NCBI GenBank assembly: GCA_963798465.1
Contig: CAWCTC010000001.1
Coordinates: 528,465 to 592,464 of the forward strand
DNA: 64,000 nucleotides
Reading direction: 5' to 3'
Origin: an uncultured bacterium
Lineage (GTDB): Bacteria > Patescibacteriota > Minisyncoccia > Phycocordibacterales > GWA1-40-21
Shown here: one piece after another, positions 1 to 64,000 of the stretch
Layout: each line of letters begins with the position of its first letter
How positions within the stretch are numbered: position 1 is the stretch's first letter
Program-made: the position numbers and the translations under genes
Notes under the pieces: generated by a model
Database searches by the model: none
What the model was told of the DNA's origin: nothing
What the model saw: the letters and a program-made list of their open reading frames with translations, nothing else

Positions 1-1188
1 ATCGTCACTTGCTCCACATCTTTGAACATCTTTTTGAAAATTCAAAATATTTGAAAGCTCAGCTCCTTGAAATTTATAAACAGCTTGATCATCGTCTCCA
101 ACGACCATGATATTCGGCTTGCCTTCGTTCACCGGAGCATCGGTGATAAGCTGTAACAGTTCCATTTGCGCGCCATTCGTATCCTGAAATTCATCCACGA
201 GAATATATTGATATTGTTCTTGAATCTCATATCTGAGCGATGGATTCTGTTTCAAAGCCACTTTGCAATCGAGAATCATATCGTCAAAATCATAATATCC
301 TTTTTCAAACATCGTTTTTCTATAATCGGCATAAATGTCGGCAAAAGCTAAAAGTTTTTCCACATAAAGCGTATCTTTCAAAACAGAATTATTTTCGTCA
401 TCTTTTTTCAATTTATTTTCTTTCCAAGCGGAAAGCGGAATTGTCTTGCCGAGTTCATCGGCTTCTTCTGTAGATTTTTTTAATGTTTCATATATGGATG
501 AAGCCAGATCCTTGAAAAAAATATTCGGAAAATCTTTTGCAGATTTCTCGGCGATTTTTTTCAGCTTTTCCAATCCAGCGTAGGATTTTGATATCGATTC
601 TTTGCTGAGTCTGTCGGAAAAAATACTTTGGATAATTTCATTTATTTCGGAAATGAATTTTTTATTATGATTCAATATTTTTATAAAATCATCAGGAAGA
701 ATGCCAGCTTTTTTCAGATTGCCGATAAGATATAAAGAATCTTTCAGATAAACGAAACCCTGCTCTGGATGAACTGCACTGAGCGGATTTTTATGCGGAA
801 GCTTTTCAAAAATTTCTTCAAGCATCTGCACCTGAGTCAATTCGTCAGCTGGAGAAAAATATGCTCCGCTATAAAAATATTCCGGATATTTCTGGATTAT
901 TTCCACGCAAAAATTATGGAAAGTGTGAATTGCTACGCGATAACCTTCTTGGCCGATAAGCTTAGTCAGGCGATTTCTCATGTTTGCTGAAGCAGCTTCC
1001 GTGAAAGTCAGGCAAAGAATATTTGAAGCAAGAATCTGCGATTCTTGCAAAATCTTTCCAACTCTCAAACTCAAGATTTCCGTTTTTCCGGAACCAGGAC
1101 CAGCAATAACAAGAAGCGGACCGTCTATTGTGTCTACAGCTTTCTTTTGTTGTTTGTTTAGTTCTTTGTAGCGTTCGGTAAAACTCAT
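1..1188 (-). CDS. UvrD/PcrA-family ATP-dependent DNA helicase, N-terminal ~396 codons (gene continues past the left edge)
   Basis: Own minus-strand translation from ATG 1188..1186 gives MSFTERYKELNKQQKKAVDTIDGPLLVIAGPGSGKTEILSLRVGKIL (Walker A), then LCLTFTEAASANMRNRL, and later ILVDEFQDTNGAQMELLQL (DEFQD codons at 181-195). The frame is the same at both ends. It is missing from the ORF track only because no stop lies inside the window. Confidence 0.9.
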   Translation of the reverse strand, partial: MSFTERYKELNKQQKKAVDTIDGPLLVIAGPGSGKTEILSLRVGKILQESQILASNILCLTFTEAASANMRNRLTKLIGQEGYRVAIHTFHNFCVEIIQKYPEYFYSGAYFSPADELTQVQMLEEIFEKLPHKNPLSAVHPEQGFVYLKDSLYLIGNLKKAGILPDDFIKILNHNKKFISEINEIIQSIFSDRLSKESISKSYAGLEKLKKIAEKSAKDFPNIFFKDLASSIYETLKKSTEEADELGKTIPLSAWKENKLKKDDENNSVLKDTLYVEKLLAFADIYADYRKTMFEKGYYDFDDMILDCKVALKQNPSLRYEIQEQYQYILVDEFQDTNGAQMELLQLITDAPVNEGKPNIMVVGDDDQAVYKFQGAELSNILNFQKDVQRCGASDD

Positions 1189-1234
1189 ATAAGTATTTTA
1201 ACATAAAATACCACTAAGTATTAAACAAAAAAAA

Positions 1235-2345
1235 TTAGAATTTAACTGTCAGCGGACTTCCAAGCCCAGTTATATAATCATAATGTTTTCTGGCTGTGCA
1301 GAAAAATGTGCATGAGCCATTTGTGCCGGAAGTAATATCGCGGAAATAGTCAGCATAATTTGTCTGTTCTTTATCTGAATATAATTTTGTATTTGAAACT
1401 GAAAGCCCGAGAGATTGAATCGCCGCCCATTGCGGAGCTCCAGCGGATGTGCCACCGACAACATACCAAGTGCCTTTAGTCGCCGAGCTTGACCAATAAA
1501 CAGAAAATCCTGAAGCTGGATCTGCGTCATAAGAAACATCAGGAATTGCTCTCATGCCGTTTGATTTTGAAATTGAATAATTGGATTGATAGCTCGGCGA
1601 TTTTTCATACGCGCTGACTCCTCCACCGCTTCCGTTCCAAGCAGTTTCTTTTTTAAAAGTTCCGCTGGCAGAAAATGCAACTGTTGTTCCGCCGACACCG
1701 ATTACATTCGGCGATGATGCCGGCCAAGATGCTCCCGCGCCATCATCTCCGCTTGATGCAAAAAATATTGCGCCAGACTTACTTACAAAATGATTATCCA
1801 TTGAAATTTCTTCGGGGAATTCCGCTCCGCCCCAGCTCATCGAAACTGCAACAACATCTTTTCTTCAGGCGGCATAATCAACGGCATTTATCAAATTTGT
1901 TCCGCTCGGAGTCGTAGCTTCGACGAGAAGAATTTTTGCATTCGGCGCAATCGCATGAATCCATTCGATATCAAGCGAAGTTTCTCCGCGCCAGCCAGAG
2001 TTTGTTTTTATCGTCGAAGACATTTTGTGAATTTCGAGACAGCCGTTTTTGACTGTGCAATCCGGCAGATTGAATTGTTTTGAAAAAGTTCCCAAATCTT
2101 TTTCGATATATTGATCGTCATAAGCATCAATGACTGCGACTGTTCCGTTTCCACCGGTTTTTGGCAGATTATAAATTGCTTTTATCTCGTCAGGAGTCAG
2201 ACCCTGCGGGAATTTTTGAGGAGTTTGCAGAAATATGAATTGGCGGTTTGCCTTTAAAATTTGCAAAATGATAAGAAGCCTCTGTTTTTGGAGTTGCAAT
2301 TAAAAAATAAAAAATCAGGGCAAAAATTGCAAAATATTTTTTCAT
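1235..2345 (-). pseudogene. Sedolisin-type (S53) secreted peptidase, reading frame interrupted (one 1-nt shift plus one in-frame TGA)
   Basis: Three pieces fit one protein. The signal-peptide ORF starts at ATG 2345 (MKKYFAIFALIFYFLIATPKTEA..). ORF 1865..2299 carries VAVIDAYDD and GETSLDIEWIHAIAP. ORF 1235..1840 carries SSGDDGAG and GGTSAGAPQWAA. The 2345 frame and the 2299 frame differ by 1 nt near 2225. The last two ORFs share one frame and are separated by TGA at 1865-1867 (..DYAA*RKDVVAVSMSWGG..). Confidence 0.8.
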
Positions 2346-2446
2346 CTGCAAGCATTTTACATGCGAAAATTTTTAATTGCAAATTTTTTCCGCAAAATTT
2401 TGTTGATAACTTTTAAAAAAGATTACTGAAAGTAATCTTTTTTATT

Positions 2447-3325
2447 TTATTTATTTAAAGCTAAATTATATTGAGGAAGCTCCTCGGCATAGATTTTTTG
2501 AATATCAGTAGCAGTTAAAGCTTCCGTATATATCCTAAAGTTATTCATCATTCCATTCATAGTAAATCCACTAGTATTACAAGCGGCTCCAATTTGGGAA
2601 TAACCTAAAGTAGTGAAATTAAAAGGTACAGAAATTGTCTGTGCAGTATCTAAATTACCATTAACATAAAGACTTACATAATTGGTAGAACGAGAATATG
2701 TTGCCACAACATACATCCATCTGCCTTGTGGTAATTTTTTACCATCTGTAACACTAGCTCCATAATTATATAAAGATAATAAATTATTATTAACACCGAA
2801 TAAAACACTGAGACCACCGCTATTGTTCTGACGTTCACAAAACATTGTCTCTTCTATATTTCCATTAAATAGCACATTATTTGAATAATTTATCCAAGCA
2901 CCAATAGTAAAATCTGTATTGCCCAGCATGGGTGATGTTGGTAATGGCAAATAAATTATAGCTGATGGAAGAATAAAATTATATGCTCCTTTACCATTAT
3001 ATCCTCCGTTTGGAACAAAACTGACATTAGAAATAGTTCCATTAATATTATGACCTGAAGTATCAGTTGCAATTCCTGAACTGCCAGGATTACTATTCAT
3101 CAACCATTCCCCGGCTAATTGATCTCCTGTATCATGAAGTATCGTAGCTTCAAATTGTTCTCCGGCAGCAATATTTGCACTATCTCTTGCTCCATTCAAA
3201 CCTGCCATAACTACGCTTGAAAGCAGAGCGATGATAGAAATAACGACAAGCAATTCTATAAGAGTGAACCCTGTAGTAGAGTTTTGTCTCAGATTATTAT
3301 TTAGTTTTTTAAAATTTTTATACAT
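2447..3325 (-). CDS. Type IV pilin/pseudopilin-like protein with LamG (concanavalin-like) domain
   Basis: N-terminal prepilin signature ..TTGFTLIELLVVISIIALL. The C-terminal part has LamG-like strands (RWMYVVATYSRSTNYVSLYVNGNL, NNFRIYTEALTATDIQKIY). Confidence 0.8.
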   Translation of the reverse strand: MYKNFKKLNNNLRQNSTTGFTLIELLVVISIIALLSSVVMAGLNGARDSANIAAGEQFEATILHDTGDQLAGEWLMNSNPGSSGIATDTSGHNINGTISNVSFVPNGGYNGKGAYNFILPSAIIYLPLPTSPMLGNTDFTIGAWINYSNNVLFNGNIEETMFCERQNNSGGLSVLFGVNNNLLSLYNYGASVTDGKKLPQGRWMYVVATYSRSTNYVSLYVNGNLDTAQTISVPFNFTTLGYSQIGAACNTSGFTMNGMMNNFRIYTEALTATDIQKIYAEELPQYNLALNK

Positions 3326-3412
3326 TTACTACAGTTTTTTTATTTTATAGATTCAGATAAACTCACTACAGGGCAAGACTTTTTTTCAATTTTGAATTTT
3401 TTATCATCTTGA

Positions 3413-3652
3413 TTACGAATGCAAGCTATTCATGCCGGCTTTAAAAAGATTCCAAAGAATATTCCAGACATAAGTCACAGGACCGGACAGATAATTATTC
3501 CATATCATCACGCAAAAATTCCAAGCAGCATTCAGATTTGCCTGAACAGTCGGGCTGTTAAAAATATCTTTTATATTAAAACCAAAATAACCCAAAATGA
3601 TGAGAGCAATTATTATCACTATGATAGTTCCTATCAATCCTTTTTTATACAT
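3413..3652 (-). CDS. Small membrane protein, unknown function
   Basis: 79-aa ORF with one clear TM helix (LIGTIIVIIIALIILGYFGF). It lies between the pilin and M23 genes on the same strand. Confidence 0.5.
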   Translation of the reverse strand: MYKKGLIGTIIVIIIALIILGYFGFNIKDIFNSPTVQANLNAAWNFCVMIWNNYLSGPVTYVWNILWNLFKAGMNSLHS

Positions 3653-3772
3653 AAGATTATTTATTAAAATTAACTAAATTACTTCCCCATTATTTTAACA
3701 TATTTATAGAATAACAGAAAAGCTCCGATATGAACTTTTTTGGCCAGCAAAAAACTGCCCGAATTATAAAAA

Positions 3773-5101
3773 TCAATCCAGCGATGGCAAGTAAAGCATC
3801 GGGTCAAGATAGGCGCTCAAATCCGCAACCGGCATGGTGTAAGTTCCATCGCAAACTTTGCTTTTATAGCTGGTTATTTCCGAACCTTGCGTAACATACA
3901 GGCCAAAATGCAAATGAGGTCCGGTCGTGAAGCCGGTAAGACCTGTGTATCCTATTATATCGCCAGTAGAAACATGATCGCCGGGTTTTACTTTTATTAT
4001 GGATAAGTGCGCATATATTGTTGAAAGTCCATTCGGATATTGCAAAAATACCCATTTTCCAAAAGATGCGCCAGGACAAACTGTGTCCGTATCTCCCGTT
4101 CCTTCAACTACTCCGGAAAGTGCGGCATAAGCCGGCGTCCCGATCGGCGCGGCAAAATCCACTCCGTTGTGTCCGTTGCCATTATAAGCAGTAGTTGTTT
4201 TTGAAAAATCGGTTATACCAAAAGGCTGAGTAACTCTTATTGAATTCAAAGGCCAATCTAAAATTCCATGGCTTGGCGAAGGATAGCTGTTCGTATTAAC
4301 AGTAAGATTAAGTTGTGATTGAAATTGTGCAAACTCTTTATCAAACGCATCGGCTTTAGCTTTTTCGTCCGCCAGCATTTTTTCATAATTCGTTTCGGAA
4401 TTTTTGGTAGTGGACAATAATGTATTTTTTTCATCTTTCGAAATTTCAAGAACTTGTTCTTGATCCGTCAGACTTGATTCTAATTTAAGCAGACTTTCTT
4501 TTTTCTGTTCAGCCTGAGTTTTATTATTTTGCAAAGTATTTGTCGTATCTTTTGTTTCAGAAACTTTTTCTTTTATATTATTCTGAATTGAATAAGTATT
4601 CTGCATATCGTTCCATAATTCAGACAAATCATTGTATGTCAGAAGGTTCTCTATCAAAGAATTGCTGTCATTATAATTTACTTCCTTGATAAGATTCGAC
4701 AGCACTTTTGTATCCGCATTTATAGTATCGATATTTTTGCCAATGTCTTTAGTCAGCTGAGTAATTTGAAGGCCTGTAGAATCTATGTCATTCTGAGTGA
4801 CTTTTATATCTAAAGAATTCTTATTTATATTTGCATTCAATGTTTTTATCGCATTGCTCAAAGATGAAGACTGAGTGCTTAAATTCTTCAATTGTTCTTC
4901 ATCAGCAGCTATCTGTTTTTCCAATTGAGTTTTTGTATCGGTTATCTGCTGTATTTGATTTGTTACCGAATCTGTCGTACTGGCAAAGGAAGTGGTTTGA
5001 GCATGAACAAAATCGCATTTTAAAAATACAAAAAATAAAATTAAAAAAACCGCAATAAATAATTTTTTGGCAAAGCAAATTGTATTATTTTTATGGTTCA
5101 T
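3773..5101 (-). CDS. M23 (LytM-type) metallopeptidase with long N-terminal coiled coil
   Basis: 442 aa with a signal/TM segment, a Q/N/K/L-rich coiled-coil region, and M23 motifs HNGVDFAAPIGTPAYA and GPHLHFGLY. Confidence 0.9.
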   Translation of the reverse strand: MNHKNNTICFAKKLFIAVFLILFFVFLKCDFVHAQTTSFASTTDSVTNQIQQITDTKTQLEKQIAADEEQLKNLSTQSSSLSNAIKTLNANINKNSLDIKVTQNDIDSTGLQITQLTKDIGKNIDTINADTKVLSNLIKEVNYNDSNSLIENLLTYNDLSELWNDMQNTYSIQNNIKEKVSETKDTTNTLQNNKTQAEQKKESLLKLESSLTDQEQVLEISKDEKNTLLSTTKNSETNYEKMLADEKAKADAFDKEFAQFQSQLNLTVNTNSYPSPSHGILDWPLNSIRVTQPFGITDFSKTTTAYNGNGHNGVDFAAPIGTPAYAALSGVVEGTGDTDTVCPGASFGKWVFLQYPNGLSTIYAHLSIIKVKPGDHVSTGDIIGYTGLTGFTTGPHLHFGLYVTQGSEITSYKSKVCDGTYTMPVADLSAYLDPMLYLPSLD

Positions 5102-5129
5102 TTTATTAAAATCAAATCAAACCAAAAAA

Positions 5130-6581
5130 TTATATGAAATTTATTGCGTTTTTGATTCTTTTTATCGATTCATTCTTGCCCAAAAGAAATAGCAATGTGA
5201 AAGGGTCCGGGGATTTTTCTTTTCCGGATAATGCGACACGAAGTGGCCAAAGAACATTGCCTTTTCCTTTTTCTTCAGCAAATTTCATCAAATTTTCCTT
5301 TATTATTTCCAGAGTGAAATCCTTATCTGAAATTTTGTTCAAAATATCTGTAACTAGCGACAGGTTTTCCTTGGCTTGTTCCAATGTTCCGCCTTTTTTC
5401 CAAACAATCATTTCTTTTGACAATTTTGGCTCTTCAAAAAAATATTGGATATCACCGTCGAGAACCATCTTGTCTATATCTGAAAAAACATTTATTCTTT
5501 CTGCAATTGTATCAGAAATTTTTCCAATTATTTTTTCATCTTGGCAATTTTCCGGAAATCTTTTCTTTATTTCTTCGACAATTTTTTCTTTAGGTAATTT
5601 TTTGATGTATTCTTTATTAAACCACAATAATTTTTCCTCATTAAATTTACCGCCAGCAGACTGGATTTTATTTATATCAAAAGCTTCTATAATTTCTTTA
5701 ATGCTCATAATTTCTCTTTCATCTCCCGGATTCCATCCTATAAAAGCTAAAAAATTTATTATAGCTTCCGGAAGATAACCTTCGCTTTTATAATCTAGAA
5801 TATCTTTTGCTCCATCTCTCTTTCCAAGCTTTTTTTTGCCATCTGGCCCCATAATTGGAGGTAGCGTGGCAAATTCCGGTCTTGTTATACCAAGCGCTTC
5901 ATATAATGCTAAAAATTTTGGAGTTGATGATATAAATTCATCGGCACGAAATATATGAGTTACTCCCATATATAAATCATCAATAATATGCGCAAAATTG
6001 TAAGTCGGATATCCATCGCTTTTCATTAAAATAAAATCATCAAGAGCTTCCGGTCCAGCAGAAAGTTCGCCTCGAACTAAATCGTTCCATACATATCTTT
6101 TAATATCTATTATTTTTAGTCTGAGAGGTTTAGTTCCATCCCATTTTGGCGGATTTTCAGGTCTATGATCCCTGTAAAGAAAGGCCTTTTTGTCTTCATC
6201 GGATTTTTTTCTAAATGTTTCAAGTTCTTCTTCTGTGTATGGATCTGCATAAGCTAATCCCTTTTCATATAATTCTTGTGCATATTTTTTATAGGTTTCC
6301 AATCTTTGAGATTGAATATATGGTCCATTTGGTCCACCGATATCTGGGCCCTCATCCCAATTCAAACCAAGCCATTTTAAAGATTTAATTATATGTTCAA
6401 TAGATCCCTCAACTTCTCTTTTTTTATCGGTATCCTCAATTCTTAATATAAAAATGCCTTTATTTTTTTTAGCAAAAAGCCAAGAAAATAAAGCTGTTCT
6501 GACACCTCCAACATGCATAAATCCCGTCGGGCTCGGCGCAAATCTTGTAATTATTTTATTATTATTTTTCATTTTTGACAT
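5130..6581 (-). CDS. gltX: Glutamyl-tRNA synthetase
   Basis: 483 aa with class I motifs PSPTGFMHVGG (HIGH-type) and KLGKRDG (KMSKS-type). Confidence 0.95.
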   Translation of the reverse strand: MSKMKNNNKIITRFAPSPTGFMHVGGVRTALFSWLFAKKNKGIFILRIEDTDKKREVEGSIEHIIKSLKWLGLNWDEGPDIGGPNGPYIQSQRLETYKKYAQELYEKGLAYADPYTEEELETFRKKSDEDKKAFLYRDHRPENPPKWDGTKPLRLKIIDIKRYVWNDLVRGELSAGPEALDDFILMKSDGYPTYNFAHIIDDLYMGVTHIFRADEFISSTPKFLALYEALGITRPEFATLPPIMGPDGKKKLGKRDGAKDILDYKSEGYLPEAIINFLAFIGWNPGDEREIMSIKEIIEAFDINKIQSAGGKFNEEKLLWFNKEYIKKLPKEKIVEEIKKRFPENCQDEKIIGKISDTIAERINVFSDIDKMVLDGDIQYFFEEPKLSKEMIVWKKGGTLEQAKENLSLVTDILNKISDKDFTLEIIKENLMKFAEEKGKGNVLWPLRVALSGKEKSPDPFTLLFLLGKNESIKRIKNAINFI

Positions 6582-6583
6582 AA

Positions 6584-7714
6584 TTAATTTTCATGCTGCA
6601 GGCCGATTTTTATTATTTCATGAGCTATCAGATCAGCTGCATCGCCTTTTATAAAACTCTTTGCACCTTCGCTCATTTTTTTCTGCAGATTGTTATCATC
6701 CATAATTCTAGTAATTTCAGAAAGCAATATATTCGGCGAAAGGTTAATTTCTTCTATGACGATTGCTCCGCCTGATCTCGCATAGTTGTAAGCATTCTGC
6801 CTTTGATGATCTCCATTCGTATCTGCAATCGGAATAATTATGCTAGGAATTCCCCAGTATGCAATTTCAAAAATTGCCGAACCGGCTCTTGAAACAATCA
6901 AGCTTGAAGCGCCTGCAGACATACTCATATTCAAATCGTCAAGATAATCAAACGGTCTGTATCTGTTTTTCAGTTTATTATCTGTCAAAACTACGCCGGA
7001 AGTTCCCAAAACTTCTTCAATATTTGCCTTTCCAACTTGATGAATAACATAATATTTTTCGACAAGAGCCGGTAATATACTCATAATCTGATCATTTATA
7101 ATTTTTGCGCCAAGCGATCCGCCCAAAATAAGTATCGTTGGAATATCTTCCATCAAATTTAAAAATTTTCTTGCATCATCTCTAGCAGGAAGCATTTGGA
7201 TGCTTTTTCTTACAGGATTTCCGGTAACCGCAACTTTTTTGGAATCAAAATATTTTGCGGCTTCGGGATAAGAAACGGCAACCCTTTGTGCAAATTTTGC
7301 CGCCCAGGCATTTGTCCTTCCTGGCGCGCTGTCTGATTCATGTACTACCACAGGTATCCTCAATATTTTTGCGGCAAACAGAACAGGAAAACTTGAATAA
7401 GCTCCTTTGCTAAAAATAACGTCGGGATAAAGATTGAAAACTTTTATTGTCGCGTCTATCACTCCGAAAAATGTTTTGAAAAAATCAAAAAAATTAAGTA
7501 TGGAAAAATATCTTCTGGATTTGCCAGCAGAAATTTTTATATATTCGATATTATTTTCTAAAAGCATATCGGCATCATGCGGAGAATCCGACATATAAAA
7601 AAGCTGTATCGGAAGAAGTTTTTCATCCTTTACGATTTTATTTATCGATTCGGCAACCGCTATGAGAGGATAAAAATGTCCGCCTGTGCCTCCTCCTGTT
7701 AAAAGAATTTTCAT
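6584..7714 (-). CDS. murG: Lipid II-forming UDP-GlcNAc transferase MurG
   Basis: N-terminus MKILLTGGGTGGHFYPLIAV, 376 aa, and it follows ftsW in a dcw-type cluster. Confidence 0.93.
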   Translation of the reverse strand: MKILLTGGGTGGHFYPLIAVAESINKIVKDEKLLPIQLFYMSDSPHDADMLLENNIEYIKISAGKSRRYFSILNFFDFFKTFFGVIDATIKVFNLYPDVIFSKGAYSSFPVLFAAKILRIPVVVHESDSAPGRTNAWAAKFAQRVAVSYPEAAKYFDSKKVAVTGNPVRKSIQMLPARDDARKFLNLMEDIPTILILGGSLGAKIINDQIMSILPALVEKYYVIHQVGKANIEEVLGTSGVVLTDNKLKNRYRPFDYLDDLNMSMSAGASSLIVSRAGSAIFEIAYWGIPSIIIPIADTNGDHQRQNAYNYARSGGAIVIEEINLSPNILLSEITRIMDDNNLQKKMSEGAKSFIKGDAADLIAHEIIKIGLQHEN

Positions 7715-7717
7715 TTA

Positions 7718-7852
7718 CCCGAGAAAATTTTTGCCGATAAAAATCACTGTTTCGACAAAACAGCGATATATGTTATTCTTTTTGATTAATTTTGTCATCA
7801 TTGCGGGTTGTAAATAATAATTTTTAGAAACGTCGACAAAAACTTTAACAGG
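7718..7852 (+). repeat. MITE-like element, family C, copy 1 (imperfect terminal inverted repeats)
   Basis: Termini are CCCGAGAAAATTTTTGCCGA and TCGACAAAAACTTTAACAGG; the reverse complement of the right end aligns with the left end. It is nearly identical to copy 2 at 8982-9117. It fills the ftsW-murG spacer and stops 3 nt from the murG start codon. Confidence 0.85.
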
Positions 7853-7868
7853 TGAATTATTTTTTAAA

Positions 7869-8978
7869 TCAAGCTTTTTTATTAAATCTGGACACGCTTA
7901 AAATTATTCCTATTTGAACCAAAAGTATGAACATTGCGGTTCCTCCTTGGCTGAAAAAAGCCAAAGGCAATCCTGAAAAAGGAACGATGCCCAATACTGA
8001 AGCTATATTTATAAAAGACTGCAGTATCGTAAGTATAACAATTCCGAACACCAAAAGTCCACCGAAAGGATCAACAGATTTTATAGCTATTCTAAAACCG
8101 AAAAATACGAAAAATAAAAATAAGATTATTATAGAAACACATCCGACAAAGCCCAGCTCCTCGCCAAGCACGGCAAAAATCGTGTCGCTTATCGACTCCG
8201 GAAGAAATTGATATTTTTGAATGCTCTGTCCCAAACCTTTTCCAAAAATCTCTCCGGAACCGACGGCGATCAAGGATTGCTGAACTTGATATCCGGCATT
8301 TTGAGAATCGGCTGACGGATGTATAAAAGTTTGTATTCTCGACATGACATACGGTCTGGTAAAAGCCAAAATCGCTATGCAGATTATTCCAAGTGCGCCC
8401 AAAATAAAAACATATTTGATTTTTCCACCGGCAATTATGAACATTGAGATTAGTGCAATACAAATAATTACAAAGGAATCCGTATCAGGCTGAGCCAAAA
8501 GAAGAGCACCGACAATACCCATGATGACAAGCAGAGGCACAAAACCGAATTTGAAAGTTGAAACTTTTTCTTTTATCGATGAAAGCCATGCAGCCCAATA
8601 GACAATTACGCCTATATTCAATATTTCAACAGGTTGGAAAGAAAAACCGAAGATGGAAATCCATCTTTTTGCGAAAGTATTGAGATTTGTCCCGATATGA
8701 GGAACAAAAACCAAAGCAGTAAAAATCAATGAACCTATTAAGATAGGAAAAGAATATTTTTTAAGAATTTTATAATCTATTTTTATAAAAATAAAACATG
8801 CCAGTCCGCCGAGGATTATCCCGAAAAATATCTGCTTGAAAACCACGGATGCAAATTGAGTGCTGTTTTTTGCAAGTATTCCCATGGAAGCCGAAACAAA
8901 AATAGTAAAGCCGATAACCATGAGAATGATTACTATTCCAAGAAAAACTTTATCGATTCCTTTGCTGTTTGATGACAT
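7869..8978 (-). CDS. ftsW: SEDS-family peptidoglycan polymerase FtsW/RodA
   Basis: 369 aa, about 10 TM helices, located between mraY and murG. Confidence 0.9.
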   Translation of the reverse strand: MSSNSKGIDKVFLGIVIILMVIGFTIFVSASMGILAKNSTQFASVVFKQIFFGIILGGLACFIFIKIDYKILKKYSFPILIGSLIFTALVFVPHIGTNLNTFAKRWISIFGFSFQPVEILNIGVIVYWAAWLSSIKEKVSTFKFGFVPLLVIMGIVGALLLAQPDTDSFVIICIALISMFIIAGGKIKYVFILGALGIICIAILAFTRPYVMSRIQTFIHPSADSQNAGYQVQQSLIAVGSGEIFGKGLGQSIQKYQFLPESISDTIFAVLGEELGFVGCVSIIILFLFFVFFGFRIAIKSVDPFGGLLVFGIVILTILQSFINIASVLGIVPFSGLPLAFFSQGGTAMFILLVQIGIILSVSRFNKKA

Positions 8979-8981
8979 TTA

Positions 8982-9117
8982 CCCGAGAAAATTTTTGCCG
9001 ATAAAAATTACTGTTTCGGCAAAACAGCAATATACGTTATTCTTTTTGATTAATTTTGTCATCATTGCGGATTTTTAAATAATAATTTTTAGAAACGTCG
9101 ACAAAAACTTTAGCGGG
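8982..9117 (+). repeat. MITE-like element, family C, copy 2
   Basis: Termini are CCCGAGAAAATTTTTGCCGA and CGACAAAAACTTTAGCGGG. It fills the mraY-ftsW spacer and begins 3 nt from the ftsW start codon (..GACATTTA|CCCGAG). Confidence 0.85.
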
Positions 9118-9118
9118 T

Positions 9119-10195
9119 TTATATTTTTATCAAAGCCAAAATTACGCCGAATATCGCACAGACGATTCCAACGACCCAATATCTCATTGTGACTTTGGAC
9201 GCTGGCCAGCCTTTCGCTTCAAAATGGTGATGGACCGGAGCAACCAGAAAAACCTTTTTACCATGCCTGAATTTTTTTGAACAGACTTGTATTATCACCG
9301 ATAGAGAAGTTACAACTAAAGGAAATGCTATAATCGGCAAAACTGCGATTCCTCTTCCATCGCCCATTGAGTCCGTCATGAAAGCGACTATCGCTAAAGT
9401 GATTGTAAGCGCCATGCTTCCCGTCTCTGACATATAAAATCTTGCCGGCGGAATATTAAACCAGAGAAATGCCAGAATTGCACCGACGAGAACTGCGCAG
9501 AAAGCTGCAAGATTTATCTGATTTTGAAAAAATGCAATACCGGCGTATGCGGCAAAGATAGAAGCAAAAACTCCTCCGGCAAGCCCGTCTATTCCATCAA
9601 TAACTCCGCCTGAATAAATAAATAAAGTTATGAGAACGAAAACAGGAATAAACCATAGGCCCAAGATTGTTTTGCCCATAAAAGGAATGCTTATGCTATT
9701 TACATCCAATTTAAAATAAAACCAAAGAGAAATTAAAAATGAAATTATTCCGACAAAAAACAATCTCTTTTTTAAAGAAAGTCCGCCGGCATAATTTCCG
9801 CCACCGCCTTTTATTTCCAAAACATCATCTACAAGACCTACAATAGCTCCGAGAAAAAGTACAGAAAGAGGAATCCATGTTTGATCTCTGCTTAAAAAAT
9901 CCAGTTTGGAAAAAATACTTCCTGGAAATAAATGGCTGAACAGCCAGAAAACTAAAGTTGTAACAATTGCCGACATCCAAATCAATATTCCACCCATTCT
10001 CGGTGTGCTTACTTCCCTTTCTGCGTGCAAACTGCTGAAAATCGGCGTGCCTCCACCATCTATTGAAACGCTTTTGACTTTCTTCTTCCACATTTTATTC
10101 CTGTATAAAAATTCTGTAAGCAAAGGAGCGGAAAACATTCCGATAATGAAAGCTATTATTGATGGCAGGATTACTTTTACTAAATCGATTTGCAT
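9119..10195 (-). CDS. mraY: Phospho-N-acetylmuramoyl-pentapeptide transferase MraY
   Basis: 358-aa polytopic protein with motifs GLVDDVLEIKGG, VIDGIDGLAGG and APVHHHFE. Confidence 0.95.
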   Translation of the reverse strand: MQIDLVKVILPSIIAFIIGMFSAPLLTEFLYRNKMWKKKVKSVSIDGGGTPIFSSLHAEREVSTPRMGGILIWMSAIVTTLVFWLFSHLFPGSIFSKLDFLSRDQTWIPLSVLFLGAIVGLVDDVLEIKGGGGNYAGGLSLKKRLFFVGIISFLISLWFYFKLDVNSISIPFMGKTILGLWFIPVFVLITLFIYSGGVIDGIDGLAGGVFASIFAAYAGIAFFQNQINLAAFCAVLVGAILAFLWFNIPPARFYMSETGSMALTITLAIVAFMTDSMGDGRGIAVLPIIAFPLVVTSLSVIIQVCSKKFRHGKKVFLVAPVHHHFEAKGWPASKVTMRYWVVGIVCAIFGVILALIKI

Positions 10196-10238
10196 ATAAT
10201 TGTATTATAAAATTTTTTGTTAAAAAAAACCAGGAAAA

Positions 10239-11177
10239 CTATTCCGAAATTTTTTGTAGAGCTAATTGTGTCAGCTTCACAACATCGCTAAATCTTCCAT
10301 CGACAGTCGAACCCAAAACAACAACAGCAACCGGATGCATGATTCCAGCATCAAAAACTACAGCCAGATTTCCTCCAGCCAAATCCGTATATCCTGTTTT
10401 TGAAGCTATCAATCCTGGAATTTCATTCATAACGGCATCCGTATTTGAAGCCACATGTTTTATATTGCTTTCAGAAACAAAATCCTCAGTATTTTCACTC
10501 GTGCTTTCAATCAAAGACGGATTATTTTTTATAATATTTTTCAAAAGCATGGACACATCATATGCCGAACTGTATGCTCCACTCATGTCCTTATCAACAT
10601 CCAAGCCAGTTTCATTTATAAAAAATGTGTCCTTCAAACCAAGTGAGACGGCTTTATTATTCATCATCTCTATAATGTCTGTATTATTCGGCGCTTCATA
10701 ATTATTGAACACCGAAGCAATCGCATGTATTCCGCCATTTGAAGACATTATCAAGCTGAAATCTAAAAGATCTTTGAGATTCCATTTTTCCCCAGGTAAA
10801 AAACTGTCCGACAATCCGTTATCGGCATCAAGCGCAATATCGCTTTCATTTATCGTGACTGTAGTATCGGACGGCAGTACATCCATAAAAACTAATCCGG
10901 ACATCAGCTTAGTTATTGAAGCCAAAGGCAATTTTTCGTGTTCATCTTTTGAAAAAATCGCCTTATTTTCCGTAATATCATAAACATAATAAGATTTTGC
11001 TTGAATCGTATTCAATACAGATTGATAATCAAAACCCGATTTTTCAATCGTCGAGCCACCGGCAGGAGTGTCCGCCTTTTGAATTTTTAATATTAAAAAT
11101 ATGCACAAAAAAATCACAACCAATCCTGACACAATTATCAAAAATCTATTTTTTTTAAAAAATTTTTTAAAATGCAT
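10239..11177 (-). CDS. D-alanyl-D-alanine carboxypeptidase (S11, PBP5/6-like)
   Basis: N-terminal membrane anchor and SxxK active-site motif (LASITKLMSG); 312 aa. Confidence 0.8.
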   Translation of the reverse strand: MHFKKFFKKNRFLIIVSGLVVIFLCIFLILKIQKADTPAGGSTIEKSGFDYQSVLNTIQAKSYYVYDITENKAIFSKDEHEKLPLASITKLMSGLVFMDVLPSDTTVTINESDIALDADNGLSDSFLPGEKWNLKDLLDFSLIMSSNGGIHAIASVFNNYEAPNNTDIIEMMNNKAVSLGLKDTFFINETGLDVDKDMSGAYSSAYDVSMLLKNIIKNNPSLIESTSENTEDFVSESNIKHVASNTDAVMNEIPGLIASKTGYTDLAGGNLAVVFDAGIMHPVAVVVLGSTVDGRFSDVVKLTQLALQKISE

Positions 11178-11191
11178 TTTACTTGTCCTTA

Positions 11192-11828
11192 TTATTCCTG
11201 ATCAGGAATAGTTTCCTCTGATGTTTCCATTTCAGCCTCCAAATCTTTCACTGCTTCAGCTTCTTCAGGCTTTTCTTCCTCATCTTTATGCTGGCTATTT
11301 TTATAATTTTCTATTTCAGCTTTAGCTTCTGAATAGCTCGGCATGTCTTCTATTTTTGTAAGACCCATAAATGAAAGCATTTCAAAAGTCGGCTTGTACA
11401 AAAAGCTTCTCTGATCTTTTGGATTTGGGACTTTTTCCATCAAGCCTCTTATCATTAGATTTCTCACAATAAAGTTTGATTGAACTCCGCGAATATAATC
11501 TATTTCTGCGCGAGAAAGCGGACCCTGATAAATAATTATCGAAAGGGTTTCAAGTCCGGCTTTTCCAAGATCTCGGACAAGTTCTTCTTTTGTAAGTTTT
11601 TCTATAAGTAGAGATACATCTTTTGATGTGCCGAGAGCAACTTCATCTTCCTTGAAAATCAAAACTATTCCTCTACCGCCAAGCTTGTTTCAAGATTTTT
11701 CAGAGCAGTAGAAATTTCTTCTTCTGATTTTCCAAAAATTTGTGAAAGTTTTTTTATCGAAACAGGCTCGCCTTTCCAAAAAAGAATGCTTCTATTTTTT
11801 TTTCTAATTCTAAATTATTTTCTTGCAT
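11192..11828 (-). pseudogene. scpB: Segregation/condensation protein ScpB, frame interrupted twice near the N-terminus
   Basis: ORF 11192..11662 holds the ScpB core. The first ~55 codons can be read only by changing frame twice: ATG 11828 MQENNLELEKKIEA / ILFWKGEPVSIKKLSQIFGKSEEEISTALKNLETSL / GGRGIVLIFKEDEVALG. Confidence 0.8.
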
Positions 11829-11877
11829 TGTATTATATTTTTTAATTTACTTTTGACTTTACGGACTTTACGGACTT

Positions 11878-12616
11878 TTAACTAATACATCGGTACTCCG
11901 ATGATTTTGTTTCCATCTGAATATCATCAAACTTTTCTCGCTGATTTACTTCTATTATACCTTGTTTTACGAGCTCAAGCATAGCCAAAAAACTGACAAT
12001 AACATTAATTTTATCCGCTTTTCCTATTCCAGAAAAATCTTTAAAACTCATTTTCAAGCGATGATTGAACTCTCTCCGTAAGATTTGTAATCATTTCTTC
12101 AAGACTGATGACTTTTGTCACTTTGAATTTCGGTTTCACTTCAAATTTCGGCAGATTTTTTATGACTTCAAATATCGCTTTGGCAATATTTTCTTTTGTC
12201 ATTTCTGTGTCAGGAGAAAAAACTGGCTCAATTTTCTTGTCATTCGGAAAGAATAATAATATGTTTGCCGAAAGTATTTTTTATATGAGCGCTCAATTCT
12301 TTGATTTTCTTGTAAATTTTGAGTTTCAATTCCAAATCATGAATATCGGTTTTTTCTTCTTCGGAAAGATCAAGATATCGGCAGATAGTGATTTTGATTT
12401 AATGAGCAAGAAGTGTGGAAGCGATCACCAAGAAATTCAGAAGTATCCTTGATGGAATAAATTTCCCTATTTTGCAAATACGAAATAAAATCATCCGTAA
12501 CTTTTGAAAGCGAAACCTCATTTATCATAAGCTTCCTTTTTTCAATAAGAGAAAGCAGAAGGTCCAGTCGGCCCCTCAAAAACTTCTGTTTTGATTTTGA
12601 ATGATTCTTCTGACAT
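11878..12616 (-). pseudogene. scpA: Segregation/condensation protein ScpA (kleisin), at least 4 frame changes
   Basis: Own translation, with | marking frame changes: MSEESFKIKTEVFEGP|LDLLLSLIEKRKLMINEVSLSKVTDDFISYLQ..SEFL|VIASTLLA|..EEKTDIHDLELKLKIYKKIKELSAHIKNTFGKH|..VISLEEMITNLTERV..INVIVSFLAMLELVKQGIIEVNQREKFDDIQ. The ATG overlaps the upstream stop (TAATG, 12614-12618). Confidence 0.75.
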
Positions 12617-13125
12617 TATTTTATTTTTGAAAACAGATTTTCATCAATCATCTTACGATTTTTTAAAACATTATTTCTAAGTATTCCCTCAAGTTTAAAA
12701 CCATTCTTAATTAAAACTCTTGACGAAGCTTTATTTTGTGGGTATGTGTAAGCATAAATTCTTCTTAATTTTAATTTTTTAAAATAATAATTTGTTGCTA
12801 ATTTTATTACTTCAGTCATAATACCCTTTCCCCAATTTTCTTTTGAAAGCCAGTAACCAAAATCGGCCTTAAATGAGTGATCTTTATCTGCACCAATATT
12901 TATCATTCCAGAAGCTAAACCATTAATATCAATTATAAAAAGATTATCACAGCTACTTTTTATATTTTTTTTCATCTCTTTTGGTGTAAATTTTTTATAT
13001 TTTGAGCGCAAAAGATTTTGAACATTCTTATTATTTATAATTTCTGATAATGAAAATTCATCTCCCTTTCTGTAAGGTCTTAAAATAAATCCTTTTCCTT
13101 TTAATATAATTTCTTTATTTTTCAT
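12616..13125 (-). CDS. GNAT-family N-acetyltransferase (RimJ/RimL-like), paralog 2
   Basis: 169 aa with a GNAT core (GYWLSKENWGKGIMTE.., ..NKASSRVLIKNGFKLEGIL). It shares the N-terminal block ILKGKGFILRPYRKGD with the upstream gene. Confidence 0.85.
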   Translation of the reverse strand: MKNKEIILKGKGFILRPYRKGDEFSLSEIINNKNVQNLLRSKYKKFTPKEMKKNIKSSCDNLFIIDINGLASGMINIGADKDHSFKADFGYWLSKENWGKGIMTEVIKLATNYYFKKLKLRRIYAYTYPQNKASSRVLIKNGFKLEGILRNNVLKNRKMIDENLFSKIK

Positions 13126-13687
13126 TTCTTAATTTGCTAAACATATATTCATCTATTAGTTTACCACGATATTTACGATTTTTTCTCAAAATTCCCTCCA
13201 GTTTAAAACCATTTTTTAATAAAACTTTTTTAGAAGCGTCATTCCAAGTAAAAACTACTGCTTCTACCCTTTGTAAACCCTTAATTGTCTTAAAAAGATA
13301 ATTCTTATAAATTTTTATAGATTCAGATATTATTCCTTTATTCCAGTATTTTTCCCCGAGCCAATAACCAAATGTAAATATAAGAGGCTCATTATTTTTC
13401 TTGAAATATCCCCCGATAACCCCGACAGCAAGTCCACCAACATCAATTACAAAATCATTTTGGCTGTGTTTATTTGCTTTTTCTACAATTGATGCATTAA
13501 TAAAATTTTTAGATTCTTTCATAATATTTAAACTTATAGAATTTGTTATGAAATTTCTAAAAATAGTTTTATTGCCAGCATTTTTTACCAAAGAAATAAA
13601 ATCCTCTTTCTTATAGGGTCTTAAAATAAATCCTTTTCCTTTTAATGTAATTTCTTTATTTTTCACTTTTTTTCTGCTTAATCTCAA
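13115..13687 (-). CDS. GNAT-family N-acetyltransferase (RimJ/RimL-like), paralog 1
   Basis: 190 aa (GYWLGEKYWNKGIISE.., ..NDASKKVLLKNGFKLEGIL). It overlaps the aspS 3' end by 32 nt and the next GNAT by 11 nt. Confidence 0.85.
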   Translation of the reverse strand: MRLSRKKVKNKEITLKGKGFILRPYKKEDFISLVKNAGNKTIFRNFITNSISLNIMKESKNFINASIVEKANKHSQNDFVIDVGGLAVGVIGGYFKKNNEPLIFTFGYWLGEKYWNKGIISESIKIYKNYLFKTIKGLQRVEAVVFTWNDASKKVLLKNGFKLEGILRKNRKYRGKLIDEYMFSKLRNEK

Positions 13688-15062
13688 TTCTCAAATCTCT
13701 TAGTTGTTCTGCAGATACAGGTCCTGGAGCATTTATCATTAAATCTTTTCCTTCACCATTTTTTGCAAAAGCAATAACTTCGCGAATATTTGGTTCATTT
13801 TCAAGGATCATAATAAGTCTATCAAGCCCCCAAGCGATTCCTCCATGTGGTGGAACTCCTGTCTCAAACGCTCTAAGCATATGACCATATTCTCTTTCAA
13901 TTTTCTCATCGCTGAAGTCCATTATTTCAAGAACTTTTCTCAAAGCTTCAGGTCTATGATTTCTAATACTTCCTCCACCAGCTTCATTTCCGTTTAAAGC
14001 AAGATCATACTGTGCAGCCATAATATTTTCAATGTTTGTTTTCGCCATCAAATCTTTCATTGATTCTGGTTTTGTTGTTGAAAAAGGATTGTGAGTAAAA
14101 GTCCATTTTCCTTTATCATCTTTTTCAAACATTGGAAAATCTACAACCCAAGCAAAAGCTAATAAATCTTTATCTTCCTTGTCTTTTCTCAAATCTGGCT
14201 TATCTGTTCCATATTTTTCCATAGATTCTTTATAAGTAATCTTTGGAAAAGGAATTTGCTGAATTTTCTTTTGGGGATAAAGTTTTTGAATAACTTCAAT
14301 AATAACTCTTTCATTTACACCCATTACATCTTCCTCCGTCGGGAAGCTCATTTCTAAGTCCATCTGAGTGAACTCCGGCTGTCTATCTCCTCTTGTATCT
14401 TCATCGCGGAAACATCTAGCAAATTGGAAATATTTTTCAAATCCGGAAGCCATCAGAAGCTGTTTGTATTGCTGTGGAGATTGTGGAAGAGCGTAAAAAC
14501 TTCCAGTTTCAATTCTTGAAGGCACTATAAAATCCCTTGAACCTTCTGCCGTAGCATTTGTAAGAATTGGAGTTTCAATTTCACAAAAACCTTCTTTTTC
14601 AAGAAGAGTTCTTACAAGTGTCATGACTTTGCTTCTGTTGCGAATATTTTTTTGTAGTCTTGGTCTTCTAAGATCCAAATATCTATTTTTCAAACGAGAT
14701 TCTTCTCCAATTTCCATTCCGTCACTTCTGACATCTATAGCTGGAGTAATTGCTTCATTCAAAACAGCAAGTGAAAGCATTTCTATTTCAACTGCACCAT
14801 TTGCTTCATCTTTGTTCACCATTTTTTCAGGGCGAGCATTTACTTTTCCAGTTACTTCAACAACCCATTCTGGTCTGACAGTGTTTGCTGCTGTGTGTGC
14901 TTCTGCATGATTTGGCAAAGCTACCATCTGAACTTTTCCGGACATATCACGAAGATCTATGAAAATAAGTTTTCCGTGGTCGCGTCTAACATCCACCCAT
15001 CCGCAGATTTTTACTTCTTCTCCAACTTTTTTATTTAATTCTCCAATGTATGTTCTTTGCAT
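13656..15062 (-). CDS. aspS: Aspartyl-tRNA synthetase, short form lacking the bacterial insertion domain
   Basis: Class II motifs FRDEDTRGDRQPEFTQMDLEMSF, GGGSIR and GLDRL. DKPDLRKDKEDKDLLAFAWVVDFPMFE joins directly where E. coli AspRS carries its ~130-aa insertion; 468 aa. Confidence 0.93.
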   Translation of the reverse strand: MQRTYIGELNKKVGEEVKICGWVDVRRDHGKLIFIDLRDMSGKVQMVALPNHAEAHTAANTVRPEWVVEVTGKVNARPEKMVNKDEANGAVEIEMLSLAVLNEAITPAIDVRSDGMEIGEESRLKNRYLDLRRPRLQKNIRNRSKVMTLVRTLLEKEGFCEIETPILTNATAEGSRDFIVPSRIETGSFYALPQSPQQYKQLLMASGFEKYFQFARCFRDEDTRGDRQPEFTQMDLEMSFPTEEDVMGVNERVIIEVIQKLYPQKKIQQIPFPKITYKESMEKYGTDKPDLRKDKEDKDLLAFAWVVDFPMFEKDDKGKWTFTHNPFSTTKPESMKDLMAKTNIENIMAAQYDLALNGNEAGGGSIRNHRPEALRKVLEIMDFSDEKIEREYGHMLRAFETGVPPHGGIAWGLDRLIMILENEPNIREVIAFAKNGEGKDLMINAPGPVSAEQLRDLRIEIKQKKSEK

Positions 15063-15084
15063 TTTTTTATAATAAATTAATAAC

Positions 15085-15290
15085 CAAAATAAATCGCCCT
15101 CGCAAGAACCGAAATATTATTTCGATTTTTGCGAGGGCGAACGAGTTCGCGGTGCCACCTCACTTCTCGCCCGAAGAAAATTTTTAATAAAATTTTAACG
15201 GGTTTCTCATTAGGAGTTCTACTCACCCGAAGGCTTTCTTCTCCAAACTCCGCCGTGTTTTCGGCTTCAACGTTTATGTCTATATATTAC
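15085..15290 (-). promoter_or_regulatory. T-box leader (tRNA-sensing transcription attenuator) upstream of aspS
   Basis: In minus sense the T-box core is GTGAGGTGGCACCGCGAAC (complement of 15148-15161). It is followed by a terminator, TCGCCCTCGCAA..TTGCGAGGGCGA (15094-15140), then TTTATTTT. An upstream stem I-like helix reads GGAGTT..GGGTGAGTAGAACTCC. Confidence 0.8.
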
Positions 15291-15346
15291 AACTTATGTT
15301 GAAATAAACAAGGGATTTTACCTCTTGTTTATTTTTTGAAGAATCT

Positions 15347-17182
15347 TTATTTATAACCCTCAGCCTGCAAATTAAATAATCTTGCATATTCGCCATTCAA
15401 TTTCATAAGTTCTTCGTGGGTGCCGTCTTCACGAACTCTGCCTTCATCTATCACAATAATCCTGTCCGCAGTTCTAACGGTAGAAAATCTGTGCGAAATT
15501 AATATGACCGTTTTTTCTTTTGGAAGTTTTGCAAGAGATTCAAATATTTTTGACTCCGCATCAGCATCAATAGAAGAAGTCGGCTCGTCGAGAATCCAAA
15601 TCTTCGGGTCACGATAAAACAATCTGGCAATTCCCAATTTCTGCCATTGTCCTCCGGAAGGCTCAACTCCATCTTTGAAAATTTTCCCGAGCTGTTGGTC
15701 ATATTTATGATCCCATTTTTCTATGAAAACTGCATCGGCGCTTCTTGCGGAAGAAATCATTTTATTTTCATCATAAGGTTTTTTGACATCGCCGAAACTT
15801 ATGAGCTCGCTAACTTTTGTAAAATCAAATTTTGCAAAATCCTGGAAAAGAATGCCAATATTTTCGTACCATAAATCTCTTTTTAAAGTTTTTATATTTT
15901 TTCCATCAACTAAAATTTTCCCTTTATCCGGATCGTAAAAACGGCAAATCAATTTTACAAGAGTTGTTTTTCCAGCGCCGTTCAATCCCACGATTGCAAG
16001 CTTTTCGCCTGGAGGAATTTTCAAAGATAAATTTTCGTAAACATTTTTCTTGCCTCCGGGATAAGAAAAAGAAACTCCTTCAAAAACAATTTCCGGAGCT
16101 TTGCCGGTATCTTCCAATTTATCGTTGCCGTCAATTATCTTGTCTTTTATCTTCAGAAAAGTCGAGAGATCATGAATATAAAGTCTGTCTTCCTGCTGAC
16201 TGCCAATACTAGAAAACAGTGCATTGATGGAATTCTGAAAACCGACCATGCCTCCAAAAATAAATATAACCGTACCTGCCTGCATACTTCCCACAAGCGC
16301 CATTTTCGTAAAATAAATTATTGAGAACAAAAGCATTCCTTGGCTTAGAATTGTTGCAAACATCTGTTCAAGCAGATATTTATTTTCATTTTTCAACTGC
16401 TTATTTTCCACGCCAGTGATAAAATCATTTATTTTGCCGACAAATTTTTTGCCAAGACCAAATAATTTTATTTCCGTCAATGATGACAATGATTGTATAA
16501 AATTTTTCACAGACCAAAATTTTTCTCTCTCGTCATTATCAATATCGTCTCCCCAAATATACCATCCGCGTTTTCCATAATTTGTGCTTATAATCAATTG
16601 AGGTATTGAGGCCAAAAAAATCAAAACAAATATTAACAGAGATTGTTTTGCTATGATTACCGATGCAAAAATCACAGTAATAACGCTCTGATAATCGTAA
16701 AAAATATTAGTCAATATATTGCTTATTACATGAGTTCCTTTCTGATTAATTCTGTTTACAAAATTATTGAATTCGGTATTTTCATACTGTTGTACATACA
16801 CTTCTATTCTTTTTTGCGCCATCAAAAGGTCGAAATGCTTTGACAGGAAAAAATAGACGACTTTCGTGAAAAAGTTCTGAAAAATATATAAGAATGCCGG
16901 AATAATAAGCGAAGCGCCGAGAAGAGACAGAGAAAATATAACAGCTTTTTTATTTACAGTGTGACCTATAGAATTGACAATGGTATTCACCAGAACTCCA
17001 TTTGCATATGCCTGAAATAGCGAAGCTAGCGCAATGCAAGTCGAAACAAAAAACAATGACGTCAAAATCACATAGTGTTTTTTCCATACTATTTTGAACA
17101 GCCAAGCAATATCTTTAAAAAAATCTTTCCAATGGCTCAGCACTTTTATATTCTTTTTTTCAATTTTTTCTTCTTCAAGCAT
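15347..17182 (-). CDS. ABC exporter, fused permease/ATPase (MsbA-type half transporter)
   Basis: 611 aa with an N-terminal 6-TM domain, Walker A GLNGAGKTT, signature SGGQWQKL and Walker B ILDEPTSSID. Confidence 0.9.
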   Translation of the reverse strand: MLEEEKIEKKNIKVLSHWKDFFKDIAWLFKIVWKKHYVILTSLFFVSTCIALASLFQAYANGVLVNTIVNSIGHTVNKKAVIFSLSLLGASLIIPAFLYIFQNFFTKVVYFFLSKHFDLLMAQKRIEVYVQQYENTEFNNFVNRINQKGTHVISNILTNIFYDYQSVITVIFASVIIAKQSLLIFVLIFLASIPQLIISTNYGKRGWYIWGDDIDNDEREKFWSVKNFIQSLSSLTEIKLFGLGKKFVGKINDFITGVENKQLKNENKYLLEQMFATILSQGMLLFSIIYFTKMALVGSMQAGTVIFIFGGMVGFQNSINALFSSIGSQQEDRLYIHDLSTFLKIKDKIIDGNDKLEDTGKAPEIVFEGVSFSYPGGKKNVYENLSLKIPPGEKLAIVGLNGAGKTTLVKLICRFYDPDKGKILVDGKNIKTLKRDLWYENIGILFQDFAKFDFTKVSELISFGDVKKPYDENKMISSARSADAVFIEKWDHKYDQQLGKIFKDGVEPSGGQWQKLGIARLFYRDPKIWILDEPTSSIDADAESKIFESLAKLPKEKTVILISHRFSTVRTADRIIVIDEGRVREDGTHEELMKLNGEYARLFNLQAEGYK

Positions 17183-17241
17183 AAATAAAAAAGCTTCTTC
17201 AGCTCAGGACAGTATTAAAGCACACTTTATAAATTAGTAAA

Positions 17242-18228
17242 TTAATAAATTTCCACACCGACTTTTTCGCGGATTTCTTTCATTTTCTTTTCAGCGTTCA
17301 TTGAAGCTCTTTTTCCGCCCTCTTTCAGAATATCGAGGACTGAATCCATATCTTTGGCGAGCATTTCCCTTTTTTCTCTCATAGGCTTTATGAAAGAAAT
17401 CAAATCTTTAATGAGTAATTCTTTTGCCTCCTTGTAACCCATTCCGCCTTTCTCGTATCTTTCTTTTAACGGTTTTGTATTCTCTGCGCTCAAAAATAAT
17501 TTATGGATTGCAAACAAAATCGATTCATCTGGATTTTTCGATTCATCTATACCTTTTGAATCTGTTGGAATTTTCATAACAGCTTTTTTTATTTCTTCGT
17601 CAGTAGCAAAAAGCGGAATTACATTGTCATAACTCTTACTCATTTTTCTGCCGTCTATTCCAGGAACCGTTTCAACGTGTGTGAGAATAAGTGGTTTGGG
17701 AAGTTTAAAAGTCTCGCCATAAGCATTGTTAAACTTCTGTGCTATATCACGTGCGTATTCTATGTGTTGTTTTTGATCCTGACCTACGGGAACGATATCT
17801 GCATCTTGTATCAAAATATCAGAAGCCATAAGAATTGGATAATCAAAAAGTCCAACGTTCACATCTTTACCTTTTACTTGTGCATCTTTATAAGCATGTG
17901 CTCTTTCTAAATAAGGAACGGTTGTAAGACAATTAAATATCCAGGTAAGCTCTGCTACTTCTTGAACATCGGATTGTTTAAATAAAATAACTTTTTTTGG
18001 ATCAAGACCAACAGCCAAATAATCTAAGGCTACATCAATAATCCCTTTTGAAAGTTCTTCTTTATTTTGAACTGTAGTCATTGCATGATAGTCAGCAATA
18101 AAAATATAACAATCAAATTCATCTTGTAAATCAACAAATTGTTTCATCGCTCCAAAATAGTTTCCTATATGAACTCTTCCTGTTGGTTTGACTCCAGATA
18201 AAAGTATTTTTTTTGATTCTTTTGACAT
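17242..18228 (-). CDS. trpS: Tryptophanyl-tRNA synthetase
   Basis: 328 aa with a HIGH-type motif (GRVHIGNY) and KMSKS (GRKMSKSY). Confidence 0.95.
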   Translation of the reverse strand: MSKESKKILLSGVKPTGRVHIGNYFGAMKQFVDLQDEFDCYIFIADYHAMTTVQNKEELSKGIIDVALDYLAVGLDPKKVILFKQSDVQEVAELTWIFNCLTTVPYLERAHAYKDAQVKGKDVNVGLFDYPILMASDILIQDADIVPVGQDQKQHIEYARDIAQKFNNAYGETFKLPKPLILTHVETVPGIDGRKMSKSYDNVIPLFATDEEIKKAVMKIPTDSKGIDESKNPDESILFAIHKLFLSAENTKPLKERYEKGGMGYKEAKELLIKDLISFIKPMREKREMLAKDMDSVLDILKEGGKRASMNAEKKMKEIREKVGVEIY

Positions 18229-18313
18229 AAGAATAATATATCAGAAAAAGCATATATTTAAAAGAAATAAAATGTTATAAATCAATGGTTTAAATGATAT
18301 TATAGTCAAAACT

Positions 18314-19390
18314 ATGAACATAACCATAAATAATGTTTTTCTTTCAAATCTGATTATCATGTCGATTCTTGCAATCGCGATATTACTTTCTATTAAAAAG
18401 AAGGATAATTTTGACATGCTTTCAATCTCGGTAACCCAAGAATTAAAAGGGTTGGCCATTTTAGGCGTCATTTTTTGCCACATTGGCTATTTCCTATCTA
18501 CAAATCATAATTTTTTATTTCCGTTGTCTATTATATCCGGAATAAGTGTTGATCTTTTTTTATTTTTATCCGGCTTTGGCTTGACAATGAGTGCGCTTAA
18601 GAAAGATATATCTATACCAAAATTCTATAAAAAAAATCTACCAAAACTTTATGTTCCATTTTGGATTACTTTGATTATTTTATTTTTAATGAGTTTTTTC
18701 ATTGCACACATCGGTTATTCTTTTTCATACATAATAAAATCATTTGCCGGAATTTTTACTACAGCCGATATTTTTAAAGACCTCAATTCCCCGCTCTGGT
18801 TTTTCACTCTTATAGTTTTTTATTATTTATTATTTCCGCTACTTTTTTCAAAAAAGAAACCTTGGATTTCTGCGACAATAATTTTTCTTATTACTTTCAT
18901 ACTAACCAAGTTCAATTTAATAAACGGAGTAAACGAATTATACTGTGCACATATTGTCGCTTTTCCGCTTGGAATAATAATTGCCTCAATATTATCAAAT
19001 GAAAAAATCACTGGAAATATAAAAAATATAATTTCAAAAATGAACTGGCTTTTTTATTTTCTAACTTTACTAATATCAATGTCTGTTTTTTCTTTGCTAG
19101 CATATTTCTCCGGTTCTGGGCAAGGAGTATTTGTAAAAGACTCTATAAGCATAATCGCAATGCTTTCCATCATAATTTTCTTTATTATCAAAAAATTTGA
19201 TATCAAAATATTTTATATTCTCGGATTATATTCTTATGAAATATATTTGCTTCACTGGCCAATTATGTATCACTATGATTTTATTTATAAATTTGTTCCG
19301 GCATGGCTTGCAACAACTTTATATATAATAATTTTCCTTGGACTTGGCTTCTTACTTAAAAAAGTTTCAGACAACATAACTAAAAAATAA
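18314..19390 (+). CDS. Membrane acyltransferase (Acyltransferase_3 / OatA-like family)
   Basis: 358 aa with about 10 TM helices and blocks GLAILGVIFCHIGYF and YSYEIYLLHWP. It is one of the few plus-strand genes. Confidence 0.7.
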   Translation: MNITINNVFLSNLIIMSILAIAILLSIKKKDNFDMLSISVTQELKGLAILGVIFCHIGYFLSTNHNFLFPLSIISGISVDLFLFLSGFGLTMSALKKDISIPKFYKKNLPKLYVPFWITLIILFLMSFFIAHIGYSFSYIIKSFAGIFTTADIFKDLNSPLWFFTLIVFYYLLFPLLFSKKKPWISATIIFLITFILTKFNLINGVNELYCAHIVAFPLGIIIASILSNEKITGNIKNIISKMNWLFYFLTLLISMSVFSLLAYFSGSGQGVFVKDSISIIAMLSIIIFFIIKKFDIKIFYILGLYSYEIYLLHWPIMYHYDFIYKFVPAWLATTLYIIIFLGLGFLLKKVSDNITKK

Positions 19391-19400
19391 TTAAATAAAT

Positions 19401-19437
19401 AAAAATAGGCGGCACGCTTCGCGTGCCGCCTATTTTT
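19401..19437. terminator. Bidirectional rho-independent terminator
   Basis: AAAAATAGGCGGCACGC-TTC-GCGTGCCGCCTATTTTT lies between the convergent acyltransferase and dnaJ genes. Confidence 0.85.
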
Positions 19438-19438
19438 A

Positions 19439-20527
19439 TTATATTCCCTCTTCTTTTAATTTTTCAAAATCTTTTTTCGCTTTTCCAGAAAGTCGGCTTG
19501 GAATTTTGATATTCAATTTGACTAGCAAATCCCCTCTTTTATCAGCCGACGTAGGCACTCCTTTGCCTCTAATACGCAATATTTGCCCGAATTCAGCCCC
19601 TTCAGGAACCTTGAGTTCTATCTCTCCGTCGAGCGTTTTAAGGCTATATTTGGCCCCCAAAATAGCATCGGTAAGTTTGATGTTCAATTCCGTCACAAGA
19701 TTTTTCCCTTCTTTTTTAAACAGCGAATCTTTTCTGACATGAATTTTTATGTACAAATCTCCAGAGCTTCCGCCTTTCAAAGATTCTCCCGCGCCAGAAA
19801 GTCTAACAGTTTCTCCGTCATTTATATCTGCTGGAATTTTCACGGAAAATGATTCTTCTTTTTTTTCAATTCCCGATCCAGAACAGTTCGAACATTTTTC
19901 TTTTGGAATTTTTCCAGTTCCTTCGCAAACTTCGCAAACTCTTTCCGTCACTATCGGACCGAGAAAAGATCTTTTTGTTTCGCGGACTCTTCCTTGTCCT
20001 CCGCATTCATGGCACATCTGCATCTGCGTTCCGCTTTTTGCACCGGTTCCGTTGCAGACTTTGCATTTTGAATTTTTAGTCAGGCGAATTGTTTTTTCAA
20101 CTCCAAAAACAGATTCAGAAAAAGTGAGCTCCAAGTCAACATGAATATCTCTTCCTTTTTTCGGCCTGCTTCTTTGCGACGAACCTCCGCCAAAAAAATC
20201 TCCAAAAATATCGCCGAGATCAAAATCTACATTTTGTCCGCCTTGGAAACCGGAAAAATCAAATCCTTCAAAACCATTACCACCTTGGTATTGCTGTCCT
20301 CCAAATCCGCCAGCACCAGGTCCAGCACTTCCGTATGAATCATATTGTGCCCTTTTGTTGTCATCAGAAAGCACACTGTAAGCTTCACTTACTTCTTTAA
20401 ATTTTTCGGCATTTCCGCCTTTGTCCGGATGATGTTCCATTGCAAGTTTTCTGAAAGCTTTTTTAACATCTTCCTTACTTGCACTTTTATCAATACCGAG
20501 TGTTTTGTAATAATCTTTGTTGGCCAT
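19439..20527 (-). CDS. dnaJ: Chaperone DnaJ
   Basis: J-domain HPD ([10 protein letters not shown]), a G/F-rich linker, and four CxxCxGxG zinc motifs. Confidence 0.97.
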
Positions 20528-20541
20528 GATGTTTTTTGTAT

Positions 20542-20570
20542 GTCTTTGCGAGCGTAGCGAAGCAATCTAG
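20542..20570 (+). repeat. GTCAT-hairpin-CCAG module (A type), forward orientation; left arm flanking the GIY-YIG gene
   Basis: GTCTTTGCGAGCGTAGCGAAGCAATCTAG. Its end overlaps the GIY-YIG stop codon. Confidence 0.85.
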
Positions 20571-20857
20571 ATTTGATCAGTTAAATCATTCCATTCAGGA
20601 TTATTTTTTTCAATTAAATCTAGCTTTTTTCTTCTTGAACCCGCTTTTATTTGTTTTTCTCTTTCTATCGCACCTAACATTATCTCGCATGCTTCGTAAT
20701 ATACTAATGTATGAATGTTATATTTTTTTGTAAAACCATCGTTTTTATTTTCTTTATGCTCTTTTACTCTTCTCTTTAAATCAGAGGTTACTCCTGTATA
20801 TAATGTTCCATTTCTTTGACTTGCCATTATATAGATACATGGAATTTTGTCTTTCAT
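20567..20857 (-). CDS. Small stand-alone GIY-YIG nuclease (UPF0213/YhbQ-like)
   Basis: 96 aa with PCIYIMASQRNGTLYTGVTSDLKRRVKEHK (GIY..YIG-type block) and a conserved E in LGAIEREKQIK. It is inserted between dnaK and dnaJ. Confidence 0.85.
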   Translation of the reverse strand: MKDKIPCIYIMASQRNGTLYTGVTSDLKRRVKEHKENKNDGFTKKYNIHTLVYYEACEIMLGAIEREKQIKAGSRRKKLDLIEKNNPEWNDLTDQI

Positions 20858-20873
20858 AATTTTTCTATTTTCC

Positions 20874-20936
20874 CTGGATCACCACGCTTCGCTCGTGATG
20901 ACAAGCCTGGTTTGCTTCGCTTTCGCTCGCAATGAC
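20874..20936 (-). repeat. Two tandem GTCAT-hairpin-CCAG modules in reverse orientation (right arms flanking the GIY-YIG gene)
   Basis: CTGGATCACCACGCTTCGCTCGTGATGAC (20874-20902) and CTGGTTTGCTTCGCTTTCGCTCGCAATGAC (20907-20936). The second ends exactly at the dnaK stop codon. Confidence 0.85.
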
Positions 20937-22850
20937 TTACTTCTGACCTTCCTCTCCTTTCTCTTTGTATTCTGCGTCTTTGATATTGTCTCCAGATTTA
21001 TCCCCTGCCTTTTCTTCAGTTCCCGCTGTTTGTCCAGGAGCTTCTTTCTGAGCTTTTGCCATTGCTTCACCGATTTTTTGCATCTCTGTTGAAAGCGCTT
21101 CTGTTTTTGTTTTAATTGCGCTAGCATCTGTGCCATCTTTTACAGCTTTCAAATCGGAAATTTTATCTTCGACTCCTTTTACAACATCGGCTGGAATTTT
21201 TCCGCCATTATCTTTGATAGCTTTTTCTGCAGTGTAAATCATCTGTTCGGCAATATTTTTTGCTTCAACAGATTCTTTTTTCTTTGCATCTTCCGCCGCA
21301 TTCATTTCAGCTTCTTTTTTCATTCTTTCAATATCTTCTTTTTTCAAACCGGAGCTTGCTTCAATTCTGATTGATTGTTCTTTTCCAGAAGTTTTATCTT
21401 TTGCTTTAACATTCAAGATTCCGTTTGCATCAATGTCAAAAGTAACTTCAACTTGTGGCATTCCTCTAGGTGCTGGTGGTATTCCATCAAGAATAAATTT
21501 ACCAAGGCTCTTGTTATCAGACGCCATTGGTCTTTCTCCTTGAACGATGTGAATTTCTACAGAAGTTTGATTATCTGCAGCGGTTGAAAATACTTGGCTT
21601 CTTGAAGTTGGAATTGTTGTATTTTTTTCTACAAGGTGCGTTGCAACTCCGCCCATGGTTTCAATTCCAAGCGCAAGCGGAATAACATCAAGCAAAAGAA
21701 CATCTTTTACATCACCTCTCAAAATTCCTCCTTGAACCGCGGCGCCAAGCGCGACAACTTCATCAGGATTTACTGAAAGGTTTGGCTCTCTTCCGAATAA
21801 TTCTTTTACAGCAGCGACGATAGCCGGCATTCTTGTCTGACCTCCAACCATTATTACTTCGTTCAAATCTGCAATTTTAAAAGGCGAAGCGTCAATCGCT
21901 CTTTTTGCAATCATGATTGATCTGTCGATGAATTCTTTCGTTAGATTTTCTAAAGTCGCTCTTGAAAGTTTTATCAGCAAATGTTTTGGACCTGAAGCGT
22001 CTGATGTGACAAATGGAATATTTATTTCTGTTTCAAGTGCCGTTGAAAGTTCAATCTTTGCTTTTTCAGCAGCTTCATCAAGTCTTTGAAGTGAAAGCGG
22101 ATCTTTTCTCAAATCGATTCCATTTTCTTTCATGAATTGATCAGCCATAAAGTCTACGATTTTTCTGTCGATGTCACGGCCTCCCAAGTGCGAGTCTCCG
22201 TCAGTTGAGCGAACTTCAATTACAGAATCTCCGATTTCAAGAATTGAAATATCGAAAGTTCCTCCGCCGAAATCGTAAACTGCGATTTTTTCATTTGTTT
22301 TTTTGTTGAGTCCGTAAGCGAGAGCTGCGGCCGTTGGCTCGTTTATAATTCTCAAAACATTTAATCCGGCAATCTGTCCAGCATCTTTTGTCGCTTGTCT
22401 TTGCGAGTCATTGAAATAAGCCGGCACTGTGATAACAGCGTCAGTTATTTTTTCTCCGAGTCTTGCTTCCGCATCAGCTTTTAATTTTCCCAAAATCATC
22501 GCGGAAATTTCTTCCGGTCTGTATTTTTTATCAGCCATTGTTATTTCAACTCCGCCATTTGCAGCTTTTGAAATATCAAATGAGACTGAAGTCTTGTCTT
22601 TCTGAACTCCTGGATCATCGTATTGATGTCCCATGAATCTTTTTACCTGAAAAACTGTATTCTTTGGATTCGTGACAGCTTGGCGTCTTGCCAAAAGTCC
22701 GACAAGTTTTTCGCCTGTCTTTGTCGTAGCGACAATTGACGGAGTCGTTCTTGCACCTTCCGCATTTTCAATTATCTTCGGAGCATTTCCTTCCATCACA
22801 GCCATCGCTGAGAATGTCGTTCCTAAGTCTATTCCTAATATTTTTGACAT
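20937..22850 (-). CDS. dnaK: Chaperone DnaK (Hsp70)
   Basis: 637 aa with [19 protein letters not shown] and VGGQTRMP motifs. Confidence 0.98.
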
Positions 22851-22893
22851 AATTTTATTTTAATTAATTTTATATTTTATAAAAAATCACTTT

Positions 22894-23052
22894 GTCATTC
22901 CCGCGGATGCGGGAATCCAGGTTAAATTGTATGTCTTTGCGAGGAGTATAGTGACGAAGCAATCCAGAATTAGTAGCGTCGCACTTATAGGACGGTTGTG
23001 CGACGTGACTTCGCTAAGTCAACCTGGGTTGCCACGCTTCGCTCGCAATGAC
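22894..23052. repeat. Composite cluster of three hairpin modules plus an extra hairpin
   Basis: The parts are: 22894-22920 GTCATTCCCGCGGATGCGGGAATCCAG (B type, forward); 22933-22967 GTCTTTGCGAGG..GACGAAGCAATCCAG (A type, long loop, forward); hairpin GTCGCAC..GTGCGAC at 22978-23004; and 23024-23052 CTGGGTTGCCACGCTTCGCTCGCAATGAC (reverse). Confidence 0.8.
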
Positions 23053-23063
23053 AATACAAAAAA

Positions 23064-23363
23064 TTATAAATTAGGAGCTCTTGTTGGTTGTGCGACAACA
23101 AATGATAAATCTTTTACCAAACTTAATATATCTGCAAAAAACGGACTGACAATCGGCTTAAAAGTTTCCGTTTCAAAATAAACTGGCAGTGCGAGAACTT
23201 CTTCTTGAGTTATGACATTTTCTTCAATAAGTTTTCCACAAACTGCTTTGGCAGTTATTTTTCCATTTATTTCAGTCAATTCAAAAACAACCAAAGCCAA
23301 AGAACCATTTGGCAATGTTATGGTTTTCTTTATGAATTTAGATTGTTTTTGTAAAGCTAACAT
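23064..23363 (-). CDS. Hypothetical protein (99 aa)
   Basis: An ORF only, with no motif I recognise. It is co-oriented between dnaK and the 611-aa gene and is bounded by repeat modules. Confidence 0.45.
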   Translation of the reverse strand: MLALQKQSKFIKKTITLPNGSLALVVFELTEINGKITAKAVCGKLIEENVITQEEVLALPVYFETETFKPIVSPFFADILSLVKDLSFVVAQPTRAPNL

Positions 23364-23387
23364 ATATTTATTATAACAATATTATTT

Positions 23388-23445
23388 ATCTTTGCGAGCG
23401 AAGCGAAGCAATCCAGAACCTAGTTTGCTTCGCTTTGCTCGTAAG
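23388..23445. repeat. Head-to-head pair of A-type modules (right arm degenerate)
   Basis: ATCTTTGCGAGCGAAGCGAAGCAATCCAG-AAC-CTAGTTTGCTTCGCTTTGCTCGTAAG. Confidence 0.8.
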
Positions 23446-23560
23446 AAATTTTGGTCGCTCACATATTCACCTACTACCAAAATTAGTATATCAAAAAAAA
23501 TTTTAAGAACAAAGTTCTAAGTATCTAAGTACTAGATCTAAGTTACAAAAGAGATAAGTG

Positions 23561-25396
23561 CTAAGACTTGCGAGGCACACGGAACACAAACTCGTAGTTG
23601 TCAACCCACCTATCGTCAGGCTTAGCGTAGAAGCTGTCCAGCCCCAGCTTGCCATCGTCGTTGCGGTACACATCGAACACGCCCGGGTAGCCACCGGAGC
23701 CGGAAATTTGTTTCATGCCTACTCTAAAATAATCTCCATTTGGTTGGTCGAGATATTGTAAACGAAGTTGAGGTCCGACTTCTGCTGGACATAATTCTAA
23801 GCCGAGCTTTTTTGCTTTTTCATATATTTCATCTGTCGTGGCTCCATTTGGAAAACCTAAATCTTTTACTGAGATTCTAACTAGATTGAGATGCTCTTGT
23901 TTTTTTGAAGTAGTAAAATCACGATTATCCATCATTGATTTGGCATAATCAGAAATCCAAACTTTATTTTCTTCCATTTCCTTGATTAATTCTTTTTTAT
24001 TTTTTCCACCTATTTCAGCTTCCATTTTCTTTATGGAACTTTCAGGAAATGACGTGTAAATATTTTCTATATCTGTTTTAAAAATATCTTTAAAGAGTGG
24101 GCCGATATAAGCTTTGGTATCTTTTGATATTTCTTTTTCACTATGAGCGATTTGCTCTGGTTTACAGTCTAGAACAATAGGCGCATCTTCTTGCGGATTC
24201 CTTTCTGATATGATTTCTTCAATTCTCGGGTCTCTTTGATAACCAAAGCCTTCTATTTTATTATTAATTTCATAAATAAATATAAGCTCATCTTTGTTTA
24301 GTTGTTCACCTTTTTTAGTTTTATTTTCTATTTTTGTGAGAAGCTTCATGTCTGCTTCTTTTTTTTCATATTGTTTTCCATCGGGGAATTTGGCAAGTTT
24401 TTCTTTTACAACATCACCAATATATGGGTCCATGTTTTGGTCATGAGCTATACCTCTTACTTCTCCAATATTATCTCCTTGCATACGAATAGCAACTCTA
24501 GGAATAGTTGGCTTTCCTTCTTTATCATTTGAATAATATACATAGAAGTCTCCGCCTTTTAGCTGAGCTTCTGCTGTTGATTCTCCTGCTGTACACCAAC
24601 CAGTTCCGTAACCTTGAAGTGAATTTACAAGTGGCATGTGATCTGAGTTTTGGTCGTATTTAATCCATTCACCTTCTGTTGTTTCAAGTTCGTTCTTTTC
24701 TGTTGGAGTTACTTTTTCTATGGCATAAGCGTAAAGTTTACCGAAGCTCGCACCATCTAGAAGTTGTTTTAATTCTGGATTATTATCTGTGGCTTCTATC
24801 TTTTCATTATTTGCTTTTTTGATAATTGCATCTACAACGTACGCTAAAGCTTCTCTGTTTATATCAGGAAATGGTGCAACTGTGCCTTTGTCTCTTTTTG
24901 CAAAAGTGTGTTTTTCTTTATCAAACGTAGAAAGCTTGAGCATGCTTGTGAATGCCCAATACTTTGCCCACATAGGGTATGCGTCTGCGTCTGGAGAAGT
25001 GAAATAATTAGTCCAGTTGTCTAAGGTGGTTTCTTGGTCTTTTACAACAACTTCACTGAGTTGCTTTCGCATTTCTTCTGTAATATCAATGTCGCCGTGA
25101 CCTTGTTCACGAGCTAATCGCTTTTGGTTTTCATAATAACCTTCTGGGATTTCATTTGGGTCAATGACATATTCTTTATGATAATATTCTTTGATTCTTT
25201 CTAATACACGAGGATCATCTCTGTGTCCTGTGTGAGTTTGTTTTATGACTTCAAGCCAGTCAGATATCTTTTCTGCTGGTTTTTGTGAGGTTTCTTCATC
25301 ACGGGCTTCGAGTCTTTCTTTTTCATGTTCAACAGCTTCACTTGTGTGAAGTTTTGGGTCTCTCTTGTGTAAAAATTGTTCGCCGAAGTTTTCCAT
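23561..25396 (-). CDS. Hypothetical protein (611 aa) with compositionally foreign 3' end
   Basis: A long clean ORF with no signal peptide and a charged, helical N-terminus. It has a central block GYGTGWCTAGESTAEAQLKGGDFYVYYS and no family I can name. Confidence 0.6.
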   Translation of the reverse strand: MENFGEQFLHKRDPKLHTSEAVEHEKERLEARDEETSQKPAEKISDWLEVIKQTHTGHRDDPRVLERIKEYYHKEYVIDPNEIPEGYYENQKRLAREQGHGDIDITEEMRKQLSEVVVKDQETTLDNWTNYFTSPDADAYPMWAKYWAFTSMLKLSTFDKEKHTFAKRDKGTVAPFPDINREALAYVVDAIIKKANNEKIEATDNNPELKQLLDGASFGKLYAYAIEKVTPTEKNELETTEGEWIKYDQNSDHMPLVNSLQGYGTGWCTAGESTAEAQLKGGDFYVYYSNDKEGKPTIPRVAIRMQGDNIGEVRGIAHDQNMDPYIGDVVKEKLAKFPDGKQYEKKEADMKLLTKIENKTKKGEQLNKDELIFIYEINNKIEGFGYQRDPRIEEIISERNPQEDAPIVLDCKPEQIAHSEKEISKDTKAYIGPLFKDIFKTDIENIYTSFPESSIKKMEAEIGGKNKKELIKEMEENKVWISDYAKSMMDNRDFTTSKKQEHLNLVRISVKDLGFPNGATTDEIYEKAKKLGLELCPAEVGPQLRLQYLDQPNGDYFRVGMKQISGSGGYPGVFDVYRNDDGKLGLDSFYAKPDDRWVDNYEFVFRVPRKS

Positions 25397-25435
25397 ATGT
25401 TTATTATATCAAATTATTAATATATTTTATTTCTT

Positions 25436-25496
25436 GTCTTTGCGAGCGAAGCGAAGCAATCCAGAACCTAGTTTGCTTCGCTTCGCTCGCAATGAC
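25436..25496. repeat. Perfect head-to-head pair of A-type modules (60-nt palindrome)
   Basis: GTCTTTGCGAGCGAAGCGAAGCAATCCAG-AAC-CTAGTTTGCTTCGCTTCGCTCGCAATGAC. The 20-nt arms TTGCGAGCGAAGCGAAGCAA and TTGCTTCGCTTCGCTCGCAA are exact complements. It ends exactly at the grpE stop. Confidence 0.9.
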
Positions 25497-26120
25497 CTAT
25501 TTCTTAAACTCTGCCACAACCACCTGAGCAGCTTTCATTACTCTGTCATTTAAAATATAACCTTTCTTTTTTACTTCCGTTATTATTCCGTCTTTTTTTT
25601 CATCTTCTGTTGCAACATGCTCGACTGCAACATGGAATTTCGGATCAAATTTTTCTCCGATTGGATTCATTACTTTGAAATTATTCTCATCGAGAATCTT
25701 CAAAAGCTGAGTGTGAATATATTCCACACCTATTCTCCAATTCTTATCTACTTTTTCCCAAGCTTCCTTGTTTGAAAAAGCCATTTCAAAACTGTCGAGA
25801 ACCTGCGTGATTTCTTCAAGCAAACTTTCATTTGCATATTTTATAACTTCAACTTTTTCATTTTCAATTCTCTTTTTGTAATTAATGAAATCGGCTCTTT
25901 CTCTTTGCCAGCCATCAAGATTTTCCTGTTTTTCTTTTTCAAGAATTTTTATCTTTTCTTTCAGCTTTTTAACAAGCGCTTCTGGAGCTTCATTTTCTTC
26001 GTCCACGACAACATCATCAACCTGCTTTTTAGAGGTCTTTTTGCTTGCCACGAGGTCATCAGACTTTTCGTGGCCTTCTTCTTCGTATATTATATCGTCA
26101 TTAATATCGTTTTTATTCAT
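25497..26120 (-). CDS. grpE: Nucleotide exchange factor GrpE
   Basis: 207 aa with an acidic N-terminus, a coiled coil, and a C-terminal GrpE block (FDPKFHVAVEHV..GYILNDRVMKAAQVVV). Confidence 0.93.
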   Translation of the reverse strand: MNKNDINDDIIYEEEGHEKSDDLVASKKTSKKQVDDVVVDEENEAPEALVKKLKEKIKILEKEKQENLDGWQRERADFINYKKRIENEKVEVIKYANESLLEEITQVLDSFEMAFSNKEAWEKVDKNWRIGVEYIHTQLLKILDENNFKVMNPIGEKFDPKFHVAVEHVATEDEKKDGIITEVKKKGYILNDRVMKAAQVVVAEFKK

Positions 26121-26277
26121 CCTATTTAGAAATTATAACAACTATACTTATATTAAAATCTGTCCTATTTTCAATAAAAATCAACTTTTCCTTGTGTCTT
26201 TCTACCCTGTGAATTTCTAACAGGACAAGTATTTATAGGTATTTTATCATATTTTTTATAATAATCAAATTTGGTGC

Positions 26278-26305
26278 TTGACGAAATAAATTAATATGTT
26301 ATGAT
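26278..26305 (+). promoter_or_regulatory. Near-consensus sigma70-type promoter with extended -10
   Basis: TTGACG (26278-83), a 16-nt spacer ending in TGT, then TATGAT (26300-05). No plus-strand ORF lies downstream. Confidence 0.65.
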
Positions 26306-26311
26306 ACTTTC

Positions 26312-26563
26312 GTAGCGTTTCCCGGCTTTCAACATGACAGGGATAGGATGGTATTTGAGACCAATCCAAAAAATACTCATTACAAGCAGTTGAACTTAGT
26401 TATACTGCTTACAGTTTGGCTCAAACAAACTGATTGAATACTAAGGTGCCTAAGACGTCTACGGTCTTAGAATCACTTGAACAGAGATGAGGATTGACTT
26501 GTGAGAGATCAATCCGATAATCCAAACTCACCCCCAGGCGTAAAAACCTGGGGTTATTTTTTT
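26312..26563 (+). ncRNA. Orphan structured RNA (~250 nt), class unknown
   Basis: It sits between the promoter above and an intrinsic terminator, CCCCAGG-CGTAAAAA-CCTGGGG + T7 (26532-26563). Several local hairpins are visible (AAGCAGT..ACTGCTT, CTAAGAC..GTCTTAG, GGATTGA..TCAATCC). GC is higher than the surroundings by eye, and there is no ORF. Confidence 0.55.
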
Positions 26564-26721
26564 GCAAAAATTTTAAAACAAAAAAAACCGCCGAAAAGCG
26601 GTTTATTTAATTTTATATTTTCTATCTCTTACGTCACAACTTGAACTTTCGTCGCCACTCAAGTTCAGTCGCGACCCTGCCTCAGTATTGCTCGTTGCTA
26701 CTCACAATATACTTGCGGCCG

Positions 26722-26752
26722 TCAAAACGAAAAACTCCCTTTCGGGAGTTTT
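26722..26752 (-). terminator. Rho-independent terminator after rpsI
   Basis: In minus sense, directly after TAA: AAAACTCCC-GAAA-GGGAGTTTTTCGTTTT. Confidence 0.85.
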
Positions 26753-27163
26753 TTAACGTTTTGACCACTGTGGAGCTTTTCTTGCTTTTTTCAAACCGAA
26801 TTTTCTTCTTTCTTTTGCTCTTGGATCTCTCTTCAGGAATCCTTCTTTCTTCAAATCTTTTCTGAGTTCAGGATTCATTTCGATCAAAATTCTTGCGATT
26901 CCGTGTCTGATAGCTTCAGCCTGAGAATTGATTCCTCCGCCAGAAACCATAACTGTGATAGCTAAATGCCCTGGAAGTTTTGCCGTAGCCAAAGATTCTC
27001 CGACAATTATTCTCTGAGCTTCAGTCTTGAAATAATCATCAATGCTTTTTCCGTCATTTATTGAAAAAGAATTTTTAGCGGCTGCTGTAGCTCTGACTCT
27101 GGCGATTGAAGTTTTTCTTCTTCCGACAGCTTCTATGTATTTGTGTTTTATTGTTTCCGGCAT
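26753..27163 (-). CDS. rpsI: 30S ribosomal protein S9
   Basis: GRRKTSIARVR, then GGG..QAEAIRHGIARIL, with a C-terminal KAPQWSKR. Confidence 0.97.
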   Translation of the reverse strand: MPETIKHKYIEAVGRRKTSIARVRATAAAKNSFSINDGKSIDDYFKTEAQRIIVGESLATAKLPGHLAITVMVSGGGINSQAEAIRHGIARILIEMNPELRKDLKKEGFLKRDPRAKERRKFGLKKARKAPQWSKR

Positions 27164-27167
27164 TTTA

Positions 27168-27519
27168 TTATTCCTTAATAATTAAATTTCTGATAATTCT
27201 TGATTTCAATTTATTTCTTGGAATCATTCCTGAAATAGCAAGTTTCAATAAGCCAGCTTTTCCTTTTTTGTCTATCATCTGCTCCATGCTTTTTTCATAA
27301 AGTCCTCCTGGAAAACCGGAATACTTTTTGTAAACTGTTTTTAATTTTCCTTCGAAAATATCGAGCTTTGCCGGCATTTTCAATTTTAACCTCTACATTA
27401 AAAACAACATTTCTCGCATAATCAACGCGATTTTTTCCGATAAGCAAAGCTGTAGCTTCCGTGGCTATTCTTCCAAGTTTTTTACCGTCTGCATTTATTG
27501 TGTAAATTTTCTTTTCCAT
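27168..27519 (-). pseudogene. rplM: 50S ribosomal protein L13, frame broken by a single extra base
   Basis: ORFs 27295..27519 (MEKKIYTINADGKKLGRIATEATALLIGKNR..VEVKIENAGK) and 27168..27383 (..LDIFEGKLKTVYKKYSGFPGG..) join if one G is removed (GGC AAA [G] CTC GAT). The span length is 1 mod 3. Confidence 0.85.
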
Positions 27520-27638
27520 CCAGTTGTAAAATTTTAATGTTTATAATGTTTGTAAATAAATTGTTTGCTGATTATATTTTTGCGTTTTCTATACTACATG
27601 TTTTCGCTGAATTTACAACGGGACACGTGTTATTTATA

Positions 27639-27986
27639 TTATACAAATTCTATCTGAGCCATTTTTGCCGAGTCTGATAATCTTGTCTGAATCTTGGTAA
27701 TTCTTAAATATCCACCTGCTCTTGTTTTATATTTTGGTGCGAGTACTTTAATTATTTTTACGGCTGAAGTGCTTCCGATCTTTCCAGCGATAACTCTCAG
27801 AGAATTTAAACTTCCATCTTTTCCTTTCGTAATTAATTTTTCAACAAAAGGTTTCAAAACTTTAGCTTTGATTTCTGTCGTAGTAATTTTCTCATATCTT
27901 ATTAAAGATACGGCAAGAGTCTTGATCAATGCATTTCTTTGATTCATTCCTCTGCTTAATTGTTTTTTCTTATTTCCGTGTAACAT
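27639..27986 (-). CDS. rplQ: 50S ribosomal protein L17
   Basis: 115 aa (..NQRNALIKTLAVSLIRYEKITTTEIKAKVLKPFVEKLITKGK..); it follows rpoA. Confidence 0.95.
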   Translation of the reverse strand: MLHGNKKKQLSRGMNQRNALIKTLAVSLIRYEKITTTEIKAKVLKPFVEKLITKGKDGSLNSLRVIAGKIGSTSAVKIIKVLAPKYKTRAGGYLRITKIQTRLSDSAKMAQIEFV

Positions 27987-28010
27987 TGTTTTTATTTTGA
28001 AATTTTTAAT

Positions 28011-28039
28011 CTGGTTTGCTTCGCTTTCGCTCGCAATGA
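28011..28039 (-). repeat. Solo A-type module (reverse orientation) in the rpoA-rplQ spacer
   Basis: CTGGTTTGCTTCGCTTTCGCTCGCAATGAA, ending 2 nt from the rpoA stop codon. Confidence 0.8.
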
Positions 28040-28041
28040 AA

Positions 28042-29002
28042 TTATTTTAAAGTTATTCCGTAATTTGAAAGGGCTTTTTTGATTTCCTGAATTCCTTTTG
28101 AGCCCAAACCTTCTATGTCCGTCAAATCTTTTTCTTTCTTTTTTGCAAGACCGCCGACTGTTCTGATATTTGCATTTGAAAGCGCATTCGCCGTTCTAAC
28201 AGACAAATCCAAAGTTTCAATTCTTGTTTTCAAAAATTCTGAATCGTCCTCTTTTTCTTCATCTTCGCCTTTTTCAGCTTTTTTGACTTCTTTTATTTCA
28301 ACCGGTTCTTCAAAACCTACAATAGCTTTAAGTTGTTCAAGCATTATGAAAATTGATTTTTCAAGAGTTTCTTTCGGTGCAATCGAACCGTCGGTTGCAA
28401 TCGTGAAAGTGAGTTTGTTGAAATCTGTTCTGTCTCCGACTCTCATATTTTCAACTTCATAGTTTACTCTTCTTACTGGAGTGAAAATTGCATCGGTAGC
28501 TATGATTCCTATTTCAACTTTATCTTTTTGTATTTCTTCTTTTGGAACAAAACCTAAACCTCTCTGTATTTTCATTTCTATGGAAAGTTCTGTCGCCTTG
28601 TCCGTGATTGATGCGATATGCTGATCCGGATTCAAAACCTCAACCTGTCCTGGAACTGTTATATCTGCAGCGGTAACATCTTTTATTCCTTTTACATTCA
28701 AAGTAACTGTCTGTTCTTCATCGTTTACAACCTTAAATCTGATTTTTTTCAAATTCAAAATTATATTTATGATATCTTCCTTCACGCCTTTCATAGTTGA
28801 AAATTCATGATCAACTCCGTCTATTTTTACAGTCGTTATTGCAACTCCAGGAATAGAAGAAAGAATAATCCTTCTTAAAGAATTACCCAAGTGTATGCCC
28901 ATAGCCCGGATAGAGTCCGTCTATTTCATAAACTCCGGAATTTCCATCTTCTGAAACCATTCTTGGTTTTCCCGGCAATAATATTTTATATTGTTCAGAC
29001 AT
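28042..29002 (-). pseudogene. rpoA: RNA polymerase alpha subunit, frame broken by a single extra base near codon 40
   Basis: ATG 29002 gives MSEQYKILLPGKPRMVSEDGNSGVYEIDGLYPGYGHTLG*. ORF 28042..28902 continues with ..GNSLRRIILSSIPG. Removing one T (CTT GGG [T]AA TTC) restores the universal GYGxTLGNxLRR motif. The span is 961 nt. Confidence 0.88.
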
Positions 29003-29080
29003 ATTTTTTGTGCCTCTTTGATTTTTAGAATCTCAGTAGGCCGATTAAATTAATAATTTATTTAATAATTTTAAAATTGA

Positions 29081-29694
29081 TTATCTGCTGTAATATTGAA
29101 ATATCTGGGAAACATCAAACGACAATTCATTTTCTGGAATTTTCGGAAGCCCTTGCACTTTAGCTTCTTTCTTTTCGGCATTTAAAGCGAGCCATGAAGG
29201 GATTTTTTGTTCTTTCAATTTTTCATTCAACATTTGCAAACAAAGCTTTCTTTTTGCTGTTCTCTCTTATTGTAATGATATCTCCGACTTTCAAAGAATA
29301 TGATGGAATGGTATTTCTCTTTCCGTTCACATTTATATGTCCGTGATTTACCATTTGTCTTGCAGCTTGTCTGGTTGGTGCAAAACCCAATCTGTAAATC
29401 GCATTGTCCAATCTTATTTCAAGCGCTTGAACCAAAGCTTCATTTATATTTATATCTGCACCTTTTTTTGCCAAAACTTTTTCAACTAAATTTTTAAATT
29501 GTCTTTCTCCAATGACCGTAAGTGAATCTGGCTCTTTGTTTTTCAATAAGCTGCAAGCCAAAATCTGATCCGGCTCTTTTTGTCCTTTTTACATCCTTTG
29601 AGCCTGCTCTCATGGCATATTTTTGAGATTGCGTTTTATCATAAACGCTTGTTCCCAATCTTCTTGCTATTTTGTATCTTGGTCCTGTTATCAT
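29081..29694 (-). pseudogene. rpsD: 30S ribosomal protein S4, two single-base frame breaks
   Basis: There are three pieces: 29494..29694 (MITGPRYKIARRLG..RARFTYG), 29223..29561 (..IGERQFKNLVEKV..) and a C-terminal piece read by me (LNEKLKEQKIPSWLALNAEKKEAKVQGLPKIPENELSFDVSQIFQYYSR*, stop at 29081-83). The span is 614 nt, which is 612 plus 2. Confidence 0.88.
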
Positions 29695-29713
29695 AATTTA
29701 TTTAAATTTTATT

Positions 29714-30103
29714 TTATACTCTTCTTGGTTTCTTAGGCTTAGGTCCGTTGTGAGGCACGGGCGTTTCATCTTTTATATTCGTAATATTTATTCCTTTTGA
29801 AATAAAACCTCTGATTGCCGATTCTCTTCCAGATCCGACTCCTTTTACGACAACATCGATTTCTTTTACTCCGAGGTTTGCCGCTTTTTCACCGAGTGTT
29901 TCTCCAACTTTTGCCGCTGCAAACGGCGTTCCTTTTTTTGCACCTTTGAATCCAAGCGCGCCTGCAGAAGATGCCATGAGTGCATTTCCTTTTTTATCGG
30001 TCAAAAGCACCATCGTATTATTGTATGTTGATTGGACATACAAAATGCCAGAATCAACTCTTTTCTTTGAGCTGACTTTTACTTCAGCTTCCGGATTTAG
30101 CAC
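29714..30103 (-). CDS. rpsK: 30S ribosomal protein S11 (GTG start as drawn; an upstream ATG at 30149 in another frame suggests a possible extra base)
   Basis: ..SGILYVQSTYNNTMVLLTD..TPFAAAKVGE..NITNIKDETPVPHNGPKPKKPRRV. The upstream out-of-frame ORF MGKKRIATTENKKAEGAKSGS* looks like a genuine S11 N-terminus. Confidence 0.9.
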   Translation of the reverse strand: MLNPEAEVKVSSKKRVDSGILYVQSTYNNTMVLLTDKKGNALMASSAGALGFKGAKKGTPFAAAKVGETLGEKAANLGVKEIDVVVKGVGSGRESAIRGFISKGINITNIKDETPVPHNGPKPKKPRRV

Positions 30104-30177
30104 CCTCGGCTTTTTTATTTTCTGTTGTTGCTATTCGTTTCTTACCCATTGTTCGTTATGTATATTATTGTATTAAA

Positions 30178-30558
30178 TTATTTTTTGTCAGGAGCTTTTC
30201 TTCCGGTTCCCATCGTCTTCCTGGTATTTCCTCTCAAAGTTCTGGAGTTGGTTTTTGTTCTCTGGCCTCTTGACGGAAGTTTTCTCGCGTGCCTGTTTCC
30301 TCTGTAACTTTTTATATCTTTCAATCTTTTTATATTTGCGCCGACTTCTCTTTTTAAATCTCCTTCGATTTTTCTGCTTTCGACAATTTGTCTGACTTTT
30401 GATTCTTCTTCCGGAGTTATATCCGTCGGCTTTTTGTTTTCATCAACTTTTGCTTCCAAAAGAATTTTTCTAGCCAAAGAACGTCCAACGCCGTAAAGCA
30501 CTGTGAGTCCGACTTTCAATCTTTTATTGTCTGGAATTGTAATACCTGCTATACGCAT
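30178..30558 (-). CDS. rpsM: 30S ribosomal protein S13
   Basis: MRIAGITIPDNKRLKVGLTVLYGVGRSLARKIL..; 126 aa. Confidence 0.97.
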   Translation of the reverse strand: MRIAGITIPDNKRLKVGLTVLYGVGRSLARKILLEAKVDENKKPTDITPEEESKVRQIVESRKIEGDLKREVGANIKRLKDIKSYRGNRHARKLPSRGQRTKTNSRTLRGNTRKTMGTGRKAPDKK

Positions 30559-30614
30559 AAAATTATTATAAGAAATACTAGATTAGCATTTCTATCATTA
30601 AAAATCAACTGTTT

Positions 30615-30731
30615 TTAACCTTGTCTTTGCTTGTGCCTAGGGTTTGATGTACATGTAACATAAACTCGACCCTTTCTTCTGACGGTTCTGCATTTTGCAC
30701 AAATTTTTTTGACTGAAGCTTTTACTTTCAT
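30615..30731 (-). CDS. rpmJ: 50S ribosomal protein L36
   Basis: Own translation gives [38 protein letters not shown] (38 aa, below the ORF-track cutoff). It lies between infA and rpsM. Confidence 0.93.
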
Positions 30732-30736
30732 ATTAT

Positions 30737-30958
30737 TTATATTCTTCTTATTATTCTTCCTTTTCCACCATATTCATCCAGCAAGACTTCCACTTTATCT
30801 CCTATCAGAATTTTTATTCTGTGGAGTCTCATTTTTCCGGCCAAATAACATAGGAGTTCTCCTTTTTCGCCGTCAAGTTGAACCTTGAATAGCGTATTTG
30901 GAAAAGCTTCTAACACTATTCCCGTAGCCGTTTGCTTAATTTTCTGTGGTGTTTGCAT
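30737..30958 (-). CDS. infA: Translation initiation factor IF-1
   Basis: 73 aa with an S1-like fold (..[46 protein letters not shown]..). Confidence 0.95.
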
Positions 30959-31048
30959 TTTTAAATATACAATGTTTGATATGGTATCAAAAAATCCATA
31001 ATAGTCAAGGATGTCCGGTAATTTTATAGTTATTCAGCTGGACAAAAG

Positions 31049-32431
31049 CTAATTTGCATTACCTCTGATAGTATCGATAATTTTTATTTTGTTTGCGTCA
31101 TCAGGAAAAGTGCTTCTCCACATGGGCCTTATCGTCGCCTGTATCTGAGACAAAGTGCTCGTGCTATTTTCCATGACTGAATCAATCACGGATTTGTCCT
31201 GGCCGACTATTGCATTCAATATTGAGCTCGGATCAAATTGCCAAACGACTTCAGCAGGACCGAAAAACTTGGCGCTGAGAGAATTTTCTGTCCAAGGCTC
31301 GGCGGTAGAACCTGATATTGTTACGATATCGCTGTCGTCCCATAGCACATCAACTTTTGAATTGTCGAAACCCGTTATTTTATTTTGAGCTATGAATTCT
31401 GACAATTCATTTTTATCGAACATGATTGCATATATGGAACATTCTTCGGTAATTTTATAATCACTTGCAGAAATATCATCCGGCAAATCGCTGCACTCCG
31501 TATAATAATCGTCTTTGAATAATATATATTCATCGGTCTGAGTCGCATACGCTTCCTTCACGAGTTCATCCTTCAAAGTATTCTGCAAATCTGTTCTTCC
31601 GGATTGCAAAACATCACTTGCAACTGTTTTGACATTTCCGGTCAAACCGCCTTCGATGTCGGAACTGAACTTCGCATAAAATGCTACATATTTATCGCTT
31701 CCGGAAAATCCTGGAATTGTCAAAGTCCCGCTTGCGTCAGAAAGTTTCGTATTATAAGTATCTCCTGCCTGGTCCGCGATTATGTCAACTTCGATTGATC
31801 CCGGAGTTTTTACTCCATTGACGGTCGTATCACCTGGAACATCGACTGAATTTCTTATCCTGTAAATCAAACCGCTTTTCGTTTCTAATCTTGTATTTAT
31901 AATGAGCCTTTGAACAGCAGAACTGTATGAATTGTATATTATGGCTTTTCCAGTGGCTTTTTCCGCAGAATATTGCTGTCCGTTCGTATCAAGGCTTTTT
32001 GATAAATCCTGAGTAGTGCTCGCTACTTCATAATGCAGTCCGCTCACAGTTTTGTCCGGAGAAATATTGTATGAATCGTTCAAAGAAATCGTCTGATTTT
32101 TTGGAGTGACGTCAAGTGTCGCTGTGGCAAACGCAGATGACAGGAAAAAAAGAAGAGTTGCGATGGCAGCTATGCATATTATCCAGAGCAGAATCAGAGA
32201 ATCCTTCGTGACATGCTTTTTTTCTTCAAGATATTCCAAACCATTGTCATAATTTTCTTCAATATTTTTTGGTGCGACCTTATTTATATTTATCGTATCA
32301 TCCGTTTTTTTTATTTTATCTACAGGTTTTTTATTTTCAGCATAAAAACCATCTCTGACGTCGCTTCTCTTGACCATCCTGATGCTTTTTTTGACTACAT
32401 ATATGTCTTGGATCATTTTTTTCGGAGGCAT
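31049..32431 (-). CDS. Membrane-anchored protein of unknown function (460 aa)
   Basis: A basic cytoplasmic N-terminus, one TM helix (LILLWIICIAAIATLLFFLSSAF), and a large extracytoplasmic domain. I recognise no motif. Confidence 0.55.
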   Translation of the reverse strand: MPPKKMIQDIYVVKKSIRMVKRSDVRDGFYAENKKPVDKIKKTDDTININKVAPKNIEENYDNGLEYLEEKKHVTKDSLILLWIICIAAIATLLFFLSSAFATATLDVTPKNQTISLNDSYNISPDKTVSGLHYEVASTTQDLSKSLDTNGQQYSAEKATGKAIIYNSYSSAVQRLIINTRLETKSGLIYRIRNSVDVPGDTTVNGVKTPGSIEVDIIADQAGDTYNTKLSDASGTLTIPGFSGSDKYVAFYAKFSSDIEGGLTGNVKTVASDVLQSGRTDLQNTLKDELVKEAYATQTDEYILFKDDYYTECSDLPDDISASDYKITEECSIYAIMFDKNELSEFIAQNKITGFDNSKVDVLWDDSDIVTISGSTAEPWTENSLSAKFFGPAEVVWQFDPSSILNAIVGQDKSVIDSVMENSTSTLSQIQATIRPMWRSTFPDDANKIKIIDTIRGNAN

Positions 32432-32467
32432 GTTTTTTTGAATGAATTAGATTATTTTATTGACTGC

Positions 32468-33655
32468 TTATAATTTTAACATTTTATCTAAAAATATAAC
32501 ATCCATCTTTATATGCGGTTCGTTCGGAAAAACTTTGCCATTTAAAATTAAGCTGTCGAATACTCCTTCAACAATCGACGTTATTTCTATTTTTGATTCA
32601 AGCAGCTCAAATTGCTTTCCATCTTCTTTATTCGACAAAACTTTTACAAGTATTTCTGATACGACACTGTTCGGAACGATAAATAAATTATTTGGAATAT
32701 TCATTTCAGTGCAGATTTTTGGCAACACGTCTTTAAACTTGTTCATCCAAGCTTCAAAGCCGAATTTTAACATGTCTTCGCCATTGTTATGTGATGTCAG
32801 ATCGAAATTTTTGTCATTGCCAATACTCAGATGAGACATAAAAATATCTTTTGAAAGATTTGTTTTTGACAAAGAAGTTCGTATAATATTTCCCTCGCCA
32901 AACGGAAACGAAGCTACACCAAATATAATATCGTCACGCACAACATAAATGTCTGTGATAAATTTTCCTATATCGACATAAATAAAATTATTCTTGTCCG
33001 AATATAAATCCCTGAAAAAATTATATGATGACAATATGCAAGAATTATTCTGCATTTTTATATGTCTGCCGATTTTTTCATCCACATATGACGATAACTT
33101 AGATTTAATTTCATAAGGTATAAAGGAGATAAAAAGTTCAATGGCCAAATCCATGGTTTTTTTGCCAAAAATATTACTTACTTTGTAACCATTTATTTTT
33201 GATTGAATAATCTTTTCTTCCAAAACTTTCCAATCCGGCTGGTCCGTTTCTTCTTGGAGACTTTTTTCCACTGAAAATTCTTCGCCGACGATTATTTTGC
33301 TGAGCAAAGCATTGTTTATTTCAAACGGCCTGTCTTTGATAATTTTTATGGTTTTGCTTTGAGAAACAGTCCAAGGCGAACCGATGAAAAAACGATAATC
33401 TTTTATTTTTTCCTTATTTCCGATTTTTATCAGGCTTTTTTTCAGAGAAGAAACAGAATCGTCCAAAGTTTTGATCATCAATGAAGAATATTTGCTGTAA
33501 TCTTGAGAATCCTGATATTGGATTTCAAAATTCTGGCATAATATAATTTCAGGCTTTTTATCATTTTCAAATTTTACCGCTGAAACTGATATAGAAGAAT
33601 CCCTTATATCAAATACGAATGACAAGAAGGGTTTATTTTTGAAGAAAAAACTCAT
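32468..33655 (-). CDS. Hypothetical protein, possibly a divergent actin-like ATPase (PilM/FtsA-like)
   Basis: 395 aa. The N-terminal strand pattern FLSFVFDIRDSSISVSAVKF resembles phosphate-1 of PilM/FtsA. The assignment is weak. Confidence 0.4.
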   Translation of the reverse strand: MSFFFKNKPFLSFVFDIRDSSISVSAVKFENDKKPEIILCQNFEIQYQDSQDYSKYSSLMIKTLDDSVSSLKKSLIKIGNKEKIKDYRFFIGSPWTVSQSKTIKIIKDRPFEINNALLSKIIVGEEFSVEKSLQEETDQPDWKVLEEKIIQSKINGYKVSNIFGKKTMDLAIELFISFIPYEIKSKLSSYVDEKIGRHIKMQNNSCILSSYNFFRDLYSDKNNFIYVDIGKFITDIYVVRDDIIFGVASFPFGEGNIIRTSLSKTNLSKDIFMSHLSIGNDKNFDLTSHNNGEDMLKFGFEAWMNKFKDVLPKICTEMNIPNNLFIVPNSVVSEILVKVLSNKEDGKQFELLESKIEITSIVEGVFDSLILNGKVFPNEPHIKMDVIFLDKMLKL

Positions 33656-33695
33656 ATGAGCAGTATTATAATATGTAGCGCCTGTAAGTGCAATG

Positions 33696-33738
33696 ATAAA
33701 GAGCGGATTTTTTGCTTCGAAAAAAATCTGCTCTTTAT
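33696..33738 (-). terminator. Rho-independent terminator after alaS
   Basis: In minus sense: ATAAAGAGCAGATTTTT-TTCGAAGC-AAAAATCCGCTCTTTAT. Confidence 0.7.
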
Positions 33739-33748
33739 CAAAAATTAA

Positions 33749-35647
33749 TTATTCCAAAATCGCTTTTATTCTTCTAACACCAGCGCTTGAGGCTTCTTCC
33801 TTCACAATTTTAAAATGTCCAAGCTCGCTTGTATTTTTCACATGAGGACCTCCGCAAAATTCCACATCAAAATTCCCCACTTTGTAGACTTTTACAATAT
33901 CGCCATATTTTGACAGATCAAATGAAAGAACGGTACAGATTTTCTTTGCTTCTTCTTTTGGAAGTTCAAACATTTCAACCGGAATTTTCTCGGCAATTTT
34001 TTCATTGACCAAATCTTCAACTTTTTTAAGTTGTTCAGGCGTAAGTTTTTCCGGCCAATTAAAATCAAAACGCATTCTTTCCGCCGTAATATTGCTTCCC
34101 TTTTGCACAATTTCTGCATTCAAAACTTTTCTCAAAGCGCCGAGAAGCAAGTGCGTTGCCGTGTGGTATTTTGTTTCCTGTTCGCCAGTGCTTGCAAGTC
34201 CGCCTTTGAATTTTTGTTCAGAACCTGCTTTAGAAATTTCTTGGTGCTTTTTAAATTCTCTATCAAAACCATCTATGTCGACAATCATTCCTTTTTCCTT
34301 AGCAATTTCTATCGTTAATTCAATAGGAAAACCAAAAGTTGTAAATAATCTAAAAGCTATTACTCCAGGAATTTTTTTAGGCATATTTTCAAGTTGTTTA
34401 CCTAATTGTTGGTTTATTTCTTCATTAGAAATTTCCGCATCATATATTCCACTAGTTGGACCAATGATAAATTTTTCAAACTCCTTCAAACCGTTCGTCA
34501 AAGTTTTTCTGAATTTTTCTTCCTCCATCTCGATTTCTTTGAAAATATTTTCCGACTGAGTTGCGAGATTCGGATATGCCGACATATTTTGTTCGACAAA
34601 CATTTGAGAAATATAAACAAGATCGCTTTGATCGGTTTTGTTTTCTTGAACCAAGCCGATTTGGTCCACACATCTGACTGCTCTCCTCAAAAGTCTTCGC
34701 AAGACATAACCTTGCTCGGTATTTGAAGGAGTGACGCCATCGGAAATTATAAAAGTTGCTGCGCGGACATGGTCGGCAATTATTCTTGCAGATTTTTCAT
34801 TATAATTTTTTGCGAGTTTTTTAATTTCGGCGATTACGGGTTCAAAAATATCAGTTTCAAAAACATTATCTTTTCCTTGCATGACTACGGAAGTTCTTTC
34901 AAGACCCATTCCGGTATCGACATTCTGCTTTGCGAGTTTTTCATATTTTCCATCGGCGGTTTTATTGAACTCCATGAAAACATTGTTCCAGATTTCAATA
35001 ATTCTTCCGGACTTTACAAGCTCTTGAAAATTTCCTTCAACTTTTCCTTTTCCGACGACATCATAAAACATTTCAGTGTCTCCTCCGCATGGGCCAGTTT
35101 GTCCTGCAATCCAAAAATTATCCGCTTTTCCAAGAGGAATAATTCTGACATCATCTTTTATTTTTTCATCAGCTTCGGCGACATCGGCACTGATTCCGAA
35201 TTTTGAAAAATTTTCTTTCCAAACAGCGATTGATTCTTCGTCGCGAGGTATTCCATCTTCGCCGCGGAATACCGTGACATAAAGCCTTTTTGGATCAAGT
35301 CCGAGACCTTCTTCTTTGCTTGTCAAAAATTCCAAGCTCCAGGCGATTGCAGCTTTTTTAAAATAATCTCCGAGCGACCAATTGCCCATCATTTCAAAGA
35401 AAGTAAGGTGGCGATTGTCACCAACATCTTCAATATCGCCAGTTCTGACGCATTTCTGGACATCAACGAGGCGCATTCCGGCTGGATGCTTTTGTCCCAA
35501 AAGATAAGGAACGAGTGGCTGCATTCCGGCAGTTATAAAAAGAGACGATGGATCATTTTCTGGAACAAGCGGAGCAGAAGGAATTATTGTGTGTCCTCTT
35601 TTCTCGAAAAATTTTAAATACCTTTGGCGGATTTCGTTTGATAACAT
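33749..35647 (-). CDS. alaS: Alanyl-tRNA synthetase, short form (about 632 aa from ATG 35647; the ORF track starts at TTG 35665)
   Basis: MLSNEIRQRYLKFFEKRGHTIIPSAPL.., an editing-domain HxxxH (TKYHTATHLL), and CGGPHV. The usual C-terminal C-Ala domain is absent. Confidence 0.93.
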   Translation of the reverse strand: MLSNEIRQRYLKFFEKRGHTIIPSAPLVPENDPSSLFITAGMQPLVPYLLGQKHPAGMRLVDVQKCVRTGDIEDVGDNRHLTFFEMMGNWSLGDYFKKAAIAWSLEFLTSKEEGLGLDPKRLYVTVFRGEDGIPRDEESIAVWKENFSKFGISADVAEADEKIKDDVRIIPLGKADNFWIAGQTGPCGGDTEMFYDVVGKGKVEGNFQELVKSGRIIEIWNNVFMEFNKTADGKYEKLAKQNVDTGMGLERTSVVMQGKDNVFETDIFEPVIAEIKKLAKNYNEKSARIIADHVRAATFIISDGVTPSNTEQGYVLRRLLRRAVRCVDQIGLVQENKTDQSDLVYISQMFVEQNMSAYPNLATQSENIFKEIEMEEEKFRKTLTNGLKEFEKFIIGPTSGIYDAEISNEEINQQLGKQLENMPKKIPGVIAFRLFTTFGFPIELTIEIAKEKGMIVDIDGFDREFKKHQEISKAGSEQKFKGGLASTGEQETKYHTATHLLLGALRKVLNAEIVQKGSNITAERMRFDFNWPEKLTPEQLKKVEDLVNEKIAEKIPVEMFELPKEEAKKICTVLSFDLSKYGDIVKVYKVGNFDVEFCGGPHVKNTSELGHFKIVKEEASSAGVRRIKAILE

Positions 35648-35676
35648 AAGAAAAATATAACACAATTTTTTACATT

Positions 35677-35714
35677 AAAAAAGGCGGGTTTCGCGAAGCG
35701 AAACCCGCCTTTTT
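35677..35714. terminator. Bidirectional rho-independent terminator
   Basis: AAAAAAGGCGGGTTTCGC-GAA-GCGAAACCCGCCTTTTT. Confidence 0.85.
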
Positions 35715-35717
35715 AAT

Positions 35718-36299
35718 TTATTTTTCAAATCTTTTTTCCACTTCCTTCCAATTTATATTTTCCACAAATACATTTATATAGGCAGCTCTTTTAATTCCAT
35801 AGTCCGTCATGTAAGCATGTTCAAAAACATCCATCACAAGGAGCGGCACAGCTCCTGCAAAATGACCGACGTCGTGCTCGTTGATCCAGACATTGAACAA
35901 TCTTCCGGTTTCGGCATCATGATACAAAACTACCCAGCCGATTCCTCGCATCGCTGCCATTGATCTGAAATCTTTTTCCCAAAATTCAATCGAGCCAAAT
36001 TCTTTTATAATACTTTTGGACAATTCGGAATCTTTTTCCATCGGAACAAAATTTTCCGTCATGTTTCCAAAATAAAGTTCATGCAATCTCATGCCGTTCC
36101 ATTCCCAGCCAAGTCGGCGATTTAATTCCGCATATTCTGGCGTGCCAAATTTGTCGTCTTTTTCCATAGCAACTAAAATATCATTTAACTTATTGAAATT
36201 GGTAACGTAACCAGCATAAAGCGTAAAATGATTTGAAAGCATTGTATCGCTCAAACCTTTTATTCCAAGCAAACTATTAAAATCTTTTTGTAAGTACAT
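35718..36299 (-). CDS. Fe/Mn-type superoxide dismutase family protein
   Basis: 193 aa. The four metal-ligand positions can be aligned by eye (NHF.., LHELYF, DVFEHAYM). Confidence 0.8.
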   Translation of the reverse strand: MYLQKDFNSLLGIKGLSDTMLSNHFTLYAGYVTNFNKLNDILVAMEKDDKFGTPEYAELNRRLGWEWNGMRLHELYFGNMTENFVPMEKDSELSKSIIKEFGSIEFWEKDFRSMAAMRGIGWVVLYHDAETGRLFNVWINEHDVGHFAGAVPLLVMDVFEHAYMTDYGIKRAAYINVFVENINWKEVEKRFEK

Positions 36300-36307
36300 A
36301 TTTTTGT

Positions 36308-36380
36308 GTCATTCCCGCGGAGGTGGGAATCTATTCTTAAAAATTAATCAATGCTGGATTCCCACCTCCGCGGGAATGAC
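36308..36380. repeat. Head-to-head pair of B-type modules with 22-nt spacer
   Basis: GTCATTCCCGCGGAGGTGGGAATC ... CTGGATTCCCACCTCCGCGGGAATGAC. The 24-nt arms are exact complements, and each arm contains ATTCCC-N8-GGGAAT. Confidence 0.9.
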
Positions 36381-36394
36381 AATACAAAACGCAA

Positions 36395-36985
36395 CTAAAC
36401 TTTTTTCAAAATCTCAAAATCTTTTTTCAATAAATCTTTTTGATTCGGATTATAAACTGCAACACATGGATGATACAAACAAACTATTTTTATCGGACCA
36501 TATGAAGCTTGTGCATCAAATGACTTTCCGTGCATTTTGCTTATCGGCTCAATTTTATCACTAAGTCCGAACTTCTGCATTATGTATCCCATCGAATATC
36601 TACCGAGCGCGCAAATCACTTTTGGTTTGAGTATTTCTATCTGTCTGTCTAAAAATGGTCCGTAAATTTTAATTTCTTCGGGAAGCGGATCGCGATTTTG
36701 CTGAGGCCTGTCTTTAACAATATTCGTGATATAAACATCCTCGCGTTTTATTCCGGCATGAGCGAGCAATTCATCCAAAATTTTTCCTGCGGTTCCGCAA
36801 AAAGGCCCGCCGGTCTTCGCTTCATTTCTTCCAGGAGCTTCGCCGACAAACATAATTTTTGCATCATGACTTCCCTCTCCGATAACAGGAAAATATTTGT
36901 TCTCGATTCGATAAGAATATAGCGGAGATTCTTTCAAATTTAAAACCTCATCTTTTATTTTTCTTAGTTCGTCGGTTTTCGTCAT
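36395..36985 (-). CDS. Uracil-DNA glycosylase, family 4
   Basis: GEGSHDAKIMFVGEAPGRNEAKTGGPFCGTAGKILDELL and a C-terminal LYHPCVAVYNP block. Confidence 0.88.
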   Translation of the reverse strand: MTKTDELRKIKDEVLNLKESPLYSYRIENKYFPVIGEGSHDAKIMFVGEAPGRNEAKTGGPFCGTAGKILDELLAHAGIKREDVYITNIVKDRPQQNRDPLPEEIKIYGPFLDRQIEILKPKVICALGRYSMGYIMQKFGLSDKIEPISKMHGKSFDAQASYGPIKIVCLYHPCVAVYNPNQKDLLKKDFEILKKV

Positions 36986-36997
36986 TTTGGCAAATAA

Positions 36998-37864
36998 TTA
37001 TTTCTTTCCGAATTTTTCCCTGCAATGCTCGCAAAGTCCGTTCACTTCATCCTGGATAGATTTTATTTTTCTGTCATCAAAGTTGACGCTCTTCAATAAT
37101 TCGGTATTCAAAAGATTTTTGGACAATATTATTCCTTTTGAAAGAAACAGATTCTTATCAGATGTTGTCAGCGTCGTCAGAGCTGTCAGAGGAATAAGCT
37201 CGTATTTTTCTATCATGTCATGAAGATTATTGTCATAAGGATAATTCCATCCGACAAATTTTAAGGCAGGCTGGCATTGGCCATACTGAATAGCTGTCGC
37301 ACTGAATTTTGTATTTGTAATCACCCAGCCTTCGGTCAATTTTCTTTTTTCTCCGCCATAGAAATATTCCTGTCCAAAGATATCGTCGTATCTGGCTTTG
37401 ACATAAAGAACAATTTTCAAATCCGATTTCAGATTGAAATCTGTGTGGAATTTCGCTTCAACCATTATAAGCTCGCCCGGTTTCCAAGCAACTATGTCAA
37501 CTTCATGCGGAACGCATTTTCCCTGGACTATCTGATCCGTCAAAGTTTCATAGCCTTCAGCTTTAAAAATCTCTGCAACAAATTTTTCAAAAGGAAAACC
37601 TGTCGGACCAAGCTGGGCTATGGCTTTTTTTAAAGAATATCTGACGGCGATAGGCCTCTGGTTTTTTTTCAAAATTGAAAAAGCCTGCCTGTAAATATCT
37701 TGAGTTGAAACAACCAGTTTTGTTTTTGCTTCCAAACTTATTTCAGATACGACGCGAGAAATAAGATCATCCGTCGCACCGGCTTTCTTTAGAGACATTT
37801 CAAGCTTTTTGTAATCAAAAAGCTCTTTTTCTCCATTATTTTTTATAACGTAAAATTCATTCAT
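36998..37864 (-). CDS. ATP-cone domain fused to a PD-(D/E)xK (Mrr-like restriction endonuclease) domain
   Basis: N-terminal VIKNNGEKELFDYKKLEMSLKKAG (ATP-cone-like). The central FEKFVAEIFKAEGYE..HEVDIVAWKPGELIMVEAKFH gives a D..E-x-K arrangement. There is a C-terminal CxxC. Confidence 0.65.
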   Translation of the reverse strand: MNEFYVIKNNGEKELFDYKKLEMSLKKAGATDDLISRVVSEISLEAKTKLVVSTQDIYRQAFSILKKNQRPIAVRYSLKKAIAQLGPTGFPFEKFVAEIFKAEGYETLTDQIVQGKCVPHEVDIVAWKPGELIMVEAKFHTDFNLKSDLKIVLYVKARYDDIFGQEYFYGGEKRKLTEGWVITNTKFSATAIQYGQCQPALKFVGWNYPYDNNLHDMIEKYELIPLTALTTLTTSDKNLFLSKGIILSKNLLNTELLKSVNFDDRKIKSIQDEVNGLCEHCREKFGKK

Positions 37865-37873
37865 GAGATTTAT

Positions 37874-38001
37874 CCGAGAAAATTTTTGTTGATGAAAATG
37901 TGTTGATGTTATATGACTTATACTTTTATGCAGATTTATCTTTTAAAAATGGTTCCTCTATCAGTTAATCATTTTCAACACGTCAACAAAAACTTTAACG
38001 G
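37874..38001 (+). repeat. MITE-like element, family C, copy 3 (divergent interior, longer inverted termini)
   Basis: CCGAGAAAATTTTTGTTGATGAAAATG ... CATTTTCAACACGTCAACAAAAACTTTAACGG. It begins 9 nt from the start codon of the ATP-cone/Mrr gene. Confidence 0.8.
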
Positions 38002-38031
38002 ACTAATAATAACAAAGATTGCTGCCGTCTG

Positions 38032-39157
38032 CTAGCAGATTATTCCTCCGCCGAGGCAAATTTCCCCGTCATATATGACAGCGGATTGTCCGGAAGCAAT
38101 TGCCTTTTGCGGTTTTGTAAAATAGAGTTCAAATTCCGTATTTTCTTTTGACTTTATGGACTTTTGACTTTTGACTAATATGCATTCTTCAAGCGGCTGG
38201 CGATATCTGATTCTTGCGACATATTTTTTCGATAAATCCGGCATTTCTCCCAAAGTCCAATTCACTTTTTCCAGCTTTGCGATTTTTGATTCGCTTTCAG
38301 GTACTTTAGAAAAATTCTGCGAAACTGTAATCGTATTTTCTTTTATATTTTTTCCGATTATATAATATGGCGAATCGTTCGGTGTTTTTTCCGTGATTTT
38401 AAAACCATGCCTTTGCCCGACGGTCAAATAAAAAGCTCCGTCGTGTTCGCCGATTATTTCGCCTTTTTCATTCAAAACATTTCCTTTTTTTTCTTCAATA
38501 TAATTTTTGAGGAAATCTTTAATATCTATTTTCCCGATGAAGCAAAGTCCTTGGCTGTCTTTTTTTACAGCCGTGCTCAAACCATATTTTTTTGCCAAGC
38601 TTTCTGACTTCCGGCTTTTCAATTTCTCCAATCGGAAAAAGAATTTTTGAAAGCTGTTTCTGCGTTAGTGTCCAGAGAAAATATGTTTGATCTTTATTTT
38701 TGTCTTCACCGGCAAGCAATTTATACTTACTTAGAGGCCTTGCCTCTAAGTTACGAGCATAATGTCCCGTCGCAACAAAGTCAGCTCCTTGTTTCATCGC
38801 CCAATCAAAAAATCCTCCAAACTTTACATATTTATTGCACATAACGTCTGGATTCGGCGTCTTGCCTTTTTTATATTCTTCAATCATATAATCCACGACT
38901 TCTTTTTTATATTCAGCTTCAAGGTTTAAAGTTATGAAAGGAATATTTAATTTTGCGCAAACTCGCATCGCATCAAGTCTGTCGGCTCGCCAAGTGCACT
39001 CAAAGAATTCCGGTTGCCATACTTTTATAAAAACTCCAGTGACATCATAACCTTGTTCTTTAAGCAACGCAGCAGAAACAGAGCTATCAACTCCGCCAGA
39101 CATTCCGACATATGCTCTTGTCCTGCGTGAATTTTCACTTGGTTTTAAATTTAACAT
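38032..39157 (-). pseudogene. mnmA: tRNA 2-thiouridine synthase MnmA, frame broken by one extra base
   Basis: ORFs 38519..39157 (PP-loop VGMSGGVDSSVSA, ..DQTYFLW..) and 38032..38631 (..DSQGLCFIG.., ..ASGQSAVIYDGEICLGGGII) join if one G is removed (AAG CTT [G]GCA AAA). The span is 1126 nt. Confidence 0.88.
38730..38750. repeat. 21-nt GC-rich perfect palindrome inside the mnmA coding sequence
   Basis: CTTAGAGGC-CTT-GCCTCTAAG, read in frame as ..NLEARPLS... The same 21-mer occurs in ychF. Confidence 0.85.
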
Positions 39158-39230
39158 AAGCTTTGATTTTTATTAGACATATTCACATTAAAATACAATA
39201 TCAATTCTGTAAAAATTCTTTGCATGGTTT

Positions 39231-39776
39231 TTATTTATTTTCTTTATCATGTTTCAAAACCATTTCCATTTCAGGAATAATTGCACCACTTATTGGCATC
39301 CTCGTTGATTCATCACTAAATCTTTTTCCAGTATCAACAAAACCTAATTTTTTGTAAAAATTTTCAGCTTGTTTATTATATGTTGCAAGCTGAACTATTG
39401 TATCTTTATTTTTATCCAAAAAAACTTTTGCTCTACTCCAAAACATTGTGCCGATGCCTTTTCCTTGATATTCCGGCAATATGTATATGGCTTGAAGCTG
39501 ATTAAATTTTTCTTTTTTTATAAATCTAATCATTCCAATAACTAAATCACCATCTTTTGCAATTAAATATAATTCATTCTCTGGAATATTTGCATACCTT
39601 TCAGCTCTCTTTTTCATATTCTCTTCAGAATTTCTGTCTTTGTAGCGATCCTCGATATCTTCTATTGTTATACCAGCTTCCTTATTCGGATATGTTGCAA
39701 ACCATGTTTTGTAAAAAACTTCCTGGAGTCCTTGAACATCTTCTTTTGTCGGTTTTTGTATAGTAATCATTTCCAT
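39231..39776 (-). CDS. GNAT-family N-acetyltransferase
   Basis: 181 aa (..QLQAIYILPEYQGKGIGTMFWSRA.., ..NKQAENFYKKLGF..). Confidence 0.85.
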   Translation of the reverse strand: MEMITIQKPTKEDVQGLQEVFYKTWFATYPNKEAGITIEDIEDRYKDRNSEENMKKRAERYANIPENELYLIAKDGDLVIGMIRFIKKEKFNQLQAIYILPEYQGKGIGTMFWSRAKVFLDKNKDTIVQLATYNKQAENFYKKLGFVDTGKRFSDESTRMPISGAIIPEMEMVLKHDKENK

Positions 39777-39853
39777 AAATTATCACACAAAATTCGTTAA
39801 AACAACAATAAAAAAATCCCCGGACTCCGCATCCGAGGATTTAATAAAAAAAA

Positions 39854-40117
39854 TTATTTTCTTTTTATTTTTTTACCGAAAAGTTTTTCTTGTAGGCGAT
39901 CGACGACTACATCTCCATAAAGCCGCCTCATACGCATTATGGAAAATTTTTCGGCATTTATTTTTGAAAAGCCGAAAGACATTACAAACTTTGAAACAGT
40001 TGGAAATTATTTTTCTGGTGCCAAATCTTTCAATCCACGTCCTTTTTCCCCCATAGCTTTCACAAAAAATTTGATAGCCATCTTTTCCAAAACCTTTGTT
40101 TCCAGTTTTTCTTCCAT
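39854..40117 (-). CDS. Two short same-frame ORFs (36 aa and 42 aa) separated by TAA; possibly one ~87-codon gene with a nonsense codon
   Basis: AAAGGAGGTTTAAA-ATG at 40117 opens MEEKLETKVLEKMAIKFFVKAMGEKGRGLKDLAPEK*. The frame continues as ..MSFGFSKINAEKFSIMRMRRLYGDVVVDRLQEKLFGKKIKRK*. A terminator follows at 39810-39843. Confidence 0.35.
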
Positions 40118-40183
40118 TTTAAACCTCCTTTGTAATTTTCAATCCGTATTAAGAATGGCAGATTAGCCTGAGTCTGTCAATAA

Positions 40184-40981
40184 TTATTTTACTGCTTCAA
40201 GACTTATATCAAGACTTTTTGGAGAATGCGTCAGTGCGCCGACAGAAATATAAGTCGCACCAGCTTTTGCAAACTTTTTTATATTTTTCAAATTTACTCC
40301 GCCGGAAATTTCTGTTTCAATTCCTTTTGCGATTGTAACAGCTTTTTTTATTTCTTTAACATTCATATTATCAAGTAAAATTGAATCAGCACCCGCTTCC
40401 AAAGCTTCTTTCAATTCTTTCAGATTTTCTACTTCAACTTCAACTTCTTTGTTAAGTTTTTTTGTTCGCTTTACAGCTTCAGCAACACTGCCGGCAAAAG
40501 CAATATGATTATCTTTTATTAAAATACCATCATCAAGCCTCATTCTGTGATTTGTACCACCACCAATTTTTACCGCATATTTTTCAAGCACTCTCAAACC
40601 CGGAGTTGTTTTTCTTGTGTCTTTAATTTTTGTTTTTCCAGAAAGATTTACAAATTTTCTCGTGAGAGTCGCGATTCCACTAAGTCTTTGTAAAAAATTA
40701 AGAGCTACACGTTCTCCTGTCATAATAGCTCTCGCATTACCATCTATCTTTGCAATAATTTTACCTTTCTTCACAAAATCTCCGTCAGAAACTTCTTTAA
40801 TAAAATTAATATTCTTATCTAGATTTTCTAAAACTTCTTTCGCAATATCGAGTCCGGCGATCACTCCGTCTTCTTTGACAAGCAAAACAGCTTTCAATTT
40901 CTCATTTTTAGAAACAATAGAATTAGTCGTTATGTCCCCTTTTCCGATATCTTCCTTCAGTGCTTCATCTATTATTTTCAT
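40184..40981 (-). CDS. nadC: Nicotinate-nucleotide (quinolinate) pyrophosphorylase
   Basis: 265 aa (..TRKTTPGLRVLEKYAVKIGGGTNHRMRLDDGILIKDNH..). Confidence 0.92.
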   Translation of the reverse strand: MKIIDEALKEDIGKGDITTNSIVSKNEKLKAVLLVKEDGVIAGLDIAKEVLENLDKNINFIKEVSDGDFVKKGKIIAKIDGNARAIMTGERVALNFLQRLSGIATLTRKFVNLSGKTKIKDTRKTTPGLRVLEKYAVKIGGGTNHRMRLDDGILIKDNHIAFAGSVAEAVKRTKKLNKEVEVEVENLKELKEALEAGADSILLDNMNVKEIKKAVTIAKGIETEISGGVNLKNIKKFAKAGATYISVGALTHSPKSLDISLEAVK

Positions 40982-41023
40982 TTTGTTGTTGGAATAATAT
41001 TACTATAAATAACATGTCAATAA

Positions 41024-42172
41024 CTAGATTTTAAACTCGATTACATCTCCATCTTTAACAACGTATTCCTTTCCTTCTGTTCGGACCAAACCTTTTTCGC
41101 GAGCTGAGCCATAAGAGCCTGAAGCTAAAAGCTTGTCCCATTCAATCACTTCTGCACGAACAAATTTGGCTTCGAAGTCACCGTGAATTGCGGTTCCTGC
41201 TTTTGGTGCGGTCCAACCTTTTTTAATTGTCCATGCCCGAGTTTCATCTTCTCCGGTTGTAAAATATGTAATGAGTCCGAGTAAATTGTATCCAGCTTTT
41301 ATCAAGTCGTTTATTCCATCCTCACTTAGAGGCCTTGCCTCTAAGTTTTGAGAGGCAAGGCCTCTAAGTAAATCTTCTCCGACAAGTGCTTGTCTCATCT
41401 CATCTTTTTCTTTACCTTCAAAATCTTTAAGTTCTTGTTCAATACCGGCATCAACAACAACGTATTGCGATTTTGATTCTTTGAAAAAGTTCATTAACTT
41501 TTCCCATCTAGCATCTTTGAGTTCATCGAGATTTTTTCCGCCGGCTTTTTTATTTAAAATATAAAGAATAGGCTTCATCGTGATCAGACAAAGCTTGTTT
41601 ATTTCAACGATTTCTTTTTCATCAAGCGAAACTGTGCTTGAAAGCTGTCCGGCTTCGAGAGCAACTTTTATTTTTTCTGCAGCAGCATTTTCTATTATTG
41701 CAGTCTTGGTTCCCTTTTTAATTTCACTTCCCAAACTTGATAATCTTTTTGTGACAGTCTGAAGATCAGCAAGAATCAATTCAAGATTTATTGTTTCAAT
41801 ATCTGAAAGCGGTTCAACTTTATTTGAAACGTGAATTATATTTTCATCATCAAAAATTCTTACGACTTCGGCAATCGCATCTGTTTCTCTGATATTCGTA
41901 AGAAATTTATTTCCCAAACCTTCGCCTGTAGACGCACCTTTTACAAGCCCGGCAATATCTACAAACTCAACTGCCGCTGGAATCGTTTTCGCAGACTTTG
42001 AAAATTCTGCGAGCTTGAAAATTCTTTCATCAGGAACAGCAACAACGCCGACAGAAGGATCAATCGTCGCGAAAGGATAATTAGCCACGAGAACACTTTT
42101 TCTCGTGAGTGCATTGAATAAGGTTGATTTGCCTACGTTCGGCAATCCGACAATTCCGATTGATAAACTCAT
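41024..42172 (-). CDS. ychF: Ribosome-binding ATPase YchF/OLA1 with a ~16-aa palindrome-encoded insertion
   Basis: MSLSIGIVGLPNVGKSTLFNALT.., a C-terminal TGS-like block, and the extra segment LLRGLASQNLEARPLS. Confidence 0.93.
   Translation of the reverse strand: MSLSIGIVGLPNVGKSTLFNALTRKSVLVANYPFATIDPSVGVVAVPDERIFKLAEFSKSAKTIPAAVEFVDIAGLVKGASTGEGLGNKFLTNIRETDAIAEVVRIFDDENIIHVSNKVEPLSDIETINLELILADLQTVTKRLSSLGSEIKKGTKTAIIENAAAEKIKVALEAGQLSSTVSLDEKEIVEINKLCLITMKPILYILNKKAGGKNLDELKDARWEKLMNFFKESKSQYVVVDAGIEQELKDFEGKEKDEMRQALVGEDLLRGLASQNLEARPLSEDGINDLIKAGYNLLGLITYFTTGEDETRAWTIKKGWTAPKAGTAIHGDFEAKFVRAEVIEWDKLLASGSYGSAREKGLVRTEGKEYVVKDGDVIEFKI
41325..41368. repeat. Double copy of the GC-rich palindrome inside the ychF coding sequence
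   Basis: CTTAGAGGCCTTGCCTCT-AAGTTTTG-AGAGGCAAGGCCTCTAAG. The first 21 nt are identical to 38730-38750. Confidence 0.85.
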
Positions 42173-42219
42173 GAGTGAACTTTAGCAGAAAATATCTTAA
42201 AGATAAAGCTTTTAAAAAA

Positions 42220-44049
42220 TTACATGAATCCGCTGACCTGGAGATTCCACAAATTTTTATAAAGTCCGCTGTCTTTGTTGGAAAGTTCATCATGAGTTCC
42301 GTCTTCGACAATTTTTCCGCCTTCCATGGAGATTATGCGATCCATTTTTCTAACAGTTGAAAGTCTGTGAGCGATAACAATAGTGGTGCAATTTTTCATG
42401 AGATTTTCCAACGCATCCTGGATCAAAGATTCTGAATATGAATCCAAACTTGAAGTCGCTTCATCAAAAATAAGTATTGGAGCTTTTTTTAATATTGCTC
42501 TGGCTATCGCAACTCGCTGTCGTTCTCCGCCGGAAAGTTTGATTCCCCTTTCGCCGACAAAAGTCTCATATTTCAAAGGTAGATTTTCTATAAACTCATC
42601 ACAGTGTGCCAAATGTGCAGCCTCTTTTACTTCTTCATCTGTAACATCACGACAACCATAGCGAATATTTTCCATCAAAGTTCGATGAAAAAGAACCGGA
42701 TCTTGCGGAACAAAACTTATATTTTCACGCAAACTATCTTGATTCACAGTGCTTATATCCTGGCCATCAATACTTATGGAACCGCCAGCTAAATTATAAA
42801 GTCTCATTATCAATCGGACCAAAGTAGTTTTTCCAGCTCCAGAATGTCCAACCACAGCGACTTTTTCTCCCGGCTTGATTGTGAGATTCAGATTGTCCAG
42901 CACTTTGTTATTATTGAAACCGAAAGAAACATTTTTAAAAACTATTTCTCCTTTTGTAACGACAAGATTTTTTGCGTTCGAAATATCTTCAACTTCATGT
43001 TTTGTCAAAAGTATTTCAACCATTTCTTTCGAGTCGGCAAGACTTTGATAAAAATTCCTGATAATCCTATTCAAGCCCCAAAGTTGTTGAGCTAAACCGA
43101 CAACATAAACCTGACATAAAACAAAAGTTCCGATGCTTATAGCACCGACTTTCCAATATTTGATTGCAAAATAAAATACAAAAAATTCTACAAGAGATAT
43201 CAAAAACATTTGTATTATGTCGATGATATTTCCCAGACGCCAAGAAAATAAAGTTTTCTTTGCTTGCTCATTGGAAACATTTTTAAAACCTTTCGATTCA
43301 AATTCATGTCCGGTGAAAAAAGATATAGCGTTGTTATTCGTTATTGAATCGGATAAATAACCTGTTGTTATTGAATCTGCTGCCGATGCGGCTTTATCAT
43401 ATTTTAATTTCCAGGTGGAAAAAATAATGCTGAATATTGTAAATACAGCAACCCAAACAGCGATAATTATTGAAAATGACGGAACAATGAACCATGTAAC
43501 CCATATTGAACCTATGACAGCAACAAGTAAAGGCATCATGTTGTAAATTACACTGTCGGTCAAAACTTCAAAAGCACGGCTAAAGCGTCCGATTTTCTGT
43601 ACAAGACTTCCGCTGAAATTATTCGCAAAAAAAGAATGCGAATTTTTGATTACATAATCAAAAGAACTCTGTTTTAGCCAAGCCATCACAGTCGCTTGCA
43701 TTATATTATACATATACGTGGCGGATTGCCATAATATCTGGTTTAGAAAATGCAGGAGAAGAATATAAACAATTATGCTGACCAACATAGGAGCTGCGGT
43801 ATTAGGACTTATAGGCTTTCCGAGTATATCAAAAAAATTCTTGTAAAACAGCGGAACTATGACGCTGATTATTTGAGAAAGAAAAAACAAAAAGAAGGAA
43901 GAGAGAAACTGACCTTTCATCGGCCCGACTCCCTTCCAAAATTGTGCCAATATCTGGCCAACTGATACATCATTATTTGCAACTTTATTTTTCACAATTT
44001 TAGAAGTATACAACAAAAATCGAATAAAATAAATAATTGATTTAAACAA
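42220..44049 (-). CDS. ABC exporter, fused permease/ATPase
   Basis: 609 aa with a 6-TM domain, Walker A GHSGAGKTT, signature [14 protein letters not shown] and Walker B LIFDEATSSLD. Confidence 0.9.
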   Translation of the reverse strand: MFKSIIYFIRFLLYTSKIVKNKVANNDVSVGQILAQFWKGVGPMKGQFLSSFFLFFLSQIISVIVPLFYKNFFDILGKPISPNTAAPMLVSIIVYILLLHFLNQILWQSATYMYNIMQATVMAWLKQSSFDYVIKNSHSFFANNFSGSLVQKIGRFSRAFEVLTDSVIYNMMPLLVAVIGSIWVTWFIVPSFSIIIAVWVAVFTIFSIIFSTWKLKYDKAASAADSITTGYLSDSITNNNAISFFTGHEFESKGFKNVSNEQAKKTLFSWRLGNIIDIIQMFLISLVEFFVFYFAIKYWKVGAISIGTFVLCQVYVVGLAQQLWGLNRIIRNFYQSLADSKEMVEILLTKHEVEDISNAKNLVVTKGEIVFKNVSFGFNNNKVLDNLNLTIKPGEKVAVVGHSGAGKTTLVRLIMRLYNLAGGSISIDGQDISTVNQDSLRENISFVPQDPVLFHRTLMENIRYGCRDVTDEEVKEAAHLAHCDEFIENLPLKYETFVGERGIKLSGGERQRVAIARAILKKAPILIFDEATSSLDSYSESLIQDALENLMKNCTTIVIAHRLSTVRKMDRIISMEGGKIVEDGTHDELSNKDSGLYKNLWNLQVSGFM

Positions 44050-44104
44050 TTAATCTTTAATTTTTTACTAATATAATAACTGGATTTTCAATTAGTAATA
44101 CAAC

Positions 44105-44136
44105 AAAAAGGCGGGCCGTAAACGGCCCGCCTTTTT
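44105..44136. terminator. Rho-independent terminator after the giant surface-protein gene
   Basis: AAAAAGGCGGGCCG-TAAA-CGGCCCGCCTTTTT. Confidence 0.85.
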
Positions 44137-44172
44137 GCATTTCCCTGCTTAAGAAACTTTAAACTCTCAAAA

Positions 44173-47100
44173 TTATTTTGACATATTTCCTGTTGGAAGA
44201 TTTGTCGGAGCGCTTGGCGTTTTCGGACCACTCATCGGCGCTTTTGGAATATTTGGAGTCTTATTATTTTTTCTGTAGAAGAATATCAAACCTATCATAG
44301 CTATTAAGACAATTACTATCAAAGCTACCATCGGCTTGTTTGGAATATTTGAGAAACCTTCTGCAACGGCTGCGAACAATCCTGCATTATTAGTTGAAGT
44401 TGCAACTGATGATGTAGAATTTGTCGATGTCGCCAATGAAACTTGTTCATTGTTGCTTGTTGTAGCAGAAGAATTGAATTCTCCTACTCCTGCTGGAATC
44501 GTTATTCCTGTGTCTGGAGTTCCGGAAATTGCTTCAGATGTTCCTGTTGTATTTGCAATAGTTGTGGTTGATGCAACTGGTGCTGTTGAAACTATCGGAG
44601 TAACTGCATTTACGATAACTGTTCTTGTCGCAGATGAAGTGTTTCCGGCTTTATCAGATACTGAGTAAACTACTGAATATGTTCCTGGAACATTCATATT
44701 GATTGAACTTACAGCATTTATATTAGATGTAATATTTCCATCAACATTATCATTTGCTGTCGCTCCCGCATCTACATATGAATCGCCGACATTTATATTC
44801 GCTGGATTTGCTCCGAGAATTGTAATAACTGGCGCAACAATATCTTCTGAAGATGGTGTTGTATTTGTAAATGTAGGTGTTGGAATAACTCCTGATGCTG
44901 TTGAACCTCCGTTGACGGGATTAACTACTGGTGCTGCGACAACATTTACTGTTCTTATAGCTGTTGCAACATTTTCTGCTGCATCGCTTGAAGTGTAAGT
45001 TATTGTATACGTAGCAACTACGGTTGTATCAACCGTTCCTGAAGTTGTTACTGTTGTTGAGGTTGCATCAAACGCATCATAAGCTGTTGCGCCTGCATCT
45101 GTGTATAGATTTCCAACTGTAACATTTACTGGGTTTGAACCAAGAATCGTGATTACCGGTGGAACTGTATCTTCTGTAACAACATTATTTACTGTAACTG
45201 CATAATTTGCTGTGAATGATCCAACTGTTACCGTCAAAACTTCATTTGGATTTGCAACTGAAGAATCAAATCCTGAAATGTTTGAATCACTGATATCATT
45301 AATTGTTGAAGTTGAATTATCTGAATATGTTCCTGTAACTATCATTCCTGTGATATCAACCGCTGAATCACCAACTGTGTAAACTGTTTTGGTTGGCAGA
45401 GTTGTGATTGCGATTGATTTTAATGTTGGAGCTGGAATTGAACCTGAACTTACAGAAATCGTGTAGGTTGCTGTTTTTCCACTAACATTAATTGTAAGAG
45501 TTTCGCTTGAAGTTGCAGCCGAAGAATCAAATCCTGAAATGTTTGAATCACTGATATCATTAATTGTTGAAGTTGAATTATCTGAATATGTTCCTGTAAC
45601 TATCATTCCTGTGATATCAACCGCTGAATCACCAACTGTGTAAACTGTTTTGGTTGGCAGAGTTGTGATTGCGATGCTTGATAGTGTTGGAGCTGGAATT
45701 GGGTTTGAATTAACTGTAACTGTTACTGTAGCTGATATTGTTGTTGATCCAGCTGTTCCTGTAATAACAGTTGTTCCTGTTGCAGAAGCTGTAAACAAAC
45801 CGCTTGCATCTATATTACCAACTGAAGTATCTGAGCTAGACCAAGTTACTGAAGCATTTATTGGATTACCAAATTGATCAGAAGTTGAAGCTGTGAATTG
45901 TGTAGTTGAACCAACTGACAATGTTAATGGTGAAGCTGAAATAGTAATTGATGATACGACTGGAGTTGGATCTGAAAAATCTGAAACTGTAACCGTTACT
46001 GTAGCTGATATTGTTGTTGATCCAGCTGTTCCTGTAATAACAGTTGTTCCTGTTGCAGAAGCTGTAAACAAACCAGTTGAATCTATATTACCAACTGAAG
46101 TATCTGAACTAGACCAAGTTACTGCTGCAGAAATTGGATTATTATTTTGATCCAAAGTTATTGCTGTGAATTGTGTTGTTGAACCGACTGACAATGTTAA
46201 TGGTGAAGCTGAAATACTAATTGATGATACGACTGGAGTTGGAACACTTCCATTAATCACAACCGTATAAGTTGCTGTTTTTCCGCTGACTGTAATTGTC
46301 AAAACTTCATTTGGGTTTGCAACTGAAGAATTAAATCCAGAAATGTTTGAATCACTGATATCATTAATTGTTGAAGTTGAATTATCTGAATATGTTCCTG
46401 TAACTATCATTCCTGTGATATCAACCGCTGAATCACCAACTGTGTAAACTGTTTTGGTTGGCAGAGTTGTGATTGCGATTGATTTTAATGTTGGAGCTGG
46501 AATTGAACCTGAACTTACAGAAATCGTGTAGGTTGCTGTTTTTCCACTAACATTAATTGTAAGAGTTTCGCTTGAAGTTGCAGCCGAAGAATCAAATCCT
46601 GAAATGTTTGAATCACTGATATCATTAATTGTTGAAGTTGAATTATCTGAATATGTTCCTGTAACTACCAATCCTGTTATATCAAGTGAATCACCAACTG
46701 TGTAAACTGTTTTTGTTGCTGGTGAGGTGATTGCGATTGATTGCAATGTTGGTGCTGGAGGAATGGCTGCAAAATTTGCAGTGACTGTAATATCTCCGGC
46801 TACTGCTAGATCAGTTCTTGTTGCTGTAAGAACTCCGTCGCTCCAATTTGAGAATTGGAATCCAAAATTTGGAAATGCTGTTACTGATGTTCCATTTGCA
46901 CCAGAGGCAACAACTTGAGTTGAAGATCCTGTTATAGAACCGTTACCATCAGTTGTGTAAGTAAGTGTAAATGAAGCTGGAGTTCCAATTGAACTTATTT
47001 CTGTTGGAACTGTAATCGTTGTAGTTGTTCCATTTATTGTAATAGTACCGCTATCAATCATGCCGTTCAAAATTACTGCATTAGTTGTTGTTGCATTTAC

Positions 47101-50100
47101 AAGAACTGTTCCTGTAATTGTTGAACCTGAATCAACTACGTTTGTAAGTGTTGAACTTGCAACTGTTGAGCCCGTAAGATTTGAATTCGTTGAAGTTGAA
47201 TCTGATATGACAACATTATTTAATACTGAATTTACAAGATCACTGTTTGTTGAAGTTGAATTTGTAAGTTGTGAATTATCAAGTGTTGAGAGAGTTACAG
47301 AACTTGATGCAACATTTGAACCATTGCTAATAGTTGAAGTTGCGATAGTGCTCAATGTTATTGTTGAAGCATCTATCGTTGAACCAGAGACAGTTGAAGT
47401 CGCAACATAAGAATGATTTGAAACTGTTGTGTAGTAAATATTTGATGCATAAATTTGTGAGTTTGTACTTGTTGAATGAATAAACTTATACAAAGTTAAT
47501 GGATCAATTGTTGAATATGCAATATAACAATCTGTTGCAAAATAATTTTCTACATCAGAATTTAATATAGTACATCTTGCAATGTCATCATTTGATAAAG
47601 TTGAGTTTGTAGAAACAACTTGATCAAGGTTTGTATCATCAACGGTTGTGTTTGTAACTGTTGAATTATTTACATTCCAGAATGTTGAAAGTGTTGAGTT
47701 TGTGATTGTTGTTGTTCCTGTTGTTGTTGCAATTGGAGCAAGCAAAGATTCTGCAAGTGATGGTGAATACAAGCTGTAGAAGATTCCTCCCATAGTTGAA
47801 TTCGTTATCATAACTTGTGAATCAGAAACTATGAATGGTCCATAACTTGTAGTTGTTGAAATATTTCCAGCATTATCTATTGCTGCAACATGGAACCAAA
47901 GGGTGCCAAAACCAGAATCAGTAGTTGTTGTGGCAGTTGTTGTTGAAACTCCAACTGTTCCTGTAACTATTTGAGTTGCGTTTGAATTATCCCAAAGGTA
48001 TTCATATCCGGCCAATCCAGATTCTGAATCTATTGAATTCGTCCATGAAATATTTGCTGAAGCGATTATCGTACCTGTTGCACTTGCATTTGTAATGACA
48101 GGTGTTGTTGGTGCGGTCGTATCAGGAATTACTACATTTGAAACAATAACTGTTCTTGTCGCTGTTGCAACATTTCCTGCTGCATCGCTTGAAGTGTAAG
48201 TAATTGTATATGAACCGATAGTATTTACATTAACTGTTCCAGTTGCTGTAACTGCTGTCGATGTTCCATCGTATGCATCGAACGCTGTTGCGCCTGCATC
48301 AATGTAAAAATCACCGACAAATATATTAGTTGGATTTGCTCCAAGAATTGTTATTACTGGCGCAATCGTATCAGGAATAATTACATTTGAAACTGTAACA
48401 GTTGTTGAAGCTGAAAATGCTCCAGCTGTTCCAGTTATTGTAGTTGTTCCGGCAGAAAGTCCGATGAACAATCCGCTTGCATCTATCATACCGACAGATG
48501 AGTTTGAACTAATCCAAGTTGTTGTAGCTGGGAATGGATTTCCAAATTGATCTTTTGTTGTTGAAGTAAATGTTGTTGTTGCTCCAACTAATATATTTGG
48601 ATTTAATGGTGCAATGCTGATTGAAGCAAGTGCTGGTGGAATAACTGCATTGTTTACACTTATCGTATAAGTTGCAGTTGATGTTCCAACTGTGATTGTC
48701 AAAACTTCATTTGGGTTTGCAACTAAAGAATTGAATCCTGAAATGTTTGAAACATTTATTGGTTCTGTTGAAGTTGAACCGTCAGAATATGTTCCTGTGA
48801 CAACAAGTCCAGTGATATCAAGTGCGTCGCCGACTGTGTAAACTGTTTTGTTTGCTGGAGTCGTGATTGCAATTGATTGCAATGTTGGAGTTGAAGTTGC
48901 AGCAGATACTGTTACAAGAGTTGTAATCGGCATGAGTGAACCTGCTGATGCAGTTATCTCAGTTGTTCCAATTGAACTTGCTGTAAATATTCCGTTCGCA
49001 TCAATTGTTCCGACAGCATTATTTGTGTTTGACCAAGTTGTGGTCGTTGCAAATGGCTGACCAAATTGATCCAAAGTTGTTGAGACAAAAGTTATTTGTT
49101 CTCCAACTGTAACTGATGGATTTAGCGGTGAAATACTCATTGATGTAAGTACTGCTGGAACAGCGCTGACTACAACTTCTCTTGAAATTGTAGAAACATT
49201 TCCGGATAAATCTGAAGAAATGTAATTTACCGTATATATACCGACATTATTGGTATTAACAGTTCCAAATATGGTAACTGGTCTTACTCCGTCAACCAAG
49301 TCGGTTGAAGAAGCTCCCTGTTCTACATATGTATTTCCTACGGATAGATCAAGGACAGCTGGTCCTATCAAGGACATTGCTGGTCCTGTTGTGTCCTTTA
49401 TAACAACCAGAGACGTAGCGGTTGCAACATTTCCTGAAAGATCTGTTGCTGTCCAAATAACTGTTGAAGTTCCAAGTCCGAATCCTGCTGGATTATAGGT
49501 AATAATTGGGCTTGTACTTGAGTTATCTGTTGCTGTAGCCTGTACTAATACTGGCGTTGTTGTTGTTCCTGTTGCTTCAAATACTTGAGTAGCTGGAACT
49601 GAAATGACAGGAGCTATTGTATCTACAACATTTACTATTCTTGTAGCTGTTGCAACATTTCCTGCTAGATCTACTGAAGTATAATCTACTGCATATGTTC
49701 CCAAAACTGAAGTATTTACTGAACTTGATGCTGTAAATGTAAGTGGAACTCCTGAATTATCAGTAACACTGACACCTGCATCTGTATAAAGCGTATTTAT
49801 TTGAACATTGGCGGGATTTGATCCAAGTATTGTTATAACTGGAGCAATCTTATCAATATTTGAAATTGTAATTGTCCTTGATGAGAAGTTTCCTGCTACA
49901 TCCGTTGCTGTGAACGTAACTGTTCCGTTGTTTGAGAAATCAGCTGTTGATGTTGCACCTGAATTTATTATTGAAGCTATTGTAGAAGTTCCTACAATAT
50001 TTCCTTCATTTGTAGTTGCAGTAACTATGACATCTTGATTTGTTGATGAAGTTGCATATGGAAGCACTGTAATTATTGGTGCGACTTTATCAATGTTTGA

Positions 50101-51270
50101 AATTGTAATTGTCCTTGATGAGAAGTTTCCTGCTGCATCTGTAGCTGTGAACGTAACTGTTCCGTTGTTTGAGAAATCAGCTGTTGATGTTGCACCATTG
50201 TTTGCAATTGAAGCAATAGTAGAAACACCTACAATATTTCCTTCATTTGTAGTTGCAGTAACTATGACATCTTGATTTGTTGATGAAGTTGCATATGGAA
50301 GTACTGTAATTATTGGCGCAACTTTATCAATATTTGAAATTGTAATTGTTTTTGAAGAAACATTTCCTGCTGCATCTGTAGCTGTAAATGTGACTGTGCC
50401 ATTATCTGAAAATGTAGCTGATGATGTTGCTCCTGAAGTTACTATGCTAGCTGATGATGAAGATGCAATTATTGTTCCTTCATTTGTAACTGCTGTAACT
50501 GTAACATTTTGATTTGTTGATGAAGTTGCATATGGAAGAATTGTAATGACTGGGGCTGTAAGATCTGCTCCGAAAGAAACAATTATAATACCATTTCCTC
50601 CGATTGCTCCGGCATCACCCAAATTTCCATTTGAGTTCAACCATCCGCTTCCTGCTCCACCACCGGCACCTCTTACTCCAGCTGTTGGAGCTGTGTACGA
50701 AGTAGCACTTCCTGTGCTTCCCTGACCTGAGATTCCAATGGCAGTTGTTCCACCATTTCCTCCGTAGGTTCTTGATCCGAGATTGCTTGCACCATTGGTT
50801 CCGTTTGTTCCACCGATACCACCGGCAAAACCACCGACACCGTTTCCAATGCCAGCTGTTGCACCTTGTCCGCCGAATCCTCCGTTAGCAACAACAGAAG
50901 ATCCGAAAGATGTTGATCCTCCGTTTCCTCCGTTTCCTGCTGCAACAGTTAAAGATCCAGCTGTACCTGCAGTACCTGCTGTTCCAATTGTGTAAGGAAT
51001 TATTTGTCCTGGAGTAACAGGAATAGTTGCTATCTTAACAGCTCCTGCTCCTCCTCCGCCACCACCGTATGTGTAGGCTCCGCCCGCTCCGCCTCCTCCG
51101 GCACCGATTGTTTCTACCGTAACGCTAGTTACACCAGCTGGTACGGTAAAATTTCCGCTTTTCAAAAGAGTTGTCGTAGCTGAATAATCAGCAAACGCAA
51201 CTGATCCGAAAGACAGAACGCCAAGGAAGACGACGATGAGGGCGCTTATTGTTCTAGTAATATTTTTCAT
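44173..51270 (-). CDS. Giant (2365 aa) cell-surface protein: signal peptide, glycine-rich N-terminal domain, many Ig-like repeats, C-terminal TM anchor
   Basis: Signal peptide MKNITRTISALIVVFLGVLSFGSVAFA. Residues ~50-230 are rich in GGxGG runs. Repeated modules include APVITILG.NP..V..G..Y.DAGA (HYR/DUF5011-like), ..SSDTSVGNID.TGLFTA.ATGTT.ITGT (Big_2-like) and LQSIAIT..KTVYTVGD.LDITG..VTGTYSD. The C-terminus has a TM helix, ALIVIVLIAMIGLIFFY, and a short basic tail. Confidence 0.9.
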   Translation of the reverse strand: MKNITRTISALIVVFLGVLSFGSVAFADYSATTTLLKSGNFTVPAGVTSVTVETIGAGGGGAGGAYTYGGGGGGAGAVKIATIPVTPGQIIPYTIGTAGTAGTAGSLTVAAGNGGNGGSTSFGSSVVANGGFGGQGATAGIGNGVGGFAGGIGGTNGTNGASNLGSRTYGGNGGTTAIGISGQGSTGSATSYTAPTAGVRGAGGGAGSGWLNSNGNLGDAGAIGGNGIIIVSFGADLTAPVITILPYATSSTNQNVTVTAVTNEGTIIASSSSASIVTSGATSSATFSDNGTVTFTATDAAGNVSSKTITISNIDKVAPIITVLPYATSSTNQDVIVTATTNEGNIVGVSTIASIANNGATSTADFSNNGTVTFTATDAAGNFSSRTITISNIDKVAPIITVLPYATSSTNQDVIVTATTNEGNIVGTSTIASIINSGATSTADFSNNGTVTFTATDVAGNFSSRTITISNIDKIAPVITILGSNPANVQINTLYTDAGVSVTDNSGVPLTFTASSSVNTSVLGTYAVDYTSVDLAGNVATATRIVNVVDTIAPVISVPATQVFEATGTTTTPVLVQATATDNSSTSPIITYNPAGFGLGTSTVIWTATDLSGNVATATSLVVIKDTTGPAMSLIGPAVLDLSVGNTYVEQGASSTDLVDGVRPVTIFGTVNTNNVGIYTVNYISSDLSGNVSTISREVVVSAVPAVLTSMSISPLNPSVTVGEQITFVSTTLDQFGQPFATTTTWSNTNNAVGTIDANGIFTASSIGTTEITASAGSLMPITTLVTVSAATSTPTLQSIAITTPANKTVYTVGDALDITGLVVTGTYSDGSTSTEPINVSNISGFNSLVANPNEVLTITVGTSTATYTISVNNAVIPPALASISIAPLNPNILVGATTTFTSTTKDQFGNPFPATTTWISSNSSVGMIDASGLFIGLSAGTTTITGTAGAFSASTTVTVSNVIIPDTIAPVITILGANPTNIFVGDFYIDAGATAFDAYDGTSTAVTATGTVNVNTIGSYTITYTSSDAAGNVATATRTVIVSNVVIPDTTAPTTPVITNASATGTIIASANISWTNSIDSESGLAGYEYLWDNSNATQIVTGTVGVSTTTATTTTDSGFGTLWFHVAAIDNAGNISTTTSYGPFIVSDSQVMITNSTMGGIFYSLYSPSLAESLLAPIATTTGTTTITNSTLSTFWNVNNSTVTNTTVDDTNLDQVVSTNSTLSNDDIARCTILNSDVENYFATDCYIAYSTIDPLTLYKFIHSTSTNSQIYASNIYYTTVSNHSYVATSTVSGSTIDASTITLSTIATSTISNGSNVASSSVTLSTLDNSQLTNSTSTNSDLVNSVLNNVVISDSTSTNSNLTGSTVASSTLTNVVDSGSTITGTVLVNATTTNAVILNGMIDSGTITINGTTTTITVPTEISSIGTPASFTLTYTTDGNGSITGSSTQVVASGANGTSVTAFPNFGFQFSNWSDGVLTATRTDLAVAGDITVTANFAAIPPAPTLQSIAITSPATKTVYTVGDSLDITGLVVTGTYSDNSTSTINDISDSNISGFDSSAATSSETLTINVSGKTATYTISVSSGSIPAPTLKSIAITTLPTKTVYTVGDSAVDITGMIVTGTYSDNSTSTINDISDSNISGFNSSVANPNEVLTITVSGKTATYTVVINGSVPTPVVSSISISASPLTLSVGSTTQFTAITLDQNNNPISAAVTWSSSDTSVGNIDSTGLFTASATGTTVITGTAGSTTISATVTVTVSDFSDPTPVVSSITISASPLTLSVGSTTQFTASTSDQFGNPINASVTWSSSDTSVGNIDASGLFTASATGTTVITGTAGSTTISATVTVTVNSNPIPAPTLSSIAITTLPTKTVYTVGDSAVDITGMIVTGTYSDNSTSTINDISDSNISGFDSSAATSSETLTINVSGKTATYTISVSSGSIPAPTLKSIAITTLPTKTVYTVGDSAVDITGMIVTGTYSDNSTSTINDISDSNISGFDSSVANPNEVLTVTVGSFTANYAVTVNNVVTEDTVPPVITILGSNPVNVTVGNLYTDAGATAYDAFDATSTTVTTSGTVDTTVVATYTITYTSSDAAENVATAIRTVNVVAAPVVNPVNGGSTASGVIPTPTFTNTTPSSEDIVAPVITILGANPANINVGDSYVDAGATANDNVDGNITSNINAVSSINMNVPGTYSVVYSVSDKAGNTSSATRTVIVNAVTPIVSTAPVASTTTIANTTGTSEAISGTPDTGITIPAGVGEFNSSATTSNNEQVSLATSTNSTSSVATSTNNAGLFAAVAEGFSNIPNKPMVALIVIVLIAMIGLIFFYRKNNKTPNIPKAPMSGPKTPSAPTNLPTGNMSK
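45266..46710 (-). repeat. Near-identical intragenic DNA repeats (four ~260-bp units plus a ~250-bp pair) within the giant gene
   Basis: The string ..AATCCTGAAATGTTTGAATCACTGATATCATTAATTGTTGAAGTTGAATTATCTGAATATGTTCCTGTAAC.. recurs starting near 45266, 45527, 46333 and 46590. The blocks 45700-45890 and 45960-46140 are also near-identical. Confidence 0.85.
49850..50560 (-). repeat. Three tandem 237-bp (79-codon) repeats within the giant gene
   Basis: Unit starts TTATCAAT(A/G)TTTGAAATTGTAATTGT lie at 49850, 50087 and 50324. They encode DKVAPIITVLPYATSSTNQDVIVTATTNEGNIVG..TFTATDAAGN.SS.TITISNI. Confidence 0.9.
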
Positions 51271-51799
51271 AATAATTAAGATTTAAATTAAAAACTTTTT
51301 ATAAGCAAACTAAAACCGATTAATAATTGAATTAAACTAAACAAAATTTAAGATTTTAAATGACTTAGCCGTGATGATAACGGACACTTGTCATAAACTG
51401 AAAAACTAACCTGTATTTATCTTTGATTTTCAATCAAACTATTTCACAAAAACCGAATAATTTTTCGCACAAACTTATCGCACATTTAGAACTGTCGCAC
51501 AAAGAGATTTTCACACAAAACTAACTGAATTTTTAACAAAAGAGCGTTTATATTTTTCGCGGGTATTCCGCAAAAAAGAACTGTTTACAAACGAGAGCTT
51601 ATCACACACAACATTTATTGTCAATAGTCAAATGCAAGATTTTTTCATTATGTATAAAAACGATTTTTTATAATCAGCTTGATTATAAAGGACATTATTG
51701 ATTTTGTCCTTTACAAAATCAATGTCCTTTACAAAAAGCCCTGCTTATAGCGGTATCCGATGAAAAATATTAAACATTGAATTGTAACGTTTAAACAGC

Positions 51800-51827
51800 T
51801 TGACAATCCATTCCTTTATGCTACAAT
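51800..51827 (+). promoter_or_regulatory. Candidate sigma70-type promoter for the plus-strand island
   Basis: TTGACA (51800-05), a 16-nt spacer, then TACAAT (51822-27). It is followed within ~20 nt by the hairpin AATCCC..GGGATT + T7. Confidence 0.55.
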
Positions 51828-52025
51828 TTCCGCAGAGTTTAATCCCCTTCCAACGAGGGATTATTTTTTTGAAAACTATTTCTTCCTAAAGAAAGATAAA
51901 ACAATTATTGAAAATAATTTCTTCTTAAAAAGAAGAATGCAACAATATAAAGAGATTTTGTTTTATTTTAAAAAGAAAGAAAAAAGAAACTAAAAATTAA
52001 ATCCACGTGAGTGGAAGGAGGAAAC

Positions 52026-52919
52026 ATGAAAAATTTTTTGAAGTTGTTTGTAATGCTTTTAACGGTTGTTTTTTTTGCGGCAATCGTTTATGCCGTAAAC
52101 ACAGCACCGACTGCTCCCATTGCGGTCACAACATCAGCTGATGTTGTGAAGATCGACACTCACAAAAAAGTGAACGGGTCGATCGTCGGCGACGACGGTT
52201 CAATGGTCGGCAAGATCGAATTGAACTTGCCCCAGACGAAGTTTTACAAAATCGAGGTGCCGGCGCCAATAATAAACGTCACCATACCAAATGATGACGC
52301 GACTCCGGCTCCATCTGCACCAACAGTTTCGACAACATCAACACAGGTTGTTGAAACTGAAACGTCGGTAAATTCTGCAAGAAAAAAACTAATCCAAATA
52401 TGTGCAGGATTAGTAAGTTCTACAGAAGTGCTTGCGACAGGAAATGGATTCAATATTTCAGAGAACTCCGAGGGTGACTGGGCGGAAGTTTCACTGCAGG
52501 GAAATATCAATGAATACTGCGGTGTAAGAATCACCGAGAATCTCGGTGACAAAACAAGAACGGCGTCTTACATGGGTTCATCTTTCGGAACAGAACATGT
52601 TCAAAGAACTCCGAAGTTGGAGTTCTTGTTCTATCCGATGCCTGAACTTAACTGGCAACCGTTCGTCGGCATCGGAGTGGAATGGGTTAGCATAACCAAT
52701 CCACTATCAGCCGGAGGAGTCGTACTGGAAGATAATTTTTCCGGTATAGCTCCTGGAATAACGGTCGGGGCAGAGCTTCCCATCTTAGATGATGAGCTCT
52801 ACGGAAAAATTGAAGGGTCATACTACCCTTCAAAAATTACCACCGATATTCCAGGTGGTGTTTCCGGCTCAACCGAGAGCAACGCAACTGTTTCGTTCGG
52901 GATCGGATGGAGAATATAA
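52026..52919 (+). CDS. Secreted protein with C-terminal beta-barrel-OMP-like strands (ATG 52026; the ORF track starts at GTG 52011)
   Basis: RBS GGAAGGAGG, signal peptide MKNFLKLFVMLLTVVFFAAIVYA, and alternating-hydrophobic C-terminal strands (WQPFVGIGVEWVSI, GIAPGITVGAELPI, ATVSFGIGWRI-stop). GC is visibly higher than in the neighbours. Confidence 0.6.
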   Translation: MKNFLKLFVMLLTVVFFAAIVYAVNTAPTAPIAVTTSADVVKIDTHKKVNGSIVGDDGSMVGKIELNLPQTKFYKIEVPAPIINVTIPNDDATPAPSAPTVSTTSTQVVETETSVNSARKKLIQICAGLVSSTEVLATGNGFNISENSEGDWAEVSLQGNINEYCGVRITENLGDKTRTASYMGSSFGTEHVQRTPKLEFLFYPMPELNWQPFVGIGVEWVSITNPLSAGGVVLEDNFSGIAPGITVGAELPILDDELYGKIEGSYYPSKITTDIPGGVSGSTESNATVSFGIGWRI

Positions 52920-52936
52920 AAACCATCCGATGTAAT

Positions 52937-52974
52937 AAAAAGGCCAGCACACTTAAAAAAGTGTCCGGCCTTTT
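52937..52974 (+). terminator. Rho-independent terminator
   Basis: AAAAAGGCCAGCACACTT-AAAAA-AGTGTCCGGCCTTTT. Confidence 0.75.
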
Positions 52975-53048
52975 CTCTTGCTTGACTTATATCTAAAATA
53001 TGGTTTAATTATAAGCAAGAAATTAATACCACTTCACGGGAGGTAAGT

Positions 53049-53243
53049 ATGAAAAAATTTATTTTGTTCTTTGTTTTAATTTTTATCTTATTTTCGAGCA
53101 CAATTTCTGCTTCTGCAAAAACGTTATACAACGAGATGTTACCACCCGATGTAGCTGACGAGGCAATAATATCGTCAGTAACATTTACTGTCATCGATAT
53201 ACCACATACAATTTCAATTACAGGAACGCCAACCTGCAATTGA
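53049..53243 (+). CDS. Small secreted protein/peptide (64 aa)
   Basis: RBS GGGAGGTAAGT-ATG and signal peptide MKKFILFFVLIFILFSSTISASA. The mature ~41 aa end in ..ITGTPTCN. It has its own terminator. Confidence 0.55.
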   Translation: MKKFILFFVLIFILFSSTISASAKTLYNEMLPPDVADEAIISSVTFTVIDIPHTISITGTPTCN

Positions 53244-53252
53244 AATAAAAAC

Positions 53253-53287
53253 AAAATGGCCACATGCATAGCATGCGGCCATTTTTT
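53253..53287. terminator. Bidirectional terminator between convergent genes
   Basis: AAAATGGCCACATGC-ATA-GCATGCGGCCATTTTTT. Confidence 0.8.
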
Positions 53288-53298
53288 ATTGTTCAATT

Positions 53299-53526
53299 TT
53301 ACTTCATCAATTTCTGCAATTCTCCTTGATGTTTTCTCATCACTTCCATCGAAGCCGCTGTCTTGCTCTTCCCTTCCTTAACTTTCTGTTCGATTTCTTT
53401 CGCTATATTTTCAAAAAATTGCGGATCCTTTTCCACCGCACGCATCATCATTTCCTGCTGTTCTTTTGGAACATTCTTCATTTGCGATTTTATCGCCTGC
53501 TTCATCAAAAAACTTTTTAATCCCAT
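53299..53526 (-). CDS. Small helical lysine/glutamate-rich protein (75 aa), unknown function
   Basis: An ORF directly downstream of the MacB-type permease on the same strand, with no TM segment. Confidence 0.45.
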   Translation of the reverse strand: MGLKSFLMKQAIKSQMKNVPKEQQEMMMRAVEKDPQFFENIAKEIEQKVKEGKSKTAASMEVMRKHQGELQKLMK

Positions 53527-53599
53527 TTGTTTATTTTATTATTTTAATAACTTTATATTTATATCACAGAGTTGAATTTTTTGAAATTCACTGATAATT

Positions 53600-54833
53600 T
53601 TATTCATACCTAAGTGCTTCCATCGGACTTTTCTTTGCAGCTTGATTTGCAGGATAAATACCAAAAACCAAACCAACAAGGCTTGCAACCAAAATACCGA
53701 GTAGTGCCGCTTCGTATGGAAAAACAAATTGCCAATTCAAAGCGAGGACTTTTGTCAGAATAATTGAAATAAGATAAGAGAGAGATCCTCCTAAAATAAC
53801 TCCGATGATTCCCCCGGTTCCCGTAAGCATTACAGCTTCAAGTAAAAACTGAACCAAAATATCATGATTGGTCGCCCCGATAGCTTTTCTCAAACCGATT
53901 TCCTTTGTTCTCTCCGTAACAGAAACAAGCATAATATTCATAATTCCGATTCCACCGACAATAAGTGAAATCGCTGCAACTGCCGCAAGAAAAGCTGTAA
54001 GCGCAGTTGTTATTGTACCTAGAGTTGCAGCAACATCAGCAGTAGTCTCAACTGAAAAATCGTCATTTGCCGGATCAGTAATATTATGAGAATTTCTCAG
54101 TGTAATTTTTATGTCATCAACAGTTGATGCGAGATTTGCCTGTGAATCCGCTTCAACAACAATTCTATTGAAATATTTTGTCCCTGTAATATATTGCTGT
54201 GCTGTTGTGTACGGCATAAATACAGCATCATCAAACTCAGAAGAAGAACCTTTTTCCGGCAAAACTCCAATTACTTTAAATGTATTATTTTTAATTCTTA
54301 TTTTTTGACCAATAGCATTATTTCCATCAAATAAGATTCTTCTGCACATTATATCCGATAACAACAACTAAAGACTGGCTTATCACATCATCATTGGTAA
54401 AAAAATAGCCTTGATTTGGATTTATATCAAAAATTTCAGGAATCTGTTCACCGGAACCGAAAACTGCAACTTGGTAAACTAAATTTCCATTAACAGCTGC
54501 ACCCGCGCCAATTACCATCGGCATAATATATTTTGCGTCTGGTACATTTGCCTTCAATTCTAGAGCAGTCAAATCTTTTTCTTTTAGAGAATCATTTAAT
54601 GTCTGTGCTGCTGCAGAAGGACTGAATGAAATTTTTCCTGGGATAACGGTTATGGTGGTAGCACCAAGTCCATTAACTTGACTCAAAATTAGATTTTGTG
54701 CGCCTTGTCCAAGCGACATGACTAATATAATAGAAGTTATTCCAATAACAATTCCAATGATAGTCAAAGCCGAACGTGATTTGTGCGTCATAAGTCCAGT
54801 CACTGCTGTTTGTATGCTGTATTTTAATTTCAT
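53600..54833 (-). pseudogene. MacB/FtsX-type ABC permease, frame broken by one extra base
   Basis: ORFs 54327..54833 (N-terminal TM plus periplasmic MacB_PCD-like domain) and 53600..54367 (FtsX C-terminal 3-TM domain) join as ..VVVIGYNVQKNL|FDGNNAIGQKIRIK.. if one A is removed (CTT[A]TTTGAT). The span is 1234 nt. Confidence 0.85.
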
Positions 54834-54941
54834 CCTGTAAAGAAATTTTAATGTTTTAATAATTTCGACTATTTTGATTAATTGATTCTATATTTATTAC
54901 TTTAAATTTTAGACTACGCTGAATTTCACACGAGACAAGTT

Positions 54942-55662
54942 TTATTTTACAAATTTATCAGCACTAGTTTTTCTTTCCTTAACTTTCTCATCACTTTCTA
55001 TTTGTCCATCAAGCAACCTAATTATTCTTTGGGCATATTCGGCGGTATATGTCTCATGAGTTACAAGAATAATTGTATGTCCCATTTCAGTATTTAGTTT
55101 TTGAATTATTTCGATAACCGCTTGTCCAGATTTTGAATCAAGATTTCCTGTCGGCTCATCCGCAAAAATAACTTCAGGATCATTTACAAGAGCTCGCGCA
55201 ATGGCGACTCTTTGCTTTTCTCCTCCGGAAAGCTGAACCGCCTGATGATGCATGCGACTGGCAAGCCCGACGGAAACAACCGCATCCTCTGCTTTTTTAT
55301 TCCATTCGGATTCTGGAACGCTTGAATAAATAAGCGGAAGTTTTACATTTTCAAGAACCGTTTCGTGTGGCAAAAGATTGAATGATTGAAAAATAAAACC
55401 AATTTTTTCATTTCGCAGTTTTGCAATTTCGATAGGATTAAAAGAACCAATATCTTTTCCCAAAAAATAATAAGTTCCTTCTGTGTGATTATCCAGAAGT
55501 CCAAGAATTTGGAGTAAAGTTGATTTTCCAGAACCGGAAGGACCCATGATTGCCAAAAATTCGCCTTTTTTTATTTCAAGAGATACGCCGCGTAATGCTT
55601 CAGTTTTTGTTCCTTCATTTTCATAAACTTTCCAAAGATTTTTTGTTTCTATCGAGATTCAC
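54942..55662 (-). pseudogene. MacB/LolD-type ABC ATPase, frame broken by one extra base at codon 4
   Basis: GTG 55662 gives MNL, then after removing one G (CTC[G]ATA) IETKNLWKVYENEGTKTEALRGVSLEIKKGEFLAIMGPSGSGKST.., [14 protein letters not shown] and [11 protein letters not shown]. The span is 721 nt. Confidence 0.85.
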
Positions 55663-55666
55663 GTTT

Positions 55667-57244
55667 TTAAATATTTGGTGAAGCAACTATTTGATCGCCC
55701 TCTTTTAATCCGGAGATTATTTGAATATAGCCATCTATTCCGCGCATTCCTGTTTCAACTTGCGTTTGAGTGCTTTTTAGCGGGTTGCTTGGATCTATCA
55801 ATTTTACATATTTATTTATATCTATTGAATAAACTGATCTCGAAGGCACCGCCAAAACACCGTTCGCCTGACCGGTAAGAATATCCAAGTTTGCAGTCAT
55901 GCCGGATTTTATTCTGTTGTCAGATGAAGAGGCAAAATTTAAAGTAACTTTATACGTCGGCACATCTTCTATAATTGTTTCTCCTGGATCAATCTTCACA
56001 ACAGAAGTTGGGAAAAAAGTATCCGAACCATATGCGTCCAATGTCGTTGTTGCAACATCGCCGATTTTAACTTTTGAGATGTCGGCTTCTGGCACATAAG
56101 ACTCGACATCATATTGTCCGTAAGAAATAACTGATATAGCCGGAATACCAGATTGCATCGTTTCGCCAACCTTTGCATTTACATTAGTAATAACTCCGCT
56201 TATTGGAGAAATAATTATTGATTTATCAAAATTCGCCTGTGCTGCGTCAACATTTGCCTGTGCTTGTGCAACCGCTGCTTGTGAAGCTTGAAGTTGATCC
56301 GATGTCGCTCCAGTTTTTATGAGAGTAAGTTGACTATTTGCAACATCAAGTGAAGAAATTGCTGATTGATATTGACTAGATGCCGCGGAAAGATTGCTAA
56401 TTGCAAGATCAACTTCAGCTCTGGCCGTCGAAACAGCAGTTTTCCAAATCGTCAATGTGCTCTGACTTATTGTCACTGGTGTTAAATTATTTATCGCCAA
56501 TGCAAGATTCTTCAAAAAAGTTTGAATGTAAGTCAAATTATCATTTGCTGTTTCAACGGCAGAATTAAGATCGGAATCAGTAGTTAAACTTTCGGAAGAA
56601 GTGCTCCAGGAATTAAGCATAGTTTCAATATCGGTTCTTTCCGCGACAATGTCATTGTTTAATTGGGGATCGGCTTGAAACTGCAAAGTAGGATTTTGAG
56701 TTCTTGGATTTGTAAACATAACATCTGTATAATTCCTGACTGCATCATCGGATTTATTATAGGAATCCTGTATTGAATTTACCAAACTATTCTCAGCATC
56801 AGAAATATCGCTTTCCGCTTTTTCCACTTGTGATTGATTTACAGCGATTTGTTGCGGAGTTGATCCATTTTGAAGAGATGATAAATTGGCCTCGGCTATT
56901 TGAAGACCTGCTTTTGCCTGCTCAACTGCAGCTGACAAATCCGCATTTGAAAGCGATGACAATTCCTCGCCTGCCGATACTTTGTCTCCAACTGCAACGT
57001 AAACATGAGCGACTTCTCCGCTCGATTCAAAAGAAAGATCTAAGTTTGAAAGGGGCACAACATTTCCCGTCTCACTGACTTCTTCTACAATGTCGTGTTT
57101 TTGAACCGTGACAAAATCGGTCGGAGAGTTTTGCTTTCTGCCAAGAATAACAAACAAAACTATTATAATAACAATAGCTATTAATATAGACCAGATTTTA
57201 TGTTTCTGGACAAAATTTTTCAACTTGGAAAATATATTTTTCAT
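55667..57244 (-). CDS. HlyD/MacA-type periplasmic adaptor (membrane fusion) protein
   Basis: 525 aa with an N-terminal TM helix, a biotinyl-lipoyl-like hairpin (VSAGEELSSL), a long alanine/glutamine-rich coiled coil, and beta-barrel C-terminal domains. It is the first gene of the adaptor-ATPase-permease operon. Confidence 0.85.
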   Translation of the reverse strand: MKNIFSKLKNFVQKHKIWSILIAIVIIIVLFVILGRKQNSPTDFVTVQKHDIVEEVSETGNVVPLSNLDLSFESSGEVAHVYVAVGDKVSAGEELSSLSNADLSAAVEQAKAGLQIAEANLSSLQNGSTPQQIAVNQSQVEKAESDISDAENSLVNSIQDSYNKSDDAVRNYTDVMFTNPRTQNPTLQFQADPQLNNDIVAERTDIETMLNSWSTSSESLTTDSDLNSAVETANDNLTYIQTFLKNLALAINNLTPVTISQSTLTIWKTAVSTARAEVDLAISNLSAASSQYQSAISSLDVANSQLTLIKTGATSDQLQASQAAVAQAQANVDAAQANFDKSIIISPISGVITNVNAKVGETMQSGIPAISVISYGQYDVESYVPEADISKVKIGDVATTTLDAYGSDTFFPTSVVKIDPGETIIEDVPTYKVTLNFASSSDNRIKSGMTANLDILTGQANGVLAVPSRSVYSIDINKYVKLIDPSNPLKSTQTQVETGMRGIDGYIQIISGLKEGDQIVASPNI

Positions 57245-57295
57245 AACTGACAGATATTATATCAGACTTTAATTATTTTAAAATGATAATTTAAC

Positions 57296-57453
57296 TTGTC
57301 GGAGCGCCGGGATTTGAAACTTACAGTTTCAGTACCCTGATTGGCTCGCTTGTTCGTGATTACACTCCAAGCTCGGCTCAATCAGGCTTCAAATCCCTTT
57401 TGAAGCAATCCCATTGCTTCAAACACTCACAACAAAATTACTTCGTAATTTTG
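57296..57453 (-). repeat. tRNA-3'-end-associated structured element (family D) downstream of tRNA-Pro, ending in a 23-nt copy of the tRNA-Pro 3' end
   Basis: TTGTCGGAGCGCCGGGATTTGAA occurs at 57296-57318 and at 57451-57473. Internal hairpins are CAAAATTAC-GAA-GTAATTTTG, TTTGAAGCAAT-GGG-ATTGCTTCAAA and CCTGATTG..CAATCAGG. The last 71 nt form a tRNA-length 'ghost' starting TGGAGTGTA (the real tRNA starts CGGAGCGTA). Confidence 0.7.
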
Positions 57454-57525
57454 TCGGAGCGCCGGGATTTGAACCCGGAGTCACATGAACCCGAATCATG
57501 CATGTTACCGTTACACTACGCTCCG
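57454..57525 (-). tRNA. tRNA-Pro (anticodon CGG)
   Basis: Hand-folded cloverleaf: CGGAGCG/CGCTCCG acceptor, GTGT/ACAT D stem, CATGA-TTCGGGT-TCATG anticodon arm, CCGGG-TTCAAAT-CCCGG T arm. CCA is not encoded. Confidence 0.9.
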
Positions 57526-57675
57526 ATATTTTTCTTGTGGTCACAAATAAAATTACTGACGTAATTTTTTCGCGACCTCGGCTCACCATTTTTGCCTTTG
57601 CTTCGCTAAACAAAAATATGGCTGCGCCTTCCACAAGATCATAAAATCTAAAGCAGTTTAGATTTTATGATCTTG
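57526..57675 (-). repeat. Family D element downstream of tRNA-Ala(CGC)
   Basis: A 50-nt hairpin (57630-57679) starts inside the tRNA 3' end (TCCACAAGATCATAAAATCTAAA-loop-TTTAGATTTTATGATCTTGTGGA). Conserved stems follow, then GGTCGCG..GTCA-loop hairpin..TGTGACC, and it ends in CCACAAG, a 7-nt copy of the tRNA 3' end. Confidence 0.7.
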
Positions 57676-57746
57676 TGGACCTAGGCAGAATCGGACTGCC
57701 GTCTCGTCAATGCGAATGACGCGTTCTACCACTGTACTATAGGCCC
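57676..57746 (-). tRNA. tRNA-Ala (anticodon CGC)
   Basis: GGGCCTA/TAGGTCC acceptor with G3:U70, anticodon arm CGTCA-TTCGCAT-TGACG, T arm GGCAG-TCCGATT-CTGCC; 71 nt. Confidence 0.88.
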
Positions 57747-57898
57747 AATTTTATTGTGGTCCCGAATAAATTTCCTGACGGAAATTTTTCTTGACCATGA
57801 CTTGCGGTTTTTGCCTTTCGCTTTGCTCAAACAAAAACATCGCTCCGTCTTCCACATAGTAGATAAAATCTGCAGTAGTGCAGATTTTATCTACTATG
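57747..57898 (-). repeat. Family D element downstream of tRNA-Ala(GGC)
   Basis: A 52-nt perfect hairpin (57851-57902) includes the tRNA 3' end. It is collinear with the 57526-57675 element, and the substitutions are compensatory in two stems (GCG..CGC vs CCA..TGG; TTTCC-GTCA-GGAAA vs ATTAC-GTCA-GTAAT). Confidence 0.7.
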
Positions 57899-57971
57899 TG
57901 GACCACACCGGGATCGAACCGGTCGCCTCTTCCATGCCATGGAAACGCTCTACCAAATGAGCTAGCGGCCC
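57899..57971 (-). tRNA. tRNA-Ala (anticodon GGC)
   Basis: GGGCCGC/GTGGTCC acceptor with G3:U70, anticodon arm TTTCC-ATGGCAT-GGAAG, T arm ACCGG-TTCGATC-CCGGT; 73 nt. Confidence 0.9.
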
Positions 57972-58097
57972 TTTGCGCCAAGTGAGTATATTATAAAAAA
58001 TCATAAAAATCAAAAATAGAATAATAAAAAAAATTATGTTATAAAGTAATCGTGCACGGGCGATTAGCTCAGTTGGTTAGAGCATACGATTCATTCA

Positions 58098-58214
58098 CCC
58101 GAGAAAATTTTTGGACATTTAGCTCAGTTGGTTAGAGCATGCGATTCACATTCGCAAGGTCACAGGTTCGAATCCTGTAATGTCCACACATCATCGTCCA
58201 AAAACTTTAACGGG
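58098..58214 (+). repeat. MITE-like element, family C, copy 4: the same inverted termini, but the interior is tRNA-Val
   Basis: CCCGAGAAAATTTTTGGAC ... GTCCAAAAACTTTAACGGG. The termini can pair over 19 positions with 3 mismatches. Confidence 0.75.
58113..58186 (+). tRNA. tRNA-Val (anticodon CAC), nested inside the interrupted tRNA
   Basis: GGACATT/AATGTCC acceptor, GCTC/GAGC D stem, TGCGA-TTCACAT-TCGCA anticodon arm, ACAGG-TTCGAAT-CCTGT T arm; 74 nt. Confidence 0.9.
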
Positions 58215-58254
58215 CAAGTTCGTAAGGTCACAAGTTCGATTCTTGTATCGCCCA

Positions 58255-58486
58255 CAGACAAAAAACAAGATGAATATGAATACTTGCAATATTCAGCTGT
58301 TTTTGGCTGGGTGATACAAGAATCGAAAGATCGGAAGTAATTTTTTCAGCAGAAAAAATTACTGAGTCGTGGTCGCGAAAAATTTCGAGCAACCTAATTT
58401 TCTTGAGCGAAGCGATTAGAAAATGGGAGTACTCTTGTGGTAGACGGCGAGAAAATTATTTGTGACCGATTCTTGTATCGCCCACA
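58255..58486 (+). repeat. Family D element downstream of the interrupted tRNA, with inverted and direct copies of its 3' end
   Basis: The direct repeat CGATTCTTGTATCGCCCACA occurs at 58237-58256 and 58467-58486. An inverted copy, TGGGTGATACAAGAATCGAA, lies at 58308-58327. GGTCGCG (58368) and TGTGACC (58461) are shared with the 57526 element. The last 75 nt form a tRNA-length 'ghost' starting AAGCGATTAG (the real tRNA starts GGGCGATTAG). Confidence 0.7.
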
Positions 58487-58570
58487 AAAATATAAAAAGT
58501 CCAGTGATTCAAATATGGGCATTAAAAAGGCTTGGAAAAATATATTCTTTATGCTAATCTTTTATCCACT

Positions 58571-58643
58571 GGGCCTGTAGCTCATCTGGTAGAGCACCTC
58601 ATTTGCAATGAGGGGGTAAGCGGTTCGAGTCCGCTCAGGTCCA
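58571..58643 (+). tRNA. tRNA-Ala (anticodon UGC)
   Basis: GGGCCTG/CAGGTCC acceptor with G3:U70, anticodon arm CCTCA-TTTGCAA-TGAGG, T arm AGCGG-TTCGAGT-CCGCT; 73 nt. Confidence 0.92.
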
Positions 58644-58664
58644 CACAATGATACATCCACATTT

Positions 58665-59630
58665 TTATTGCTCCAAGGCAAGAGTGATCACGTGATCTAA
58701 AAAGTTTGACAGAGAACATCCGGCTGCTTCTAAAGATTTTGGAAGCAGTGATTCTTTCGTAAGCCCCGGCAAAGTATTGACTTCAAGAATATAAACTCCC
58801 CTTTTCGGACTGACAATAAAATCCGATCTTGAATAATGACGAAGACCGAGAATTCTGTGCACCTCGACTGCCATATCTTGAATTGTCTTTTTTTCTTTTT
58901 CGGAAAAATTGCCTGGACATACTTCGCTCGACTTGCCAGAATATTTTGCATCATAACCGAAAAATTCGAAATCTTTCGGCTTGATTATTTCAACTGGAAA
59001 AAGAGGGTAAATCATTTGACCTCTGAAATTTTCAACAACTCCGCAAGTCGCTTCTTTCCCTTTTATGAATTCTTCCACGATTATCACATCAGAATATTTC
59101 AGGGCTTTTTCAATCGCTGGCATTATATCTTTCAGATTTTTAACCAAAGAAACGCCGATGGATGAACCGCTTCCTCCTGGCTTTACGATTGCAGGCATCG
59201 GAAATGTTTTGAAAATAGTTTTATCGATATCTTTGAGATTTTCTCCTTTTTTAATAACTTTATAAACCGGAGTTTTCAAGTCATCTTTTGCAAAAATATT
59301 TTTTGCCATGACTTTATTCATGCCGAGCGCCGACGCCAAAGCTTTTGATCCGGTATATTTCACGCCGAATTGATCCATAAGCTGTTGCACTTTTCCGTCT
59401 TCGCCATACTCGCCGTGCATTGCATTAAAAACGACATCAATATTTTTGAATAATTTTTCAGGAGATATTTTGACGCCATCCAAAAACCAAGATTTGTTTT
59501 TGTCCACAAAAACATCAAGCGGAATATATTTTTCCGGCAGATTTTCCAAGACATTTTTTCCCGACTTCATGGAGACTTCGCTTTCCGCTCCAGGACCGCC
59601 TCTTAAGACTGCAACTTTTATTCTTTGCAT
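58665..59630 (-). CDS. ddl: D-alanine--D-alanine ligase
   Basis: 321 aa, ATP-grasp fold (MQRIKVAVLRGGPGAESEVS.., ..EVNTLPGLT..). Confidence 0.93.
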   Translation of the reverse strand: MQRIKVAVLRGGPGAESEVSMKSGKNVLENLPEKYIPLDVFVDKNKSWFLDGVKISPEKLFKNIDVVFNAMHGEYGEDGKVQQLMDQFGVKYTGSKALASALGMNKVMAKNIFAKDDLKTPVYKVIKKGENLKDIDKTIFKTFPMPAIVKPGGSGSSIGVSLVKNLKDIMPAIEKALKYSDVIIVEEFIKGKEATCGVVENFRGQMIYPLFPVEIIKPKDFEFFGYDAKYSGKSSEVCPGNFSEKEKKTIQDMAVEVHRILGLRHYSRSDFIVSPKRGVYILEVNTLPGLTKESLLPKSLEAAGCSLSNFLDHVITLALEQ

Positions 59631-59661
59631 ACTAAGGAGAATTATATCACTTCAATAGAAA

Positions 59662-60882
59662 TTACAAAACAAAATTTTTGTTTCTTCTTTCTCTGTGATA
59701 CTTGATAGCAAACCTGTGAGCTTCGCTATTCGCCAACAAGATTTCGCTTTCATATTTATGAATCAAATCTTCTCTGCCAGTAATCATTTTTGGCCTGTGT
59801 CTTTCGTCTTTTGTAACAGCTACAACAATAATATCTGGAACGCCGTATTGTTTAAGTGTTTTTTCAGCTATATTTTTTTGAGCAGTCGAACCGTCTACTA
59901 CTATTATGTCAGGAAATTTCCATTCTTCATGATTCAATCTTCTTCGGAGCATTTCGCCGAGTCCAGCAACGTCATTTTGCACGCTTTCATTTATTTTAAA
60001 TTTTCTGTATTCAGCTTTGTTCACCATTCCATTTTCAACAACAGTCATTACGCCGACAGTGTTTGTTCCGCTAATATGTGCAACATCATAAGCTTCAATC
60101 CTGAAAGCCTTTCCGGTTTTTTCCTCGATATTTTCTTCTTTAATAAGTGCGACATCTTGAATATGATTTAAAGCAAAAATAGTTTTCTTTATTTTGTCTG
60201 CCTTTTCAAATTCTTGATAATCAGCGTACGTTTCCATTTCTTTCTCGAGTTTTTCCATCAAATCAGTTTTTTTGCCTTCAAAAAATAATATTATATTTCT
60301 GATTACTTTTGCATAATCTTTTTTTGCTTCAACACCCGTAGTTTCCGGCGCCAAGCCGATTTCTTTGTAAAATTTATAGCCAGTTTTTTCATTTGAATAA
60401 TTATCTAGAAATGGAAAAATCTTGCGAACGATTTTCAAAGCTTCTTTAAGCTGACTTCCATTTGTAAAAGGTCCAAATTTTTCTTTGATTGAATATTTTT
60501 CTTTGCCAATTTGATCAAGAACTCTTCCACGTTCTATCAAAACTTTTGGAAAATCTTCTTTCGTAATAATCACATAGTTGTAGCTTCTATCATCTTTTTC
60601 TTTCGTATTATATTTAGGCTGATGTTTTTTAATCAAATTTGATTCAAGTATCAAAGCCTCAAGAACTGAATCTGTTTTTATAAAATCAATATTGTCTGCC
60701 TGAAAAACCATATCAACAATAAGCGGACCGCGAGTCGCAATTAAATCATTTGAAAAATAACTTCTGACTCTATCTTTGAGCGAAGTCGCTTTTCCGATAT
60801 ATAAAATATCCTTATTTTTTTTAAATAAGTAAACGCCAGGTTCGGTTGGAAGATTATTTTTTTTGAGTTGTTGACTATCCAT
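59662..60882 (-). CDS. uvrC: Excinuclease subunit UvrC, short form (ATG 60882; the ORF track begins at 60918)
   Basis: GIY-YIG N-terminus (EPGVYLFKKNKDILYIGKATSLKDRVRSYF), a UVR domain (YQEFEKADKIKKTIFALNHI), and an RNase H-like endonuclease domain. No C-terminal (HhH)2 is visible. Confidence 0.88.
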   Translation of the reverse strand: MDSQQLKKNNLPTEPGVYLFKKNKDILYIGKATSLKDRVRSYFSNDLIATRGPLIVDMVFQADNIDFIKTDSVLEALILESNLIKKHQPKYNTKEKDDRSYNYVIITKEDFPKVLIERGRVLDQIGKEKYSIKEKFGPFTNGSQLKEALKIVRKIFPFLDNYSNEKTGYKFYKEIGLAPETTGVEAKKDYAKVIRNIILFFEGKKTDLMEKLEKEMETYADYQEFEKADKIKKTIFALNHIQDVALIKEENIEEKTGKAFRIEAYDVAHISGTNTVGVMTVVENGMVNKAEYRKFKINESVQNDVAGLGEMLRRRLNHEEWKFPDIIVVDGSTAQKNIAEKTLKQYGVPDIIVVAVTKDERHRPKMITGREDLIHKYESEILLANSEAHRFAIKYHRERRNKNFVL

Positions 60883-60947
60883 ATTCAGTGTTATACCATG
60901 ACAAACGGACGAACTCAAATAAAAAAAATAATAAGGAGGTGTTAAAA

Positions 60948-61250
60948 ATGAATAAATGTAAATGTGGCGGAGAAATAAACAAAGAAGTATCCTTTTCGGG
61001 ACAAATTTTTAACGATGCAGAAACATTCTCAAAACGCAAAGAAGCTTATGAGTGTGCAAAGTGTGGCAAATTGCACTGGGATGATGGAAGACCGATTATT
61101 ATAAATGATCCGGTCTTTAAGGACCATGTAAAAGCATATTTATTTTCAATAGGCTGCGTGGACAAAACAAATCCGTGCGGTAATAATATTCTTGTCGTTT
61201 CAGTTAAAAAATTTCTTGGATTATTTCCTTATTACAAGAGAATAATCTAG
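60948..61250 (+). CDS. Small zinc-ribbon protein (100 aa from ATG 60948)
   Basis: RBS AAGGAGGTGTTAAAA-ATG, with CKCGG..(35 aa)..CAKCGK. Confidence 0.5.
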   Translation: MNKCKCGGEINKEVSFSGQIFNDAETFSKRKEAYECAKCGKLHWDDGRPIIINDPVFKDHVKAYLFSIGCVDKTNPCGNNILVVSVKKFLGLFPYYKRII

Positions 61251-61284
61251 ATTTTTTACAAACTAAATCAAGGAGATGTTTTCT

Positions 61285-61443
61285 ATGAGTAGATCATGGA
61301 TATGCCCGAATAAAAAGTGTCAGGGAAAAATAAAAAGAAGGAAAATGATATGGTCATATTCTACAAGAAACATTTACAGATGCAATAAATGCAAAAAAAC
61401 GTATACATATGATCCAAAAAATAAAAAATGGATTATGTATTAA
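61285..61443 (+). CDS. Small zinc-ribbon protein (52 aa, below the ORF-track cutoff)
   Basis: RBS AAGGAGATGTTTTCT-ATG. Own translation gives MSRSWICPNKKCQGKIKRRKMIWSYSTRNIYRCNKCKKTYTYDPKNKKWIMY*, with CxxxxC..CxxC. Confidence 0.45.
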   Translation: MSRSWICPNKKCQGKIKRRKMIWSYSTRNIYRCNKCKKTYTYDPKNKKWIMY

Positions 61444-61450
61444 TAATTTC

Positions 61451-61477
61451 AAAAACCCGAGCCATACTCGGGTTTTT
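61451..61477. terminator. Bidirectional rho-independent terminator
   Basis: AAAAACCCGAG-CCATA-CTCGGGTTTTT, overlapping the uvrA stop codon. Confidence 0.85.
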
Positions 61478-64000
61478 ATTTGCTCTTTTTCAAAACCCTC
61501 TTCAAATATTTTCCAGTGTAACTTTTTTCATTCATCGCGACATCTTCCGGAGTTCCTTTTGCAATTATTTCCCCGCCTTTGTCTCCGCCTTCAGGACCGA
61601 TATCGATAATATAATCTGAACTTTTTATCAAATCCATATTATGCTCAATGACAACGACAGTATTTCCTGCATCAACAAGCTTCTGCAAAATTTCTATAAG
61701 TTTTTTCACATCTTCATAGTGAAGTCCGATTGTCGGCTCATCCAAGAAATAAATTGTTTTGTGAAGTCCTGGCCTGTAAAGTTCCGAAGCGATTTTTACT
61801 CTTTGAGCTTCTCCGCCAGAAAGTGTTGTTGCAGATTGCCCAAGCTTCAGATAATCAAGTCCGACTTCGTTAAGACATTTTATCCTGTCGTAAACTGCCG
61901 GCAAATCCACAAAGAAATTCATAGCTTCCTCGACTGTCATATCCAGTATTTCATGAATATTTTTTCCTTTATATTTCACTTCCAAAGTTTCTTTCGTAAA
62001 TCTTTTTCCGTGGCAGACATCGCAAGGCACATAAACAGTCGGCAAGAAATGCATCTCGCACTTCAATCGTTCCGTTTCCTTCGCAGTTTTCGCATCTTCC
62101 GCCTTTTACATTGAAAGAAAATCTGTTTGCTCCCCAGCCTCTTTCTTTTGCCATCGTCGTCATTGAAAACATATCGCGTATGAATGTCCAAGCTCCGGTA
62201 TAAGTCGCCGGATTTGAGCGCGGAGTTCTTCCTATCGGCGACTGGTCAATCATGATTGTCCTCGCCAACATATTCCGAACCGGAAAAACTTTCGCAATTA
62301 TAGTGTTTGCATTCGGCGGAATTTTCTTTCAAGTCTTGCCTGCAGATTTTTATACAAAATTTCATAAACAAAAGAAGATTTTCCGGAACCGGAAACTCCG
62401 GTGATCGTCACAAATTTGCCAAGCGGAACTTCCACATTCATATTTTTAATATTGAAAATTTTTCCGCCTCGTATTTTCAGTTTTCCTTTATCTTGATCTC
62501 GTCTCTTTTTCGGCAAATCAATTTTCTTGTCTCCGCGCAAATAATCCAGAGTCAGAGAACCGGATTCATTTTTCTTTGCAGTCAAAAGCTCGTCCAGATA
62601 TCCTGAGACAACAACATTTCCTCCATGAACTCCGGCGCCCGGACCGATATCTACAATATAGTCCGAAGCGAACATCGTATCTTCATCGTGTTCAACAACA
62701 AGAATAGTATTTCCCAAATCTCGCAGATTCATAAAGTGTTTTTATGAGCTTGTCATTGTCTCTTTGATGCAGACCAATTGTCGGCTCATCAAGCACATAA
62801 AGTGCGCCGACAAGTCCAGATCCGAGCTGTGAAGCCAGACGAATTCTTTGCGCTTCTCCGCCAGAAAGAGTATTTGCTCTTCTATCAAGCGAAAGATATT
62901 CGATACCGACATTTGTCATGAATTGCAAGCCGGGAATCAATTTCTTTCAAAATTACTCTTGAAATTTCCTGTTCGCTTTCAGTAAATTTCATTTCTTCAA
63001 AAAATTTTTTGGAATCGGTGATAGATTTTGCGGTATATTCAACAATATTTATTCCTCCGATAAGCACATGAAGCGCTTCGTCGCGAGTCTTGCGCCGTGG
63101 CAGGTTTCGCATGGTTCATCCGTCAAAAAATCTTTCGTTCCGAGTCCATGGCAAGCTCGCAAGCTCCGTAAGGCGAATTGAAAGAAAAAAGCCGCGGCTC
63201 GATTTCAGGATAAGAATATCCGTCGTAAGGGCACATGAATTTCACGGAAATCATTTTTGTTTCCTCCGGAGTTTCAACTTTCAAAAGTCCTTTTGATTCC
63301 TCAATGGCTTTTTCAACCGCATCAGAAAGTGAACGTACACTATATAGCTTTCGTGTTTATCATTCCTTTGCTTGTCATTCCCGTGCAGACGCAATCCAGG
63401 TTCTTTTATCCGGTGCTTCGGTGGACGACTCTTTCGTCTTTTGAATTCGCTTATATAAAATTCATCGACAAGCACATCAATATCATGCTTTTTATTTTTT
63501 GAGAGAATTATTTGGTTCCTGAGTTTTTTCAGCTCTCCGTCGACTTTCACCTCCTCATATCCTTTTTCAAGTAAATCATAAAGAAGCTGATAATATTCTC
63601 CTTTTCTTCCGACAACAACCGGAGAAAATATTTTTATCTTGTCCGCATTCACTTCCACGCCCAGAATTTCTTTCGGATTTTTCGCCGGTTTCAAATGCGT
63701 GACAGTATGAATAATCGTTTCCAAAATTTCTTCTTTTGAAAGTTTTTTGATTTCTCTTCCGCAGACAAGACAATGCGGTTTGCCAATTCTTGCATAAAGA
63801 ATTCTCAAATAATCATAAATTTCCGTGATGGTCGCCACGGTTGAACGCGGATTGTTTGAACGGGATTTTTGGTCAATCGCGATAGCTGGAGAAAGTCCGA
63901 CAATCTCATCCACATCCGGCTTCTGCATTTGGTGAAAAAATTGTCTTGCATATGAAGAAAGCGATTCCACATATCTTCTCTGACCTTCGGCAAAAATCGT
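61476..64000 (-). pseudogene. uvrA: Excinuclease subunit UvrA, at least 6 frame changes plus a repeat-module insertion; the N-terminus lies beyond the right edge
   Basis: UvrA blocks are spread over ORFs 63281..63970, 62885..63112, 62692..62940, 62298..62732, 61969..62271 and 61476..62066, plus pieces I translated ([57 protein letters not shown]; [24 protein letters not shown]). The ABC signatures [12 protein letters not shown] and [12 protein letters not shown] are present. Confidence 0.85.
63374..63399 (+). repeat. Degenerate B-type hairpin module inside the uvrA reading frame
   Basis: GTCATTCCCGTGCAGACGCAATCCAG; compare GTCATTCCCGCGGATGCGGGAATCCAG at 22894. Confidence 0.7.

Follow-up and report, generated by a model that had tools for sequence, protein, structure and literature searches.

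Four tRNA genes in a 64-kb stretch of DNA (hereafter the window), whose source lineage is Paceibacteria (Patescibacteria), are each followed by a structured non-coding unit (elements A to D, Table 1), and the locus raises the question whether such units are remnants of integration, mobile elements, or RNAs that belong to the tRNA transcripts. A preliminary description of the DNA had offered two readings, an element family and a co-transcribed RNA, and each of them fits part of the evidence presented below.

Table 1. Features of the window that bear on the tRNA-trailing elements; parts of an element are given below it.
Feature	Position	Strand	Basis or remark
Fifth main-family copy, rpsI 3' untranslated region	26629-26766	(-)	Model R1, 69.5 bits, E = 1.3e-15
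Element A, second family	57296-57456	(-)	Direct repeat; fold z = -6.5; relatives L144, L171, L159, L093
A, direct copy of tRNA-Pro 3' end, 23 nt exact	57296-57318	(-)	= 57451-57473
A, hairpin with invariant loop CUGUAAG	57315-57331	(-)	
A, arm GGGATTTGAA, complementary to tRNA T loop and T stem	57388-57397	(-)	
A, short hairpin	57430-57456	(-)	
tRNA-Pro(CGG)	57453-57525	(-)	ARAGORN, Rfam tRNA
Element B, main family	57533-57680	(-)	Model R1, 119.4 bits, E = 4.2e-28; fold z = -12.6
B, terminal copy CCACAAGA, 8 nt	57533-57540		Duplicates 57671-57678
B, H3; P2/H2; H1	57539-57577; 57580-57628; 57630-57679	(-)	
tRNA-Ala(CGC)	57675-57746	(-)	ARAGORN, Rfam tRNA
Element C, main family	57755-57903	(-)	Model R1, 124.2 bits, E = 2.7e-29; fold z = -11.5
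C, terminal copy CCACA, 5 nt	57755-57759		Duplicates 57897-57901
C, H3; P2/H2; H1	57758-57796; 57799-57849; 57851-57902	(-)	
tRNA-Ala(GGC), gene 1 of the Ala-Ala-Pro cluster	57898-57971	(-)	ARAGORN, Rfam tRNA (51.4 bits)
Promoter candidate TTGATT N17 TATACT, sigma-70-like	57985-58013	(-)	Consensus match alone
Val-like tRNA, anticodon reading CAU, split	58058-58255	(+)	5' part 58058-58096; 3' part 58222-58255
tRNA-Val(CAC), intact	58113-58187	(+)	ARAGORN, Rfam
Element D, main family, long-arm form	58256-58486	(+)	Model R1, 35.5 bits, E = 3.9e-07; folds; repeats
D, inverted copy of tRNA 3' third; P2/H2; H3	58308-58327; 58329-58368; 58371-58467	(+)	
D, direct copy, 20 nt	58467-58486	(+)	= 58237-58256
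tRNA-Ala(UGC)	58571-58644	(+)	ARAGORN, Rfam

Units of the window and their tRNAs

Elements B and C, behind the two Ala tRNAs, are collinear as had been described; they share one fold with strongly negative z scores, and the compensatory differences pointed out between them hold up. Each opens with a long hairpin that begins in the acceptor 3' strand of the tRNA and includes its TCCA, and the arms, 23 nt in B (57630-57652/57657-57679) and 24 nt in C (57851-57874/57879-57902), are 100% paired. By eye these H1 hairpins are AU-rich, and a terminator scan raised no flag for H1 of B or C as an intrinsic terminator. The B and C modules are ~77-86% alike, and such divergence between copies within one genome rules out a recent burst here.

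The only promoter-like match of the Ala-Ala-Pro cluster lies upstream of tRNA-Ala(GGC); none was found between elements B or C and the tRNAs that follow them, and H3 is separated from the next tRNA of the cluster by 10-13 nt only. Since B and C are the sole spacers of the Ala-Ala-Pro operon, they should be transcribed with it, and the operon layout thus suggests that an element is transcribed along with its tRNA.

Element D follows a gene first described as an interrupted tRNA(CAU). The gene is indeed split, and its identity needs correction: the inverted repeat and comparison with the tRNA-Val of locus L008 identify it as a tRNA-Val-like paralogue around an intact tRNA-Val, which is carried by a 125-nt insert at the anticodon loop. 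A relic of a tRNA copy, ATCGTCCA, is present at 58193-58200. The 20-nt inverted copy in D pairs with 58235-58254 at 95%, in line with the earlier observation, and we read its single mismatch as G.U on the tRNA-sense strand. H3 of D has an apical insertion of ~60 nt, and its closing helix GGTCGCG..TGTGACC, reported before as common to two elements, was recovered at the H3 positions of both B and D. When D is folded without the tRNA, the prediction pairs 58308-58324 with 58467-58484, and both P2/H2 and H3 are closed by the resulting helix of 17 bp.

All four units end in a direct copy of the tRNA 3' end, as claimed, with 23 nt for Pro, 20 nt for the split tRNA, 8 nt for Ala(CGC) and 5 nt for Ala(GGC). 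We do not retain the proposal that the last 71-75 nt of units are tRNA-length "ghosts", since neither ARAGORN nor the Rfam tRNA model matched there, even at E up to 10, and the 8-9-nt matches at the 5' side are close to chance (about one expected by our estimate). The stretch concerned in D looks by eye like the H3 insertion (TTAGAAAAT..AGTACTCTTGYGGTAGA), which occurs also in the unrelated copy L127.

The four units had been presented as one family, a view that stands for B, C and D. The Pro-linked element A lies outside, since the main-family model R1 gives it just 9.5 bits (E = 1.2), and is a member of a second, smaller family of the same plan. The main family has a fifth copy in the window, in the 3' untranslated region of rpsI (identified by its ribosomal protein S9 domain), which has no tRNA nearby and is an exception to the tRNA linkage. 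H1 of this copy pairs with the last rpsI codons (26757-26766 with 26721-26729), and by our reading a canonical terminator follows at ~26580-26610. A weak match at 33692-33849 (20.5 bits) is, as we read it, just the terminator that follows alaS.

Fold, strand and distribution of the family

Main-family elements are 140-230 nt long, and the three-hairpin model R1 describes B, C, D and the rpsI copy. On the tRNA-sense strand the order is H1, P2/H2, H3 and then the direct copy of the tRNA end. H1 is a long hairpin, and its 3' arm base-pairs with the terminal bases of the tRNA upstream and with the trailer of that tRNA, a pattern to which B, C and D all conform. A small internal loop (NNA/GA) interrupts P2/H2, and the stem of H3, GGUCG/UGACC, contains an invariant G.U. 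The direct copy follows H3 without a gap; short-form copies start at position 72 of the tRNA, long-form copies at C56 of the T loop.

Many further copies were found in related genomes and metagenomes. A covariance model gave 17 strong copies in 80 related genomes, and full-length copies (nhmmer and R1, E < 1e-17) are present in 14 of these 80 genomes, and the window has four copies. A pattern scan of metagenomes matched at least 120 loci, and R1 gives 138 matches in 100 of the at least 120 loci listed. The copies mostly follow tRNA genes: for 80 of the 111 non-edge copies among the matches listed, ARAGORN places a tRNA on the same strand no more than 140 nt upstream, ~30 anticodons are represented there, and tRNA clusters alternate in the order tRNA-element-tRNA-element.

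Covariation is extensive. Compensatory pairs were found for 25 of the 41 base pairs in a set of 16 sequences; among the matches listed, 107 distinct sequences show double changes in 36 of the 41 pairs, with 94.7% of cells paired compared with 69.5% after shuffling and ~40% with slid partners, and they keep the H3 G.U in 104 of 107 cases. The first pairs of H1 covary with the tRNA end. G.U and U.G pairs (236) greatly outnumber A.C and C.A (54), and this identifies the tRNA-sense strand as the one that folds; the sequences would fit RNA and folded single-stranded DNA alike.

This decides against the view that the units are inert scars, left over from integrase islands or from tandem tRNA duplicates that decayed, and lacking conserved structure, to which we give very little credence. 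The exact 23- and 20-nt tRNA 3'-end copies in A and D are what it would predict, and partial tRNA copies are abundant (the ATCGTCCA relic; 5' partial copies in L010, L047 and L029), while tRNA 3' ends do serve as integration sites in the lineage (L007). An architecture kept with covariation over more than 100 copies is incompatible with decay, and the units show neither a tRNA-model match nor ORF remnants. For B, C and D the covariation refutes such an origin, which is possible just for the terminal direct copies. None of the three outcomes that the preliminary description had named as refuting it was encountered.

Within the module the loops, a bulge and the G.U are conserved, and so is sequence inside the helices (GUUUUG/CAAAAC and GGUCG/UGACC), which suggests that a specific partner may recognise it. 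A new self-cleaving ribozyme, trimming at the tRNA end or at ..GUGAC/C, would suit a small module at RNA ends with conserved unpaired bases and an invariant G.U beside a fixed boundary. We consider it highly improbable, since a search at E up to 10 matched none of the known ribozyme families, no cleavage site is apparent from the sequence, and cleavage would leave the direct copies unexplained.

In Rfam 15 (gathering threshold, and E up to 10 over positions 57200-58750) only the tRNAs and noise-level microRNA-type hairpins were hit, and a full-text literature search returned no description of these elements. The family is thus absent from Rfam 15, and it is large, folded and tRNA-trailing. A study of Patescibacteria tRNAs reports group I introns at position 35/36 and leaves trailers unmentioned (PMC13011429).

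Comparisons by eye led us to discard several known motifs. The order of motifs is reversed relative to SRP RNA helix 8, the T-box sequence was dropped after comparison, the closing CGGYUC of group II intron domain V is missing, and the bulged strand has 3 nt where a kink-turn needs 5. The arm complements the gene trailer, not the added CCA, unlike a retroviral primer-binding site, and an IS110 bridge RNA would have larger loops and an ORF.

Similar in layout are the 178-bp repeats of E. coli tyrT with their RtT RNA (RF00391), which trail a tRNA, are co-transcribed with it, end in a copy of its 3' end and may repeat in tandem. Our elements share the non-coding unit behind the tRNA, the 3'-end copy at its end, tandem units (L159, L150) and, probably, co-transcription. 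They differ in that RF00391 has no match at E up to 10 over 57200-58750, and in having ~30 tRNA types, a class-wide distribution, a tRNA-complementary arm and a covarying three-hairpin fold.

Direct copies, patchy occurrence and exchange

The tail of an element agrees with its own tRNA end at 4.21 of 7 positions, compared with 3.55 +/- 0.07 after shuffling. Direct copies measure 17-23 nt in the long form, and across all copies the direct repeat ranges from 4 to more than 50 nt, so that no single known recombination chemistry fits; inverted-arm lengths are confounded by an inserted hairpin and by ARAGORN offsets, and only direct-copy lengths were used.

Occurrence is patchy. A copy is found at 23 of 108 tRNAs and, for orthologous tRNA-Ala(UGC), in 18 of 71 species; the tRNA-Ala(UGC) of the window compared with L008 gives an empty site, exactly between CCACA repeats. 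Between L007 and L008 H1 is identical across 50 nt where ddl is 76% identical, L002 and L007 share 98% identity in the module and 83% in ddl, and one 125-nt module recurs with 100% identity after tRNA-Ser and after tRNA-Pro, the arms being specific to each locus. The copies are exchanged faster than host genes diverge. Units also occur in tandem arrays, L010 has a nested insertion, and a tRNA-plus-element unit is inverted between relatives. The flanking copies, patchiness, nesting, arrays and identical modules behind different tRNAs together argue for a cassette at the DNA level.

The preliminary description had called the duplicated ends a classical integration scar and had noted that no integrase gene is in the window. 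The absence is confirmed, as the ORFs of at least 130 aa in the window gave no Pfam domain of a recombinase, transposase or reverse transcriptase, and we judge the reading as an element that lost its integrase to be wrong. Integrative elements that target tRNAs, and their integrase-less (CIME-type) remnants, have att repeats at tRNA 3' ends. Elements A and D resemble them in a distal direct repeat from the T loop to the 3' end, and the family in leaving the tRNA intact and being patchy and nestable; it differs by its 140-230 nt without ORF or integrase, by repeats down to 4-5 nt, by a conserved single-strand fold inside, and by being one family at many tRNAs. In L007 the 3' end of a tRNA lies directly beside a large serine recombinase, and such sites are thus used by mobile DNA.

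Recombination sites that are recognised by structure as single strands include integron attC, folded CTX attP, IS200/IS605 ends and REP/RAYT. Our elements bear similarities with them in the primacy of structure over sequence, strand specificity, cassette-like arrays and the lack of an internal ORF, while lacking a GTTRRRY core and a REP GTAG head and having three hairpins instead of one; we know of no tRNA-end specificity in these systems. Inspection of the aligned ends gave the borders UGUGGAAG.. and ..GUGACCACA, with the integron R'' and R' cores (RYYYAAC, GTTRRRY) absent. Nor do the units qualify as MITEs, as inspection shows no inverted-repeat relation between the termini CACAAG.. and ..GTGACC, and the duplication, at 4 to 23 nt or more, has no fixed length.

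The same systems are the models for a purely selfish mobile DNA, whose hairpins would be read as single-stranded DNA by an enzyme encoded elsewhere, transcription being incidental. Much is in agreement with this: flanking repeats that track the local tRNA, the patchiness, identical modules at different tRNAs, cassette-like arrays and nesting, the inverted unit, the recombinase of L007, and the inverted-copy/direct-copy layout of an unrelated A-type module. GCGAAGC-type mini-hairpins, which are stable in DNA, recur at the hairpin tips. At solitary tRNAs in many relatives, moreover, H1 has by eye a GC stem and U tract like a strong intrinsic terminator; the module is kept downstream of it, where it would be poorly transcribed, which is hard to square with selection on an RNA. 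We nevertheless think it rather unlikely that selfish DNA is the whole explanation. Besides the missing enzyme domains in the window, no matches were obtained in viral contigs (0 by pattern scan) or in phages and plasmids (BLAST); terminal inverted repeats, fixed-length duplication and the GTTRRRY core are lacking; the divergence of B and C excludes a recent burst; and an arm that matches each new tRNA is impossible unless insertion itself makes the arm.

Possible roles of the transcript and meaning of the family

Plant mitochondrial t-elements and the MALAT1 mascRNA are tRNA-like processing signals. The end of H3 resembles them in an acceptor-like helix with a discriminator-like base (GACC-A-CA compared with GUCC-A-CA in the tRNA), where RNase P or RNase Z could cut; unlike them, H3 has no cloverleaf and no tRNA-model match. 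E. coli 3'ETS-leuZ is a functional tRNA trailer that acts as a sponge, and by analogy an RNA freed from a tRNA operon spacer could act by itself, the difference being that 3'ETS-leuZ is one short locus-specific sponge and the present elements are a multi-copy structured family with tRNA-matched arms.

Such an RNA might act in trans or mimic a tRNA: the freed arm would pair with the terminal copy, an acceptor/T-stem-like helix would close the module, and the product may bind or titrate a tRNA-handling protein. The 17-bp closing helix predicted for D without its tRNA suggests this, as does the three-way agreement of tRNA end, H1 arm and tail, together with the conserved loops, bulge and G.U and the anticodon-arm-like hairpin of the A type with its invariant loop. 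In L014, L081 and L149, however, the direct copies are variously decayed while the inverted arm is intact, so the closing helix is not consistently maintained; in the short form the tail could pair only in competition with the two final pairs of H3; and 75% of species have no element at the orthologous tRNA. We therefore find a trans-acting or tRNA-mimic RNA improbable.

Sequence comparison establishes the family, its structure, strand and tRNA linkage, and the repeats, patchiness and exchange of its copies; a recombination mechanism and a processing role are speculative. The reading that we tentatively put first, with a little less than even confidence, combines a non-autonomous cassette, which recombination at the 3' ends of tRNAs would spread, with a co-transcribed RNA that punctuates the tRNA 3' end. 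Through such recombination a dispensable cassette would come and go, be duplicated and be swapped from one tRNA end to another, with the direct copies as junction scars. The element would be transcribed together with the tRNA, and its RNA may give the transcript a closed and insulated 3' end. Where a transcription unit ends, H1 might serve as its terminator, and within an operon as a double-stranded hairpin for processing; H3 with its tail might form an acceptor-stem-like minihelix that could be cut by tRNA-end enzymes. Against this combined reading stand the terminator-like H1 at solitary tRNAs, the wide span of repeat lengths and the hint of a specific partner in the conserved helix sequence, all described above. 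In addition, no enzyme able to move the cassette was found, and recombination alone leaves the self-tRNA-complementary arm of each copy unexplained. The processing role is based on resemblance, three quarters of the orthologous tRNAs do without the element, and to our knowledge RNase Z and RNase P have no need for one.

It is tempting to go further and to imagine a new class of CPR cassette whose base-pairing target is the 3' end of any tRNA or highly expressed gene, with a guide-like arm and a copy of the target at the far end. A host enzyme would move it in the form of folded single-stranded RNA or DNA, and it would be programmable and free of protein genes. We regard this as unlikely on present data.

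For practical purposes R1 provides a handle for annotating units that at present go unannotated, the partial tRNA copies that accompany them could mislead tRNA gene calling, and a break in L001 suggests that the units may coincide with breakpoints of assembly or synteny. The fold has covariation support among the strongest possible for an uncatalogued element. Paceibacteria have tiny genomes with little spare DNA, and yet many of their tRNA genes carry a structured passenger of 140-230 nt. Should it act as RNA, a major uncultured lineage would have a new and abundant RNA class connected with the formation of tRNA 3' ends; as mobile DNA, it would target tRNA ends by means of target-matched sequence and without an integrase gene.

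Architecture of the elements and support for the fold

The four structured units of the window, lying 3' of tRNA-Pro (A), tRNA-Ala(CGC) (B), tRNA-Ala(GGC) (C) and an interrupted Val-like tRNA (D), are carried in a low-G+C region (about 36%) with housekeeping genes (ddl, uvrC, murG, ftsW, mraY, several aminoacyl-tRNA synthetases, dnaK/dnaJ/grpE, rpoA, rpsI), whose Ddl is closest to those of MAGs labelled Patescibacteria, Paceibacterota or Parcubacteria-group. An unrelated giant surface protein, which has a glycine-rich domain besides numerous bacterial Ig-like domains, is also encoded there. Much of the preliminary description of the units was borne out: the perfect hairpins (23 and 24 bp) begin within the tRNA's TCCA, the inverted 20-nt copy of the Val-like tRNA is real, as are the direct copies of the tRNA end (A 23 nt; D 20 nt; B 8 nt, CCACAAGA; C 5 nt, CCACA), and B and C share a three-domain fold (z = -12.6 and -11.5). 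Units A and D likewise fold much better than shuffled sequences.

A profile of B, C and a copy from a related genome (L008; L numbers denote loci in related genomes sampled via ddl, or in metagenomes) recovered the same element in many of 80 Ddl-anchored genomes. A common plan, read on the tRNA-sense strand, fits 16 aligned copies. The tRNA's ..GUCCA and then CA are followed by hairpin H1 (outer stem CACA..UGUGG), by the 3-bp helix P2 (GNC/GN'C, middle pair covarying), an internal loop NNA/GA and H2 (GCG-AU-GUUUUG...CAAAAC-CGC), and by hairpin H3 (GGUCGYG...YGUGACC), the final bases being ACA; P2/H2 and H3 are here called the module. RNAalifold predicts 41 pairs, with compensatory changes in 25. 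The covariance model R1, built for this main family, finds 17 copies at E < 1e-17 in the 80 genomes, a further copy in the window, in the rpsI 3' untranslated region, and 138 matches in 100 of the metagenome loci listed by a degenerate pattern scan that gave at least 120 loci. Among 107 distinct sequences both sides change at 36 of the 41 pairs, and paired cells make up 94.7%, compared with 69.5% after shuffling and 37-57% when partners are slid. Fitting of this alignment to R1 favours pairing; the independent MAFFT alignment of 16 copies gives the same helices. The covariance search of related genomes that had been proposed thus yielded plentiful further copies, with covariation.

About three quarters of the copies are of a short form (like B and C), in which H1 takes in just 4-9 nt of tRNA and trailer sequence; the tail, which begins after ..GUGAC, copies N72, N73 and 2-6 bases of the trailer. 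In the long form (like D, about one quarter), what lies upstream of the module is the tRNA's T arm and acceptor 3' strand in inverted copy, in many cases interrupted by a small hairpin, and a 17-23-nt direct copy from T-loop C56 follows ..GUGAC. The tail matches the tRNA end of its own copy at 4.21 of 7 positions (3.55 +/- 0.07 in shuffled pairings), and N72, N73 and +1 co-vary between the two, which shows the tail to follow its local tRNA. With G at N72, the match is retained at the cost of the last H3 pair.

Two earlier claims failed. Unit A (9.5 bits with R1) is not homologous to B, C and D, and belongs with L144, L171, L159 and L093 to a second family. That family is laid out alike (inverted arm, module, direct copy) but has a different module, in which one hairpin covaries and bears the invariant loop CUGUAAG. 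No tRNA model matches the distal "ghost tRNAs", whose short 5' matches are, by our estimate, at chance level; by eye, the stretch so named in D resembles an H3-tip insertion also found in an unrelated copy (L127).

Related arrangements were also seen. About 70 nt upstream of tRNA-Ala(UGC), four divergent genomes conserve a partial 5' copy of it (acceptor strand and D arm), then the module, closed by the short helix UGAGU/ACUCA, and after it an anticodon-arm-like hairpin. In L008, tRNA-Ala(GGC) is followed by a different unit of 125 nt, with one hairpin that is terminator-like, another (CCACGGUAGGUGG) that is conserved and occurs also in L002, L007 and L018, and, at its end, 15 nt directly copied from the end of the tRNA. 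In L128, L132, L184 and L189 the module lies within a longer repeated unit (direct repeats up to 55 nt; conserved spacer of about 110 nt, ..GAUGGAAGGCAC|AAAAC..CACAAYCC..); the RNA upstream was not identified by Rfam. One metagenome locus bearing the element also has a LOOT RNA (Rfam RF03000, 71.7 bits).

Coordinates of features (window positions unless a locus is named)
Feature	Position	Strand	Remark
tRNA-Pro(CGG)	57453-57525	-	ARAGORN, Rfam
tRNA-Ala(CGC)	57675-57746	-	ARAGORN, Rfam
tRNA-Ala(GGC)	57898-57971	-	ARAGORN, Rfam
tRNA-Val(CAC)	58113-58187	+	ARAGORN, Rfam
tRNA-Ala(UGC)	58571-58644	+	ARAGORN, Rfam
Val-like tRNA	58058-58255		anticodon reads CAU; nests intact tRNA-Val(CAC) in anticodon loop
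19-nt inverted repeats	58098-58116, 58196-58214		
8-nt relic ATCGTCCA	58193-58200		
Inverted 20-nt copy	58308-58327		
rpsI copy of element	26629-26766	-	R1
Promoter-like site	58013-57985	-	
Mini-hairpins	57596-57612, 58404-58418		
Surface protein ORF	44173-51270	-	2365 aa
Partial-5'-copy units	L010 12020-12210	-	
	L047 11020-11160		
	L029 11810-11930		
	L059 6555-6690		
125-nt unit	L008 13414-13545		
tRNA-Ala(UGC) + element	L002 11082-11293		
	L007 2146-2355		
Serine recombinase	L007 8765-10345	-	526 aa
LOOT RNA	L188 2910-3020		

Linkage to tRNA genes, strand and probable transcription

Most copies, though not all, follow tRNA genes: an ARAGORN tRNA ends at most 140 nt upstream on the same strand for 80 of 111 non-edge copies (metagenome loci listed), and for many of the others a tRNA 3' end or a place in a tandem array is visible by eye; the rpsI copy, with no tRNA close by, is an exception. 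About 30 anticodons are represented (Ile, Lys, Ala, Arg, Val, Glu, Ser, Asp, Met, Gly, Leu, Trp, Pro, Cys, Asn, Phe), and within tRNA clusters the order is tRNA-element-tRNA-element. The window's tRNA genes all belong to a single cluster (ARAGORN, Rfam); none encodes CCA, CA standing directly after the discriminator base (e.g. GUCCA-CA), as in most relatives' tRNA genes.

Through the first pairs of H1, tRNA positions 70-73 are linked with the 3' arm, and these pairs change in step with the tRNA (UA:51, CG:40; GC:38, CG:27, UA:15). At the fifth pair of H3, 104 of 107 sequences have G.U, and over all pairs G.U and U.G total 236 against 54 A.C and C.A, so that it is on the tRNA-sense strand that the fold is selected. 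Such a bias rules out recognition as a symmetric duplex and is compatible both with RNA and with single-stranded DNA of the sense strand. The main competing explanation, that the fold is recognised as single-stranded DNA by an enzyme encoded elsewhere and transcribed incidentally, appears rather unlikely to us: it accords with the fact that the module persists downstream of H1 hairpins resembling strong terminators, but no candidate enzyme was found and the arms are matched to each tRNA. GCGAAGC-type mini-hairpins are unusually stable in DNA; GCGAAGC or GCGNAGC recurs at the H2 and H3 tips and in the A-type family, in the window and at many loci.

H1 is terminator-like in many relatives (A tract, GC stem, often a CUGC loop, U tract). 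In the window, the H1 hairpins of B and C are AU-rich by eye and unflagged in the terminator scan, the minus-strand cluster has a single promoter-like site, upstream of tRNA-Ala(GGC), and only 10-13 nt separate H3 of C and of B from the next tRNA. This suggests that B and C are internal spacers of an Ala-Ala-Pro transcript; judging from the gene layout, they would be freed when RNase P and RNase Z cut at the tRNAs on either side.

Gain, loss and exchange at tRNA 3' ends

The elements are sporadic in the Ddl-anchored sample, at 23 of 108 tRNAs and at only 18 of 71 orthologous tRNA-Ala(UGC) genes. The window's own tRNA-Ala(UGC) has none, and its trailer CACAAT.. matches the sequence 3' of the element in L008, so that the empty site amounts to a clean join at the CCACA repeat. 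Parts of the element are also more alike than ddl: L007 and L008 share a 50-nt stretch of H1 without a difference (ddl 76% identical), and L002 and L007 have 98% identity in the module (ddl 83%) although their H1 hairpins differ. In one metagenome, tRNA-Ser (L149) and tRNA-Pro (L130) are followed by a 125-nt module with 100% identity between the two, the identity ending at GGGATTCGAA (left) and GACCGAATC (right), where the tRNA-specific arms start. Tandem arrays occur (L094, L127, L149-L151, L155, L159, L188), and in L010 the tRNA and an older unit (3'-end relic, H1, element) have between them 700 bp of inserted sequence that includes a small ORF. Next to ddl, tRNA-Ala(UGC) with its element points away from ddl in some relatives and towards it in others (L002 compared with L007), so that a small segment must have inverted repeatedly. 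Direct copies are variably decayed in L014, L081 and L149 while the inverted arms are intact, so that the former resemble scars and the latter a pairing that is maintained. That the units are inert scars altogether is very improbable.

The "interrupted tRNA(CAU)" is indeed interrupted, although it is a Val-like paralogue whose anticodon loop contains an entire tRNA-Val gene. The 125-nt insert lies between inverted repeats and carries an 8-nt relic identical to the 3' end of the tRNA-Val in L008; the outer cloverleaf is still predicted to fold. The nesting is absent from L007 and L008.

In the closest relative, L001 (Ddl identity 98%; nucleotide identity 95% over window 58661-63329), synteny ends exactly at the ddl stop codon (L001 10964 onward vs window 58661), beyond which lies an ABC-transporter-like region and no tRNA cluster, reflecting a rearrangement at the tRNA/element cluster or else a break in the assembly there. 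A large serine recombinase (Resolvase and zinc-ribbon recombinase domains) abuts the tRNA-Ala(GGC) 3' end in L007, a close relative, so that ORF-bearing mobile elements also use tRNA 3' ends in this lineage.

Nature of the elements

The tyrT 178-bp repeat of E. coli, with its RtT RNA, is a tRNA-linked repeat. It is the closest analogue in plan, though its Rfam model gives no match here; the long form is reminiscent of the attL/attR sites that border tRNA-targeting islands, but without an integrase, and Pfam found no integrase or recombinase domain in window ORFs of at least 130 aa. The units matched nothing in Rfam 15, phages, plasmids or viral contigs, and full-text literature searches gave no description of them. 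MITEs and integron attC sites were considered as identities and rejected. By analogy, the elements may be rated as a kind of tRNA-linked repeat or trailer element; it is doubtful that they are something categorically new, a target-pairing cassette with no protein gene of its own.

Alone, D is predicted to fold with its arm on the direct copy in a 17-bp closing helix, as a tRNA-mimic RNA might, which is nevertheless an improbable identity for the element; a ribozyme is more improbable still.

The evidence of transcription and that of exchange together lead us to a combined reading, which we hold tentatively: a structured cassette that recombination would propagate and swap among tRNA 3' ends, that would be co-transcribed with the tRNA, and that is probably tolerated, or kept for closing off the tRNA transcript. 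H1 could act as a terminator or double-stranded processing site, and H3 with its tail (GACC-A-CA vs the tRNA's GUCC-A-CA) could form an acceptor-like end. The processing role is the weakest step of this explanation.

Follow-up and report, generated by a model that had tools for sequence, protein, structure and literature searches.

Group I introns have a conserved core (P3-P8) and are typically longer than 200 nt. Archaeal intron-containing, split and permuted tRNA genes, which are interrupted in or near the anticodon loop and have paired flanks, need a bulge-helix-bulge motif and EndA and yield a functional joined tRNA; bacteria, to our knowledge, have no splicing endonuclease. Integrative elements and prophages at tRNA genes encode an integrase, duplicate only part of the tRNA in which they land and reconstitute a hybrid gene at one of the junctions, so that the sequence brought along preserves tRNA function. 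Bacterial MITEs such as Correia/NEMIS of Neisseria, RUP of Streptococcus and ERIC are short, non-coding elements with terminal inverted repeats and a long hairpin, which occur in multiple intergenic copies, are present or absent at orthologous sites and are mobilised in trans; we know of no bacterial MITE with a tRNA gene as its interior or a cognate anticodon loop as its site. Elements derived from IS200/IS605 (PATE) are marked by lack of target duplication, a conserved tetranucleotide beside one end, subterminal hairpins and a strand or orientation bias. In Patescibacteria, group I introns occupy position 35/36 of tRNA-Asn and tRNA-Asp (Nakagawa et al. 2026, PMC13011429), where they fit group I covariance models and self-splice precisely, with a 5' exon that ends in U and an intron 3' end that is G (PMC13011429).

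The locus described here lies in the window, by which we mean the whole analysed stretch of 64,000 nt from an uncultured bacterium of the same phylum. It belongs to a Paceibacterota (candidate phyla radiation) genome, and those homologues of its Ddl protein that have a name are from Paceibacterota or Minisyncoccia. A tRNA-Val(CAC) gene is split there in its anticodon loop by 125 nt that contain a second, complete tRNA-Val(CAC). This arrangement probably arose by a recent insertion of a MITE, a non-autonomous transposon, that carries tRNA-Val(CAC) and belongs to a repeat family that we call family C; it would have entered the resident tRNA-Val(CAC) gene after A35 of the anticodon loop. The literature searched holds no description of a nested tRNA-in-tRNA, of a tRNA-carrying bacterial transposon or of MITEs in Patescibacteria.

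A complete tRNA-Val(CAC) lies between the two parts of another tRNA gene

The tRNA cluster spans positions 57453-58644 of the window according to ARAGORN. Within it, 58058-58093 (GGGCGATTAGCTCAGTTGGTTAGAGCATACGATTCA) and 58219-58254 (TTCGTAAGGTCACAAGTTCGATTCTTGTATCGCCCA) are two parts of one class I tRNA gene. Their acceptor stem (GGGCGAT/ATCGCCC; GGGCGAU...AUCGCCCA at the RNA level) and anticodon stem (TACGA/TCGTA) pair perfectly, and the D and T arms form as well. The parts are separated by the 125 nt of 58094-58218, and the locus is made up as follows.

58058-58093, plus strand: 5' part of the resident (outer) tRNA-Val(CAC), nt 1-36 of 74, up to anticodon base A35; equal to the intact allele of L003 and L114-L122
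58094-58112, plus strand: left end of the insert, TTCA followed by CCCGAGAAAATTTTT; left end TTYAYCCGAGAAAATTTTTG as in the copies at 7718, 8982 and 37874
58113-58186, plus strand: cargo (inner) tRNA-Val(CAC), complete, 74 nt; found by ARAGORN and by Rfam RF00005
58187-58214, plus strand: cargo trailer CACATCATC and right end of the insert GTCCAAAAACTTTAACGGG; the right core CAAAAACTTTAACGG is common to 7837, 9102 and 37987 and pairs with the left end
58215-58218, plus strand: junction bases CAAG, defined by comparison with the intact allele TTCACAT
58219-58254, plus strand: 3' part of the resident tRNA-Val(CAC), nt 39-74, from loop base T38 to discriminator A73; equal to the intact allele in ten relatives

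The inner gene was called as tRNA-Val(cac) by ARAGORN at 58113-58187, and the Rfam tRNA model matched 58113-58186 with 75.1 bits (E = 1e-14), the top score among the five tRNAs in the window. It is 74 nt long, has the discriminator A73 and no encoded CCA. The last G of the TTTTTG motif at the left end of the insert serves at the same time as its G1 (58113). Inner and resident tRNA share 63 of 74 bases, a divergence of about 15%; most of the differences are compensatory and affect both partners of a pair in the T, anticodon or acceptor stem. Over the D arm and the anticodon stem, 29 of 30 positions match between the inner 58119-58148 and the outer 58064-58093. On either side of the cargo, CCCGAGAAAATTTTTGGAC (58098-58116) and GTCCAAAAACTTTAACGGG (58196-58214) form a 19-nt inverted repeat with 84% complementarity. 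These observations agree with the original prediction, which had described two halves of one tRNA with a complete tRNA-Val(CAC) between them, an identity of 29/30 between the inner and the outer tRNA, and mutual pairing of the flanks over 19 positions.

The outer gene was detected by ARAGORN only when overlaps and introns were allowed, as a gene at 58058-58255 with a 123-nt 'intron'. The intron-model check proposed in the original prediction thus recovered the gene; its value is limited, as the same mode also calls false tRNAs within ftsW, and for this reason we regard the call on its own as weak evidence. What decides that the outer gene is a tRNA gene is its intact counterpart in ten relatives, to which each half is 100% identical. 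Standard tRNA finders report the inner gene only and miss the disrupted one, which is a warning for annotation.

Related strains carry an uninterrupted tRNA-Val(CAC) gene at the orthologous position

Orthologous loci were fetched via the neighbouring proteins Ddl, which is 98% identical in the relatives, and an HlyD-like adaptor. The set of intact alleles (L003 and L114-L122) derives from several metagenomes and includes the MAGs GCA_003142075.1 and GCA_003159435.1. All ten loci that include the resident tRNA gene carry an uninterrupted copy of it at the orthologous position, the allele for which the original prediction had suggested searching related clusters. This intact gene, GGGCGATTAGCTCAGTTGGTTAGAGCATACGATTCACATTCGTAAGGTCACAAGTTCGATTCTTGTATCGCCCA, is a 74-nt tRNA-Val(CAC) with the loop TTCACAT. 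The two halves in the window are identical to it at 36 of 36 and 36 of 36 positions (72 retained bases), and the 125 nt stand in place of 'CA' (C36 and A37). The inner tRNA sequence is absent from all related loci compared.

Because the intact allele of the ten relatives reads CAC, the disrupted gene is a tRNA-Val(CAC). This corrects the original prediction, in which the outer gene was taken for a tRNA(CAU) on account of a loop that begins TTCAT. These letters are literally present, with the fifth one, T, being the first base of the insert, and a tRNA(CAU) as target is ruled out by the anticodon of the intact allele. The further proposal that a mobile element with a tRNA cargo had inactivated a tRNA holds with respect to the mobile ends and to the intact gene in ten strains, and fails only in the identity of the target, which is Val(CAC) and not CAU. 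The nested state is derived and young, as neither half has decayed and none of the ten relatives has the insertion.

The insert has the ends of a mobile repeat family

A 19-mer from the end of the insert, allowing at most 3 mismatches, occurs at four sites in the window (7718, 8982, 58098 and, inverted, 58196) against 0.04 expected. A 15-nt left core and a 15-nt right core are each found in the copies at 7718, 8982, 37874 and 58099, in one shared orientation, so that the flanks of the inner tRNA are, as originally predicted, the termini of the family present at 7718, 8982 and 37874. Family C has four copies in the 64 kb window and a fifth just outside it, in L107. The copies are non-coding and 117-137 nt long; those other than the tRNA copy within the window are the following.

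7718-7852, plus strand: family C copy located between ftsW and murG, whose interior is not a tRNA; recognised by the repeat ends and by its presence at the same site in L108-L112
8982-9117, plus strand: family C copy located between mraY and ftsW, with 93% identity to that at 7718; empty site in L108-L113
37873-38002, plus strand: family C copy with a third distinct interior; terminal pair T...A replacing C...G

All five copies have the left end TTYAYCCGAGAAAATTTTTG (CCGAAAAAATTTTGG in the L107 copy) and the right end CAAAAACTTTAACGG, and the family can be summarised by the end pair CCGAGAAAATTTTTG ... CAAAAACTTTAACGG. For every copy the same terminal helix is predicted, with 4-5 bp, an internal loop and then about 13 bp. 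The helix segment next to the interior varies from copy to copy with complementarity kept (GCCGA/TCGAC, GTTGA/TCAAC, GCTAAT/ATTAGC, GGAC/GTCC). Pairing of the ends is better on the minus strand, where an A.C mismatch becomes G.U. The copies without a tRNA showed no tRNA-like sequence and no other Rfam family at E <= 5.

Empty sites were found among the relatives. In L108-L112, whose FtsW is 96% identical to that of the window, and in L113, the site of the 8982 copy reads ATATAAATGTC, and the stop of mraY overlaps the start of ftsW; in the window, the copy sits exactly at this site, as ATATAAA[CCCGC...CTCGGGTAAA]TGTC on the gene strand. The 7718 copy is shared with L108-L112 at the same site and is missing in L113, a 79% relative. 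Its orthologue in L108 has an interior that is 64% identical, as against 92% for the adjacent ftsW, which suggests that interiors turn over or are exchanged as the ends are kept. On the clean empty site at 8982, the absence of the 7718 copy in L113 and the differing interiors, family C is a mobile family that behaves as a MITE. It has most of the defining features of one: short, non-coding units with terminal inverted repeats, multiple dispersed copies, and presence or absence with precise boundaries, as at 8982 (empty in L108-L113) and at the tRNA site (empty in ten strains).

The 8982 copy has TTTA on both sides, and the flanks of the other copies are TTTA/TGAA, TTTA/CTAA, TATA/TAAA and TTCA/CAAG. 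The empty site at 8982 fits either a 4-bp duplication of TTTA or an element that starts with TTYA and makes no duplication. At the junction of the tRNA copy there is no target duplication. TTYA is present at the left end in 4 of the 5 copies, the L107 copy having TATA. Models with target duplications of TA, 3 bp or 5 bp were rejected, as was IS608-type targeting of TTAC, a tetranucleotide that does not occur in the empty site. As to PATE, the TTYA at the left end and the single orientation of all four copies in the window could fit such an element; against it, the ends of family C pair with each other and do not make a hairpin each, and neither TnpA nor TnpB was observed. A Pfam search of ten ORFs of the window returned housekeeping genes only and no transposase, and no pair of left and right end frames an ORF in any locus compared.

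On the gene strand, the terminal A of family C is the A of the ATG start codon of both murG (7712-7717) and ftsW (8976-8981), in the form CTCGGGTAAA|TG. As this terminal A supplies the A of the ATG, the insertions at murG and ftsW keep the upstream stop and the downstream start. The family C interior also contains a sigma-70-like TTGTCG-17-TATTTA that points toward the downstream gene.

A nested tRNA-Lys gene occurs in a distant organism

Metagenomes were scanned with a pattern of two elements, the 15-nt left motif and, 40-70 nt further on, a T-loop-like 8-mer; nesting is not required by this pattern. The sole metagenome match was L101, a contig of 1154 bp, and it is nested: a complete tRNA-Lys(ttt) at 943-1013 lies within the anticodon loop of a tRNA-Lys(ttt) at 856-1059. 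The inner tRNA is preceded by GCCGAGAAAATTTTTGCC and followed by CAAAAATTTTTAAC, the latter resembling the right end of family C. Removal of 131 nt leaves a perfect tRNA-Lys(UUU) with the loop CTTTTAA; the boundary is ambiguous over TTT, so that the insert may be placed anywhere between 32/33 and 35/36. The organism is distant from that of the window, as the DnaJ fragment on the contig and the DnaJ of the window share only 33% identity.

The same pattern gave four chance matches in the genome collection, from unrelated phyla and none with a tRNA at that place, which shows what chance yields and that the L101 match is of another kind. Viral contigs had no match to the left motif with T-loop, and the 15-nt left motif alone gave 95 chance matches there, none with the right end. 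The T-loop with the right motif found only ordinary phage tRNAs in viral contigs, and exact halves of the inner tRNA of the window had no match in them. Together, L101 and the window point to a small class of insertions that would compensate for the damage they cause, each bringing as cargo an isoacceptor of the disrupted gene.

Assembly of the nested region

The nested structure is seen in a single assembly. The same-run Logan contigs, reached via the HlyD-like and Ddl proteins of the window, break on either side of the tRNA cluster, and a search through spurious ORFs that span the nest revealed no independent contig of the nested region on record. The nest would be an artefact if two tRNA-Val variants from co-occurring strains had been joined into a chimera. 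This is very unlikely in our judgement: a misjoin would not frame a complete tRNA with both MITE ends in the correct orientation, L101 has the same architecture in another study and another organism, and outside uvrA the window agrees with the Logan contigs at 99.9% or more. What speaks for a chimera, besides the breaks of the short-read contigs around the tRNA cluster, is that several genes nearby are frameshifted and that the assembly disagrees with the same-run Logan contigs across uvrA and at an indel, a G at 55653 that Logan contig L106 does not have.

The disagreement between the assembly and these contigs nearby is also relevant to the junction bases CAAG. The CA may be the original C36-A37 of the resident gene, and the AG at 58217-58218 has no equivalent in the intact allele. 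Given that disagreement, the AG could be an assembly error. If so, the event would have been a clean insertion of 121 nt between A35 and C36, in parallel to L101.

Three broken genes lie within 10 kb of the tRNA cluster. The gene uvrA (61476-63970) is spread over at least 5 ORF fragments and is about 8% diverged, with many indels, from L107, where it is intact with 913 aa; the adjoining 58588-61250 shows only two differences from L107. Either this uvrA is a pseudogene or a foreign allele, or the stretch was poorly assembled. A MacB-type permease (53600-54833) is split into ORFs of 255 aa and 168 aa, its intact form in relatives having 410 aa, and an ABC ATPase (54942-55653) lacks its N-terminus, the extra G lying at 55653.

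The native anticodon loop is not regained by removal of the insert

We considered whether the insert is removed at the RNA level, as an intron or from a composite precursor, with both tRNAs originating from one transcript. The helix formed by the flanks prolongs the anticodon stem, the position of the insert coincides with that of the 35/36 introns in Patescibacteria (PMC13011429), both outer halves are undecayed, and deletion of 131 nt from L101 restores a perfect tRNA-Lys(UUU) with its loop. In the window, no deletion gives the native TTCACAT: the products are TTCA+T, TTCACAAGT or, with the intron called by ARAGORN, TTCAAGT, which would put a Leu anticodon into a Val body. The undecayed halves are equally explained by a very recent insertion.

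Moreover, the group I intron family RF00028 had no match at the gathering threshold and none at E <= 10 over 57250-58700, and 125 nt are too short for a group I core. On the insert, no other Rfam family competed at E <= 10. The fold of the junction has no bulge-helix-bulge: in its minimum-free-energy structure an unbroken helix comes after a single 3-nt bulge, which is confined to the 5' side. If RNase P and RNase Z released the inner tRNA, the halves would keep tails of 19 nt and 32 nt. Family C also lies between protein-coding genes, opposite to the direction of transcription. We therefore hold removal of the insert from the transcript to be very unlikely. The composite precursor of the original prediction, with halves held together by the flank helix, likewise finds no support, as neither the native loop nor a group I intron or bulge-helix-bulge was found.

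Cargo and target are isoacceptors

In the window, then, the resident gene is in two parts from which its native 7-nt loop cannot be regenerated, and the ends of the insert are those of a mobile family. If a family C element carrying tRNA-Val(CAC) was inserted, the resident outer gene would be dead and its promoter would still transcribe the whole unit. The inner tRNA would be freed from the precursor by RNase P and RNase Z and would constitute the present tRNA-Val(CAC) supply of the cell. As it has the same anticodon, the function of the outer gene would not be needed.

The cargo is of the same isoacceptor type as the gene that it disrupts, and this match, which the original prediction had not noticed, is the most interesting feature of the locus. 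Both of the known tRNA-carrying copies, in the window and in L101, are situated in the 7-nt loop of their own isoacceptor (2/2). Random transposition does not explain two matches out of two. Retention bias alone was rejected as the reason for the match, because with undecayed halves and an insertion that is absent in ten relatives the allele is too young. With both random insertion and survivorship failing in this way, we think that the coupling between cargo and target is real. It may stem from a targeting that is linked to the cargo or to the structure of the loop, or from spread of the nested allele by homologous recombination via the tRNA halves. Site-specific integration or a single-crossover recombination between inner and outer tRNA was discarded as a mechanism, as it would produce two tandem hybrid genes and not a nest.

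Spread by recombination leads to a further explanation, in which the nested allele was imported whole from another member of the Paceibacterota through homologous recombination via the highly conserved tRNA halves, transposition having happened once and elsewhere. Such a spread would resemble that of an intron that has no endonuclease. The divergence of about 15% from the resident gene makes the inner tRNA look foreign, and the extra AG of the junction could come from the donor. Likewise, the occurrence of the terminal motif in the very distant organism of L101 indicates that horizontal movement takes place, and family C interiors are exchanged or turned over at an orthologous site. The arms of homology are just 36 nt each, though, the scans of metagenomes, genomes and viral contigs turned up no donor of this nested Val allele, and an import would only move back the origin of the cargo-target match and leave it unexplained. 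We consider such an import improbable.

Insertion of the tRNA-carrying element into the resident gene itself, if confirmed, means that a miniature transposon can bring a whole tRNA gene into the matching resident gene and exchange it in one step for a foreign tRNA. The nested arrangement implies such a one-step replacement of a tRNA gene. This would be a new route of horizontal tRNA gene replacement, in bacteria with a genome of about 700 kb and one gene per tRNA, and a new way for a selfish element to become indispensable. Two of two tRNA-carrying copies in their own isoacceptor also turn the choice of target into a testable question. More tentatively, we see it as possible, if rather doubtful, that tRNA-cargo elements form a distinct selfish class that homes into the anticodon loop of the cognate isoacceptor, destroys this gene in favour of its own copy and addicts its host through tRNA replacement. 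The coupling would then be mechanistic and no accident, with the cargo sequence or the structure of the anticodon loop, for instance, guiding the choice of target, and streamlined genomes would gain a route for horizontal exchange of tRNA genes.

Surroundings of the tRNA cluster

A 20-nt sequence that closes the outer tRNA-Val (CGATTCTTGTATCGCCCACA, 58237-58256) recurs 230 nt downstream (58467-58486), and an inverted copy is located at 58308-58327. The 230-nt module between the CGATTCTTGTATCGCCCACA repeats is missing in L116, in which the 3' end of the tRNA borders on a large serine recombinase of 516 aa and an ORF of 96 aa. Relatives have about 12-15 kb extra between ddl and the tRNA cluster, encoding an ABC2 transporter, a PDDEXK nuclease, a ResIII helicase and a recombinase, all of which is absent from the window. 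Given the 20-nt repeats, the abutting recombinase in L116 and the extra genes in relatives, the 3' end of the resident tRNA-Val resembles an att site at which an integrative element is inserted.

Two perfect palindromes with 4-nt loops, at 57851-57902 (arms of 24 nt) and 57630-57679 (arms of 23 nt), are positioned directly 3' of tRNA-Ala(ggc) and tRNA-Ala(cgc) and take in the terminal TCCA of each tRNA. The hairpin after tRNA-Ala(ggc) has a different sequence in L003, which suggests that these hairpins are exchangeable too. Three tRNA genes of the cluster are followed by a spacer module of about 110 nt (57530-57635, 57749-57856 and, inverted, 58330-58465) with 77-86% identity, for which no Rfam family match was obtained. 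In L123-L125, which have the HlyD variant P0362, homology to the window ends at 57822, and tRNA-Ala(ggc) and tRNA-Val are not beside tRNA-Ala(cgc). The cluster has thus been rearranged between close strains.

Comparison with known systems

The group I introns of Patescibacteria (PMC13011429) resemble the insert in phylum and in their place in the anticodon loop, the insert following A35, and both hide the host tRNA from standard finders. Unlike these introns, the insert has only 125 nt, of which 74 nt are tRNA, does not match group I models and does not leave the native loop upon removal. Archaeal intron-containing, split or permuted tRNA genes have in common with this locus the interruption in or near the anticodon loop and the paired flanks; they depend on a bulge-helix-bulge and EndA to give a joined tRNA, whereas the present locus is from a bacterium and contains no such motif. 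Integrative elements and prophages likewise choose tRNA genes as landing sites and carry sequence that preserves tRNA function. They differ from the insert, which has neither integrase nor ORF, did not duplicate the halves, left its target in two presumably dead pieces and supplies an entire separate tRNA. For each of these three classes a defining feature was looked for and was absent, so that the insert is neither a group I intron nor an archaeal-type intron, nor does it belong to the integrase-type elements.

The insert works like the bacterial MITEs, including Correia/NEMIS, RUP and ERIC, whose small size, non-coding nature, terminal inverted repeats and long hairpin recur in family C, together with multiple intergenic copies, presence or absence at orthologous sites and, presumably, mobilisation in trans. 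The literature searched contains no MITE that carries a whole tRNA gene and is nested in the gene of the cognate tRNA. What sets this copy apart from other bacterial MITEs is that its interior is a complete, functional-looking tRNA and that its site is the anticodon loop of the cognate isoacceptor.
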